Below, piece by piece: positions 1-64,000 of a stretch of DNA of 64,000 nucleotides; the first letter of the stretch is position 1; every line of letters begins with the position of its first letter. Location: positions 94,178,001 to 94,242,000 of the forward strand of contig OZ024744.1 in assembly GCA_964016885.1 (NCBI GenBank), in the 5' to 3' direction. The position numbers and the translations under genes were made by a program. Under the pieces are notes generated by a model. It was not told the origin of the DNA. It saw only the letters and a program-made list of their open reading frames with translations, and ran no database searches. The stretch comes from Eledone cirrhosa. Its lineage: Eukaryota.

Positions 1-29
1 ACTACCACCAAACTTAAAACTTCTTACAT

Positions 30-250
30 AACATCAAAATTATGATGGATTGTTTTTACATAAATATAAACATTTTAAGATAAATAATTATTTTTATATT
101 GTGCGACTTCAGGCAGCTTGGTGTCAAAAATGTTAAATTACATAAAATCAAAATTTTGATGGAATTTTTTAAAGATAAACATAAACATTTCAAAATAAAT
201 AATTCTTTTTGTATTGAGGGACATCAGGCAGCTTGGTATCAAAAGTATTA
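30..250. repeat. Tandem duplication (~115 bp unit) of a TTAA-ended DNA-transposon-like terminus
   Basis: acatcaaaattatgatgga...caggcagcttggtgtcaaaaatgttaa is repeated twice; related sequence occurs at 24113-24530 and 34290-34500. Confidence 0.55.
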
Positions 251-264
251 AATTTTGCTAAACA

Positions 265-455
265 CAACATAATCTACAGCTTTAGATATCATGAGTGGAA
301 ACATATTAACTGTCTCTCTAAACAACTATGACAGTTGCCATGAAATGGAACTAACTACCTCATCTGGAGCTTTATAACCCAAAATCTGACCATACACAGT
401 GAGAAGTGGACCATGCAACTTGTGCATGGAGGAAGCATCAAAGAAAAACCAAGCA
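265..455 (+). pseudogene. Degenerate Penelope-like GIY-YIG endonuclease C-terminal fragment
   Basis: Manual translation across frameshifts gives SFRYHEWKH..LSKQL*QL..TNYLIWSFI..PY..SGPCNLCMEE, matching the Penelope LSKHIW...PY...CxLCxxEK pattern. Confidence 0.6.
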
Positions 456-1129
456 CTGAATATTCAAAACATACCTTACTCTGTAAAGTTATGTTGGTAC
501 CACAAAACATCAAGCCCACAACTATAAAGTGGTCATGTAGGTGTCATAACAAAAAGCACCTAGCCCACACTGTAAAGTGGTCATGTAGGTGTCACAACAA
601 AAAGCACCTAGCCCACACTGTAAGGAGACACAGTAAAAAGGCTCCCAGTCCACACAGTAAATGTGGTTTGTGTTAGGAAGGACATCCAGTCATAGAAAAC
701 CAGCCAGAAACAGTCCTATACGAGCGAGACACCATCACCCAACCCAGCTTACCTCAAATGGGACAAACCTGTTTAACCCATGCTAGCATAGAAGATAGAC
801 GTTAAACGATGATGATGATACTTCAATTTTAGATCTATACATGACATTGGGAGCTAAGAGTCGAGGGCAGCCAATTAATAACTAAGCAGCTAGAACAAAA
901 CAGCTGAGACCTGAATTTTTCATATTCTTTTCATATGTAAGAGGACGGCTATTGTGGTTGGTTGTCACTGGTCATTGTCTGCCGCAATGCCTTTGCCATT
1001 TTGACCACGAGGCAACGCAGATGAAACACCGCTCTGACTCAGATGTAGAGTCTGTCACCTTCTCCCCTTCACCCCCCTTCTTTCTTTGATTATTAATCCT
1101 TGCCCTTTCCTTCCTTTTCCTCTCATTAA

Positions 1130-1480
1130 CTCTTTAGCATTTAAACCGGCCATATCTGGGCCAGAATTCTCTCACATCTTTCTTTTCAAATGTAACCGGC
1201 CATTGAAACTGATATTAAGGTATTGTTCTCAAAATAAATAACATCAAAATCTCATAGATTTGATATTATGTGAGATAAAGTGTTTACCACAAAAATACAA
1301 TAGTTAATATAGAATAATTGTTTCTACTTTTGGCACAAGGCCAGCAATTAACCAGTGTATTATTGGTACTTTATTTTATCGACCCCATAAGGATGAAAGG
1401 CAAAGTTAACCTCGGCGGGATTTGAACTCAGAATGGCAAGGGCCGTAACTCTATGCAGCAAAAATGTAAATGCTAAAGGG
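1130..1480. mobile_element. piggyBac-type MITE with nested minus-strand SINE (~1313-1460)
   Basis: TTAA flanks and TIRs C(T/C)CTTTAGCATTTA...TAAATGCTAAAGGG; SINE body lies inside. Confidence 0.8.
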
Positions 1481-2246
1481 TTAATAGTATTTTGCAAATC
1501 TACTTTCTTTTTCTTTATGTTTGACTAAACTCACCAACTATATCTTTGGTTCCATGAACAAACTAGCAATTGCCCACATAAAATATTGTCCCAGGATTCT
1601 GCCTGGAGATGATATTGTTATTGCTGTTGATGTTCTTGTAGTTGTTATAGGTAATACCTGCTGTTGTTATTAAGGTTGTAGTTGCTGTTATTATTATTGA
1701 TATTGACATTCTAGAGTGGTAGTGCAAGTAACATGAAAAAAAAAATACACCCAATACACCCTGTAATGTGTTGGTTGTCATAATAAAATGCACCTCAGTA
1801 CATCATGTAAAATGTTGGTGTCACAATAAAATACACCCAGCACTCGTTGTAAAGTGTTTGTGTAAGCCATGAAAAAAATGCACACAGTTCACTCTGTAAA
1901 GTGGGGTAGTGCTTGTGTCATGATAAACACACCAGGTACACCGTGGAAGGTGGTTGGTAATTAGGAAAGGGTACCCAGCCATAAAACCCATGCCAAATAT
2001 GGAAAATAATAAACAAATATGGGTCACACAGTTCAGATTGGTCCCAGGCTGTGAAAATATGTTCAATCCATGCCAGTATGGAAAGCAAGTGCAAAACACT
2101 GATGATGATGACAATGATGATGCTTACCGTTGTTATTGAGATTACCATTATTGCTTGCTTTCCTTGATTTATACTAGTAACATCTGTTTTTGTTGTTATG
2201 AGGTTTATTATTGTTACTATTATTATTATTATTATTATTACTTTCA

Positions 2247-2873
2247 AGGGTGTTGGATTGGCAGTATCGGTAGAGGGTTGGACGCCATGCTTTCTAGCAT
2301 AGTTACGTCCCTTTACAGTCTGAGTTCAAATCCTGCCGAGGTTAACTTTGCCTTTCACCCTTACTGGGTCGATAAAATAAAGTACCAGTAATGTACTGGG
2401 TAATTGCTGGCCTTGTGCCTAAAGTAGAAACAATTATTACTGTCAAGGGTGTTGGATTGGCAGTATTGGTAGAGCGTCAGACACCATGCTTTGCAGCATA
2501 GAGTTATGTCCCTTGGCGTTCTGGGCTCAAATCCCGCCAAGGTTAACTTTGCCTTTCATCCATATGGGGTCGATAAAATAAAGTACCAGTAATGCACTAG
2601 AGTAATTGCTGGCCTTGTGCCAAACGTAGAAACAATTATCGTTATTTTCAATGTCAGGGCGGTGGATTGGTAATATTGGCAGAGTGTCAGACAACATGTA
2701 TCGTGGCATAAAGTTACGGCCCTTTATGTTCGGAGTTCAAATCTCGCCATTTGCTTTGCCCTTCATCCTTACGGGGTCGATAAAATAAAGTACCAGTAAT
2801 ACACTGGGGCCGATTTAATTGACCTTCCCCTTGCCCCAAAATCGTTGGCCTTGTGCCTAAATCAAACAATTAT
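2247..2873 (+). mobile_element. Three tandem copies of tRNA-derived SINE family A
   Basis: A-box-like tggcagtatcggtagag, B-box gagttcaaatcc, conserved core gcctttcatccttacggggtcgataaaataaagtaccag, AT-rich tail aaacaattatt. Confidence 0.85.
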
Positions 2874-3787
2874 TAATTTCAATGTCATTGACATTTTGGG
2901 GTTTGTGTTGGTGTCCTAATGAATATTCATCATCATCATCATTATCATCATCATTTAATGTCCACTTTCAATGCTAGCAAGAGTTGGATGGGTCTACATT
3001 GACCAAGTCAGTAGTGAAGCGGGATTACTGATGTCCAAGACAGTCCTTGTGCCAAATGTAAAAACAATTATTATTATTGAATTTGCATGAACAGGGAAAA
3101 TTCTATTTAAACATACCTGAAAGATTTAGACTTGTTTTTGTTTATGTAACTACAGATAATGCATAAATATAAATAAGTCAAATTTAATACATATATATTG
3201 TACATACGCACATGTATATATATATATATATATATATATCACCTTGACCACCTTGACCGACCAGTCTGTCGGGCGCCAATCGGCTTATGAAGGATGGCAG
3301 CTGCATAAAAAAGTGCAGAGTGTTCAAAGTCGTTGTGAAGCCTTCGAGTGGAGAGAAGACCTGGGATGGGGTGATAATAAAAGCCGACCTTGGCCAATTG
3401 CACTTCTCAGAGGAGATGACACATGACTGGGATTTCTGGTGATATGCAGTAATACAGAAAACCCGACTTCTCACGGATACAACCTGAAGCATATGTACAA
3501 TATGCACCGACCCCATACACCCCATCTCTCACGCCAGCCCGCCCACACTGTAAAGTGGATGTGTAAAAGACATGGTAAAAAGCACCCAGGCCACACTGTC
3601 AATGTGGTTGGCGTTAGGAAGGGCATCAAGCCATAGAAGACTATCCAGAAACAGTCCTATATGAGCGAGACACGGTCACTCGACACAACTTGTCTCAAAA
3701 TAGGACCCGTCTAACCCATGCTAGCATGGAGGATGGATGTTAATAGATGATGATGATGATATATATATATTTAGAGAGAGAGAGAGT

Positions 3788-3921
3788 TTAAGAAGAATTG
3801 AAGTCAGTGTTGTAACATATGTACAAACTTTATTGACATGTTACATTTGTTATCGAAACAATTGTAAAATGCCAATAAAGTTTGTACATATACTGCAGCA
3901 CTGACTTTGATTTCTTCTTAA
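3788..3921. repeat. Imperfect ~134-bp palindrome containing the 3' half of a hammerhead ribozyme
   Basis: ttaagaagaa..aagtcagtg..gtacaaactttattg mirrored by caataaagtttgtac..cactgactt..ttcttcttaa; right arm starts GAAAC-aatt-GTA. Confidence 0.75.
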
Positions 3922-4070
3922 TCAATTTACACTCTGTGTACTACAGTCACCTTAACCTTAACTCAACTCTGGAATACAATCCAAACATGATGAACCATAT
4001 AACAGCATTGAGTGCTTCAAACGTTATGCCACCTCTAACTGTAGTTACAAACTTAACACACACACACACA

Positions 4071-4106
<36 letters not shown>

Positions 4107-4309
4107 TGTGTGTGTATAATAGACATGGTAAAAAAGGCTCCCAGCCCACACTTTAAATGTGGTTGGTGTTAGGAAGCGCATTCAGCCATAGAAAACCTGC
4201 CAGACACAGTCCTATACAAGCAAGACACGGTCACCTGATCAATCTTGCCTCAAGTGGGACAATTCCTGTCTAACCCATGCTAGCGTGGAAGATAGACATT
4301 AAACGGTGA

Positions 4310-4344
<35 letters not shown>

Positions 4345-4516
4345 ATTTATGTTTGGCTGTTTACCAGTGAGTAGTATAGTGCTTTCGCAGAATTAATATT
4401 CTAAAGTAAATTTTCTAGTCCGGCCTTCTGTTGTTTTAATGTATATATAAAAATAAAATTAGAATTTTATTTCTCGCCATAGCACAGCTGATACATAAAT
4501 GTAAGTATGCACACGT

Positions 4517-4549
<33 letters not shown>

Positions 4550-4560
4550 CACAAACATAT

Positions 4561-4810
4561 ATACATATGTATGGGTTATATCAAACATTAATAATAATGT
4601 TCGATTCGTTTGTAAACAAACGGCTAGATATGAAGCTGTGGCGTGTTGGTGACCGATCGTCACCTGTTTGTTCAACACTGGCTTTGAGGAACAATCTGAA
4701 CAAACAAATGACAATCGGTCACCAGCACGGCACAGCTTCATATCTAGCCGTTTGTTTACAAACGAATCGAACATTATTATTAATGTTCAATATAACCCAT
4801 ACATATGTAT
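4561..4810. mobile_element. Fold-back MITE with ~110-bp TIRs inside a (TA)n tract
   Basis: atgggttatatcaaacattaataataatgttcgattcg... mirrored by ...cgaatcgaacattattattaatgttcaatataacccat. Confidence 0.8.
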
Positions 4811-4845
4811 ATGTATATATATGTGTGTGTATATATATGTATATA

Positions 4846-4893
<48 letters not shown>

Positions 4894-4907
4894 CATTCAT
4901 TTCATTT

Positions 4908-4940
<33 letters not shown>

Positions 4941-4945
<5 letters not shown>

Positions 4946-5814
4946 CCACTATTAGCTGCTAAAGGGTTCTCCCTAAAAATGAAAGGCAGGTTGTACGATG
5001 CCTGCATACGAACAGCAATGTTGCATGGCAGTGAGACCTGGGCATTGTGTGCAGAGGATATACGCAGACTAGAGAGGAACGAAGCTTGCATGCTCCGCTG
5101 GATGTGTAACAGTAATATACGTGAACGGCAAAGCATAAACGAACTAAGGAAAAAATTAGAGATAAGAGGGATCAGATGTTGTTTACTCGAGAGAAGGCTA
5201 CGTTGGTATGGACACGTGATGCGCATGAAAGTCGATAGCTGTATAACAAAGTGCAGGGCAATAAAGATAGACGGTAGCCACGGAATAGGCAGACCTAGAA
5301 AAACCTGGGACGAGCTGATAAACTCCGACCTCACACACTTACACCTCTCCAAGACAATGTCACTGGACCGAGACCTTTGGCGGTACTCAGTAACAGAGAA
5401 GACCCGCCTTACCTAAATATATAGTAAAACCTACTCCAGCCAGTAGGCATCTCTAACAAAATACACCCCGTCCCACCACCACCACCCCCACCCCATCCAC
5501 ACCACCCCGTTCTATGTGAAGTTATGTTGGTGCCGCGCCATCCAGGCCGAAACAAATGAGATCGTGTAGGTGTCACGACAAAAAAACACACAGTCCACGC
5601 TGTAATGTGGCCGTGTAGGCAACACGGTAAAAACCTCCCAGACCCACACTGTAAATGTGGTTGGTGTTAGGAAGGGCATCCAACTGTAGAAAACCTGCCA
5701 GACAGTCCTATGCGAGCAAGACAATCACTCTTGCCTCAAGTGGACTACCCCCGTCCAAACCCATGCAAGCGTGGAACACGGACGTTAAACGTTGATGATG
5801 ATGATGATGATGAT
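4941..5814 (+). mobile_element. 5'-truncated RTE-clade LINE (ORF2 C-terminus, 3' UTR, (GAT)n tail)
   Basis: KGRLYDACIRTAMLHGSETW, RRLRWYGHVMR and GRPRKTW motifs; near-identical to 14845-15926. Confidence 0.9.
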
Positions 5815-5854
5815 ATATATATATATATATATATACACACATGTATATATACAC

Positions 5855-5890
<36 letters not shown>

Positions 5891-6009
5891 GTGTACGCGT
5901 GCATACTTACATTTATGTATCTGCTGTGCTAGGGCAAGAAATAAAATTCTAATTTTATTTTTAATATTCGGCAAGGCCAGCCGTAACTCACCCGGTATGC
6001 GAATGAGGC

Positions 6010-6200
6010 TACTCAGCCGATATGTCTTCTGTATCACTGCGTAGTGCCAAAGGTCTCGATCCAGTGACATTATCATAGAGAGGTGTAAAGCATGCAAGAT
6101 GAGATTTTATCATGTTGTCCCAGGTTTTTGTGGATCTACCTACTCCGTAGCTTCCATCAATTTTGATTGCCCTGCACTTTTTTATACAGCTGTCGTATAT
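6010..6200 (-). mobile_element. RTE LINE 3' ORF2 fragment
   Basis: LHLSMIMSLDRDLWHYAVIQKT is homologous to the C-terminus of the 14437-15318 ORF. Confidence 0.7.
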
Positions 6201-6209
6201 GAATATATT

Positions 6210-6273
<64 letters not shown>

Positions 6274-6440
6274 GGAGGTGAGTTTTATTGTAGTACAATA
6301 AAGCAATGCAGATATCGGATAAGAAGCACTCTACAGTTTGTAGGACTGGAGTATAACTTTGAATAACTTTGAAATGTTTTGGCCAGTATTGGCCCAGGCC
6401 ATGTCTAACTTAATAGCACCACCATGTCTAACTTAATAGC

Positions 6441-6508
6441 AACACTTGTGGATAGTGCAGTTTTAAATCAACATATGTTGATTTAAAACTGCACTATCCA
6501 CAAGTGTT
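6441..6508. repeat. Perfect 68-bp palindrome
   Basis: aacacttgtggatagtgcagttttaaatcaacat|atgttgatttaaaactgcactatccacaagtgtt with no spacer; preceded by a short direct duplication of ccatgtctaacttaatagca. Confidence 0.95.
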
Positions 6509-6532
6509 TTTAACCTTCATATCATGTCCTCC

Positions 6533-6603
6533 TATTTTATCTGATGAAAACACAAATGTTATTGCATGATGATATTTGTTTTTGAAATGCGCATAATAAA
6601 ATA
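6533..6603 (+). ncRNA. Type I hammerhead ribozyme motif with minimal palindromic stem III (Penelope-LTR type)
   Basis: Stem I tattttat/ataaaata; CUGAUGA 6541-6547; ~16-bp stem II; GAAA 6584-6587; stem III atgcgcat; cleavage triplet AUA 6593-6595. Confidence 0.75.
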
Positions 6604-6933
6604 CATGGAACTCATTTAACCATCTTTTGATCTTATATATTATATATATATATATATATATACACATGTGTGCGTGTGCATACTTACATTAATATATATA
6701 AACACACACACATAAACAATCATATTTTTAGAAACATTGAGTGATTTATGAATTTTAGAAAATATGTCAGCTGAAAGTTAATAGCTTCGGCACAGGTTTT
6801 TGGCTATGAAAATAGTCTAACAAGTTGAGTATATAAAAGACCAGGGACAGAAAAAAGTGGAATATATATTTTGTGTGTGTGTGTGTGTGTAGTGGATAAA
6901 TGATATTCTTTTTGGGATGAATGATAAAAAGAA

Positions 6934-7113
6934 TAATTGTCTCTACTTTAGGCACAAGGCCAGCAATTACCCAGTGCATTACTGGTACTTTATTTTATCA
7001 ACCCCGTAAGGATGAAAGGCAAAGGCAACCTCGGCGGGATTTGAACTCAGATCGTAAAGGGGCGTAACTATGCTGGAAAGCATGGCGTCCGACCCTCTAC
7101 TGATACTGCTAAT
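6934..7113 (-). mobile_element. SINE family A copy
   Basis: Reverse complement of the family A consensus, including A and B boxes. Confidence 0.85.
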
Positions 7114-8535
7114 CAGAATTGTGATGTTAACAATGTTTATTTTATAATAACAATATTCACTTGTTGGTATATTGAACATCGAGTAATAATATTTATGACA
7201 GAAATTATCACTACATTATTTGCTAGCTAGCTACTTCGAGCTAGCGTGTATGCATGTATCAATACGAGGATACAATATGACAAGGAGACGGAAGAACAGA
7301 TTAAGTGTAGATGTAAACATGAAACTTACTATGTGTGTGTGCGTGTGTGTCTATTCTTAGTATACGTTATTCGTCTCAAGGACTGCTGCTTCATGGTCTC
7401 TTGTCTGTTGGCATAGTCCATGGCCAAGAAGGTGGGAGCCAGTGAGGCCAGTAGAGTGAATTGGCTACATCGTTATTCTCTCTCGGACTATTGCTTCGGT
7501 CTGGCTGTCTGGCTGTAGTCTGTGGCCAAGAAGGTGAAAGCCAGTAAGGCCAGGAGAAAGAGATAGAGTGAAAGGTCTGCTACATCATTAACCTTAAGAC
7601 GGACTGGCTGCTGGATTTCCCAACTCCTTGTATTTATAATAAGCCTATAATTAGAAGGATGTGTATATGGGGTTGATTTATGATCAGCCATGTGGATATC
7701 GTCTCTCAGGAAGCTGGGGGTCACCCGTCAAGTGGTATGTATGTTTATCATCCTGGTCTCTTGACAAGACAATGGTGGGAATCTCCCAAACATAGGTGGT
7801 TCTAGAGGCAAGAAACCTCAGATTCAGTTTCGAATCTTCGCCGGTAAAACATAGGAGTATTCCATTACATGTGTATCACCATCATCATCATCATCATCGT
7901 TTAACATTCAACTTCCACACTAGCATGGATTGGATGGATTTGTCCCACTTGAGACAAGATTGGTTGGGTGACCATGTCTCGCTCGTACAGAACTGTTTCT
8001 GTCAGGTTTTCTACGGCTGGATGCCCTTCCTAACACCAACCACATTTACAGTGTATACTGGGTGCTTACTGTGTCTCTTTCACGACCTCTTTACAGTGTG
8101 TACTGGGTGATTTTTGTCATGTCACCTACACGACCACTTTACAGTGGACAGAAGTGGGAGGATGTGTGTATATATATATTTATATGTGATTCGGTCACAC
8201 AGAACTGAAACCAAGCCAAATCAGTTCAGTGTGAGCGAATCACGGTCCCCCAATCTGATCCCTCACAAAGGGACAGCCTGTCCTACCCATATTAGCGTGG
8301 AAGATAGACGTTAAATGATGATGATGATGATGATGTGAGTTTAAAGAAACACCCGCATGTACATATACAGATTGTCCATGGAAATGCCTTTGTAGTTTTA
8401 TCTGTGGGGTGCAGCCTAAACATCGCCCCACCCCAAGCATAGAGCCTATCACCCTCTTCTCTTTCTCCTCCCTTTTTTCTGTGGCCTCATAGTCCTCAAT
8501 TTTTCCCTCCTTTTCTTCTCATTTATGGCATTTGA

Positions 8536-8754
8536 CCCTTTAGCATTCAAACCAGCTATATCCAGCCAGCATTTTCTCACCTCCATCTGTTCAAACCGGC
8601 CATAACCGACTGCTCATACTTATGTTAAGGTATTGTTCTCAAAATAAATAATATCAAAACCTGATAGATTCAATATTATATGAGATATTTGTGAGTTAAA
8701 GCCTTTACCGTAAAAATACAATAGTAAATATAAAGTAATGTAAATGCTAAAGGG
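8536..8754. mobile_element. piggyBac-type MITE
   Basis: CCCTTTAGCATT...AATGCTAAAGGG TIRs; TTGA/TTAA flanks. Confidence 0.8.
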
Positions 8755-9278
8755 TTAAAGCACTTTCTCCTACTTTCCTATACAATCAGATCAGCCCTTC
8801 TTTACCCTTTTCCCCATCTGTTCGCTGCTCGGCTTTGTTTTTATCCTTTTGTTTTCTTTTTTTCTTTTTATTTCATATTTCTATCAATATTTGTAATGTT
8901 ATTTATACAAACCTGTCAGAAGCAGGAAGAATACCAATTTATACAACACTATCACAATCACAATCAAAACCCTTGAATAAAACAATTTATTACAGAAGAC
9001 CAAACAACAATTAGTTAACAATAAATCTCAGGTCCCAAATAATAGGGAGGGAGGTGGGTTGAAATAAACAGGGGTTTGGGGTGGAATATTGGGAATTTTT
9101 CTAGGTTGTCTCCATTGATTTTTAAAAAAAAAAACAGAATTAGTCGGTTAGTTTACATATTGAGAGCCCAACCCATTCTGTTTATTTTATAACGTATAGA
9201 ATTTCTTGTAATGTTCTTTCTTTTTTTTTTTGTCATGTATAATGTTTTTTAATGTATAAAGAAAATTAATTGTTGCAG

Positions 9279-9440
9279 GAATGCTACGACTTAAAACACA
9301 ATTTTGCCGGAGATAGATTATCAAAATTTAAATATTGCAAAAACACAGCATTATCTCTATTTCGTGGCCATGGACCTCTTGACATAAATGTTAAACATGT
9401 TCACCAGTATACAAGAGATGAATGGCTCATTTTCTCACAG
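9279..9440 (+). CDS. Candidate internal coding exon (phase 0/0), unknown protein
   Basis: ttgcAG|GAA...CAG|GTatct; 162 nt open, encoding ECYDLKHNFAGDRLSKFKYCKNTALSLFRGHGPLDINVKHVHQYTRDEWLIFSQ; not repeated elsewhere in the window; minus frames are blocked. Confidence 0.4.
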
Positions 9441-9899
9441 GTATCTCAGTCCTTTTTTTTATAGGGTTGCAGATTGGCAGAATCAGAAGTGTTGAACAAA
9501 ATGCTTTGAAGAATTTAGTTAAGGCTCTTTACATTCTTAGTTCAAACCCCCAATGAGGTTAACTTTGCCTTTCATCTTTTAAGGGTTGATAAAATAATGT
9601 GCCAGCTAAATACTGGGATTTATATAATTGACTTTCCCCTACCTCAAAATTGTTGAAAGAAATTATTTCTACTTCATTACAACACCTATTATGAAAAGAT
9701 GAACAATAACCAATAATTCAAAATGATGAAGAAATTTGCCACCTTCATTTATCAGCTCCAAAAGGGTTTAATGGAAACAGAGTGTGATTATTTAACAAAG
9801 TTAACAAGTAAAACCAACAATTTCTAGAGACTGCCAAAAATCTATAAGAGCAAAACAATTAATGATACATAGCATGTAGAGAATCAATATCAATGTGTG

Positions 9900-11770
9900 T
9901 TAACACTGTACACCAGTATAAACACTAATTGTTACAAGGGAAAAGGTGATGCTCAAGAATGGAGCAACTACAGAGGAATAATACTGACAAATCAAGTTAT
10001 GATAGTGACAGAAGGGTTTTAGCACAACTAATTACAGGAGAGAGAGTTAAATTAGATAGGATGCATTTTAGTTTTGTACCAAGAAAGAGCACCAGAGATG
10101 TCCTCTTTGAGACGACTACAAGAGAAGTTCCTTGTTAAGTGTAAACTGCTATATCTAACATTTGTCGATCTGGAGAAAGGAAACTGGAAATGAGACAGGA
10201 CTCTGGTCACATCAGAGAAGTGATCGTGTTTGATACGTAGGAAAGAAGTAGATGGGAAATCCTATACAATGAAAAAATGTAAAACATGTACTCAAGAGAT
10301 GTAGTGGGAATTGTAGGTAAACTAACAGAAAACTTTGTATGTGAGAGATGCACAGTGGTATTTAGTAATAAAAGCCCCAATGAAATAAACTTTTTCCGAT
10401 CCTGGAAAGGTTACATAGTTGATAGCTTCTGTTACCTAGGTGACCTAATTAACAATGGAGGATGCTGCTCAAAAAGCATAGTATTTACAATAATAACAAG
10501 ATAGAAAAAGTTTACGGAGCTACTACCTCTGTAGACAACAAAGAGTTTCTCTCTATGTCTCTATGAACAAAAGGGTAGCTGTATGAGGATATGTGAAGGC
10601 TGGAGAGAAAAGAAGCAAACATATTTCAATGGATGTGAGACATTACTGAGTGTAAACAGCAAAGCATGAATGAGATGAAAGAGAAACTGGTGGATATAGA
10701 AGGAATCAGATGTGGTATACAAGAAAATAATCTATGTTGGTATGGATGTGTAGAGATGATGATTGTTGGGTAAGAGAGTACCAGCAGTTCCCAGTGGAAT
10801 AAAGCTGCAGTAGAGAAAGATAAACAAAAACCTAAACAAAAGTGTTGAGAACGTATTTCAAAATGTTGAACCTCACAAAAGACCGATGAGTGGAGGGATG
10901 CTGTGCTGCCAAATACCCATCGAACACATGCAAACATGGAAAAATAGATGTAAAAGGGTGATTATATATATTAGAGAAAGAGTCAAATTAGATGAGATGC
11001 AGTTTGGTTTTGTGCCAGGGAAAAGTACAACAGATGACCTCTCCTTAGTGAGACAACCACAAGAGAGGTTCTTCGAGAAGAATAAGCCACTATATTTAGC
11101 TTTTGTTGACCTAGAGAAGGCCTTTGATAGAGTACCCAGATCTGTCATCTGGTGGTCCCGAAGGAAACTAGGTGTAGAGGAATGGCTTGTGAGGTCAGTG
11201 CAAGCTATGTACAGGGTTGCTGTCAGTAAAGTCAGGGTAGGAATGGAGTTTAGTGAGTAATTCCAGATACATGTAGGAGTACATCAGGGTTCGGTCCTCA
11301 GCCCGCTCTTGTTCATTATAGTCCTCCAAGCCATAACAGAAGAGTTTAAGACTGGCTGCTCATGGGAACTTCTCTATGCTGACGATCTGGTTCTTACAGT
11401 AGAATCAGTAGAGGAAACAGCAGTTGATATCAAGGAGACTGGGAGTGAACCTAGCAAAAATTAAAGTATTGATAAGTAGGAAAGAGGACAAGACTCTGAT
11501 TCGATCAGGGAAATGGCCATGGTTGATTCATAGAAAAGGAGTTGGCATAAACTTTAAAGAATGTACACAATGCAGATCTTGGGTACACAAGAGGTGTTCA
11601 GGGATAGCAGGCAAAGTAACAGGAAAGGAAAACTTTATATGTTGTAGATGTTCACAGAGAAAATTGATAGTAGAAGTGAGTGATAGGCACATTTTTCAAA
11701 TTCAGGTAGGATCTATAGAGGTGGTTGATAGCTTCTGATATCTAGGTGATCAAATTAGCAAGGAAGGAGG
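9900..11770 (+). mobile_element. Two degraded RTE LINE ORF2 fragments (about 9900-10930 and 10940-11770)
   Basis: QFGFVPGKSTTD, LAFVDLEKAFDRVP, YADD and remnants of the Cys/His finger; multiple stops and frameshifts. Confidence 0.85.
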
Positions 11771-11874
11771 ATATATATATATATATACATATATATATCA
11801 GAGAGGGTGTGGTAAGATACCAGGTGGACCATAACCCACCAGAGTACTCGATACTTGGGGTAGTACAGTGGGTA

Positions 11875-11999
11875 ATATGAAAAGATTCAGGACCCCGACG
11901 GCTGAGCTCTGGCCGTTTCGACAGCTAGATCCGAACTGTTCGGATCTAGCTGTCGAAATGGCTGGAGCTCAGTCGTCGAGGTCCTGAATCTTTTCATAT
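11875..11999. repeat. 125-bp near-perfect palindrome; each arm carries GAAA-stem III-GUC (hammerhead 3' half)
   Basis: Centre at 11937 (gaac-t-gttc); minus strand of the left arm reads GAAACggc..gccGTC and the right arm reads GAAAtggctg..cagtcGTC. Confidence 0.8.
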
Positions 12000-12000
12000 A

Positions 12001-12168
12001 CCGTATTTCCCGGTGCCGAAGACATTTCGTCCTCAAGGACGCACCCTAATTTTGACAACCAAAAATTTGAAAAAAAATAATAAACAAGCTTCGGCCTCCA
12101 GGACGCATGGTAGATTTTTGTGACTTATTTTTGGAAAAAGGTAGCGTCTTCAGTGCCGGGATTTACGG
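12001..12168. mobile_element. Tc1/pogo-type MITE
   Basis: TA|CCGTATTTCCCGG...CCGGGATTTACGG|TA imperfect TIRs with TA TSD. Confidence 0.75.
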
Positions 12169-12501
12169 TATATATATATATATATATATATCTATATATA
12201 TATATATCTATATATATATATATCTATATATATATATATATATATCTATATATATATCATCATTTTACATCCGCTTTTCCCTGGTTGCAAGGGTGGGATG
12301 GGTCTTATTAAGCACGGTATCTCTCCATTCGTCACAGTCCTTCGTCATCTTCTCCGTGAGCTTCAGCGATCTGAGGTCTGCTCTCACCACCTCCACCCAT
12401 GTTTTTCGTGATCTAACTCAACTGCGTCTTCCTTCCACTGAGATTTCTTGGCACTTCTTAACCCAGCGGTCATCTATGTATGTTTTCTTCTCATGTTTTT
12501 T

Positions 12502-12552
<51 letters not shown>

Positions 12553-12558
12553 GTGTGT

Positions 12559-12905
12559 GGAGGCACATGGCTTAGTGGTTAGAGCATTGGCCTTGCAATC
12601 GAAAGGTTGTGAGTTCAATTCTCAGACCAGGTGATGTGTTGTTTCCTTGAGCAAGACACTTTATTTCACATTGCTCCAGTTTACTCAGCTGTAGAAATGA
12701 GATGATAGGGACTGGAGTCCATATCATTCCACTGCAAAGTGGTCGTGGAGGTGCCACGGCAAAAAAGCACCCAGCACTCACTGTAAATGAGGTTGGTGTT
12801 AGGAAGGGCATCCAGCTGTAGAAATCAAGCCAGAATCAGTTCCCGTCCCACCCTTGCAAGCAGGGAAAAGCAGACGTAAAATGAAATGAAATGAAATGAA
12901 TGAAT
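12559..12905 (+). mobile_element. tRNA-derived SINE family B with RTE-like 3' tail
   Basis: tggcttagtggttagagc A box, gagttcaattc B box, ccttgagcaagacacttt core, and tail ggtgttaggaagggcatccagctgtagaaa shared with the RTE 3' UTR; other copies at 34926-35222, 50710-51080 and 55835-56113. Confidence 0.8.
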
Positions 12906-12926
12906 ATATATATATATATATATATA

Positions 12927-15926
12927 CACTTGATCACCTATAGATCGGGGGAACACACAAGCCAGGTAGATTATATCCTTACCAGAAGACGTGACAGAGT
13001 GTCTATTGTTAACACTAAATCCCTCCCCCATTAAGAATGCACCTCCCAACATAGACTGATAATTAGCGACCTCATAGTCAGGACAAGACGTACTAGACAG
13101 CAGAAGAGGACTATCCTCAGGAGAAAAATATGGAAGCTAAAGGACCCCATAGCCAGAAATAAATTTCAAAGCATATTACTTGATGCTTTCGACAGTAAGG
13201 AAGAGCAATTAGAGTCGTATAATATAGAGGAACAGTGGGAATTCCTGAAAGCAAACCTACAGACGAAGTCTGTGGCTGGAGCAGGCCTGTAGGTAGGAGG
13301 AGAGTAACATGGTGGTGGAACAGTAAGGTGGAGGAGTCAATTAAGGCCAAAAAGCAGGCTTGGAAAGTATGGCGGGATGGGGGAAGTAGAGAAGACTATC
13401 AAGTGGCCAGGAGGGAAGCTAGGAGACAAGCATGTTCTACAACGTGAGGACCAAAAACGTGAGGTGTTCAGGATTGTTAGGCAATGTGTCAAGGAAAACC
13501 GTGATATTGTCGGGGAGAAGTGTGTACTTAATGATGATGGCATACTTGCCATCACTGACGCTGATAAGAAGGTAGCTTGGAAGTGTCACTACGAAAGGCT
13601 TCTAAATGAGGAGAACAAATGGGAGAAAGACAGTCTCCCCCACATCGACCCAATAGAGGGACCAGCAGTGTTAGTCGAAGGTAGTATAATAAGTAAGGCA
13701 ATCAAAGATATGAAGACGGGTAAGGCGGCTGGGCCTTCGGAAATAGTTGCTGAGATGCTGAAAGCCTCTGGAACGGTGGGACACACCATGGTCACCCGGA
13801 TAGTAAACCAAGTCATACAGAATGGGGTTGTTCCAAAGGACTGGCATAGCAGTATCATCATTAACTGTTACAAGGGTAAAGGAGATGCCCTAGATAGGTG
13901 TAACTATAGAGGCATTAAATTAATCGACCAGGTCATGAAGGTCACGGAAAAAGTAATAGCGCAACTAATCAGAGAGAGAATTGATCTAGATGAAATGCAG
14001 TTCGGGTTTGTGTCAGGCAAAAGTACCACAGATGCTCTTTTCATTGTACGACAACTCCAGGAGAAGTACAACTCCAGAGAAGTAAACCCCTATACTTAGC
14101 TTTTGTTGACTTGGAGAAAGCCTTCGACAGAGTCCCCCATTCCATTATCTGGTGGGCTCTTAGAAAACTAGGTATTGATGAATGGCTTGTGATAGCTATA
14201 CAAGCCATGTATAAAGAAACAGTCAGCAAGGTTAGAATTAACAACGAATATAGTGAAGAGTTTAGCGTAAAAGTTGGTGTCCATCAGGGCTCTGTTCTTA
14301 GCCCCCTACTATTTATTATTGCCCTTCAGGCTATAACAGAGGAGTTCAAGACCGGCTGCCCATGGGAACTCCTATACGCAGATGATCTAACGCTCATAGC
14401 TGAATCAATGACCGAACTAGAGAAGAAATTCCAAACATGGAATCAAAAGGCCTTAAAATTAACCTGGCTAAGACTAAAGTTCTAGTTTGTAGGAAAGAAA
14501 ATAAGGCGGCGGTCCCTTCCGGGAAATGGCCATGCTCAGTGTGTAGAAAAGGCGTAGGTAGAAACTCCATTTTATGTCCCAAATGCAAAGTATGGGTGCA
14601 TAAAAGATGTAGTGGGATCACAGGTAAGCTAACTAAGAACATAGATTTTACATGTGGCCGGTGCTCTGGTGCAATAAGTAGCAGCAAGTGCCCACAAAAT
14701 ACTAGCTCTTTCAATTGCGCAGAGGGTTCCATAGAAATAGTGGACAGCTTCCGTTACCTGGGTGACAAAATCAGCAGTGGGAGAGGGTGCTCTGAAAGTA
14801 CAGTAGCTAGAGTCAGAACTGGATGGAAAAAGTTCAGAGAGCTTATACCACTATTAGCCGCTAAAGTGTTCTCCCTAAAAATGAAAGGCAGGTTATATGA
14901 TGCCTGCATACGAACAGCAATGCTGCATGGCAGTGAGACCTGGGCATTGTGTGCAGAGGATATACGCAGACTAGAGAGGAACGAAGATTGCATGCTCCGC
15001 TGGATGTGTAATAGTAATATACGTGAACGGCTAAACATAAACGAACTAAGGAAAAAATTAGAAATAAGAGGGATCAGATGTTGTTTACTCGAGAGAAGGC
15101 TACGTTGGTATGGTCACGTGATGCGCATGAAAGACGACAGCTGTATAACAAAGTGCAGGGCAATAAAGATAGACGGTAGCCACAGAGTAGGCAGACCCAG
15201 AAAAACCTGGGACGACATGATAAATTCCGACCTCACACGCTTACACCTCTCCAAGACAATGTCACTGGACCGAGACCTTTGGCGGTACTCAGTAATAGAG
15301 AAGACCCGCCTTACCTAAATACAAAGTAAAACCTACTACAGTCAGTAGGCATCTCTAACAAAACACACCCCCGTCCCACCACCCCCAGCCCCATCCACAC
15401 CGCCCCTTTCAATGTAAAGTTATGTTGGTGCCACAACATCCAGGCCGAAACAAATGAGATCGTGTAGGTGTCACGACAAAAAACACACAGTCCACGCTGT
15501 AATGTGGCCGTGTAGGCAACACGGTAAAAACCTCCCAGTCCCACACTATGTGGTTGGTGTTAGGAAGGGCATCCAGCTGTAGAAAACCCGCCAGACAGTC
15601 CACGCTGTAATGTGGCCATGTAGGCAACATGGTAAAAACCTCCCAGCCCCACACTGTAAATGTGGTTGGTGTTAGGAAGGGCATCCAGCTGTAGAAAACC
15701 CGCCAGACAGTCCACGCTGTAATGTGGCCGTGTAGGCAACACGGTAAAAACCTCCCAGCCCCACACTGTAAATGTGGTTGGTGTTAGGAAGGGCATCCAG
15801 CTGTAGAAAACCCGCCAGACAGTCCTATGCGAGCAAGACAATCACTCTTGCCTCAAGTCGGAAAACCCCCGTCCAAACCCATGCAAGCGTGGAACACGGA
15901 CGTTAAACGTTGATGATGATGATGAT
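12927..15926 (+). mobile_element. RTE-clade LINE, 5'-truncated in the APE domain, frameshifted; RT plus PHD-like finger, 3' UTR, (GAT)n tail
   Basis: TYRSGEHTSQVDYIL (APE end), KAAGP, YKGKGD..NYRGI, QFGF..GKSTTDA, DLEKAFDRV, VHQGSVLSPLLF, YADD (~14375), C4HC3 finger at 14533-14664, RWYGHVMR; ORF broken into at least 4 pieces. Confidence 0.95.
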
Positions 15927-16455
15927 ACACACATGCATATATACATTGCCTTCAAACTACTCAAATGGGTTGATGAAGGGATGGTAACAGCTGGCATGCC
16001 TGACCTATACCAACATGTAGAAATGGGAAGGATGAGTGGAGGGGGGGGGGGGACATTTCTTAGAAGATGTTAAGTAAATCCACAAAATCAAACCACCTAT
16101 CCCTGTTTTGTTTTGTTTTGTTTTTTGTGTCTGTTAGCTTTTTCTTTTTTTAACAATTTTAAGCAGTATAGAAATAAAAATAAATTGATGAAATAACTTA
16201 TAAATGTTTATAAATAAAAACCGAAATGAAGCTAAGGCGAAAACATGAAAAGTGGTATTTTTTAGGTGAAAGATAAAACCTATCAATGAGGTGCATGTCT
16301 GTACAAGAGTTTCGGTCTGTACAAAATTTATCGCAAGAAATAATACAAGTAGGAAACAAGAGACAAAAAAAAAATGGAGCATCTATGTGGTTGCTCGACC
16401 TACTAGAAATAATAGCTGAATATTTCTCAAATCATACGCTGCTTATTTTATTTAA

Positions 16456-16661
16456 CCCTTTAGCATTTAAATTGGCCATATCCGGCCAGAATTCTCTCAC
16501 CTCTTTCTGTTCAAAACCGGCTATGACCAGCTGCTTATACTGATGTTAAGCTATTGTTCTCAAAATAAATAATATCAAAATCTCATAGATTCAATATGTA
16601 CGGTAAAATGTTTACCATGAAAATATAATAATATATATAGAGTAATGTAAATGTTAAAGGG
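16456..16661. mobile_element. piggyBac-type MITE
   Basis: TTAA|CCCTTTAGCATTTA...TAAATGTTAAAGGG|TTAA. Confidence 0.85.
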
Positions 16662-17777
16662 TTAAATAAAGAACATGTTGAATAACATAATTCAAGATAA
16701 CTCAAAAAAGGCTGTTTTGATCGGGATAATAACCAAATAGTAATGTACTAGAAATCCTCTACACCAGGGCTTCTCAAAATAGCCTATGTAGACAGACTCC
16801 TAGGGAGAAGGGCAGGTGAGTAAAAGCTTAGGGGTCCACAGGGGTTTGAATTAACTAGTTTGCATTTATCAATGCCTTTTCACTGTTTTTCAAATTTTGC
16901 CCCTATTCTCTCTTTTACTCATTCTCACTCTTTATCTCTATAATTATATAATTTCCTACCCAATTTGTCATGACTTACCACTTCTATACAGAAGTTTAAA
17001 TTTATTAAAGCCATATTTCCCATTAAAAATAATAATTCAGGCATTAAAGGTGTGGTTGCACTTACAATTTACTTATCCTATTCTCATGTAAGTTGTATTA
17101 GAGATTGGTAAATTAGTTAGTTGTGTTTTTATAATAAAAGGTCTTCCATCGACTCTTATGATATGAGGCCGATTGTCGCACTTGGTGGTGAATTGATGGT
17201 CTTTTACTCGTTTTTGCTTCCCCTTTTTTTTCTTTTTTTCTCACTCTGGTCATGTTTTGGTGTGTTGTTTTTGTGAGGTTCCTGGTGATGGTTGGTTGTA
17301 TTCGTTATGTGTTTGTATTATTGCTTATCAACATTATATTTTAATGGGATCGATAAAATAAAGAACCAGTAATCATCATCATCATTTTACGTCCGCTTTT
17401 CCCTGCTTGCAAGGGTGGGACGGGTCTTATTCAGCACAGCATCTCTCCACTCGTCACGGTCCTTCGTCATCTCCACCGTGAGCTTCAATGATCTGAGGTC
17501 TGTCTCACCACCTCCGCCATGTGCTGAGTAATTTCTGGCCTTGTGCCAAAAGTAGAAACAATTATATTTGTAATGTTATTATATAAAATAGTTAACTAAC
17601 TGATAATTGTATCATGTAAGTTGTATTAAAAACACTGGTAAATTGTTGGAGACGGTTGCTTCTGACAAGACCTGCTGAAAGGAGTGTGTGAGGATTGCCA
17701 CCACCTTTCAGGAATAAGAGGGCGAAGACGACGATACATAATTTATAGATTATTTTTTTCTCGCTTTTATAATTTTA

Positions 17778-18390
17778 CTAGCAGTGGTACCCGGCGTTGC
17801 ATGAGATAAGGTATTTTGGAACGTGGGCCGCCAACAGACTTAATCGTGGAAAAACTGCATGCCTGGACAATATGTAAAGAAAATAAACCGAATACTCGGA
17901 TGGCTGGATAGTCTTTAAGATTTTCCTCGATAAAGCAGGAAAAATGCATGTTTTCACCTAATGCGGGCCCTAGGGGATCAAGAAAATGAATTTTTTTATG
18001 TGCATAATATGCCTTGAAATTTCGGGAAAATTGGCTAGACGAAAAAAGCCCTAAAATGATGGAAATTGAAGTTTTTCACCTAATGCGGGTCCTAGGTCAT
18101 AAAAAAGTCGGATTTTCTTTGCTCACGCTATGAAGAAGAGACTGACTAATACATAGTTACAATTTCAAGGAAATCGGTCTGACGTAACGCCTCAAAAAAC
18201 CCCCAAAAAGCTGAAAAAACGCAATTTTTTGCCTAATTCTAGGGGATCAAAAAGTTGAATTCTTTTATGTGCAAAACACTCCCTAAAACATAAGTAATAC
18301 ACATGTAAAGTTTGAAAAAGATCGGTTGGGTACTTCTCGAGTTTTGGGGATTCAAACTCACAGACACAGACAGTTTTATATATTTATAGA
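17778..18390 (-). mobile_element. Non-autonomous Helitron
   Basis: Minus strand starts A|TCTATAAATAT and ends CTAG|T with a degenerate subterminal GC hairpin; no TSD; termini shared with 25602-26190. Confidence 0.75.
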
Positions 18391-18600
18391 TATTTGATAA
18401 ATTTGTTTGGTAGTGGTGGTAGTGAATAGAAATTGTTTTATTATTATCAGGGAGGGGGGGGGGGGTCAATAAAATAAAACAAGTTTGAGAGGTTTTGTTC
18501 TACATAGTCGCTCGCCCTGCTAGAAACAACAGCCAAATCGACTATATATTATATATTACACACTATAATCAACAAAAAAAAAAAGAGGAAAGTCACCCGT

Positions 18601-18651
18601 AATGGTCATGATTAGAATGCCTTTTTATCAGGCATTCTAATCATGACCATT
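18601..18651. repeat. Perfect 22-bp-arm hairpin
   Basis: aatggtcatgattagaatgcct-(7 nt)-aggcattctaatcatgaccatt. Confidence 0.9.
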
Positions 18652-18726
18652 TATTTGGAGGGCTGCTCAATTAGAACTGAATCAGGGTTAAATAACAACT
18701 ATTAAATGAATTTCAAATTTTATTAT

Positions 18727-18829
18727 ATAAATAATAAAAATATTTACACGCACAAAACCCACATCGTACAGTCCTGTGCCGTCTGTAATGTTTTTCTTGA
18801 TGTCAGCCCTTGTGGCCAATAAAGAAATC
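18727..18829 (+). mobile_element. Tx1/L1 3'-tail-only insertion with 26-bp TSD
   Basis: Ends cccttgtggccaataaagaaa like the 19900 and 46200 copies; flanked by attaaatgaatttcaaattttattat on both sides. Confidence 0.65.
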
Positions 18830-18859
18830 ATTAAATGAATTTCAAATTTTATTATTATT

Positions 18860-19903
18860 ATCTCCACCTCTTCCTCGACGGTGATCAGGTGTGGTCGCCG
18901 TTTGCTAGACACGTCTTTCCCCAGCTCGTCTCCTTGACGGAGCTGCAGTCCTGGGTCAAGCGAAGACCGAGAGGGACCGCTTGCAGACTGGAATGTCTTC
19001 AGGCGCTCACAGCCCTCGACCAATCGGGCAATGTGATCGGTGGAAACTCTACCTTGGCGTTCTATAGAGGATTAATGCAGGGGAAGAGTGACGACGTACT
19101 TGGAGAAACTCTAGGCGTCGACGAAAATCAACTAGCCAATCTCTTCGGAAGGACTTTCGGGCCGGGGCCTATGGACAACTTCCAGAAATCCCTGGCCCAG
19201 CACTGCTACCGAGGAGCTTTGCCAGTTCGGGATAAACTCTACAGGCATGGAGGTGCTGTCAACCGGGCATGTCCGAGATGCGCGCAGGGCGACAAAACCG
19301 TCCTGCACGCACTCGTCCAGTGTCCGAGCATTGCTGACTTGTGGGTTTATGTCGAACACCTGCTGTCACGTGTAGGACGGATCCAGCTATCAGCTGAGTC
19401 CATCGTGAGGATTGCCCCGCCCTCTTCCTTTAGCCGGGAAGAGCAGGCAATTTTTATCTGTCTGGTGGCCATGGCGAAAGAGATAGTATGGTGGACACGT
19501 TTGAAAGGGCTGAAGACGAGCACTTACCTCTTCATTTGAAAAGGAAAATCAGGGTAGAGAGGGAAGTGCTCTCTTCCCAGCATTTTGTTGAAAGATGGGT
19601 GAGAGAAGCAAGTATGGCCCAAGTGAATGGGCCTACTCTGAGTATGTGTCTTTAAATTAAAGGTGGAAAACTGAGAGAGGGCACTTGCCCTGGTGGTCAG
19701 GGTCACTGTGGCCTTTTAATGGGCTTTCTCCACAAATGTCCTTCGGAAGTCTCCCTCCTATTGGGGAATTTTTCATTGTTATTTTTATTACATCCTGTTT
19801 TCTGTTTTTTTTACACGCAGAAATGCCCATTTGTACCGTCCTGTATTGTCCTGTACTGTCCTTAATGTCTACTTTATATAAACCCTTGTGGTTAATAAAG
19901 AAA
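18860..19903 (+). mobile_element. Tx1/L1-clade LINE 3' fragment (zf-RVT CCHC domain)
   Basis: RGALPVRDKL..CPRC..TVLHALVQC zinc knuckle, AKEIVWWTR; 3' end aataaagaaa. Confidence 0.85.
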
Positions 19904-19927
19904 GCATCATTATGTAAAATATTATTA

Positions 19928-20117
19928 GGTGGTGGATTGGCAGTATTGGTAGAGGGTCGGACGCCATGCTTTGACGCATAGAGTTACGGCCCTTGCCATT
20001 CTGAGTTCAAATCCCGCCGAGGTTAACTTTGCCTTTCATCCTTACGGGGTCGATAAAATAAAGTACCAGTAATACACTGGGTATTTGCTGGCCTTGTGCC
20101 TAACGTAGAAACAATTG
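19928..20117 (+). mobile_element. Full-length SINE family A copy with 15-bp TSD
   Basis: Flanked on both sides by tgtaaaatattatta. Confidence 0.9.
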
Positions 20118-21050
20118 TGTAAAATATTATTATTATTATTACTATTATTATTATTATTATTATTATGTAAATAAAATTGTTATGTCGAGAAGAAATAACT
20201 CGTCTTTTTTTTTGGGGGGGGGGGGGCCCAGAAAAGAACCGACAAAGCAAACTAACATGACGCCTATCCCGCATATGTCGCAAAAAAAACCAATATATTT
20301 GTCAATTTCAAAGCACTGACATTTAAAGATGAAATCGAAACTATTAATTTAACAATAAATAAATAAATAAATAAATAAAGAGATTGCACAATAATTTAAA
20401 ATCACAGAAATTAACAAAGCCAATGTATATAAAACAATTTATAATAAAATAGTCAAATCATTTAGAAACGTTTCTTCAACTATTAATAATAAGTGTTTCT
20501 ATTTTAGGCACAAGGCCAGCAATAACCCAGTACATTACTGGTACTTTATTTTATCGACCCCGTAAGGAGGATGAAAGGCAAAGTTAACCTCGGCCGGATT
20601 TGAATTCAGATCGTAAAGGGACGTAACTATGCTGGAAAGCATAATAATAATATCAAGTCTTTACTTTAAATATATTTTCTAAAAATAATCTTACAAACTA
20701 TAGGAAAGTTAGTTTTTTTATGATACTTAATTATTTTATTAGTAATATTATTGTTGTTGTTACATTCAAAATAGTGACACAAACAAGAATGAAATATTTT
20801 TGAAACAATCTAATACAGCACAGCACATCCTATGCTTTCTTTTTATATATATATATATATATATATATAATTACGCATCCTATGCTTTCTTTCTTTATAT
20901 ATATATATATAAGCAGAAGGGATATTCAATTTGTTGTTGGTAGTTCAACAAATATATATATTTATAACTGATTCAAAGCACTCGACAATTTTCTGGAGTA
21001 TAATATCAATGATATTAAATAAATGGAAACTATATTTATAAAACCATATT

Positions 21051-21111
21051 TATTCTATTACATATATTTCAAGGGTACCAACATTTTGGTACGCTATCGT
21101 CAGATAAAATA
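21051..21111 (-). ncRNA. Type I hammerhead ribozyme motif (left arm)
   Basis: Reverse complement: tattttat CTGACGA tagcgtaccaa-aatg-ttggtaccctt GAAA tatatg TA atagaata; GUA triplet; first stem II pair is mismatched. Confidence 0.65.
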
Positions 21112-21242
21112 CGAAGTGTGTTTTCTAAATTTTGACATAACCAAGGAGAATATACCTTAACGGTTCAAGTTTTTCCTCAGGAATAACTTGAACCGTTAAG
21201 ATCTCCTTCCTGGATATGTCAATATTTATAAAACAAACTTTG

Positions 21243-21303
21243 TATTTTATCTGATGAGAGCGTATCAAAGTTTTGGTACCCTTGAAATATATATAATAGA
21301 ATA
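21243..21303 (+). ncRNA. Type I hammerhead ribozyme motif (right arm)
   Basis: tattttat CTGATGA gagcgtatcaa-agtt-ttggtaccctt GAAA tatata TA atagaata; stems I and II pair; palindromic stem III. Confidence 0.7.
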
Positions 21304-21439
21304 AATATGGTTTTATAAATATAGTTTCCATTTATTAATATCATTGATATTATACTCCAGAAAACTTGTCGAGTGCTTCAAACCAGTTATAAACATTTAT
21401 ATTTGTTGAATTACCAACAAATTAAATATCCCTTTTGCT

Positions 21440-21465
21440 CATATATATATATGTATGTATATATA

Positions 21466-21520
<55 letters not shown>

Positions 21521-21585
21521 GCACACACACACATATATATATATATATATACATACCCACACACATATACGTACATATATATATA

Positions 21586-21663
<78 letters not shown>

Positions 21664-21795
21664 TATATATATATACATACCCACACACACATATGTATCT
21701 ATCTATCTATATATGTTAAGTATTTTCGTATATTTATATATATATGCATGTGTTTGTGTATATATATGTGTGTGTGCGTCTGTGTGTTAATATAG
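21440..21795. repeat. Compound (TA)n/(CA)n/(TG)n microsatellite
   Basis: Directly visible; source of spurious YIYI ORFs. Confidence 0.95.
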
Positions 21796-22928
21796 TCAGA
21801 CACACTTAGACACCACCAAGAACAATATAGTGATACATAGATACACACACACATTCACTCACATGTCCTCCCTTTTTCTACTTCCTAATCTATCTACTTG
21901 TACTCTCCTGGCGAAGGACTAACGTCCGATACGTTGAACCTCTTCGTTGTAGTACACCTGAGCACCGATAAAATAAAGTACCAGTAATGCACTAGGATAA
22001 TTGCTGTCCTGGTGCTAAAAGTAGAAACAATTATTTTCTCTCTTTCATCCAAACTGTGAACCTCATAATACTAATTGTTTTTGTTTGTTTTGTATCTCAA
22101 ACATGAATGAATGTATTTTTATTATGTGTGTGAGAGAGAGAGAGAGAGTCCCGGGTTCAATCGGAGGTAACCACAGTAAGTAAGGTACTCAATACATTAA
22201 TAGAATGTAAGCATCAAGTTTGATATAGAAATGAACTTCGTTGATGATTTCTTTCTAATGAAACAGTTCTAGTCCTATAGAAGCCATTTCTATATTAAAC
22301 TTGATATATATATATATATATGTGTGTGTGTGTCTTTAACCATTAGTCAATCGTGTTATTGTTATTATTTAGCCTAGGGTCAACATTGTTCTCAAGCAGA
22401 CGACCTATAACCAAAAGTATTTTTGTATATTTATGACTAGATTACAAGAATCGTCATTTCTTCTTTCTCTCCCTTTCTTTTTAAAGACAGCATGGTAGGC
22501 ATTCTTTTTTTTTTCTAGACTCTCTATATACCTAGAACGACATTATGCAATGTGTTATTCCCTTTTTGTTTTAATTTTCTTTGTTTGTTAGATAATGTTG
22601 TTTTTTTAAGACAATAGGATATGATTTGAGCTCTATATTTGGCTGTTATTTCTAGCAGGCCGAGCAACTGCATAAAAAGCTTCATTCGTTAATAATTCCA
22701 AATCAACCTGTTCCACTCACCACTCCCGGTTTGAAAAGCATTCGTATTCTACACACCTCCACTTAGTTACGGACAACAAACCAGAAATACAGTCTGTTTA
22801 TTGTGTGCTTTGCAGATCTAACATGATTTAACCCTTTCATTACTCATGAAGCCCTCGTGTTCTTCGAAAAAAATAAATAAATAAAATTAATCATATAAAT
22901 ATAAATACTGTTTAAATATTATCCTTAC

Positions 22929-23051
22929 CCTAGAAGTTTCCGATTTCAAAAACTGGAAGTCTTCGGCATAAATTGCCTGTAAAGCTTTCACTTCGTCCAG
23001 TTGTTTTTCCAAATTACCTTCTTCATCGTTAATTGTATTAGGCATTTTCAT
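22929..23051 (-). CDS. First coding exon of an RWD-domain protein (IMPACT/RWDD/GCN2-like N-terminus)
   Basis: MKMPNTINDEEGNLEKQLDEVKALQAIYAEDFQFLKSETSR matches the RWD helix-1 pattern Q..E..AL..IY; followed by a phase-0 donor AGG|GTAAGG; unique sequence. Confidence 0.7.
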
Positions 23052-24599
23052 AAATAAAATAAAAAAAGCTTTCAACCGATCTCCGTAATGTTTATACTAT
23101 TATAACACGTATGTAGAATGATGACTGTCATGAGTTTTCCATTATATTTACAAGAAATTAGAAATGTTTATAAAGACATGATGAAAGAAGAATGATTTGG
23201 GGGACAAATATTTACGGAGAAGTCCTCCGTCTGTTTGTTTGTTTGTTCAATTACTGGTTATTTTTTAGTTTTCTTAACTAATTAATATTGAATATATTAA
23301 ATACATGACAAAAATATTGCCATTTAGTTAATGGCCTGTATAAGAGAAAAAAAAACCATTTCCTCTTATTCTCTCCCTTACACGAAAGAAAAAACGGAAT
23401 TAACCAATCAAAACACTTATAATCATATATATTTTTTTTTAGTTTTTTTTTTCTTTTTCGTTTCAATTACCATATTTTTTTCGAAAAAGAAATTTGATCC
23501 TTATACGTCTAAAGGTTTATATATATATCAGGTTTAATATGAAAGTGATAATTGCGATAAGGAATATTGGTTTGAAATCTTGTTCCTGTATCTAAATTCG
23601 GAAGTCTAAACACCAAAATGCGTAGCAATTTAATGTTATCATGCTTCTATCAACTAATTGATTGTGAAGGCATGTGCTTGGATCGTGCAGACGAAGGCTT
23701 TTGTTTTTGTTTTGTTTTTGTTTTTTGTATTAACTTTGCGATTACCAACTTTTTAAAATAGCTATTTCTTCGAAATTTGTTATTATTTTATTATTATAAT
23801 TATTTTTAATCTTTGGATTTGCTATCATCATTAAGTGTTCAAATTGAAGTTTTGACAATTTCCATTATCAAATGTTACAGTTAAAATTTATTTAATCATT
23901 AATCCTTTACATTAAATAGATAAGCTTAGAAAGAAAGAGAAAAAAAACCTTCAAGAGTTAAACTCACGACAGTTATCACAATCGTATTTATGGCATCTGA
24001 GGTCATGTGATATTTTTGTTTACAACTGCAACAGAAAAACAAAAGTCACGTGTATGGTAAATTAAGATATCAAGTGTCACTTATCTGGTCAGTGATTCTG
24101 TTAATCGTATTATTAACCATTTCGATAACATTTCTAATGAAAGATATTGCCTCTGGTTTTAATGATCTAGAATTTGGAGGAATTTAGTAATATAACTAAC
24201 TTTTTTCATTGTTAAGCTGGTGTTTGGAGCGTAATTTGGCAAAGGTTTTTACATATAATTATGATGCAAGGATTTTTAAAAAAATAAATATAAACATTTT
24301 AACCATTTCGTTACCTTATTTCTAATGAAAGATATTGCCTATGGTTTTCAAATAGTTTTGAAAATGATATAGAATTTGGAAGGATTAAGTAATATAACTA
24401 ACTTTTCCTTATTAAGCTGATGTTTAGAACGTAATTTAAAACACTCGTATGATGTCAGGATTTCAGATAAATATTTACCGTGTTAACACTGATAATTATT
24501 TTATATTGTCGAAGCAGGTATGGTTTGGTATCAGAAATACTCCTTGGACTTCGATTTCAGCGTGAAAACGCTATCGAGGGTTGTACACAAACGGAATTC

Positions 24600-24912
24600 T
24601 GCCCCCAACTTTGTGAACACAAATCACTCTGCTCCTGATATTAACGTGTAAGTAGTGGTTGAGCTTTCCATAGACATGTGTACCCTTTACATAATTTCCA
24701 GGAAGATTCCAGGCAGTGTGACATTGCTGGCCCTTTTGAATTATGGGTGCAATCTATCTAACGGTCTTCCACAGTTTGTGTCTAACCAATTTCATTCACA
24801 AGGCATTGTGGATCAGCCCATGTAAATGACAACAACTGCCCCAAATAACACGCAATGGGATCGAACCCGGGACTTAATGATTGCGAAACGAACTGCTTAA
24901 CCATTCGGCCAC
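24600..24912 (-). mobile_element. Diverged tRNA-headed SINE (third family)
   Basis: Minus strand gtggccgaatggttaag A box and ggttcgatccc B box near 24855-24912; related body at ~29495-29590. Confidence 0.55.
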
Positions 24913-25357
24913 AGTGAGTCTACTGAGTGTACATACCTAAACATGGAATGGATGGTCGAAGCAGCGAGATAAGACAAAAGTTACATTTCACTGACCCTTA
25001 TAATGTGATGTGATGTGCGGCCGATTGACGCACTTGGTGTGAATTGGTGGTCGTTTTTTTGGTGGGGGGGGGGGGGGCTTTTTCTTTCTTTCTCTCGTTC
25101 TGGTCGTATATTTTTGATGCGTTGTATTTGTAGTTCCTAGCAATAGTTAATTATATTTATTATATGTGTTTAAGGGCGGTGTATTGGCAGTATCGGTAGA
25201 GCGTCTGAGTTCAAATCCCGCCGAGTTAGCTTTGCCTTTCATCCTTACGCGGTCGATAAAATAAAGCACCAGTAATGTACTGGGGTAATTGCAGGCCTTG
25301 TGCCTAAAGTAGAAACAATTGTATGTGTTTATATTTTCATTCTGAAAGAATTGTGTA

Positions 25358-26448
25358 CGGGGTGGTCCGAAAGTCTTGTCACCCCCTACCAAACAGTAAT
25401 GAGAAACAGTTTATGTTCCCATCGCAGTATCGTACTCTTCGGGGGAGCTGGTTTGCTGAATCTTGCAGTGAAGACATGTCGCACATACTCCATGCTCTTG
25501 CCAGAATGCACATGATCATGTGTCCATACACTTGCAAGCAGCCTCTCTTCCAAACTGTAGGAGCTCTGAAATAGAAAATTATATTATTATTATATATTAT
25601 ACTAGCAGTGGTATCCGGCGTTGCACGGGATAATGTATTGTGAAATATATAACCGCCATAGCTAAGCTTAGTATTGCCACAACCACGGCTGGCAAAGAAG
25701 TAAGGGTCTGGTGGTACGTAAGTAAGCAACACTGTAGCTTAAAACGTGAGGAAGAAGTTGTGTGCACTTACCAACTGTTTGGGGAATGAGTGTGAGATTT
25801 GTCTTGTGCAAGGGTGGCTCAATAACCGGAGGCAGCAGACAGCCAGACATACAGACAGATATTATAAGGGCGCGTTCTGGACGCAGAGCGAATTGTAGGA
25901 AGTGACGTAATGCAGACAGCCAGACATACAGACAGATATTAAAAGGGCGCGACGTTATATGTATGTATCTATCTAAAAAGAGAAAGACTAAGAATTATAG
26001 AGAGAGATCGCTTAATGCAGTCCCTAGAGCATTGAAAATTTGAAAATTTATTTTGCCTAGAATACTCCCTGAAACATAAGTATTACATGTGTAAAGTTTG
26101 AAAACAGTCGGTTGGGTGCTTCTCGAGTTTTAGGGATTCAAACTCACACACACACACACAGACAGACATCCTCAGTTTTATATATATAGATTATCAAAAC
26201 AAAAAATTGTTTCTGCTTCTGGCACAAGGTCAGCAGTTACCTAGTGCATTACTGGTACTTTATTTTATCGACCCCGTAAGGATGAAAGGCAAGGTTAACC
26301 TTGGCGGGATTTGAACTCAGAATATAAAGGGCCATAATTATGCTGCAAGCATGTTGTTTGACGCTCTACCGATACTGCCAATCCACCTATTGACACAAAA
26401 AATAACGAAAGTTAAAGCAATATGTGACAAGACTTTTGGACCACCCTG
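25358..26448 (-). mobile_element. Internally deleted Tc1/mariner transposon with nested Helitron and SINE
   Basis: TIRs TA|CGGGGTGGTCCGAAAGTCTTGTCAC...GTGACAAGACTTTTGGACCACCCTG|TA; minus-strand HTH remnant EERLLASVW..MEYVRHVFTARFSKPAPPKSTILRWEHKLF at ~25395-25550. Confidence 0.8.
25602..26190 (-). mobile_element. Non-autonomous Helitron
   Basis: A|TCTATATATATAAAAC 5' end, subterminal hairpin tatccggcgttgcacgggata and CTAG|T 3' end on the minus strand. Confidence 0.8.
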
Positions 26449-26471
26449 TAGAATTTGTGATGTTATTTATA

Positions 26472-27266
26472 CGGTGGATTGGCAGTATCGGTAGAGGGTC
26501 GGGCGCCATGCTTTCCAGCATACTTACGTCCCTTTACGATCTGAGTTCAAATCCCGCCGAGGTTAATTTTGCCTTTCATCCTTACTGGGTCGATAAAATA
26601 AAGTACCAGTAATGCACTGGGTGATTGCTGGCCTTGTGCCTAAAGTAGAAACAGTTATTTATACAACTGTGAATAAAAGAAAATGTGAACTTTAAATACA
26701 TTCGGCGGCGCTTTTTCGTTTCTGGGTATGAAACTGCTTGACTTGTAGTATTCGGAAATTTCCAAATCAAAGTGTAAGAGCTTTGTTATATTTGGGGTGG
26801 GTTACATTGTTATTACATTGTCAGAAATATATAGTAAAAAAACACTCAATGTTTGGTTGGGGTTGGTTTTCGTTTCAGTATATTTTATATTTCTATAATT
26901 AATTCAGCTGGCAATGTTTATCATTGATTGATCAACAGTTAAAAAATATAGATATAAATATAGTTTCTCTGAGTAAGAGTTTTTCTTGATAATACAAAGG
27001 AGATGGGGTTATGGCCGAAAAATAAGTGTTGTGAATTTATTTGCAGTTTTCTGTTTTTGTTTTGTGTTGTTTCATTGTTTTGTTGTGTTATCATACAATA
27101 TGACATTTTCATCATTCAGACGGATCAACCAAATATTTTGCCATTGTAATTCAAAATTAAGGTGAGCAAAATATGTCAATTGACTAGCCAGGTGTATAAA
27201 ATGTGAACAGATGAAAAAAAAGGGAGTGAGAGCGGAGGGATGAGAGAGAACAATTAACAACAAATA

Positions 27267-27338
<72 letters not shown>

Positions 27339-28451
27339 ACCCCTTCCCCATTCTCTCAGTTAACTTTGCCTTTCATCCTTACGGGGTCGATGAAATAAAG
27401 TACCAGTAACGCACTGGTGTCGATTTAATCGATTTTCCTCTCCCATCACCAAATTGTGGCACCATTATTTAATAAAAGGGCGGTGGATTGGCAGTATCAG
27501 TAGAGGGTCGGACACCATGCTTTCCAGCATAGTTACGTCCCTTTATGATCTGAGTTCAAATCCCGCCGAGGTTGACTTTGCCTTTCATCCTTATGGGGTC
27601 GACAAAATAAAGTACCAGTAAAGCACTGGGTATTTGCTGGCCTTCTGCCTAAAGTAGAAACAATTATTTAATAAAAAGGTGGCGAATCGACAGAGTCAGA
27701 TAGAATGCTTTGCAGTATTCGTTCCGGCTCTCTGCTCTCTGAGTTCAAATCCAACTGAGGTCAACTTTGCCTTTCATCTATTCGAGGTCGATATAAAAAT
27801 ACCAATCAAGTACTAGGGTCGATTCTTCCTCTATATCTCTTTCTTACTTCCATTCTTTTTTTTTTTTATCCTTCTCTGGAAGAAACCTACTATATTCAAA
27901 CCTGAGGAGGAGATGGGCTCCGCTGGGTTGAAAGGTTCCAAAGAAGCGCCGTATGTCAATGCGGCGCCCCTACAAATTCCCCAGGAGTTACGGGCCATGC
28001 ATACCCAAAGGACGGTGTATTTGGCAGTATCGGTAGAATGTCGGACATGTCTTGCGGCATATAGTTACATTTTATTCACCTGGCTAGTTCAAATCCCTCC
28101 GAGGTTAGCTTTGCCTTTCATCTTTACGGGGTCGATAAAATAAAATACCAGTGACACACTGGAGTCGATTTTATCGATATCTTCCCACCCCCGTCCCCAC
28201 CATAGAAAAAAATGGTTGACCTTGAGTCTAAACCAGAGATCATTATCTACATACAATTAAATAATTGTTTCTACTTTAGGCACAGGGCCAGCAATTACAC
28301 AGTGCATTACTGGTACTTTATTTTATTGACCCCGTAAGGATGAAAGGCAAAGTTAACCTAGGCGGGATTTGAACTCAGATCGTAAAGGGACGTAACTGTG
28401 CTGGAAAGCATGGCGTCCGACCCTCTACCGATACTGCCAATCCACCGCCCT
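26472..28451. mobile_element. Cluster of SINE family A copies (26472-26657 +, 27360-27820 +, 28010-28240 +, 28266-28451 -) and (CT)n at 27272-27337
   Basis: Family consensus; the 28266-28451 copy has a 16-bp TSD catacaattaaataat. Confidence 0.8.
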
Positions 28452-30278
28452 CATACAATTAAATAATACTTTCATTTTTTACTCATGAAAACGCGTTCAC
28501 TTTTGAGAAAGTAAACACTTTTACTTTCATGAAACTAGAGAAACAAAAGCGCAGCCCGTGGATATGACGAAACGGTACTTTTCCATGATGAGATGGGATG
28601 GATGAGGTAGCAATGAAACTGAAACGTGGGAGATTTCCAATGTGGAAAAAGTAAAAGTACCTTTGCAGGTAAAGTGAAATTTGGCAAGAAAAGTGAAAAT
28701 TATAGTGAAACTAAATATTCTTGTCATTGTTGACCAACATATCAGGTGATGCTTGTGATTACACCTCGTTAGTCCAGAGTCTTATTCTCGTTATTACCAA
28801 CAAGTGTTTGACTTGCCTAAAAAATGATTAGAGGGAAGCACCAGCACCCCTTGTAGCGTGTGCTTGTGTGTATGACTCTTCTCTCACACTTTTCTTCTTT
28901 CTTTTTTTTATGAATATAGGCTTCAAAACGGTCGGAAATTGGTAGAAAATAATTACGTAATGGAGTTGTGAAACAAAAACAATACTCTAAACGACACTTT
29001 TAAATATCAAAATATTAAAACTTCATAAATATATTTTCTACTCGTGAGAATTTCAAAATCACACCATTTACACATAATGTGTTGATTACCGGCTTATAAA
29101 CAGAGTTTGGATTTTTGTCTTTTTCTCAAACATAAAATAGACTTATATTCGAGTATATATCTGCATGGTCTTATTCAACAAATAAATGATTTTACAATTA
29201 CAAGAAAGTCAAAACTTGCTGTATAATGATTTACTTGCATTTGCAGTATCGGTAGAGCGCCGGACATGTTTTGCAACATATAGTTACGCCCCTTTACGTT
29301 TTGAATTCAAATCCTGCCGCGGTTAGCTTTGCTTTTCATCTTTACAGGGTCAATAAAATAAAGTACTAGTCACGCACTGGGGTCGATTTAATCGACTTTC
29401 CCTTTCCCCAAAATTGTTGGCTTTGTGCATAAATCAGAAACCATTGATATTATTATTATCGAATACTTTCATTATTGAATATTTATGTTCTTTAGGTACA
29501 AACGGGCAGTCTTCTGCACAGTTTCCATCTACCATATTCCACTCAGAAGATATTGGTCGACCCGACAATATAGTAAAAAACATATAAGCCAAGAAATATC
29601 TGACAAACAAATCGATGGTAAAATGGATCGGCTTATATTCGAGTATATACTGTATATTTCAAAAGTATTGCACAAATGTGGAAAAAAACAACAAGAATAC
29701 AGATGCTATTCAATAAAACAATAAATAAAAAATACATAAAATCAAGAATTTATTAATCCTATAGGTTGAGCTGAACTTGCCAGTATTGTGAGTTTTCTTG
29801 GCTTTAGGTAGTCTCATGCTGCAGATAACTATCATTTGAAGGCTAAGATCTTTGACACTTACATCCTACCAGTTGTGTTGACTGTGTTAACTGAATGACA
29901 CGGTCACTTCAGAAGCTCTCTACATTCCAGAACCACATCATGAGACTTATGACTAACTAATGACTCAGCAACCAGATCTCTATCAATGAGCTACTCAACA
30001 TTACCAAGCTTAAACCAATCACATCAGTTATCAAGTCTAGAGTACCTAAACTATTTGGTCATATCAAAAGATCAACTTGTGGTGTAAGTTATGCCTAGAA
30101 GAAAAGTTAGCTGGTAAGAGAAGCAAGGGTCAACAGCAAAAGTGCTGGCTTGGTAATGTCAACTTATGGACTGGACTTGACCTTTGCACCTTAAACTCTG
30201 CTGTTGGTGATCAAACTTTATGAGGAAGACTATCGCATATAGATGGTGATCAGTTGATAGTACAGCCCCTTTTTTTAA

Positions 30279-30412
30279 CCCTTTAGCTTTAAACCAGCCA
30301 AAATTCTCAAAATAAATACTTTCAAAATCTCATAGATTCGATATTATGTGAGATTAAAGCCTTTACCATGAAAATATGATAGTATATATAAAATAATGTG
30401 AATGCTAAAGGG
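30279..30412. mobile_element. Deleted piggyBac-type MITE
   Basis: TTAA|CCCTTTAGC...GCTAAAGGG|TTAA. Confidence 0.75.
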
Positions 30413-30419
30413 TTAAACC

Positions 30420-30660
30420 CAGTTTCTCCCTTAGTTCATCCTTTCTCTCACATTTACATTGCACATCCAATGAAACATGGTTGCTTCATTTCTCTCCAGT
30501 CTACACATGTCTTCTGCAGTCACTGCCATTGTTTCACTACCATGCAGCATCGCACTTTGCACACAGGCATCATACAGCCATACATTCAATCGTAGGGAGA
30601 AATCTTTTGTTGTCATCAGAGGGTGTAGCTCTCTAAACTTCTTTCATCCTATCCTTCATG
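30420..30660 (-). mobile_element. RTE LINE fragment
   Basis: LYDACVQSAMLHGSET..RLERNEA. Confidence 0.75.
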
Positions 30661-32002
30661 ATATTGGGAAAGGGTTTATATTACTGATGCTCTGACTATC
30701 AATAACCCCTCAAAGGTTTCCTTTCCTGAATGCTTTTCCTCATACCAATCACTTCACAGAATGTACTGGTTACATTTTGATCATGGCACCAGCAAGTTGA
30801 GTGGTTGTCATGTCTTTGACATGACTGAAGGTATAAGGAGGAGAGCATCTAACTATTTATGGAGTTATGAAGGCTTCATCCTGAAACAGCATGATTTGAG
30901 CATTTTAAACCTAGCAAAGCCCCCATCTCTCTCCAAGTCAGTACACAGCCATTTTTTAAAGAGAGAGAGAGAGAGGTGGGAGGGGATAAAGAGAGACAGA
31001 TAAGGGATTGGTACTTTTTTTTATCAACCTTGAAAAGATGAAAGGCAAAGTTGACCAAACAAGATTTGAACTCAGAGCACAGTGACTCTACCAATTTGTC
31101 ACACTAAGCTAAAAGTTAAATTTAAAGTTTGTCCCAAACCCAGAGTCTCATCAATCTGGTGTTTATCCTAATTTTAATTGACATTAAGCAACTGACTGTA
31201 CCGGACTCCCCCTGTACAGGACACCATCTCATTGCAGGGTTAACTTACCAGCTATTGTTAGCACTCATTTTCACCTGAGTGTACTGAATCAATGTTAAAT
31301 TAAGTGTTTTGCTCAAAAACACAATTCACTACCCTGTCCAGTAATCGACCCCATGACAATATGATCATAAGTACAACACCAGGCCACATGTCTCCACACA
31401 AACAATAAGTAAAAGGATAAAGACCCCAATCATTCACAAATGAACATGAGTTTTGCATCTAGAAAGTTTCCCTACCGTGGCACAAGCCCAGGCAAGGTAT
31501 TTTTGTGGAAGACAGCAGTTGGTCATGTATACCAGACTTCCCTCTTCCAGACCACCAATGTTTTCCATGGCAAAGGTCAATACAGCTTGGCATTAATGAT
31601 GTCGCAACTCATTTCTACAGTTGAATGAACTGGAACAATATGAAATAAAGGAATCGAACTCACAATCTCACAATTTTGAACCCAATGCACTAAGCCACAC
31701 GTTAAAAAAAAACAACACAACGTCCATACAGACTAGCATGGTGGTTTGCATTGGCAAAAATTGTAATTGTTTGTAAATTTAAAGTTTAAGTTTATATGCC
31801 ATTAGTAGGAGATGTTTCTGACAAAGTCCTTCTTCAAGGAAAAGAAGAAAAGTTTTTTTCCTTTGTCCTAAATCCCTGATAGTTTTAACATAGCGAAGAA
31901 AGACAAGATCAGACAGAAAGTTAGTTGATATAAATGTAAGGGAGAGAAGTGATTAGGAAAAAATGAGTTTGGGTAGTCAGGAAGAGAATTTAGGTAGATT
32001 GA

Positions 32003-33059
32003 CCCTTTAGAATTTAAACCATCTGTATCCGGCCAGAATTTTCTCATCTCTTTCTTTTCAAATGGGCTGTAACCGGCTGCTCATACTGATGTTAAGGTAT
32101 TGTTCCCAAAATAAATAATATTAAAATCTCATAGATTTGATATTATGTGAGGTAAAGCCTTTACCATGAAAATACAATAGTATATATAGGGTAATGTAAA
32201 TGCTAAAGGGTTAAATATATAATCTAAAGATGAACTAGAGACAGGGATGAAGTCATTGATGAATGGAAATGCAGCTGGACTGGACTGGATGAAATCCCTC
32301 CCAATACGAATTCTTCCAAGCAACAGTGGAGTTGGAGTCAGTCATGTTGTATGGGTGTATCATGTGAACACTCACCAAGCAACTCAAAAAGAAACTTGAT
32401 GGCACATACACAATAACACTCAGAGCTGTTTTAAACATATCATGGAAGCAGCAATCATATAAAAAAAAAAACTTTACTGCCATTTACCTGCAATCTCTCA
32501 TACCAATCACGAGAGAGATGTACTAAATTCAGGGGACACACCTTGAGAGCAAAGGAAGAAATTGTCAGCAATGTGTTGTTAATGACACCAAAGCATGGGT
32601 ATTTCAATGTGGGTAGACCTCATACAGTAATGACAGTAGTGGTGGTGGTGGTGGTTGAGGTGGTAGTGATGGTGGTGGTGGTAATGGCGATTGTGGTGGT
32701 GGTGGTGGTGGAGGTGATGGTAGTAGCGGTGGTAATGATAGTTCAGGTGGCAGCGACTTTGGTGGTGGTGGATGATGAGGAGTGGAAGGATGGAAAAAAA
32801 AGTATTATCAACATTCTCCAACATATTCAGTGTTTTTAACCCTTTAGCATTTAAACCAACCGTATCCAGCCAGAATTCTCTCACCTCTTTCTGTTCAAAC
32901 CAGCTGTAACTGACCACTCATACTGTTGTTTAGGTATTGTTCTCAAAATAAATAATATCAAAATCTCATAGATTAGATATTATGTGAGATATTATGCGAG
33001 ATAAAGTGTTTACCATGAAAACAGAATAGTATATATAGAATAATGTAAAAGCTAAAGGG
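32003..33059. mobile_element. Two piggyBac-type MITEs (32003-32210, 32840-33059) around an RTE fragment and an imperfect (GGT)n tract
   Basis: TIRs CCCTTTAG..CTAAAGGG; QATVESVMLYGC..LDGTYT-like RTE remnant at 32300-32620. Confidence 0.75.
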
Positions 33060-33114
33060 TTAAAGCAGACACACACACACACACACCTGTTTGCTGCTCC
33101 ATTAACCCCCTATT

Positions 33115-33990
33115 AGCCTGCACATCGGCGTTTCCCTGAGGCTCGGCCTCCGGATCTGCCAGCCACACCAATGTCACTGCGGTTCCACCGTGGACTCTTT
33201 CGGCCTCCACCCGCTTTCCTGTCGCCACAGTGCCGGCCGCATTCCACGCCATGCTGCCCTCAACGAGGTTATTATGCATGGCTTGGACGCTGCAGGCTTC
33301 CCTTCCCAGCTTGAGCCGGTGGGGCTGGATCGAGGGGATGACAAAAGGCCAGATAGCATGACCATCTTCCCGTTCCGCAGTGGCAAACCCCTCATCTGGG
33401 ATGCCACTTGCACTGACACTTTCTGCAGCCTCAACCTGGTGCAGTCTGCGACTGACCTAGGTTCTGCTGCATGTCGGGCTGAGGGGGCCAAACTCCTCAA
33501 ATACCGGTCACTCTACGACAAGTTTGCGGTTGTTCCCCTGGCAGTGGAGACTTCTGGTGTCCTCGGCCCCAGGGCTACCTCCTTACTCACCACCATAGGC
33601 GCTGAGCTGGCCAGCTGCAGGTGTGAGCCCCGCGAGTTGGAGTGGCTTTTCCAGCACGTCTCCCTTGTCGTCCTCCGGGGAAACACCTTCTCCATTCTGT
33701 CCACCGGGGCTGTGGGTCGGCCCCATCGCATACCGTTGTAGTTGTAGAAGAAACAGGAAGGCAACAACTGGAAAGTTTGAGTATGTTGGTTCTAAGTATG
33801 ATATATGGATAATAGTTTGTGTATACTGGATTTTTTTATGTTATACCACCTATTGTTTTCTAGCATGTTTGACTACCTGGTCACCACACTTTAGGAAACA
33901 CTGCTCTCTCCAGCCCCCACCCTCACCCCCACCCCACACACGTGCAGGCCCCTAGATTAAAATACATAAATAAATAAATATATATAAATA
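33115..33990 (+). mobile_element. CRE-like non-LTR retrotransposon 3' fragment (zinc knuckle plus restriction-like endonuclease)
   Basis: Open frame ~33118-33741: SLRLGLRICQPHQCHCG..HPLSC..RHAALN..EPVGLDRGDDKRPD..LIWDAT..LAVETSG; GC-rich; (TAAA)-rich tail. Confidence 0.8.
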
Positions 33991-36900
33991 AAACATTTCT
34001 TCCCTTCCTAAATCCCATCCCATCCCACCTGCTCTGCTATTGTATATGCCTTTCAATCACAAATACCTTTATTTGAATAGAATGTATTAACGTTTATTTA
34101 TATTCTATTTGTCATTTTATTTAATCTCCATTATACCATTACTTACTATTGTGATTGTGGTTTAAGCAAAATACATTTTATTACAATGTTTATGATTTAT
34201 GTCCAGGGTTATTTTATTTTTTTATTTTTATAAGCTCTTTTATGTGGGTTAGGTCATTCACCTGACCAACAAAAATAAAATTACTGCCTTCCTTAACCAT
34301 TTCATTACCACATTCTGTTTATGAAATGAAATATACTGTCTATGTGTTTCAATTAATTTTGAAAATTCCAAAAACATTTGGAGGTATTTAATAAAATACC
34401 TACATTTGTCATAAGTAAGCTAATATTTAGAATATTATTTAACAGACATTTCTAAAATAAAATTATGATGCAAGGTTTTAATATAAAGATAAATATTTTA
34501 AAATGGAGGTTCGATTCTGGGTGACTTGGGATCAAAAGGGTATAACTGACCACACCTTCTCATTCCACCCCACATCCATTTTCACTCTTATTCTCTCTAT
34601 ATCTCACCTTCCTCCAAATTCTCTTCCAGTCCCCACATTATTCTCTCCTCTACCCATGGCCAACTCTCTGCCACCACCTGCATTCTTCACTATATCCTAA
34701 TACTCATGGATTAAGGATGAAAAAATTACCTCCCTCTGTCTCTTTTCATGTCTATGTGTATATATGTATATATATATAGGAAGGGAATCCAGCTGTAGAA
34801 AACCCGCCAGACAGTCCTATGCGAGCAAGACAATCACTCTTGCCTCAAGTGGGAAAACCCCCGTCCAAACCCATGCAAGCGTGGAACACGGACGTTAAAC
34901 GATGATGATGATGATGATGATGATAGGTTGTGAGTTCAATTCTTAAACCAGGTGATGTGTTGTTTCCTTGAGCAAGACACTTTATTTCACATTGCTCCAG
35001 TTTACTCAGCTGTAGAAATGAGATGATAGGGACTGGGGTCCCTATCATTCCACTGCAAAGTGGTTGTGTAGGTGCCACGGAAAAAAAGCACCCAGTACTC
35101 ACTGTAAATGAGGTTGGTGTTAGGAAGGGCATCCTGCTGTAGAAATCAAGCCAGAATCAGTTCCCATCCCACCCTTGCAAGCAGGGAAAAGCGGATGTAA
35201 AATGATGATGATGATGATGATATATGTCAGGTCGCTCTTCAATGCTACAGGTAACATGTAACCCAGTACAACTTGTGCATGGTCAGGCCATCAGCGATTA
35301 AACTGGCAAACCCCAAATCACCTTCCCCACCAAGCAAGCTTGGTGTGGAAGGTGATTTTGGACACCCTGCGGGATGAAAACTAAAACTGTCATAGGGTGG
35401 AAGAACTCAGGAAAGTCAACAGTTATCCAATAAAGATTTTTTTTGTGGAGTGAGAGACTCCTAGTCTTCATAAAGACATCTCTCTAGGAGAAGTCACTCT
35501 GATTTAAAACCTGTGACTTCATTTGCATCCAATGATGTAGACCAGTTCTACTTTTTGGATAAATGCATTTGATGTTCAGAAAGTGGGATTGACCCTGTGC
35601 AAAGCATTTCCTCACTTAAAAAAGCTTCAAGCACAAACATTGCTTGATATGTGATATTTTTTGTGATTCATGACATTGCTGGCCATAGGCAAGCCCCTAG
35701 CATACTAAAAAGCCACATTTGTGATGCTCATGCTTAAGTATTAAGTGATAGCATTACTCGAAATCGTACATATATATATATATATATGTATGGTTTGAGA
35801 GGGACGAGGCTGTGTGGTTACTGATAACGAGTGTTAGAAAGTAAAGGGATACAAACATGAGATGGACATTTTCCCTTCATCAGTTGTCTACTACGAGTCA
35901 CAGATGTTTCAGCGCATTATAGACAATACATCTATCCGTAGCACGCTCATAGCCTTTTATCTATGAAAAAGCAATGAGGGAAAGAAGCAATAGCGAAGAG
36001 AGAGAAAGAAAGAAAAAGAAAAAGAAAAAGAAAAAGAAGAAAACATACCAATAGAAGGGGGAAACACAGGACAATGGCACATGTAAGTAAGTAACCGAGA
36101 AGAGAGAGAGGACAAAGTTAAAAAAAGGCAGTTGGGTTTAACAGTGGAAGATGAGAGTGTCTTTCTACTCCTCTCTCTCTCTGCCCCCTTACCACTTTCG
36201 TTTCCTTCGTCTCTCTCTCTCTGCGCCTGTTTCACTGAGAATAGACGTGTTTCTCTCATCTCTCTTTTGTTCTGTCCTATACTGGTGTAGGACAGAACAA
36301 AGGAGAGACACACAAAATAAAAACCTAGTCACTGAGGAGGTCACAGAATGTGTGACGAAAGAACTTTGACAATATATAAACAACCAACCGGTTATCAAAC
36401 CAACCAGCCGAAAACTTATAATAAATTGAAGTGAAAACCAACAAGTGCATGTATTTTTATTGGCAACATGACCCTCCCAAAGTTTAACAATATATATATA
36501 TAGAGAGAGAGAGAGAATGAGAATATGCGAAATAGTTTCAGATGTTAAAGTCCTTTATTGAAAATGCTGTGATACATATTTCAATGATGACAGGGGCCAC
36601 ATGATTCTGTGTAACCAGTACCGTGACATCATAAGGTTACGTTCCCAAGGCAATCCAAACATAAACAACAAGGGAACGGACAAGGCGCATGTTTTGGGAT
36701 CCCTCATATATATACTAGCTGCAGTACCCAGTAATACCCGGAAAAGGTGGAGTTATTCGCAGTTCCCAGAGTTCCCAGATTGCGCTTGAAAATGCTAGCA
36801 ATCATGGGTGCCCATACTGGATTTTCAATAGCAACCTTTGCTAGGTGTGTTTATGGCAGATAAATTTTTTGGTGTGGCACTATCAATAACTGTTTAAGTC

Positions 36901-37319
36901 ATAAGTCCTTCTTCCATCCAGCTTTCTCCATTCAGAGTGAATAAGCCGGGGAAGTTTGAGCTCGAAGAGTATCGAACTTATTCAACAAACTTATGTATAA
37001 GAATAGCAAACTTACTGCCTTAGCACTCAAGAACAAACACAGAACAACTGAGGAAGTCATTGCAATTATTGAAGAAATTATAACCTAGTGAAGATATTCA
37101 GGTACTGTTCAAGCACCCTGTATATCACTGTTTGTAAAGCCCTTCGAATGACTGAAACAATTCAATAAAACCATCCCCTTTTCCCCCTATAGTAGACATA
37201 ACCAGAGAAAAAACACTGTAATAGTCAGATCATGGGGCTGCCATCTTGGTGGTGAGCCAACATGCTATGGGTCACTATTGGTCTGGAGACCATGGTGGCT
37301 CTACCAAAGCTCCCTCGGA

Positions 37320-38010
37320 TTTTAAGTTTAAGTTTAAGGCCTTCTTTGGTCAAGGCTGACCAAGGGTAGTATCCAGTTGTCAGCTCGACTGGAGCAGCGT
37401 CTCCAGTAGCTAAACAGACCTATACGTGAGTTACAATTTTTGTCACATTGAACACATCTGTATATGGTCTCTGGTCTGTTGCATTTATTGCACACCTTTC
37501 GCCGAGCTCTCCTGTCTACTGCTGCAGTCATCAAACTCTCCTCCCCTGATTCGAAGTGTTGATTCAGGGTGTTTCTCCATCTTGGTCGGTCTTCTGCGTG
37601 GCCCTTCCAGGACTCTGTATTGATCTCAATAGCCTTCATATCTCTCTTCACAAGGTTCTTGTATCGCAACCATGGTCGACCGGTGGCTCTCTTTCCAGAG
37701 GCAAGCTCCCCATTTAAGATGTCTTTTGGGATGTAGCTATCATTCATGTGGTGGACGTATCCTAGCCAGCATAGTCTGCGGTGTCGGAGCAGGGTAAACA
37801 TTCTGGGAAGGCCAGCACGAATAAGGAACTCAGCATTGGGCAGGCTATACCCAGGATACGGCGCAGGTTTTCCAGATGGAAGGTGTTGAGTCACCTCTCC
37901 TGTCTAGCATATGGGGACCATGTCTCACTGCCATACAGCAGTGTGCCGATGATGCAGGCACTGTACACAGCCATCTTGCTCTTTATCACCAGCTTGGTGT
38001 TTGTCCAAAC
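37320..38010 (-). mobile_element. RTE (BovB-like) LINE 3' fragment with degenerate C-terminal C2H2-like finger
   Basis: RRLCWLGYVHHM..IPKDILNGEL..GRP.LRYK..DMK..WKGHAEDR..CVQC. Confidence 0.8.
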
Positions 38011-38019
38011 GACCCATTG

Positions 38020-40017
38020 CTGACTCAGCCCATTAGCACAACCTTCACTGAACACTTGGAGGCAGTGTCAGGGAACAACAACCTCAGCTAGATGCTTAAC
38101 ACACTCCATAGAGCACCTACCAGTCCCCAGATCAAAACAGCCTCGGTGAAGGATACCAATGGCAATATCATCAACACAGAAACCACCTGCCTCTAATACT
38201 AGAAGGAGCACTTCAGCCTTCTTCTACATCACCCAACAACAGTCCCAATCAAGCTTTGCCGAACCATCACCACAGACATAGCTGCAAGCAACAACACTTG
38301 CAGACTCAATCCTGTCTCCCCCCAATGAAGTCAGAGCCACCCTGAAAAAGTTCAAAAACATCAAAGCCCCTGGCATCTGAACTATCACCATGGAGATGTT
38401 GAAAGTGGTTAGAGATATCATGATTAAGTGGCTCACCTGCGTCATCAACCATGTATGGGTGTCACAGCGGTTCCCAAACGACTGGACCCAGGACATCATC
38501 CACCCCTTCTGGAAATGGAAGTGTGAGAAACTCGCCTACAACAACCACAGGGGCACCACCCTCCTCTCCATCCCAAGCAAATTTTTCACCAAGATCTTCC
38601 TCAGCTGTCCCATTAGAAGCAGACGTTGCCCACAACAAGCCAGATCCATGCCAAATTGATCTACCACTGATTATATTTCTGCACTACATCTCATTATTGA
38701 AAGATCTTGAGTGTTCCACAGAGAGCCGCCTCTATGTTGCCTTCATCAATCTCAAGGCGGCTTTTGACATAGTCGAGCATGCATCCCTCTAGAAAATTCT
38801 CAAGCTCATTGGTGCACCTCCTAAAATTACCATCCTGTTCCAAAGGCTCTATAGCAGGGCTGAGACTTGTATATGGACGAACAGGAAGGATTCTGACTGG
38901 TTTCCCATCAACAGCAGGGTCAGACAAAGGCTGTGTGGCTATCCCTGACCTCTCCAATTGTGTCATCAATTTACTATACAGGTTATTACTTTGACTCCTA
39001 TCTGTTCTGATGCTTTTAGCATCTCAGCAACTATTTCTGATGGTCCCACAGCTTTGCCGTTCTTCATCTCCTTAATTGTGTTTTTGACCTATCCACTTCA
39101 GTAGCTGGTCCTTCCCATTCCAGGCCTCTTTCTTTTAGACATCAGTGGTGCTAAGTACACCAGTGTCATTTCTAACACATTTTTCCTCGACAACATCTTG
39201 ATTCACACTAACACACTGCCTTGCGATATGGAACACTTCACATATCTGATCCTCATGTCTCAAGACATAGGCAAATTTACTTTCTTTAGCCTCTCTCCAA
39301 GTTCTATATACCTATCACTAGCTTCTTTCTTATATATACATATATAGCAAGGGCGTCCACCCATAGAAACCTAACCAGAAACAGTTCTATATGAGCAAGA
39401 CATGGTCACCTGACCCAACTTGCCTCTAATGAGACAATCCATCTAACACATGCTAGTGTGGAAAATGGACGTTAAACGATGATGATGATATATATATATT
39501 GAAAGTTTGTGGTGCCAAAATGAGGAGACCACAGATCAGTGTTGTACTCTCTGCATGGGAAGGAGCATAATGAGGATAAAGGAAGGTATAATCTTAACCT
39601 TTATGCCTGGCCTTTTTGGCTGCCAACAGACCTGCATTCTTTGCAGCAGGTTCTGCATGTGTAATCAACAGGAGCTCTGTATTCATGTCTATGAAGATGA
39701 TTTTTCTTATTAACTGTGTCAAGCAGAATCTGTTACAGATTTCACATGTTAAACCATGGATATCATCAGTTTATTGTGGTAAATTGATACCAAGACCCTT
39801 TCTGACATCTCTATCAAATTTCTCATACTGTACCCAAGATATTTCGAAAACAATTTTTCCTTTATAAACCATCTTTCTCCAATTACTTCTATCAAAGGCT
39901 TCAGTTTCCCATGTTGCAATATTGATGTTAACTTGTGTAAATGACTCTTCAACACAGTCCTTATATCACTTCCTGAGCTTATGAGGTGGTCACTTTCCAC
40001 TGGGCAGTTCTCTGTAC
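38020..40017. mobile_element. Mosaic of degraded RTE fragments (38020-38970 +, 38980-39330 -, 39600-40017 -)
   Basis: KAPG, NHRGTTLLSIPSK, YVAFINLKAAFD; minus-strand remnants of the KAVGP and DRSNWRK motifs. Confidence 0.65.
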
Positions 40018-40425
40018 AACTATACGTTGGCTCCGCAAGAGTGGGAAGCAAGACAAATCTCTTTTCATATGCCCGACACGGAAGAACAAGGAACATTGTG
40101 TACAAGGAGGTGCTACAATCATTGTTTAGGTAGACGAGGCAGAAGAGGATATACACGATTGGTTGAAGAAGGACGAGACTGTGTTAGTAGTATGACCAAC
40201 GGCTGCGATCACACCAGCAGCAGCCAAAACAACAACAAAAAAACAGAGGGAACACAATTACATGCTTTTGAAAAATCTTAATGGAAAATTATTTGCCTAA
40301 GCACAAAATGTAGACACCATCCCCAGGCCGAGGTATTCCGTACTTCTCTGTACTGTTTCAGAAAGGAGGGATAAACATGCCAATCTATGTTTAGAAGCCC
40401 GAGCAATGCCGGGCCATTCTGCTAG
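40018..40425 (+). mobile_element. Helitron 3' end with Pif1-type helicase C-terminal remnant
   Basis: QLYVGSARVGSKTNLFI/GRTRNIVYKEVL across a frameshift; hairpin cccgagcaatgccggg followed by CTAG|T at 40422-40425. Confidence 0.85.
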
Positions 40426-40850
40426 TTTTAAAAGAAGAGTTGAAATTAATGCATGCAAGATTTCACAGCTCTAACATCATTCCTTCATAATCAGCCTATG
40501 CATTTTTCAGCCTACCCATGTACATACATATATACCACTGTGTCCTCTTCGCACCTGCCGCCATCAAGACCTCAGGGATACTCGGACCCCGTACTGCCAT
40601 ACTGCTTTTGCGGTCTTGTCCACATGATGCAGCCCCAACACCAATGTGCCCTAGGCCAGAGCCCATCACACTCCCCCTTCTCCTTCTATTTTTCTGTGAC
40701 CCTAGAGCCCTTGCCTTTCCTATCCATCTCTAGTTTATAACATCAATGCAGATTTTTATGCAGAGCCCTCTTCTTTTTATGCTATGTTCCTCTTGATTTG
40801 TATTTCAGTGTGATACTTACTTTATCGTTCGATATATGTTAAATTGTTAA

Positions 40851-41026
40851 TTCTGTAGCATTTAAACTGGCCATATCTAGGCCGGAACTCTCTCACCTCT
40901 TTCTGTTCAAACCAGCTGTAACTGGCCACTCATACTGACATTAAGGTATTGTTCTCAAAATAAATAACATCAAAATTTCATAGATTTGATATTATGTGAG
41001 ATAAAGCCTTTACCATGAAAATCCAA

Positions 41027-41084
<58 letters not shown>

Positions 41085-41233
41085 GTTTCTACTTTTTGGC
41101 ACAAGGCCAGCAATTACCCAGTACATTACTGGTACTTTATTTTATCGACCCCGTAAGGATGAAAGGCAAAGTTAACCTCGGCGGGATTTGAACTCAGATC
41201 GTTATATATATATATAATGTAACTGCTAAAGGG
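40851..41233. mobile_element. piggyBac-type MITE with (TA)n expansion and nested minus-strand SINE A
   Basis: TTAA flanks, MITE body, SINE at ~41080-41200. Confidence 0.8.
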
Positions 41234-41446
41234 TTAAGGATCATTTTTTGACACTACACCACTAACTCTGTTTGAACTGTCATGAAAATACCATCCCACT
41301 TGTGGAGGTTAGATGCATCTATAAACAGTTTCATTTATCTGTGCATTACTGAATAACAAATGCACTCAGAATATAACAACCCATCCAACCCATCACAGCA
41401 TGGAACACATAACAAAGATGATGATGAAGTTCTGCATCATAATCAC

Positions 41447-43205
41447 AAATAATTGTTTCTACATTAGGCACAAGGCCAGCAATTACCCAGTGCATTACTG
41501 GTATTTTATTTTATCGACCCCGTAAGGATGAAAGGCAAAGTTAACCTTGGCGAGATTTGAACTCGGAATGGCAAGGGCCGTAACTCTATACGTCAAAGCA
41601 TAATCACAAATAATGTTATCAAAAGTTTATTGTTGTTGAAATTTATAAATACAGTTATTATTAAATGATGGATTATAGGGTGGTCGATTGGCAGTATCGG
41701 TAGAGCGTCGGCGGATATGCTTTGCAGCATAGAGTTACGGCCCTTTATGATCAAATCCCGCCGAGTTTAACTTTGCCTTTCATCCTTACAGGGTCAATAA
41801 AATAATGTACCAGTCACGCACTGGGGTTGATTTAATCAACTTCCCCTCCCCCTAAATTGCTGGCCTTGTGCCTATATAAGAAACCATTATTAAATGGTGG
41901 ATTGGCAGTATTGATAGAGTGTCGGTCACCATACTTTATAGCATAGAATTACATCCCTTTACATTCTAAGTTCAAATCCAACCAAGGTTAGCATTGCTTT
42001 TCGTGCTTATGGGGTTGATAAAATAAAGCACCAGTAACACACTGGGATCGATTTAATCGACTTACCCCTTCCCTTCAAATTGCTGGCCTTGTGCCTAAAG
42101 TGGAAACAATTATTAAATGAATAAACAATGTTGTCTCTGATTAAGATGAAGCAAGATTATATTTGAATACATATAAAAATAAGAAAACTCATCACTAGTT
42201 CAGCTTTTAAAACAGCCAAATGCTGTCAACGACAGCAATGGGCAACAATGCCTCAGAGGGCAGAGACCAGTGGTCAATGGTCAACAGAAAGAATCTACAA
42301 GGATTTATTTCCCTTTTCTAGTCATGTCTATGCGCCAACACACATCTCCTTGTCCTCTTTCAACCTTTTCTATATTTAATCTGCCAGTTACCTCTCTCTG
42401 CTGACCACAAGCTGCTGGTCTCTGTCCTCTGAGACATTATTGCCCACCACTGTGATTGACAGCATTTGGCTGTTTTAACGGCTGTTCTAGCAGTGAGTTT
42501 TCTCATTTTTATATGAATTGTTATTATTATTAATGGGCTGTGGATTGGCAGTATCAGTAGAATATGCCCCCCCCCCTGCTTTTCAGTGTAAAGTTATGTC
42601 CCTTTACGTTCTGAGTTCAAGTCCTGACGAGGCTAGCTTTGTCTTTCATTCCTACGGGGGTCGATAAAATAAAGTATCTGTAATGCACTGGTGTCAATTT
42701 AATAGACTTTCTCCTTCCCTTCAAATTGCTGAACTTGTGCCAAGAGTAGAAATAATAATTATTATTAGTAGTAATAGGGCAGTGGATTGGCAGTATCGGT
42801 AGAGGGTCAGACGCCATGCTTTGACGCATAGAGTTACGGCCCTTGCCATTCTGAGTTCAAATCCCGCCGAGGTTAACTTTGCCTTTCATCCTTATGGGGT
42901 CGATAAAATAAAGTACCAGTAATGCACTGGTTAATTGCTGGCCTTGTGCCTAAAGTAGAAACAATTATTAGTAGTAGTATTCAGTAAATTGGCAGTATCA
43001 GTAGAGCATTGAACAACAGGCTTTGTGGCATAGACATAGAATTAGTCATTTAGTTTCTGAGTTTAAATCCTGCCAAGGTTAGCTTTGCCTTTTATCCTTA
43101 CAGGGTTGATAAAATAAAGCACCAGTAATGCACTGGGGTCAATCATATCAACTTTCTCCTCTCCCAAAAATTGTTGGACTTATGCCTAAATCAAAAACTG
43201 TTATT
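41447..43205. mobile_element. Dense cluster of about six SINE family A copies
   Basis: Repeated consensus; the first copy is flanked by the TSD cataatcacaaataat. Confidence 0.8.
42166..42519. mobile_element. Old fold-back MITE with ~120-bp imperfect TIRs
   Basis: catataaaaataagaaaactca..taaaacagccaaatgctgtcaa mirrored by ttgacagcatttggctgtttta..tgagttttctcatttttatatg. Confidence 0.75.
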
Positions 43206-43214
43206 ATTAATGGG

Positions 43215-44365
43215 CTGAGAGGAAGCTATCCCCAAAATGTTGAGCAGAAGTTGTGAACTCATACATTGCTCCATTATCTATCACTGACTGTTACTTGCCC
43301 CCATCCATGCCTCACCAAATTGGAGCACTTGCTCTTCAACTTCTTGTGGAAGGGACAGGCTCCACTAGTGCAGCTGTCCATCAGATGCCAGCTCCCTCTA
43401 TGGCTGGACATGTTGTGGCTGATGGTGTGCAAACATGTGCTGAGGCTACAGCACTCTAGATAATCTCATCTCTTGGACTGAGCTGCAGCTATGGGTCAAG
43501 TGAAGACCAAGACTGGATGCTTGGCATTCAGATTGTTCCCAGGTGCTCACAGCCAGTCAGGCAATGCAGTCAGTGGAATTCCCAGCCTGGCATTCTATAG
43601 AGGACTGGTGGTGTGCAAGAGTGACAACGTTCTTAGAGAAAATCTGGGCATCAACGAAATTGAACTTACCAGTCTGTTCTGGAGAACTTTAAAGCCAGGG
43701 ACTATAGATAATATTCAGAAATCACTGGCTTGGCAGTGCTACCAAGGGGGTACTGCCGGTTTGAGATAAACTCTACAGACATGGAAGTGCCGTCGGACAG
43801 AGCTGTGTGAGATGTATGCAGGGCGATGAAATCATTCTGCTCACCATTCATTGCTGAATTGTGGAGTTTTGACAAGCGTGACATGGTCACCTGACCTAGC
43901 ATTGCTCACAACAGGATAGCTCGTCTAAACCATGCCAGCATGGAAAAAAGTACATTAAACAGTGATGATGATGTGGAACAGCTATTATCATATATAGGAC
44001 AGAACCCACAATTGACCGAGTCTATCATGAGGATTGTCCTGCCACCTTCTTTTGGTCAGGAAGGGCAGGCAGTTTTCCTCTATCTGATGGCTGTAACAAA
44101 GGAAGTTGAGTGGTGGAAGCAGCTGAAAGGACTGAAGACAGACACTTTCCTCTTTGGCCAAGCCCTCATCACCTTTTTCAAGTTCCACTTGGAAAAGAAG
44201 GTGAGGGTGGAGAGAGAACCGTTGCCCCCCCCCAATACATTTGTTAAAAGTATGGGGGGTGGGGGCAGCACTTCTCTCTCCACCCTCACCTTCTTTTCCA
44301 AGTGCAACTTGAAAAAGGTGATGAGGGCTTGGCTAAAGAGGAAAGTGTCTGTCTTCAGTCCTTTC
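43215..44365 (+). mobile_element. Degraded Tx1/L1 fragment ending in a snap-back inverted duplication (44125-44365)
   Basis: Homologous to the 18860-19903 and 45206-46203 copies (LAFYRGL..KSLAWQCY..KEVEWW); ~110-bp arms mirror around ~44245. Confidence 0.8.
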
Positions 44366-44513
44366 TTCACAGCCCGAGCATCATTCCTTCATAGTCAGCC
44401 TATGAACTTTTTCGGCCGACCCTCGTATGTATGTAGTCTTCCACAGAGTCTAATGGCAGAGAAAGGTGCAGGACACACACGAGTCGTGTTTTTTAGGGAC
44501 TCGTGTTAAGACT

Positions 44514-44667
44514 CAGGGACAAATTAAGTCCTTTTGAGGCCTTAAGCACACAAAAAACTATGTGCCCACCCTTTCCATGTATAATATCTGCAAAAACATT
44601 TGATACCACTGCTATCCTTAATACCCTAATGATGTGCTTATTTTGTTTCGTGGTTAATCCAGCCCTG
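44514..44667. mobile_element. hAT-like MITE
   Basis: CAGGGacaaATTAA...TTAATccagCCCTG; imperfect 8-bp TSD ttaagact/ttaagatc. Confidence 0.55.
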
Positions 44668-45205
44668 TTAAGATCTGTATACTTCGTATATTTGTTCAAC
44701 ATTTCCATTTTATCCTGTAGATGGTCTATTTCTCTTTAAGAAATGAGCTGTTAGGACATCCACTATAGTTAATGTTTTTTAAGTGAGCCCTAAACATGGT
44801 CAAGGGTATTGTTATTGCCTATTTTCTGTTTAATGTTATCAGCCGGTTATTATTATCTAAAAAGGCTCCGTTCCGCCTGAAGTCAACACAATTAGCAGCT
44901 TTTACTGTGTAGAAAGAAAGGGAAAATGAAAGAGAGAGGGAAAAGAGAACGAGAGGCAAAGAGTAAGAGAGAGAGACTGCAAAAGAGTAAGTGGATAAAG
45001 GGACGAAGAAGATTTGAGAGAAATAGAGTAAAAGAGGGAGAGAGGCGCGGGGGGGGGGAGGTTAGCTATGTTAAGAGTTGGAAGGGGGAAAGTCGTTAGA
45101 GGCTTAAGTGAGAGAGAAAGAGAAAGACAGACAGAGAGAGAGAGGTGGAATAAGTAAGCACCACTATCTCTACAACCTACCTATCTATCTATCTATATAG
45201 GTGAC

Positions 45206-46203
45206 AACGTCATTGGACGCTGGACGGACGGACCGGTGAAATTGCTCGGAGTCTGGTTCGGTCTAGACCTCCAGGTGGAGAAAAACTGGAACGAGGTCAC
45301 GGCCAAGGTGTTTGCACTCACCCAGAAGTGGGCAGAGTGCAAACTGTCCTTGAAAGGTCGAGCGGAGGTGGCGAACACTTTCATAGCGTCCGTCATCTAC
45401 TACCGCTTGACTGTCGTGCCTTGTCCCCGTGAACACCTCGCCAAGATGGAACGCATGCTCTTCCAGTTTCTGTGGAAGAAGCAGGCTCCGCAGGTGAGGA
45501 GATTCGTCTGCTGTCAGCACCCTTCCAACGGAGGGCTGGGAATGCCGTGGCTGATGATGCGGTGAGGCTACGGCATCTCCAGGTATTCCTCACCGACCCC
45601 CAACCGGTATGGGCACCGTTTGTGAGACAGGCTTCCCACAGCTCGTCTCGCTGACGGAGCTGCAGTCCTGGGTGAAGAAAAGACCGAAAACGATGGGTGC
45701 CTGGCACATTGAATGCACTCAGGCGCTCACAGTCCTCTGGCAAGCGACGGTGGCTGTGGTGAAAGAAGTTATATGGTGGACGAGGTTGAGAGGACTGAGG
45801 ACAGATGCCTTTCTCTCCGGACAACAATTGATTCCCTTCTTTAAGTATCACTTTAGAAGGAGAATCAGGGTGGAGAGAGAGGCACTGCACCCCAGTAAAT
45901 CTACTGAAAGGTGGGTGAATGAAGCGAAAATGGCCGAGTGATTGGGCCTCCTCTGTTTATAAGCCTGTATGTTGAGGAAAAGAGCAAAAGGAAGAAAGGA
46001 ACACTTGCACAACACGCTCCTGGAGTTGAGGGTTCTATCGACGGAGTATTAAACAACCCATTTGTGGTGCCTCCTCCCTATTGGGGATTTCGATTGTTGT
46101 AATTGTTTGTTTTTATATTTTTTACACGACTGTATGTAAAATCCCCGGCATGTCTTTGTATTGTCCCCTTTTCTTGTGCGCCCTTGTGGCTAATAAAGAA
46201 ATA
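45206..46203 (+). mobile_element. 5'-truncated, internally deleted Tx1/L1 LINE with 16-bp TSD
   Basis: KLLGVWFG..KNW..W..LSLKGRA..FLW..GGLGMP; TSD tatctatataggtgac at 45190-45205 and 46204-46219. Confidence 0.9.
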
Positions 46204-48299
46204 TATCTATATAGGTGACGTACTAATCGTAGCAGGAAGAACCATTGTCTCACACTTGTAAAGCTTGTGAGATCTTTTTGGTTGTTTGTTGTTGTTATTT
46301 TTTCACAGATCATTTGATGGTCCGTTGGTTCTAAAGTGACCATGCCCTGATTCTCCTTCCCTTCTTTCGTCTTTATTCTAACCTCGAAGTCTTAGCACTA
46401 ATCACTCATTAAATTACATATCTTACCAAGGGAAAGAGTGTGTATGTATGTGTGTGCGCGTGCGCAATAGATAGAGGAGGCGTGTGACTGACAGAGAGAA
46501 AAAGAGACGAGGAGAGTGAGAGCGAGAAATAAATAAATAAAGAGGAAACGTGAGAGTGGCAAAAAAAAAGAAAGAGAGAGAGAAGAGTGAGAGCGGTAGA
46601 GAGAGAGAGAGAGAGAGAAAGAAGAAGCGTGAAAGCGAGAGAGAAAGCTTGAGAGCGTAAAAGATATATATATATATATAGAGAGAGAGAGATAGATAGA
46701 TAAAGTATTGAAGCAGATAGATTAACATCACCAGCAAGAACAAGAGCAGACTGAAACAACTGTCGGTGAGTATTATAACTAAGAAAAAAAATGATGTTGA
46801 TATTTTTCCATTTCTTAAGAATAAAAGGCCAGCCGACATTTGTAAGGCATGCGCATAGACGATTAAATTGTTACTAATATATAACTGGTACTTTTAACAC
46901 CATCTACGCTATAATCGTTTCTGTTTAAGGCACGAGGGCAGCAATTTGAGGTGCGGCGGTGGAGTCGATTATATTGATCCAGTTATTGACTGGTACTTTA
47001 TTTCTATCGATCTCCTGCAAAGTTGATCTCGGTGGTATTTGAACGGAGAACGTAAAAATTTTGAATGGTAAGAGGTATAATGACAATGATGGTTTATCTA
47101 ATTTCCACTAGAGCGACAATATAAACACTACAAGGACAATGAATATCTACCATATGAGCCGACAAGGGAGCCGCTAGTTGTCGCTCGCCCAGCTAGAAAT
47201 AACAGCCTAATCTCTCTCAAAACATTCATTGCCTAGCGTTTTAGAAAAGGAAGGACTTGCTGCGTAATGCATTCGTAGATAAGTAATATGCAATGTCTAT
47301 AACGCTTTTTATAACAGGCCTGCTTAACAACGGTTCATGTCAGAGTAGACGACAACAGCAACAGCTGTACAGTACAAAATTACTGGATATAACTTTCTGA
47401 ATCAAACAGGTAGAACCGATGTAGAAATCGAAAAGCGAAACGGAAATTACGAAATGTACTTTTAGACTTGTTTACTCGCTGCTACAAAAGCATACAGTAC
47501 TTAATATTTAATATTTTAACAACCCACTGCATTAGAAAATAACAAAATAATATTTTAAACAGTTAAAATTTTATAGTGAACAGTTAAAATTTTACTTGAT
47601 TTTTTTAATGCACATTTCGTCGTTTACGTTTCAGTTTTTCTATTAACTTTGTCGTGTTTGATTCCATCTGTCACCTGACAAGTTTATGTGTAACACTCAC
47701 ATTAACTAATGAATAAATAAAATATATATCGATAGGTGCTCCAATGTAAAATACAAGTACAAGGTCACGCGTTTTGAGGAAAGGTATAATTAATGAAATT
47801 AACTCTACTACTAACTCCTATTTATTTTATATTCTACCGATCTTGTGTGAAGGAAAGACGAAAGACAAAGTTTTGCCTTCTATAATTTTGCAGTGCGGAA
47901 AAAAAGACACTCTTCAACCCCCCACCCACCCCCACCCTAATAAAAGGTAAATTTATAGAACACCCTCATCGATTTCACTAGGAAATGATTATTTTCCTGT
48001 TTTTTTTTGGTTTTTTTTTGTGTATGCTATCGATTAAACTTATATCCAAATATACTGCAAAGGACTTTTCTACCCCTTCCTCAAGAGTTTACTTTACCAT
48101 TTTCCCCCGCGGTTTTTTTTCTTTTTTTTCTGTGTGCTACCAACTAATCTTACCTCCAAACATGCCAAAAAGGACTTTTCCCCCCGGAAAACTGAATATT
48201 CTTTGACTCCTAGCAGTAAGCACAACCCTAACTGAAACCCCAATCCTAACCCTATCTCTTACTCTAGAGAGGAGGGTTAAAAGTACGAGGGTTCCCCCT

Positions 48300-48860
48300 C
48301 TCCTCAGTATGATGGTTTACCCCATCATATGGATTACAGGCCTTCAAATGAAGGTTTTATCTGCCATACTTTATCTGAAGAAGGTAGGTAGGTGTAAAAG
48401 CCAAACTTGCTATCTTCAATTCAGTATTTGTGCCAACCCTTACCTATAGTCATGATGACCAAAAGAATACAAGCAGCCGAAATGGGGTTCCTCCAAAGAG
48501 TTTTTGGAGTAACATTACTTGATAGAGTGCATAGCTCGGAAATCGGACAGTCACTCTAGGTAGAGCTGCTGCTACTTCGATTTGAGAGATCACAGCTTCG
48601 ATACTATGGGGCATGTGGTTAGAATGTCAGGAAGGAATCGCTGGACAGATTTTATGGGCAAAACCAACCAGCAGGAGACCCAGGGGTAAACCCCGAGCAA
48701 GATGGTTGGATAACAAACATCCATGAGATTGGCTGGTCTCACTTGGGGATCCAGCCGGATCAGTTGAAGATGGTTGCTTCTGACAGGACCTGCTGGAAGG
48801 AGTGTTTGAGGACTCTGCCTCCATGACCCTCTCAGGAAGAAGTGGATGAAGAAGAAGAAG
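48300..48860 (+). mobile_element. RTE LINE 3' fragment with (GAA)n tail (second RTE family)
   Basis: RIQAAEMGFL..QLRY.G..V remnants; same family on the minus strand at 61830-62180. Confidence 0.75.
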
Positions 48861-50178
48861 GGCTTTATCTCACATAATATCAAATCTATGAGATTTTGGT
48901 ATTATTTATTTTGAGAACAATAACTTAACATCACCATGAGTGGTCGGTTACAGCTGGTTTGAACAGAAAAAGGTGAGAGAATTCTGGCCGGAAATGGCCA
49001 GTTTAAATGCTAAAGTGTTAAACGTGGCGAAAATAAAGAAATTCCAATTATTCATATAGGGGGCATAAAGAGAGAATAATTTAAGTGCTCCTAGTTATTT
49101 GGCTTGATGAATGTTGCCAGCCATAGATCTTATCCATAATCCAGAAGTATGGGCTTGCTTCTCTAGGAGGAAATATTTAAAAAGGTTATAACTAACTGCT
49201 CTTCATAGTGGGTCAAATCATACTGCACTGAGGACTGCTTATTATGTTGGAACTTCTTGTAATGATTCTTTCTAGTACAAAACTTGTCCAAGATAGGTGG
49301 TTGGTTAAATCAGTGGAATGTTGCAAGTAATTCAGAGAGTGTGAGTGTCTATTCTAGCATTAGTCTGTGTCTATGGATAAATACTTTTTACTTATGTCAG
49401 AAAATAGCGTGTTAGGTCTATTAAGAGCCTAAGGTGGCTCCATATGGTATGTAGAAACACATACAACATAATCTACTTTGGGCATGGAGGTTCTGTCTAG
49501 GACCACATAGAAGTGGATTTACTTTCCTTTTCTTATGAGGAAAATTCTCACCCTCAGGTGCAGACAAGCACCAAAGAAGTCTATCCTTCTGTTAATTAGT
49601 TGGTATCCTCTGAGTATCTCAAGGGTCTCACTCAGACGGAGACTGCAAACACAGGAGTCACAGCCATCCGGGGGCATATTACGAACCTTAAACCATTCTA
49701 AAGGATATGGGTCTTAGTTAAGTTAAGCTTCTAGATTAGCTCCAAAAGGACCGTACTTTTTTGTTTATCGATCTTGCTAAAGGAGTGGTTGTAATTGTGC
49801 CACCTGTCCTTGAAGTTAGTCGACACTATTTTTATGTACCTATACATTGAGTTACACTGGTAAACTAGATTTTTTTACCAGGCATTCATTCCTGAGTGGG
49901 CACACACACATATATAGTGGTAAGGGTGTTGGACTTATGGTCATAATGCCATGGGTTTGATTCATGGACTGGGTTGTGTGTTGTGTTCTTGAGCAAAACA
50001 CTTTATTTCATATTGCTGCAGTATACTCAGCTGATAATAAATATCAGCAATAGCTGGGGGCTTAATCCTGTGATGGACTGGCATTCTGTCAGGAGAGGAG
50101 TTTTGTACTCTCAGTCGCTTAATTCAATGGAAACTGGGATAAGCATAGGCCTGATGAGCCTCTAGGCTCATGACATAT

Positions 50179-50211
<33 letters not shown>

Positions 50212-50249
50212 TAAATATGTGTGTGTGTGTGTGCCCCAGGATCTTGCAT

Positions 50250-50690
50250 AGGATTCCCCAGGCATTCAAGGTTTACCAAGTTGGTCCTACAGCGATTCTC
50301 TGGTTCATCTTAGCACTATTAGGCATGCATCTCAAAGTTCTTAATCTATCGTTTTTTATACTAGCTAGGTTGCGCGTGGTGGAATACAACAATTTCACCA
50401 TGTGCCTGTTAAAAATCTTACCTGTGTATTCTAGGGACGCATCTAACCTGCACTCTAAAATAATAATCCAGCCAGGTTGGTCTCCAGTCTGGCAGAATAT
50501 GGTGGGTTATATCAGACTATTCACCTAGGTCTAGTTCTTTTACTAATGGGTTTGGGTGGGATCTTAGCTATCCATTGTGAATTTGCAGGGGATGACCCAC
50601 CTGCGTTCACAGATTGAATTTTTTTAGTTTCAGAAGATCCCGTTAAGGGTGAAAGCAGCGATTCTTTGCTTAAACTTTAATCTGTTATTT
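50250..50690 (-). pseudogene. Penelope-like element ORF fragment (RT to GIY-YIG linker)
   Basis: Minus translation IV*YNPPYSARLETNL..KIFNRHMVKLLYSTTRNLASI matches the Penelope WFNPPYS..TN..KIFN...K.SYS..N motif. Confidence 0.7.
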
Positions 50691-51129
50691 TAATATATAT
50701 ATATATATATCATGGCTTAATGGTTAGAGCATTGGGCTTGCAATCGAAAGGTTGTGAGTTCAATTCTCGGACTGGGTGATGTGTTATTTCCTTGAGTAAG
50801 ACACTTTATTTCACATTGCTCCAGTTTACTCAGCTGTAGAAATGAGATGATAGGGATTGGGGTCCCTATCATTCCACTCCAAAGTGGTCATGGAGGTGCC
50901 ACGGCAAAAAAGCACCCAGCACTCACTGTAAAAGAGGTTGGTGTTAGGAAGGGCATTCATCTGTAGAAATCAAGCCAGAATCAGTTCCCGTATGAGCAAG
51001 ACAAGGTCAGCTGACCGGACATTGCCCACAAGACAACCCGTCTAACCCATACTAGCATGGAAGAACAGACGTAAAAAACGGTGAAAAACATGATGGATTC
51101 TCCAATCAATTTTAACATATAAAGATCTG

Positions 51130-51700
51130 AACAACCTATTCAGTTCATACAGTTTATATGTTTATGTTGAACACGACATTTTAGACCTACTAAGGATCTG
51201 CAAACAAGTCCGCAGATCATGCAAGGGTGAGGTTTAGAGGACAATATTGCTAGTATGTTTGATAATGCTTTTCTCCTCCCTCTTGCTTCTTGTAGCCTAT
51301 GGATACAACCGGACTCAAAGTTCCTGATACCATTATGACACACAGATCTCCAGTTCTTCTGCTCCAAGGCCACTTACTGAAGTATGTCATAAGATATATT
51401 GGTTGCTGAAAGATTACTCTTCAGCTTGTATTTGTACTAGAGCTATGGCCACCCAACATTTCTATATCCACTGTCAAGCTGGCTGTACATGAGGACTTTT
51501 AGTATTCTTTTGTCACTCATTCTGATGACATAACCAGCCCAGCGCAGTTGGGATTTCATAAGAAAGGTCTCAATGCCTCCAATCTAACAGTTAGAGAAGA
51601 GGTCAGCATTAAATATTTTGTCTTCGAGTGTATAATCATAGATTGCATGAAGACGGTCTTTCTGAAAGTTATCTAGCTGGTTGATGCACATTACCAAATG
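51130..51700 (-). mobile_element. RTE (BovB-like) 3' fragment
   Basis: QLRWAG.V.RM..RI.K..Y..L and terminal CMICGLVC..HKH. Confidence 0.7.
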
Positions 51701-51779
51701 TACATATCTACATATTGAGTGTAGATGTGTATATGTGTATGTATGTGGGCATGCGTATGTATATGTATTCATATGTATG

Positions 51780-52110
51780 TGTTAAAGTGGTCATGTAGGT
51801 GTCACAACTCAGAGTACCCAGCGCACACTGTAAAATGGTAGTGTGGGTGTCATGACAAAAAACACCTAGCACACACTGTAAAGTGGTCAAGTAGGTGTCA
51901 CAACAAAAAGCATCCAGCCCACACTGTAAAGTAGTAGTGTGGGTGTCACGACAAAAAGCACCTAGCACACACTGTAAAGTGGTCAAGTAGGTGTCACAAC
52001 AAAAAGCATCCAGCCCACACTGTAAAGTAGTAGTGTGGGTGTCACAACAAAAAGCACCTAGCACACACTGTAAATGTGGTTGGCATTAGGAAGGGCATCC
52101 AGCCATAGAA
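51780..52110 (+). repeat. Minisatellite from the LINE/SINE 3' UTR module: 48-bp units alternating as a 96-bp dimer
   Basis: cacactgtaaagt..gtgtcacaacaaaaagca recurs every ~48 bp, then runs into ttaggaagggcatcc. Confidence 0.85.
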
Positions 52111-53099
52111 ACATTCATTCCCCTGTTGGTCATCCAGGTGGTCACCAGCATTGACTTATAGCATGGAGGTTTGTCCTCGTGGAACCACCACTCTCCTCTC
52201 CTTGAACCTTATTAGAACTTCAAGGTAATACTTCTTATTGATAGTTTGACCCTCAGGAACCCATTCAATGTGAATTAGCCGCTGGTAGTCAAAGAAGGAA
52301 TAACCATTGCCTTCTCTTATGGCCTGCTCATCTTTGCCTTCTTGGATCTAGAGGAGGACTTGTGCTTCTACTGGGCACTCTGACATTTGCTCTCATGTTC
52401 ATAGGTGAATGAATACTCAGCTCTTGTCGCAAATCACTACTTTATTTAGAAAGCCAGAATCAGCCTCTATCATATCAAGAATGTCAGTGCAACATTCCTT
52501 ATGAAACTACATTTTGTCATTGAAGATCTTTGGCATAGATTATGTGGAGCTCCAGATCTTTGGTCAGATTTGTCTCCACTGTGCCAATGGTAATACCATC
52601 AGCTTCAAATATCATCCTCACAGTAGCTTGATGGTCTTACATCACTAACCTCCACACTTCCTCAATGTTTTCCTCCTTTTGTGTGCTGGTCTGTGCTCCA
52701 GATCTGCATTCATCCTCAACCAGTGCATTTCCTTCAGAAAACTAGTTAAAATATCTCAACTGTAGGTAGTAACTTGCCTTGTTCATAATTTAACCCAATA
52801 GGCCTCCTCTAACATTCTATAGGCTTCTTGTTTGGTTTTCTTATGTTTAACACAAAATTTGCTGGCATAATGTTGCTCCATGTTTCCCTGCATCTTGACA
52901 CAAGTTGACAGAGAATCAGATCACACAAGTGTCACCACATACACTGCTGTGCTCCAACCTAGACAGATAGGAAGTTGCCAGTTAGTCACTTTATACATTA
53001 CATGTAAGTCTACTTCACCATGAAGTAACATTCTAATTGAATGATACTTAATGCCTCTCCTGAAATTTTCTCATTATTTATTGAACATTTATATATAAC

Positions 53100-55400
53100 A
53101 ACAACAAGCATTTTAAGGTCATGCTGGGGTTAACCTTGCAGGCCTCATAACATACTTCTCTACTTTTCCCCATCATCTGCATCCTCCTCAACAACATTCT
53201 GATTTTCATTTCATCTTCCATTATATTTAACCATGTCTTTTTTTGGTCTTCCTCTGCTTCCTTCCACATATATTCCCACCACTCCTCTCACCCAGTCACT
53301 TTCATTTTTTCTCAACATATAACCCAACCATATCATTCCATTTCTCTTCATAACATTCATCACTGGCTCCCATTTACATTACCAGTCACTTTCATCCTTC
53401 CTCAACACCTGACCTAACCATCTCACTCCATTTGCCATTGGCTCCTATTTCAATCCTTCCTCTCACCCAGACACTTTCACCCTTCCTCAACACCTGACCC
53501 AACCATCTCACTCCATTTGCCATTGGCTCCTATTTCAATCCTTCCTCTCACCCAGACACTTTCACCCTTCCTCAACACCTGACCCAACCATCTCACTCCA
53601 TTTGCCATTGGCTCCTATTTCAATCCTTCCTCTCACCCAGACACTTTCACCCTTCCTCAACACATGACCTAACCATCTCACTCCATTTGCCATTGGCTCC
53701 TATTTCAATCCTTCCTCTCACCCAGACACTTTCACCCTTCCTCAACACCTGACCCAACCATCTCACTCCATTTGCCATTGGCTCCTATTTCAATCCTTCC
53801 TCTCACCCAGTCACTTTCATCCTTCCTCAACACATGACCCAACCATCTCACTCCATTTGCCATTGGCTCCTATTTCAATCCTTCCTCTCACCCACTCACT
53901 TTCATCCTTCCTCAACACATGACCCAACCATCTCACTCCATTTGCCATTGGCTCCTATTTCAATCCTTCCTCTCACCCACTCACTTTCATCCTTCCTCAA
54001 CACATGACCCAACCATCTCACTCCATTTGCCATTGGCTCCTATTTCAATCCTTCCTCTCACCCAGTCACTTTCATCCTTCCTCAACACATGACCCAACCA
54101 TCTCACTCCATTTGCCATTGGCTCCTATTTCAATCCTTCCTCTCACCCAGTCACTTTCATCCTTCCTCAACACATGACCCAACCATCTCATTCCATTTCT
54201 CTTCACAACATTCATCACTGGTTCTATTCCCATCATTCTTCTGCAAATCATTGTCTTCCTCTCTCTCAGCAATACTCCACTCATCCACCAAACCATTCTC
54301 ATTTCTATTCTTTCCAACCTTCTCTATTGTTTAACCCATTAGCATTTAAACCGGCCATATCCGGCCAGAATTCTCTCACTTCTTTTTGTTCAAACTGGCC
54401 ACTCATACTGATCTTAAGGTATTGTTCTCAAAGTAAATAATATCAAAATCTTATAGATTCGAATTTATATGGGGTAAAACTTTTACTGTGAAAATTTAAT
54501 AGTAAATATAAAGTAATGTAAATGCTAAAGGGTTAATGTTTACCATCCATGTCTTTTCCCCATAAATCACGGCACATCTCACACATGCACTAAACACCTA
54601 TCCCTTCCATTTAAGCACCATTCCCCTCCACATTAGCAAATCACTCAGTTCCTGGAATTTCTTCCATGCACATCTCACTCCAGCTACAATCACAAAGTTT
54701 GATACATGGTAACAAAATGTTTTCACACCTTCCATCTTCACACCATTCCCGAGATCCAGCTCAACATCCTCTCCATCTGTAATATCCTCCATACACACTT
54801 TACACTTAAATGTAGCTGCCACATTATTTAATAATCCCTTCACACCACTACATTCTTAATATACCTACCCAGTGTATATCTTAACTATAATAAAGAAAGG
54901 AGTGCAGGACTGCGTCCAGAATATAATTTTTTATCCTGTTTGTAAAATAAGTTGGATTACTTTGAATAAATAATGAATGAATATTACATAATTTATTTGT
55001 TAAATTTCGTAGCTTTTGATTTTATTGCTTATTTAAAGATTCACATCCTAACCAAATAAACAACTTCTTCTTATCCCTATAATAATCCCTCTTGTAATAT
55101 CTCACAATAAAAAAGTACATCAGCTGTTCCTTTTCCAGCACAAATCCAAATTTCATCAATATTCACATTTTCCTCCTATTCTTTTCTCTAATACATTTTC
55201 CAGTATATTCCTTCCATGTTCCAATTGCTTAATTGGTCTATATTAACCACAGTCTAAAGGATCACCTTTCACTTTGTACAAGGTGATGAGAGTACGCAAC
55301 TCCCAATCTGCTGAAAAACCGACTTTTTTCACTATTAACCTATAGATATCTGTCATCCTCTCCACACTTCAACTTCCTGCTGTCTTTAACATATCACCCA
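53100..55400 (-). mobile_element. Degraded RTE LINE interrupted by an 85-bp tandem array and a piggyBac MITE (54335-54532)
   Basis: EMRMVWWM..MRWLGHVLRK, AGVRCAWKKFQEL and YK.KGDP motifs. Confidence 0.75.
53381..54195. repeat. 85-bp tandem repeat (~9.5 copies) derived from the RTE RWLGHVLR region
   Basis: Units start at 53466, 53551, 53636, 53721 ... 54146. Confidence 0.95.
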
Positions 55401-56610
55401 AAGGTAAGGGGGAAAGAGAGGAGGCAAACTACACCCTTAGCTGGACAGTGCATCTCATCTGTGGCTCAAGAACAAGATGATGAAAGGATTAAATAGTTGC
55501 ATGTTAACTCCTGCATGAAAGGATAACATCCTAGAGAGGAAGGACTGGGTGTCGTGGTTAGTATAGGGTCTAGAGATTTGTACATAATATGGGTGATGAA
55601 GGGATGGGAGAAGAATGAGATGGGAGTGCCTAAGTAAATGTAGCTTGAGGCCAGTCAGATCTGAGGAGTAGATGCCATTATGGCAGCTGGAATGTGTCTG
55701 ATTTTTCCTCGATATGATCTAGGATGTTTGTATGTGTGGTAGCAGTACTGTCCTAAATGTTAGAGCAGTGCTCTATGGGTAATACCTGATCTTTGTAGGA
55801 GGTCAGTATTTTCTGGCCCTGAAGAGAAGAACCATCATCATCATCATCATCATCATCATCATTTTACGTCTGCTTTTCAAGGGTGGGACGGGAACTGATT
55901 CTGGCTTGATTTCTACAGCTGGATGCCCTTCCTAACACCAACCTCATTTACAGTGAGTGCTGGGTGCTTTTTTTCCGTGGCACCTCCACGACCACTTTGC
56001 AGTGGAATGATATGGACCCCAGTCCCTATCATCTCATTTCTACAGCTGAGTAAACTGGAGCAATGTGAAATAAAGTGTCTTGCTCAAGGAAACAACACAT
56101 CACCCGGTCTGAGAAAAACTATTTTTTAAAATAATATTCTAGCTATGTTTAGGATGTGTGTTTGCCATCCTCAGTGATAGCAAGGCCTGGCATTTGAAGT
56201 GAAGAGGCTTCTAATTGTGTGCTTAACATGTTTAAGGGTGTAGCAGTGCATTTATGTTTTAGTTCCATACACTTACAATGAACAATAACAAAAATTAATC
56301 AGATCTGTCACTGGTTGTTTTTGGTCATTTGAATTGGTAACTGGTCTGTGGTCATGCTGGGACAAAGTCAAAGAGTTTTACTAATCATATTGATCCCAGT
56401 ACTTACATAAATCTATTATCATATCTATCTTTATTTGCATTATGGGACAGAAGCCAGAAAACGCACTAAATATTAACATATTTCAAATAATATATTTACC
56501 CCGAGTTGGAATTATTATTTTCCAAGAAATTGTCCACTGACTGAATCATTTCTTTCAAGTACTACTCATGGTGTGTATGTATGTGTGCGTATATATATAT
56601 GGTATGGTAT

Positions 56611-57817
56611 GGTCCCGTAACTCCTGATAGTCATAGAGGCGCCATATTGACATATGGTGTTTCTTAAGCATTTTAAACCTGGCGGGGCCATCCTTCTCCA
56701 GGCCTGAGTACAGCTGATTTATCCAGAGAGAGGAAGAATTGTCCCCAGTACTTGGCTGGTACTTTTTTTATCAAACTCAAAGGGATGAAAGGCAAAGTTG
56801 ACCTCGGCGGGATTTCAACTCAGAGAGCAGAGAGCTGGAACGAATACCATAAAGCATTCTATCTGACGTTCTAATGATTACCAATTTACCGCCTATATTT
56901 ATATCATTGTCATTTTAACATAAGCTTTCCCTGTTAGCAAAGGTTGGATGGATCCATGTAGACTAAGTCAGTACTGAAACAGAGCCACTGATCTCCCAGG
57001 CAGGCCAGGAATCTGTCTAACTCATGTACAGTCGCACATTCCATCTAGTGCTCAGGAGAGGTTGTCATGCCTTTGTCTGCTGAGCTTTCTATGGATGGAT
57101 GTCCTTCCTATCACCAACCACTTGTACTGGGTGTGTTTATTGTGTAGATCACCAACACTCGGGAGACTGTCATGTCTTTGACATGACTGAAGGGTCTTCC
57201 TCACCCTTTGTTTCTTTAGAAAGTTCTCCAAAATGTTTGCAAAATTTATGAAAAAAATGAAGGATTCATAAAAACAATATCTATTTTAAATTTAAATCAA
57301 ATGTTTATTGATGACAAATTATTGTTGATAACATTATCTTTTTCTGATGTTACATTGGCAGTGTTGTTAAAGTGTTCGATAGAATTTTTTGCAATAGTCC
57401 TTCAAATTCTCTCTGCCAAGGTCATCACTGTCTTTTATTCATTTTGGATTGATGAATAAAATCTATCCAGTACTGGAGTTGCCTTTTCTTTTCTCCTTCT
57501 GTCTTTCCCTGAAGTTATTTAGCTATAGTCAGACCTGGAGCGTGTTGTTAGAGCATTAGAATTCTTTGTGGTATTCCTTCCAATTTTCTAAACTCAAATT
57601 CTGTCGAAATAAACTTTCTTCCTTTTTATGGGATTGATAAAATACCAATCCAGTACTGGAGTTGTTCTCTTTCATCCATCTCTATTGTTTGTCTTTTCTC
57701 CATGGTTAAATTGACTGTAGTCAGACCTGGAGAGAGTTGGGCTCTGCTGGGTTTATAATGCCCATGTTGCACCATATGTTACGACAGCGCCATTAGGACT
57801 ATCAGGAGTTATGATCA
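56611..57817. mobile_element. Old DNA transposon with ~110-bp diverged TIRs and nested SINE/LINE tails
   Basis: taactcctgatagtc..ggcgc..acatatggtg mirrored by caccatatgt..gcgcc..gactatcaggagtta. Confidence 0.6.
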
Positions 57818-58310
57818 CATGGTCAGCAAGTTAATACTTTTACCCTTTTTCACGTTTTTTGGTATTCATATTTTTGAATTGCAAGTTTTGTGTTTTCCTT
57901 CTGTGATTCTTCTGTAACTTGAAATCAAAAATATATGTAAATACCTCAAATATATAAATTATATATTGATGTCTAAGATTTCTCTCACTCTGGAATTTGG
58001 TGTGGGATTTAGCACCTTTCTCTTTGGAATTTAAGAATGATGTAATTTAGCTTCAGTTTCATATTACTTCACAGTTATATATTGGTATTTCAGTGTGACT
58101 TACTTCTTGTTCAGAACCCGAGCCCAAGTAAACCTTGATGTGAAATTAGTAAAGAAACGGCAAATTCTTGCTAGCTTTAATCTCAAAGCTGTTTTTGAGA
58201 CAAATCTTATAAGTCGGTGCCTTACACCCTGCATTCGGACTCATTGCCTGTCTCTCGTTAGCTAAAATAACTTCGTCAAACACGATTTCTTCAATTTTGT
58301 GGCTATCCAT

Positions 58311-61300
58311 TATAACTTTTGCTGAGCTGTTATAAAATAACTTTTACTGAGATGTTGTTATAAAATAACTTTCACTGAGTTGTTATAAAATAACTTTCAC
58401 TGAGTTGTTATAAAATAGCTTTTACTTAGTTGTTATAAAATAACTTTCAATGAGTTGTTATAAAATAACTTTCACTGAGTTGTTATAAATAACTTTCACT
58501 AAGTTGTTATAAAATAACTTTCAATGAGTTGTTATAAAATAACTTTTACTGAGTTGTTATAAAATAGCTTTTACTTAGTTGTTATAAAATAACTTTCAAT
58601 GAGTTGTTATAAAATAACTTTCAATGAGTTGTTATAAAATAACTTTCACTGAGTTGTTATAAATAACTTTCACTAAGTTGTTATAAAATAACTTTCAATG
58701 AGTTGTTATAAAATAACTTTTACTGAGTTGTTATAAATAACTTTCACTAAGTTGTTATAAAATAACTTTCACTGAGTTGTTATAAAATAACTTTCACTGA
58801 GTTGTTATAAAATAACTTTCACTAAGTTGTTATAAATAACTTTCACTAAGTTGTTATAAAATAACTTTCACTAAGTTGTTATAAATAACTTTCACTGAGT
58901 TGTTATAAAATAACTTTCACTGAGTTGTTATAAATAACTTTCACTGAGTTGTTATAAAATAACTTTCACTAAGTTGTTATAAAATAACTTTCACTGAGTT
59001 GTTATAAAATAACTTTCACTGAGTTGTTATAAAATAGCTTTTACTTAGTTGTTATAAAATAACTTTCAATGAGTTGTTATAAATAACTTTCACTGAGTTG
59101 TTATAAATAACTTTCACTAAGTTGTTATAAAATAACTTTCAATGAGTTGTTATAAATAACTTTCACTGAGTTGTTATAAATAACTTTCACTAAGTTGTTA
59201 TAAATAACTTTCACTAAGTTGTTATAAATAACTTTCACTAAGTTGTTATAAAATAACTTTCACTGAGTTGTTATAAATAACTTTCACTGAGTTGTTATAA
59301 AATAACTTTCAATGAGTTGTTATAAAATAACTTTCACTGAGTTGTTATAAATAACTTTCACTGAGTTGTTATAAATAACTTTCACTGAGTTGTTATAAAT
59401 AACTTTCACTGAGTTGTTATAAATAACTTTCACTGAGTTGTTATAAAATAACTTTCACTGAGTTGTTATAAATAACTTTCAATGAGTTGTTATAAAATAG
59501 CTTTTACTTAGTTGTTATAAAATAACTTTTAATAAGTTGTTATAAAATAACTTTCAATGAGTTGTTATAAAATAGCTTTCACTGAGTTGTTATAAAATAA
59601 CTTTCAATGAGTTGTTATAAAATAGCTTTCACTGAGTTGTTATAAAATAACTTTTACTTAGTTGTTATAAAATAACTTTCAATGAGTTGTTATAAAATAG
59701 CTTTTACTTAGTTGTTATAAAATAACTTTTAATAAGTTGTTATAAAATAGCTTTTACTGAGTTGTTATAAAATAGCTTTTACTGAGTTGTTATAAAATAG
59801 CTTATACTGAGTTGTTATAAAATAACTTTTACTGAGTTGTTATAAAATAACTTTTAATAAGTTGTTATAAATAACTTTCACTGAGTTGTTATAAAATAAC
59901 TTTCACTGAGTTGTTATAAATAACTTTCAATGAGTTGTTATAAAATAGCTTTTACTTAGTTGTTATAAAATAACTTTTAATAAGTTGTTATAAAATAACT
60001 TTCAATGAGTTGTTATAAAATAGCTTTCACTGAGTTGTTATAAAATAACTTTCAATGAGTTGTTATAAAATAGCTTTTACTTAGTTGTTATAAAATAACT
60101 TTTAATAAGTTGTTATAAAATAGCTTTTACTGAGTTGTTATAAAATAGCTTTTACTGAGTTGTTATAAAATAGCTTATACTGAGTTGTTATAAAATAACT
60201 TTTACTGAGTTGTTATAAAATAACTTTTAATAAGTTGTTATAAATAACTTTCAATGAGTTGTTATAAAATAACTTTTAGTGAATTGTTATAAAATAGCTT
60301 TACTGAGTTGTTATAAAATAACTTTTAGTGAGTTGTTATAAAATAGCTTTACTGAGTTGTTATAAAATAACTTTTAATAAGTTATAAAATAACTTTTAAT
60401 AAGTTGTTATAAAATAACTTTTAATAAGTTGTTATAAAATAACTTTCACTGAGTTGTTATAAAATAACTTTTACTGAGTTGTTATAAAATAACTTTTACT
60501 GAGTTGTTATAAAATAACTTTTACTGAGTTGTTATAAAATAGCTTTCACTGAGTTGTTATAAAATAACTTTCAATAAGTTATTATAAAATAGCTTTTACT
60601 GAGTTGTTATAAAATAACTTTTACTGAGATGTTATAAAATAACTTTTACTGAGTTGTTATAAAATAACTTTTAAAGAGTTGTTATAAAATAACTTTCACT
60701 GAGTTGTTATATAATAACTTTTACTGAGTTGTTATAAAATAACTTTCAATGAGTTGTTATAAAATAACTTACTCTGAGCTGTTATAAAATAACTTTTAAT
60801 AAGTTGTTATAAAATAGCTTTTACTGAGTTGTTATAAAATAGCTTTTACTGAGTTGTTATAAAATAACTTTCACTGAGTTGTTATAAAATAACTTTCACT
60901 GAGTTGTTATATAATAACTTTTACTGAGTTGTTATAAAATAGCTTTTACTGAGTTGTTATAAAATAACTTTCACTGAGTTGTTATAAAATAACTTTTACT
61001 GAGTTGTTATAAAATAACTTTCACTGAGTTGTTATAAAATAACTTTCACTGAGTTGTTATAAAATAACTTTCACTGAGTTGTTATAAAATAACTTTTACT
61101 GAGTTGTTATAAAATAACTTTCACTGAGTTGTTATAAAATAACTTTCACTGAGTTGTTATAAAATAACTTTCACTGAGTTGTTATATAATAACTTTTTCT
61201 GAGTTGTTATAAAATAGCTTTTACTGTGTTGTTTTAAATAACTTTTAAAGAGTTGTTATAAAATAACTTTCACTGAGTTGTTATATAATAACTTTTACTG

Positions 61301-61407
61301 AGTTGTTATAAAATAACTTTTAATAAGTTGTTATAAAATAACTTTCAATGAGTTGTTATAAAATAACTTACTCTGAGCTGTTATAAAATAACTTTCAATA
61401 AGCTGTT
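58311..61407. repeat. Satellite array, 24-25-bp unit TTGTTATAAAATAACTTTCACTGAG, roughly 125 copies
   Basis: Uninterrupted tandem units with recurring variants; diverged units at both edges. Confidence 0.97.
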
Positions 61408-61621
61408 AGGAGATGGCTTTCTCTAAACTGATAAGAAATTACTTTCTCTAAGCTGTAAAGAAGTGATACCTTCGCAGAACGGCTATGAAATGACGTTCTT
61501 TACCTTGTAAATTTTTAGTCATATCTATTATGATGTAATAAGCTAAAAAATACACATACACATTGTGTATATGTATATTTATTTTATTTATATATATGTA
61601 TGTGTGTATATACATATATGA

Positions 61622-61669
<48 letters not shown>

Positions 61670-61721
61670 TCACACATACATATACATTTGTATATATATT
61701 CACATACATATATGTGTATCG

Positions 61722-61782
<61 letters not shown>

Positions 61783-61829
61783 AACACAAGCATGTGTATT
61801 TATATATATATATACACAAATATCATCCA

Positions 61830-62180
61830 TTTCTCCCTTCTTCTTTGCCCATTCATTCCTGAAAGGGTCGTGCGGACAGAGTCCTCAAACACTCCTTCCA
61901 GCTGGTCCTGTCAGAAGCAACCATCTCCAACTTATCTGGCTTGATCCCCAATTGTGACCAGCCAAGCTCATGGATGTTATCCAACCATCTTGCTAGGGGG
62001 TCTGCTCCTGGGTGTTCAGCCGGTTGGTTTTACCCGTAAAATCTGTCCAGCAATTCTTTCCTGAGACATTCTAACCACACGCCCACAGTATTGGAGCTGT
62101 GATCTCTCAATTCTGAGAAGGAGCTGCCCTACCTAGAGTGGCTCTCTGATCTCTGCGCTATGCACTCCATTGTATTGTTT
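61830..62180 (-). mobile_element. RTE LINE 3' fragment
   Basis: Reverse-complement homolog of 48480-48860. Confidence 0.75.
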
Positions 62181-62589
62181 CCCTAAAAAAAAAAAAATGG
62201 ACAATAAAATGCACTCAGTAGATTGCAGGAATGTATGTAAGCAAGATGCAGGCACCCAGCCATCTAGGAGATCTGTAGCTTCTCTTTTGTATTGATTCAG
62301 TCTCTGGACACCCCCCACACACAACACTTGTTAGCAAGGAAGATGGATTTTGGATGATGATGATGATGATGTGGGGTGGGTGGGTGGGTGGGTCAGCCAG
62401 AGTTAGAGCAGGGTGGCAACAATTTATGAGCTGCTATTACTGCTACAAAAGAATTTTATCTCAAAATGAAAAGGAGATTGTATGATGCTTTTGTGCAAAC
62501 ACCAATGATGCATAGTGATGAGATTTGCAGAAATTGGAAGGAAATGAGACATGTCTGTTCCCATGGATTTGTAACAGAGATGTATATGA

Positions 62590-62806
62590 ATAATGGTTTC
62601 TGATTTAGGCACAGGGCCAGCCATTTTGGGGGAGGGCAAAGTTGATTAAATCGACCCCCAGTGCATTACTGGTGTTTTACTTTATCGACCCCGTAAGGAT
62701 GAAAGGCAAAGTTAACCTTAGTGGGATTTTAACTCAGAGCGTAAAGGGACATGACTCTATGCTGAAAAGCATGGTGTCTGACGCTTTATCGATACTGCCA
62801 ATCCAA
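62590..62806 (-). mobile_element. SINE family A copy
   Basis: Family consensus on the minus strand. Confidence 0.8.
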
Positions 62807-62809
62807 TGA

Positions 62810-63430
62810 ATAATGAAGCATCAAAGAACTAAGAGAAATTGGACATAAGAGGGATCAGATGAAGTGTGTTTGGGAGGAGACAGCAATGTACATGTGATGT
62901 ATATGGAGGTTAACAGCTATATAAAATGTGAAGTAGCTGGAATCTATGGAAGAAGAAGACCCAGGAGACAGCAATGGCATGAACATGTGATGTATATGGA
63001 GGTTAACAGCTACATAAAATGTGAAGTAGTTGGAATCTATGGAAGAGGAAAACCCAGGAGACAGCAATGGCATGAACATGTGATGTATATGGAGGTTAAC
63101 AGCTACATAAAATGTGAAGTAGTTGGAATCTATGGAAGAGGAAAACCCAGGAGACAGCAATGGCATGAACATGTGATGTATATGTAGGTTAACAGCTACA
63201 TAAAATGTGAAGTAGTTAGAATCTATAGAAGAGGAAAACTCGGGGAAACTTGGGATGATGCTATTGAAGCTAACCTCCCGATGAGCTAAATAAAATGTGA
63301 AGTAGTTGGAATCTATGGAAGAGGAAGACCCAGGGAAACTTGGGATGATCTTATTGAAGCTAACCTCCTGCCAAAAGAGATGATACAAGATCAACTTCAT
63401 CAGCAACATTCCGTATTGCTGAAGAAAACC
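62810..63430 (+). repeat. RTE C-terminal fragment with an in-frame 93-bp tandem amplification
   Basis: Units at 62964, 63057 and 63150 encode RRQQWHEHVMYMEVNSYIKCEVVGIYGRGKP, a decayed RLRWYGHVMR...GRP segment. Confidence 0.85.
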
Positions 63431-64000
63431 CACCTTTTTATGTGTACAGGATGAAATAAGCATGGAGAGGGTGGTAGTGAAGAAGTGGGACAACACTTAG
63501 ATCCCCACCTGCTAGTTTACATTAATCTCCTTTATACACTATCCACCATCTTAATACTCCCCTGTCTTTATTATCTAAGTACCCAACTTCAAACCCTCCT
63601 CCGCTCACATCTCTCACCTTGTTTGCCAAATTCCTTCCAGCATTGAAAGACAGCCTCCTCTCTCTCTCTCTTCTAGCCCAACCCAACTCATACCAACAAA
63701 CAACGATAGACACACCCTCAGCTTCCACATTCACATTCAACTCATGCGAACATGGAAGGCAAGCTCCTCTGCATGCCATGATAAAATGTTTGGGTGGGCT
63801 TGGGATGAGCATCCAGTCATGGAGGCCATACCAGAAGAGAATATGAACTAGACTTAACCACCTGTTCAGCCTAGCCTCAGAGCATGACAGATGTTTAACG
63901 ACGTTGTATTCCCTTCCTATCCCTTGACTTATCCCCGATACACCTTTCTCGTATATAACCTGTGCATGGAAAACTATGCAGTGTGTTACAATCTAATGAG

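Follow-up and report, generated by a model that had tools for sequence, protein, structure and literature searches.

Between positions 6270 and approximately 6645, the window (the whole 64,000-nucleotide stretch of Eledone cirrhosa DNA analyzed here) carries a short insertion, hereafter called a stub, derived from a young Penelope-like retroelement (PLE), of which it represents the 3′ end; by its motifs the PLE is likely of the Hydra clade. The first-pass annotation had singled out a palindrome lying next to a hammerhead motif; both are real, but they belong to this one insertion, from which a second hammerhead has been lost. Its components are listed below, with M denoting positions on the monomer of the autonomous parent element.

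6216–6269, no strand: (TA)n target array, tail side
6270–6355, minus strand: 86-nt PLE tail, the 3′ end of the tail-bearing copy (M3624-3709)
6356–6440, minus strand: 3′ end of an unrelated LINE, inserted later, with a 15-nt partial duplication
6441–6508, no strand: perfect 68-bp palindrome, remnant of the head-to-head junction, centered between 6474 and 6475
6472–6648, plus strand: tail-less copy of the 3′ part of the pLTR (M3450-3627), 94% identical to the parent
6473, plus strand: putative +1 (parent A3451), at which the template RNA would have its 5′ end, in the plus-strand arm; placed from sister copies and not visible here
6533–6603, plus strand: minimal type I hammerhead with a self-complementary helix III segment
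6533–6540 and 6596–6603, plus strand: hammerhead stem I, 8 bp
6541–6547, plus strand: hammerhead core CUGAUGA
6548–6583, plus strand: hammerhead stem II, 15 pairs (3 G-U) with a C.U mismatch, and a loop of 4 nt
6584–6587, plus strand: hammerhead GAAA
6588–6593, plus strand: hammerhead UGCGCA
6594–6595, plus strand: hammerhead UA, with the predicted cut after 6595
6634–6662, no strand: (TA)n target array, tail-less side

The palindrome is spacer-less, with arms of 34 bp, and is the sole perfect non-TA palindrome with arms of at least 12 bp in the 64-kb window; as had been described, it ends 24 nt before stem I of the hammerhead. In the latter, the CUGANGA/GAAA/UH core, helices I and II and the palindromic helix III are all present, and the motif layout places the predicted cleavage where it had already been proposed. 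The stem II announced as 16 bp long is indeed a long paired stem, but with one pair fewer and the mismatch given above, and the (TA)n array said to follow the hammerhead is there, but only after approximately 30 nt of element sequence; the final 10 nt or so of the tail-less copy blend into this array. The stability of the isolated motif is not unusual (z = −0.74), the hammerhead fold having an energy of −6.4 kcal/mol versus −10.6 kcal/mol for the minimum free energy structure, and Rfam gave no hammerhead family, either at the gathering score or among the 41 matches to E ≤ 10. Elsewhere in the window there are a 25-bp minisatellite of about 125 copies (58312-61408) and a weak tRNA match (50711-50774, 30.9 bits), which is probably a SINE head.

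A genome-wide search for exact matches to the pattern stem I-core-gap-GAAA-N6-UA-stem I returned 14,771 and 14,611 hits on the two strands (29,382 in total) in the 3.0-Gb genome, whereas the reversed pattern used as control returned 0 and 0, so that the motif is not a product of chance. For the same reason, and because the motif hardly differs from those of young transposon copies, we consider the likelihood of a host-domesticated ribozyme or hairpin RNA, or of a fortuitous motif, to be next to negligible: the hairpin does score on miRNA models below their thresholds, but these scores are far under the gathering cut-offs and any perfect hairpin produces them. The repeat also occurs in four contig runs, the kind of which is unrecorded, and many of the joints lie close to 6473-6477; these runs are uninformative on expression.

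The hammerhead was compared in 75 distinct stem II variants drawn from several families. Positions 1-3 and 5-9 of stem II are paired in 60-72 of the 75 variants, position 4 is paired in a single one, with C.C or C.U in almost all, and four stem II positions hold 252 Watson-Crick pairs versus 165±7 after shuffling, a test that ignores relatedness among the variants. Of 247 matches, in which overlapping loci are counted repeatedly, 229 have a self-complementary loop 3; among distinct hexamers this holds for 7 of 16. The earlier suggestion of a real, structurally conserved RNA motif is thus borne out by stem II and loop 3; stem I yields no covariation evidence, since it was set by the search pattern. 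It differs by just one base from the motifs of the 21-kb element in the window, which the first-pass annotation had noted it to match almost exactly. By contrast, the A-U pair that opens stem II, read at first as a possible sign of reduced activity, is part of the norm, with A-U in 42 and G-U in 29 variants (71/75) and G-C (G10.1-C11.1) in none. The helix III segment of the window copy could form an 8-bp homoduplex (−10.5 kcal/mol), and by its sequence the motif fits the dimer-type min-HHR described by Cervera & de la Pena (2014, PMC4209133), a type reported there to cleave weakly.

Further observations concern other hammerheads. The 21-kb element (20905-21445) belongs to a second family of PLE ends of the same design, with 4,758 first-look candidates; its window copy is unusual in having a tail on both arms, which are just 88% alike. 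The tail starts with TATACTCCAG in both families (6348-6355 and 21350-21380), followed by a GAGTGC segment able to pair with it, and the TATACTCCAG/GAGTGC arrangement may mark the inner start site of the reverse transcriptase (RT). At 36332-36366 lies another hammerhead-like motif, whose stem II has 6 bp and whose stem I is weak; it recurs at other loci. Tandem hammerhead repeats with periods of approximately 490 bp (L110:8168-9653) and 460 bp (L101:6800-7259), lying in (TA)n, are retrozyme-like.

A DNA search produced 819 first-look candidates, and 40 of them were scored. The order of parts in intact copies is (TA)n, an inverted arm of about 170 nt, center, arm, 86-nt tail and (TA)n again; an intact stub is a palindrome of approximately 340 bp within (TA)n, each arm of which holds a hammerhead, and has a tail on one side only. 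The tail in the window is 100% identical to that of the parent. The arm that bears it has lost about 135 nt, its hammerhead among them, and an 85-bp LINE piece stands in their place, so that the 68-bp palindrome is what remains of the larger one. This piece recurs elsewhere in the genome, with 26 first-look places, and in locus L033 it lies downstream of an RVT_1 ORF, at a distance of approximately 750 nt, which identifies it as a LINE 3′ end. The replacement most likely postdates the insertion, since the surviving arm retains the sequence missing from the other. A tandem array of 23-bp units (L036, G000:C24:8178500-8179568) ends in the same LINE 3′ end, and the window piece holds about 1.6 of these units. 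The 64-kb window has no ORF remnant of the parent, and taken by itself the locus is commonplace transposon debris, a damaged copy, whose surviving hammerhead would probably be inert, having no partner on its own strand.

The parent was reached through paired hammerheads of the family lying 3.7 kb apart. At locus L152 (G000:C1:12246500-12256400), an open frame of 808 codons lies between direct repeats (2838-3912 and 6547-7686, 92% identical) that end in the stub unit with 96% identity; the pLTRs are in partial tandem, and further tandem copies were found. The monomer has 3,709 nt, with a 3′ UTR of approximately 1.2 kb and a tail of 86 nt. All 56 ORF relatives scored are 93-100% identical in amino acids and nearly full length, mostly without stops. 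Counted from the first Met, the protein has 798 aa, with the RT motifs FVQFD/FDITMG/IYRDD, a GIY-YIG-like motif, SDKT at 122, CxCx5C at 657, CxxC at 757, CxH near 787 and, at 34, RRLRWI, in which the RW of RWK is kept and the K replaced. By eye, its endonuclease has no CCHH arrangement, the second Cys and the last His of Neptune-type endonucleases being missing. Neither RT nor GIY-YIG was recognized by Pfam in this ORF, and a PDB search with the protein gave no match; it shares 24% identity over 237 aa with a PLE of the same genome whose RT and GIY-YIG are confirmed by Pfam, and has 37 homologues at 28-41% identity, the only named one being from Argonauta hians, which, taken with the Hydra-clade element Hydra-1_Obim, would fit a cephalopod-like host. 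By these sequence features, i.e., a single ORF with RT and GIY-YIG-like regions, pLTRs, an inverted truncated copy and a one-sided tail, the parent is an EN+ PLE.

Its likely placement in the Hydra clade comes from motifs and by-eye comparison instead of a tree. The clade is described as having DKT, a CxCx5C linker, an endonuclease with CxxC and CxH and no CCHH, RWK and, generally, a length under 3 kb (PMC8557442); the 3.7-kb monomer exceeds that usual length, which in the same source is a tendency and not a diagnostic character. A Pfam search for GIY-YIG returned mainly Neptune-type PLEs, and in 30 three-kb and 20 ten-kb loci the stub unit ended no such ORF. At L153:2750-6426 a further autonomous family, also Hydra-like, was observed; its ORF is broken and lies between two hammerheads that have a different type of stem II. 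By eye, the hammerheads carried by the Neptune-type PLEs of this genome (L101:5100-6350 and the 3′ UTRs in L070-L097) are variants whose core is U3-A8 and whose helix III is CCGG.

How such insertions are put together was analyzed with a search for the tail pattern, which gave 11,650 exact matches genome-wide; the first 100 on contig C1 were mapped on the parent monomer, a sample biased toward young tail-bearing copies of a single contig. Five of these tails are internal and 95 terminal, with one insertion counted twice. TA-rich sequence follows 94 of the 95 terminal tails, and an inverted partner adjoins 78, none being detected for the other 17. In 72 of the 78 pairs the tail-less arm ends at the inner edge of the tail (M3612-3630), in 59 of these 72 within (TA)n, and in the remaining six it ends elsewhere. 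The two arms of a locus differ on average at 1.4 positions versus 7.7 between loci (n = 37). The simplest reading of these sequences would be one cDNA per target strand, each from its own start site, with their 3′ ends joined. In Poseidon_Ac (PAc), both strands are reported to be cut and extended, two RT start sites flank the tail and the protein is predicted to be a dimer (PMC11167929).

It might instead be proposed that the inverted arm is made by a single cDNA that folds back at its 3′ end and copies its own sequence. The spacer-less centers, the closeness of arms within loci and the rare variants that both arms have in common at some loci would suit such an event. Nevertheless, arm likeness would also follow from two RNAs of a single donor locus, and in 34 of the 78 pairs the tail-less arm extends past the 5′ limit of the tail arm by more than 20 nt; in these cases it was not copied from the tail arm, a tail-less cDNA cannot supply the tail, and a single-cDNA fold-back cannot make the structure. 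Moreover, the arms of L003 carry different haplotypes. We therefore regard fold-back as unlikely, and return to two cDNAs as the preferred reading.

Another possibility is that the palindromic unit of approximately 430 bp is a mobile family of its own, either a MITE-like DNA transposon or a founder fold-back SINE, which spread whole. The central 24-mer of the palindrome is exact at 842 loci, the best matches are 98-100% alike and the flanks are TA, all of which would agree with it. Against it, the unit is asymmetric, with a tail on one side, small insertions vary the junctions, and identical arm ends occur in long ORF-bearing insertions as well. In a tree of the arms, stubs and long insertions are intermixed, with 33 label changes versus 36.1 when shuffled, at least 14 of them forced by well-supported branches, in an analysis in which L300 and L304 were labeled long though they are stubs and the bootstrap is unsettled; the mixture argues that stubs arose repeatedly. 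As the sole origin, a mobile unit is largely refuted by the asymmetry, the junctions, the tree and the shared arm ends, and we hold it to be highly improbable, although secondary re-transposition of stubs may occur.

The 5′ ends of the arms, analyzed after setting aside L292, which duplicates L291, and the five tails that are internal, are concentrated at M3449-3453, i.e., 69 nt upstream of the core, in 50 of 171 arms. Both arms end there in 18 loci, one arm in 15 and an unpaired arm in three; the 15 loci in which only one arm stops indicate that the stop is a property of the template and not an artefact of the palindrome. Arms that begin exactly at A3451 have G in place of the parental C in 18 of 28 cases, versus 9 of 72 other ends (p = 6e-7); dropping two ambiguous loci leaves 16 of 26, and an earlier, noisier control that included false ends at subfamily variants gave 14/24 versus 33/106 (p = 0.018). 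Genome-wide, the junction base is G in 2,073 cases, A or T in 2,119 and the parental C in 6,799; the genome-wide share of G (49%) lies below that of the sample (64%). By eye, the stub arms L058, L061, L062 and L110 of the 21-kb family begin G-ACTATCC, whereas a longer copy, L121, has T; L142 has T and L050 has C.

An untemplated 5′ G is read as a trace of the cap in L1 and SVA (PMC4859970), and an internal promoter has been described for Penelope (PMC2377424). In the light of these sequence patterns, the extra G is likely a cap trace, and a capped RNA would start 69 nt upstream of the core, though addition at run-off from an uncapped end could also produce the extra base. The 5′ pLTRs of full-length copies are not clustered at this putative +1, for which reason we do not extend the start to the coding RNA. 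Our literature search, which covered subscription journals thinly, found no publication in which PLE insertions show a cap trace or have paired start sites.

No excess of 5′ ends was observed near the predicted cut (3/41, p = 0.12), which indicates that the copies likely stem from uncut RNA; insertion of PAc is likewise reported to be independent of the HHR and to use uncut RNA (PMC11167929). This bears on the view of the locus as a retrozyme, in which a circular, hammerhead-processed RNA would be copied into DNA. Although the type I hammerhead and its self-complementary helix III would fit, and retrozymes have been proposed to derive from PLEs (bioRxiv 10.64898/2026.07.22.740005), the locus has one hammerhead and no tandem head-to-tail monomers, of which a retrozyme has at least two, its sequence is collinear with the 3′ end of an autonomous PLE, and the copies run through the uncut site as far as a fixed 5′ base upstream of it, where they stop. 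We find a retrozyme origin scarcely credible.

Taken together, it is very probable that the stub is a short, ORF-less insertion of the hammerhead-bearing 3′ repeat (pLTR) of a young PLE, likely of the Hydra clade, and was likely formed by two cDNAs that were primed from the cut (TA)n strands and joined head to head. In this scheme, the pLTR promoter would start a capped RNA at A3451, the RT/endonuclease would nick both (TA)n strands, and one cDNA would begin at each edge of the tail. Both cDNAs would then run off the 5′ end of the uncut RNA and anneal through ATAT/CATATG, leaving a spacer-less palindrome. Cleavage by the hammerhead would require a dimer or the help of protein, insertion itself needing no cutting, and in the window copy a later break of the palindrome would have been mended with LINE cDNA.

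A broader claim, on which we are evenly divided, is that stubs form a fossil 5′-RACE and TPRT record, according to which Hydra pLTRs start capped RNA approximately 70-80 nt upstream of the hammerhead, and each insertion involves two rounds of copying of the uncut RNA, which begin at the two edges of the tail and use opposite target strands. Since the start site and both priming sites are kept in every intact stub, stubs could also be self-renewing, SINE-like PLEs. The mechanism of tandem and inverted PLE insertion and the role of the hammerhead are treated as open in PMC8557442 and PMC11167929, and the family statistics presented here bear on both. According to the model, each target strand would have its own RT start site, the RNA would start with a cap at a defined base, and the template would be uncut; the many intact ORFs of the parent family are usable in vitro. 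In annotation, palindromes of this kind should be treated as PLE ends instead of MITEs, miRNA hairpins or host ribozymes. The literature already describes hammerheads, inverted copies and tails in PLEs (PMC4209133; PMC8557442); the value of the present data is carried by the family-level evidence for paired priming and for a capped, uncut template.

Among known systems, the Hydra-clade PLEs as described by Craig et al. (2021, PMC8557442) have in common with the parent a single ORF with RT plus GIY-YIG at the C terminus, DKT, CxCx5C and CxxC/CxH, together with a hammerhead in the 3′ repeat, insertion in (TA)n, an inverted 5′-truncated copy and a one-sided tail. The parent tail, in contrast, is 86 nt long versus 30-40 nt in that clade, and the window locus is without an ORF; Hydra-1_Obim, compared by eye with supplement rows of the same study, is another family, whose hammerhead and protein differ from those of the parent. 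The metazoan PLE min-HHRs of PMC4209133 share the conserved core, the long stem II, the short palindromic helix III suiting dimer folding, the dual motifs on opposite strands 100-700 bp apart and the thousands of copies per genome. They differ in the conserved G10.1-C11.1 pair, where A-U or G-U is found here, and from them the present family is also set apart by the C.Y mismatch at stem II position 4 in almost all variants, by a stem I of 8 bp and by its copy number, with the exact matches to one pattern reported above versus approximately 9,000 min-HHRs in Xenopus. PAc (Frangieh et al. 2024) resembles our model in its AT-rich target, the two RT starts flanking the tail, the extension of both strands and the use of uncut RNA, but it belongs to a different clade, and in the main text of PMC11167929 we found neither a genomic pairing of one start site per arm nor a capped, fixed 5′ end. 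Finally, the animal non-LTR retrozymes of the bioRxiv report are, like the stub, non-coding, hammerhead-bearing and PLE-related, but they are tandem arrays of monomers, whereas the stub in the window consists of pLTR ends arranged head to head.

Follow-up and report, generated by a model that had tools for sequence, protein, structure and literature searches.

A 528-nt palindrome with two hammerhead motifs in Eledone cirrhosa: paired ends of a Hydra-clade Penelope-like retrotransposon, likely joined head to head during insertion

The window analyzed here, a stretch of 64,000 nt of Eledone cirrhosa DNA, contains at positions 20912-21439 a palindrome of 528 nt that is predicted to fold into a single hairpin of -316 kcal/mol (Table 1). 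When 20912-21176 was aligned globally with the reverse complement of 21177-21441, 235 of 271 columns (86.7%) proved identical, and the two arms meet around 21178 in the 7-mer CCTCAGG. On either side the palindrome is bordered by (TA)n, and among the ORFs of the 64-kb window none of at least 170 aa overlaps it. An initial annotation had described a fold-back of about 530 bp centred on 21178, without an ORF and set in (TA)n; arm identity and the predicted hairpin prove the fold-back to be real, and its surroundings are as described.

Several other repeats occur in its vicinity. A short local duplication of about 40 nt plus a TA run lies immediately to the left (20826-20911). Copies of a tRNA-like SINE are found around the palindrome at 19930-20116, 20491-20642, 21950-22032 and 50711-50774, those at 19966-20116 and 20491-20642 being mutually inverted and the one at 50711-50774 giving a weak Rfam tRNA match. 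Minus-strand blastn of the window against itself showed six further self-inverted stretches (4521-4854, 26201-26660, 28009-28451, 44125-44365, 11875-11999 and 3788-3921), some of which may be microsatellites or SINE pairs. Satellite arrays extend over 58312-61408 (125 copies of a 25-nt unit) and 53382-54198 (9.6 copies of an 85-nt unit). ORF fragments at 13308-15315, 4796-5413, 18835-19536 and 43895-44506 resemble LINE-type retrotransposons, of which they presumably are remnants.

Table 1. Features of the palindrome and of the sister-family insertion in the window (pLTR, pseudo-LTR; PLE, Penelope-like element; reference, pLTR reference positions).
Feature	Position	Strand	Remarks
Left (TA)n target tract	20844-20911		two TA runs within a short local duplication
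Left arm, PLE pLTR	20912-21177	-	outward-reading; reference ~8-270; ends at the long (tailed) end
Left-arm short-end site	20999-21013	-	TA-like; read through in the window copy
Left minimal type I hammerhead	21051-21111	-	predicted cut between 21059 and 21058; helix III loop UAUAUG
Head-to-head junction	21175-21181		near-palindromic 7-mer; arm starts at reference 7 and 8, within the 5' hotspot of the family
Right arm, pLTR	21178-21439	+	outward-reading; reference 7-270; ends at the long end
Small hairpin at the pLTR 5' edge	21178-21213	+	-7.7 kcal/mol, not beyond shuffles
Right minimal type I hammerhead	21243-21303	+	predicted cut between 21295 and 21296; helix III loop UAUAUA
Right-arm short-end site	21340-21354	+	read through in the window copy; stop for 48/83 sampled forward arms
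Tail, short end to long end	21347-21439	+	~90 nt; full-length elements continue to the ATG ~47 nt on
Right (TA)n/(CA)n tract	21440-21679		
Sister-family insertion	6271-6635		perfect 68-nt palindrome at 6441-6508; short end right, long end left

Each arm holds one outward-facing minimal type I hammerhead, as had been proposed, and both the motif and its conservation confirm the pair. In a motif scan both cores exhibit an 8-bp stem I, CUGA(U/C)GA, a 26-nt stem II and GAAA; helix III consists of a self-complementary 8-mer, and UA stands at the cut. The two cores hence have everything that defines a minimal hammerhead of type I: CUGANGA, GAAA and UH, the stems I and II, and a palindromic helix III. 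The palindromic, dimer-type helix III and an RNA 5' end at 21296, both named in the initial annotation, agree with the self-complementary 8-mers and with the cut predicted on the plus strand. The first pair of stem II in the left core is U-U, a variant common to other loci. Across 70 other loci and the window, 76 distinct motif matches were collected in which 7 or all of the 8 stem I pairs form; helix III is self-complementary in 74 of them, and the ends of stem II vary on both sides between subfamilies.

A comparison with Rfam, suggested along with the initial annotation, returned no hammerhead in the 64-kb window at gathering score and one weak tRNA-like match. The isolated 73-nt cores are no better folded than shuffles (z -0.32 and -1.59), and closing the two-pair helix III by force costs 3.5 kcal/mol. 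As expected, the Rfam miss and the ordinary core stability fit minimal hammerheads with a helix III of two pairs. Since neither Rfam nor fold stability gives support, the ribozyme assignment is based on the motif and its conservation; the motif is conserved in the source elements, and cleavage is a prediction from the sequence. Because the cores lie on opposite strands, they cannot dimerize in cis. A read-through transcript would contain a single sense ribozyme trapped inside the long duplex, so that self-cleavage of the whole element, as originally envisaged, appears unlikely. In the accessible parts of the literature, PLE hammerhead motifs are described as cleaving weakly and only as dimers (PMC4209133), and hammerhead cleavage with the protein is reported as well (PMC11167929).

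Each arm is almost certainly the pLTR of a Hydra-clade PLE, because other copies carry the arm on into a 1.2-kb UTR and an ORF encoding reverse transcriptase (RT) and GIY-YIG. The order in locus L057 is inverted arm with 760 nt of UTR, RT, GIY-YIG, 1.2-kb UTR and arm. An arm was found within 4 kb at 19 of the 20 RT loci examined; it lies on both sides of the ORF in L102 and before it in L099, L103 and L112. The 5' arm copies continue past the long end into the ATG, and 29 of 83 position-ordered forward arms start upstream of reference position -12, many of them deep within the shared UTR. The RT motifs YYSSI, GSSDSA and LYxDD plus NVVY..YVGAT share a single frame, which reaches 699 aa, SDKT and CxCX5C are present in all three scanned ORFs, CxLC..EE..N..CRH is recovered in L107, L114 and other loci when frameshifts are bridged, and the N-terminal motif of the parent ORF is LRWC or LRWR. 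Copies of the family are inserted in (TA)n.

According to the available part of PMC8557442, the Hydra clade is marked by DKT, a CxCX5C linker, CxxC and CxH around E/N, hammerheads and (TA)n targets. N-terminal and RT stretches of the parent protein resemble, by eye, those of Hydra-1_Obim (sequence from the supplement of PMC8557442). A search of the parent ORF against Pfam and PDB gave no match, and the assignment to the clade is based on motifs instead of a tree. The Neptune clade, considered at first because of a motif, was dropped in favour of the Hydra-clade description given in the same part of PMC8557442. The link to Penelope pLTR hammerheads drawn in the initial annotation was thus right, as the arm adjoins an RT/GIY-YIG ORF; the supposed kinship with retrozymes is not supported, the arm being the end of a protein-coding PLE. 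Besides these features, a different PLE-like element with Pfam matches to RVT_1 and GIY-YIG was noticed beside a family copy (L059:4075-6667, minus strand). The hairpin of the pLTR is preceded, at reference -30 to 10 (e.g. L040:1415-1455), by many pyrimidines in a row and then CAG, similar to a 3' splice site, and TCACT in the pLTR resembles the initiator described for rotifer pLTRs.

The genome, searched over 3.0 Gb in 1,796 contigs, contains 2,064 exact matches to a hammerhead 24-mer and 24,328 to a 32-mer behind the cut, i.e. more than 24,000 arms. Two head-to-head cores 105-165 nt apart occur at 1,489 loci with one exact pattern, reversed controls giving 0. The two-armed form is consequently no single-copy accident, the outcome that would have spoken against the initial annotation. 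Contigs from three sequencing runs on the right arm show a high-copy polymorphic repeat with a few opposite-strand joints.

Forward arms end at two sites, both of them TA-like: 48 of 83 stop at the short site, 30 at the long site about 90 nt further and 5 elsewhere. The first DNA search comprised the best 40 of 4,744 candidates, a set in which two-armed and long/long copies are too frequent; because of this bias of the best-ranked set, the counts were redone on position-ordered samples. These were drawn from the first part of one chromosome-scale contig by exact-match patterns, and two of the loci (L157 and L158) look like one duplicated locus. For the two-hammerhead palindromes, 40 out of 50 listed were analyzed, the other 10 being 7 sampled earlier and 3 skipped. 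The count of inverted pairs leaves out L115, a local hairpin, and three loci whose inverted match is confined to the far UTR. On C1, a spacing of about 5.2 kb between matches on one strand, at first considered as tandem elements, is explained by host DNA that is duplicated in tandem.

An inverted partner accompanies the forward arm at 41 of the 83 loci, and these pairs follow a rule: 32 combine a short with a long end, compared to two long/long and one short/short pair, with an atypical end in six. The 40 two-hammerhead palindromes, which represent many subfamilies and were scored by script, comprise 30 short/long, 6 short/extended, 4 short/short and 0 long/long cases; by eye, two of the four short/short palindromes show one extended arm. 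Unequal ends were therefore obtained in 36 of 40 palindromes and two tailed arms in none (binomial p 2e-7 against 0.5). The palindrome centres vary as well, with 106-154 nt between the cores and differences in sequence. The expectation that copies keep both arms and fixed ends is accordingly borne out for the arms, at 1,489 loci, and not for the ends.

Of the 83 forward arms, 44 begin at reference -12 to 25, and this 5' hotspot is situated well upstream of the cut at 124. Inspection by eye of 30 loci anchored behind the cut showed the core retained upstream in 27 and a start at the cut in 0. For 9 of the 41 pairs, the start of the inverted piece lies past the end of the forward piece, so that the two do not overlap, and 6 further loci retain just a short inverted stub of the long end. 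Arms of one locus usually share a subfamily. The arm-to-arm distance within a locus has a median of 0.043, compared to 0.195 between loci, and is 0.000 in 4 of 40 loci; in a cross-subfamily test, at most 8 of 80 other arms were closer than the partner in 31 of 40 loci. Within one young subfamily, where the arm test has low power, the partner was nearest on both sides in 5 of 39 loci.

The symmetry of the window copy, with its two tailed arms, is a minority form. Both arms reach the long end, and their starts correspond to reference positions 7 and 8. Of the 8 subfamily-B markers (common to L006 and L024), all 8 are present in the left arm and 0 in the right arm, and 13 of the 24 derived differences in the window copy were found in at least 5 other loci. 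The arms most likely come from two templates. Among the best-ranked matches, the long/long copies L002, L004, L006 and L007 have arms 1.6-5.4% apart; given these four copies with concordant arms, a long/long form need not mean two templates.

A second hammerhead in the window (6533-6600, helix III loop UGCGCA) belongs to a younger Hydra-type PLE family, hereafter sister family, the left arm of this copy being interrupted by other sequence. The sister family comprises 7,194 arms of one variant, and 563 loci have an identical 36-nt centre. Its long copies possess a native CATATG at the palindrome centre; many short copies begin at this CATATG, and in some of them bases are added or 5' pieces repeated. 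In two variants, 17 of 30 and 11 of 30 arms extend into the UTR. One short and one long arm were observed by eye in 15 of 15 centre-anchored loci (13 by script). Among the 100 matches listed, 34 neighbours within 6 kb are head-to-head, 1 is tail-to-tail and 0 are same-strand. The head-to-head spacing is bimodal, with 15 pairs at 88-133, 19 at 948-4973 and none between. Copying of the sister-family palindrome as a whole was considered and rejected, as the fixed centre coincides with the native CATATG of long copies; we attribute it to a fixed RNA start combined with a self-complementary 6-mer. Centres with a 5' segment copied two or three times, or with 2-6 extra bases, were noted in L249, L261, L281, L300-L303 and L315, and such repeated or added bases are expected of template jumps at the RNA 5' end.

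With good confidence we conclude that the window palindrome consists of two pLTR ends lying head to head in (TA)n, which were likely joined in the course of a single insertion, both cut ends having been primed on element RNA. For two-end priming as such, the case is reasonably good: short/long pairing, non-overlapping pieces, arms of the same subfamily, the 5' hotspot and the bimodal sizes point towards two-site priming of both DNA ends. Palindromes would then likely be rebuilt at each insertion and not represent a novel ribozyme element that copies itself. What the copies show directly is the end pairing, the starts and the sizes; from these we infer the biochemistry of priming. The endonuclease would cut both strands in (TA)n, and the two 3' ends would prime at the short and the long site of a single uncleaved RNA. 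Priming on the 5' pLTR copy would let both cDNAs run off at the RNA start, as placed by the insertion ends, and joining by microhomology could result in palindromes of 430-530 bp; priming on the 3' pLTR copy would give kilobase-long inverted insertions. In the case of the window copy, two RNAs of different subfamilies may each have been primed at the long site. The hammerheads would be passengers of the pLTR, predicted to cleave poorly and as dimers.

For a PLE assayed in vitro, both strands are cut and then extended, two internal start sites define the tail and hammerhead cleavage is dispensable, as stated in the accessible part of PMC11167929. Some observations weigh against the proposed course. 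Arms covering the same 170 nt would require that one RNA is copied twice. High arm identity might also be caused by fold-back copying or by later gene conversion (11 shared changes in L004). Further, the PLE studied in vitro primed without target homology in the experiments available to us (PMC11167929), whereas both ends here are TA-like.

The strongest competitor, in our judgement unlikely as a general explanation, concerns the same element and derives the mirror arm from self-priming: the cDNA or an antisense template would form a hairpin at the pLTR 5' edge and copy itself. Head-to-head junction palindromes in rotifer Penelope elements are so interpreted (PMC3846280, available part), the pLTR 5' edge is able to form a hairpin, the native 6-nt palindrome of the sister family lies at the centre, and nearly identical arms occur at many loci, as the 4 of 40 at zero distance illustrate. 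Plain fold-back cannot give the non-overlapping inverted pieces of the 9 pairs, to which the 6 loci with a long-end remnant only are added. The discordance of the window arms at all eight subfamily markers also contradicts it, and the short/long rule is not predicted by fold-back alone. Fold-back remains an explanation for part of the copies.

The symmetry of the window copy could, in principle, have arisen after insertion, if conversion or recombination had swapped one arm of a short/long insertion for sequence of another locus. Long/long forms are rare (2/41 and 0/40) and donors plentiful, as the genome contains over 24,000 arms. The left arm differs, however, from the right one over its full length, it exhibits a clean long-site end in (TA)n, and the junction falls within the normal 5' hotspot; we therefore regard a later exchange as rather improbable.

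Far less probable is the non-autonomous symmetric ribozyme element of the initial annotation, a fold-back relative of retrozymes that would be transcribed through, self-cleaved and reinserted whole. The 1,489 short two-hammerhead loci, the conserved hammerheads and the exact 36-nt centre of 563 sister-family loci would be in accordance with it. Yet the centres of the family vary over 106-154 nt, the ends are unequal in 36 of 40 palindromes and the arms of the window copy represent two subfamilies, all of which contradicts a symmetric element copied as a unit. The same variants occur in long ORF-bearing copies (29/83, 17/30 and 11/30 run upstream), 0 of 30 copies start at the cut, and among the 100 sister-family matches listed no head-to-tail neighbours within 6 kb were observed. 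Even the fixed centre of the sister family equals the native CATATG of its long copies. Copying of the palindrome as a whole unit is thus largely refuted. If the palindrome were a MITE or a DNA transposon of the fold-back type, targeted to TA and ending in long inverted repeats, its long inverted repeat, the TA flanks and the missing ORF would be accounted for, but such an origin has next to no probability in view of two alternative ends used asymmetrically (36/40 unequal) and variable 5' truncation, and is refuted by the continuity with the RT/GIY-YIG ORF.

Returning to two-end priming, a tailed arm retains the pLTR start and both priming sites. RNA transcribed outward from it might regenerate the whole palindrome with Hydra protein acting in trans, which we consider a doubtful extension. 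If true, part of the 1,489 palindromes, and of the sister family's 563, would form a non-autonomous lineage whose symmetry is rebuilt and not copied. In the two sister-family variants examined, a palindrome-only lineage was not found.

As an object, the window palindrome is ordinary, a truncated remnant from a known retrotransposon clade whose arrangement is known too. Both hammerhead pairs on opposite strands and pLTRs in inverted order have been published before (PMC4209133, PMC3846280 and PMC8557442, as far as accessible). A literature search with most subscription papers outside its reach found no paper stating the short/long end-pairing rule. The origin of PLE inverted repeats and tails is given as open in the available part of PMC8557442, the leads being self-priming (PMC3846280) and initiation at two sites (PMC11167929) in the portions of those papers at hand. 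The value of the family lies in a large natural experiment on PLE insertion, to which the short/long pairing adds a clue that gives exact sites. Additionally, thousands of inverted repeats of 170-260 bp could supply dsRNA pathways if read through.

The comparisons that follow refer to the parts of the cited sources that were accessible. With the Hydra clade and Hydra-1_Obim the family shares an RT with C-terminal GIY-YIG, DKT, CxCX5C and CxxC/CxH around E and N; the hammerhead, the (TA)n target, the inverted 5'-truncated copy and the one-end tail are likewise found in this clade (PMC8557442). For PLEs in general, truncated copies that are inverted and bear a tail on one side are the norm (PMC8557442). 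Differences from the clade as described there are the size of the unit, about 3.7 kb with a 1.2-kb 3' UTR compared to generally <3 kb, the tail of about 90 nt compared to 30-40, RW followed by C or R instead of the K of RWK, and a clear pLTR, whereas Hydra-1_Obim is listed without one (PMC8557442).

Non-LTR retrozymes are similar in their type I hammerhead, PLE pLTR origin and non-coding nature (bioRxiv 10.64898/2026.07.22.740005). They consist, however, of head-to-tail tandem units each with a hammerhead (bioRxiv 10.64898/2026.07.22.740005), an arrangement absent here: the window copy and the sampled loci are head-to-head, with cores on opposite strands. The window palindrome is not a retrozyme.

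In Schistosoma mansoni, opposite-strand minimal hammerheads about 100-700 bp apart were interpreted in 2014 as truncated PLEs (PMC4209133). Palindromic helix III and predicted dimer cleavage are common to these pairs and the present ones, which belong to another PLE clade and host (PMC4209133). The accessible passages on the Schistosoma pairs mention neither how ends are combined nor where centres lie. Penelope of Adineta vaga exhibits the head-to-head inverted pLTR, a tail on one pLTR, junction palindromes and the Inr-like TCACT (PMC3846280). Self-priming was proposed there from few copies (PMC3846280), whereas the thousands of copies considered here favour priming at both ends. The green anole element Poseidon PAc, studied in vitro, also has a hammerhead upstream of two RT start sites that define the tail (PMC11167929). 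Its start sites lie in the ORF, at an AC-rich stem-loop and, in the accessible text, without target homology (PMC11167929), in contrast to the TA-like sites in the 5' UTR of the Eledone family.
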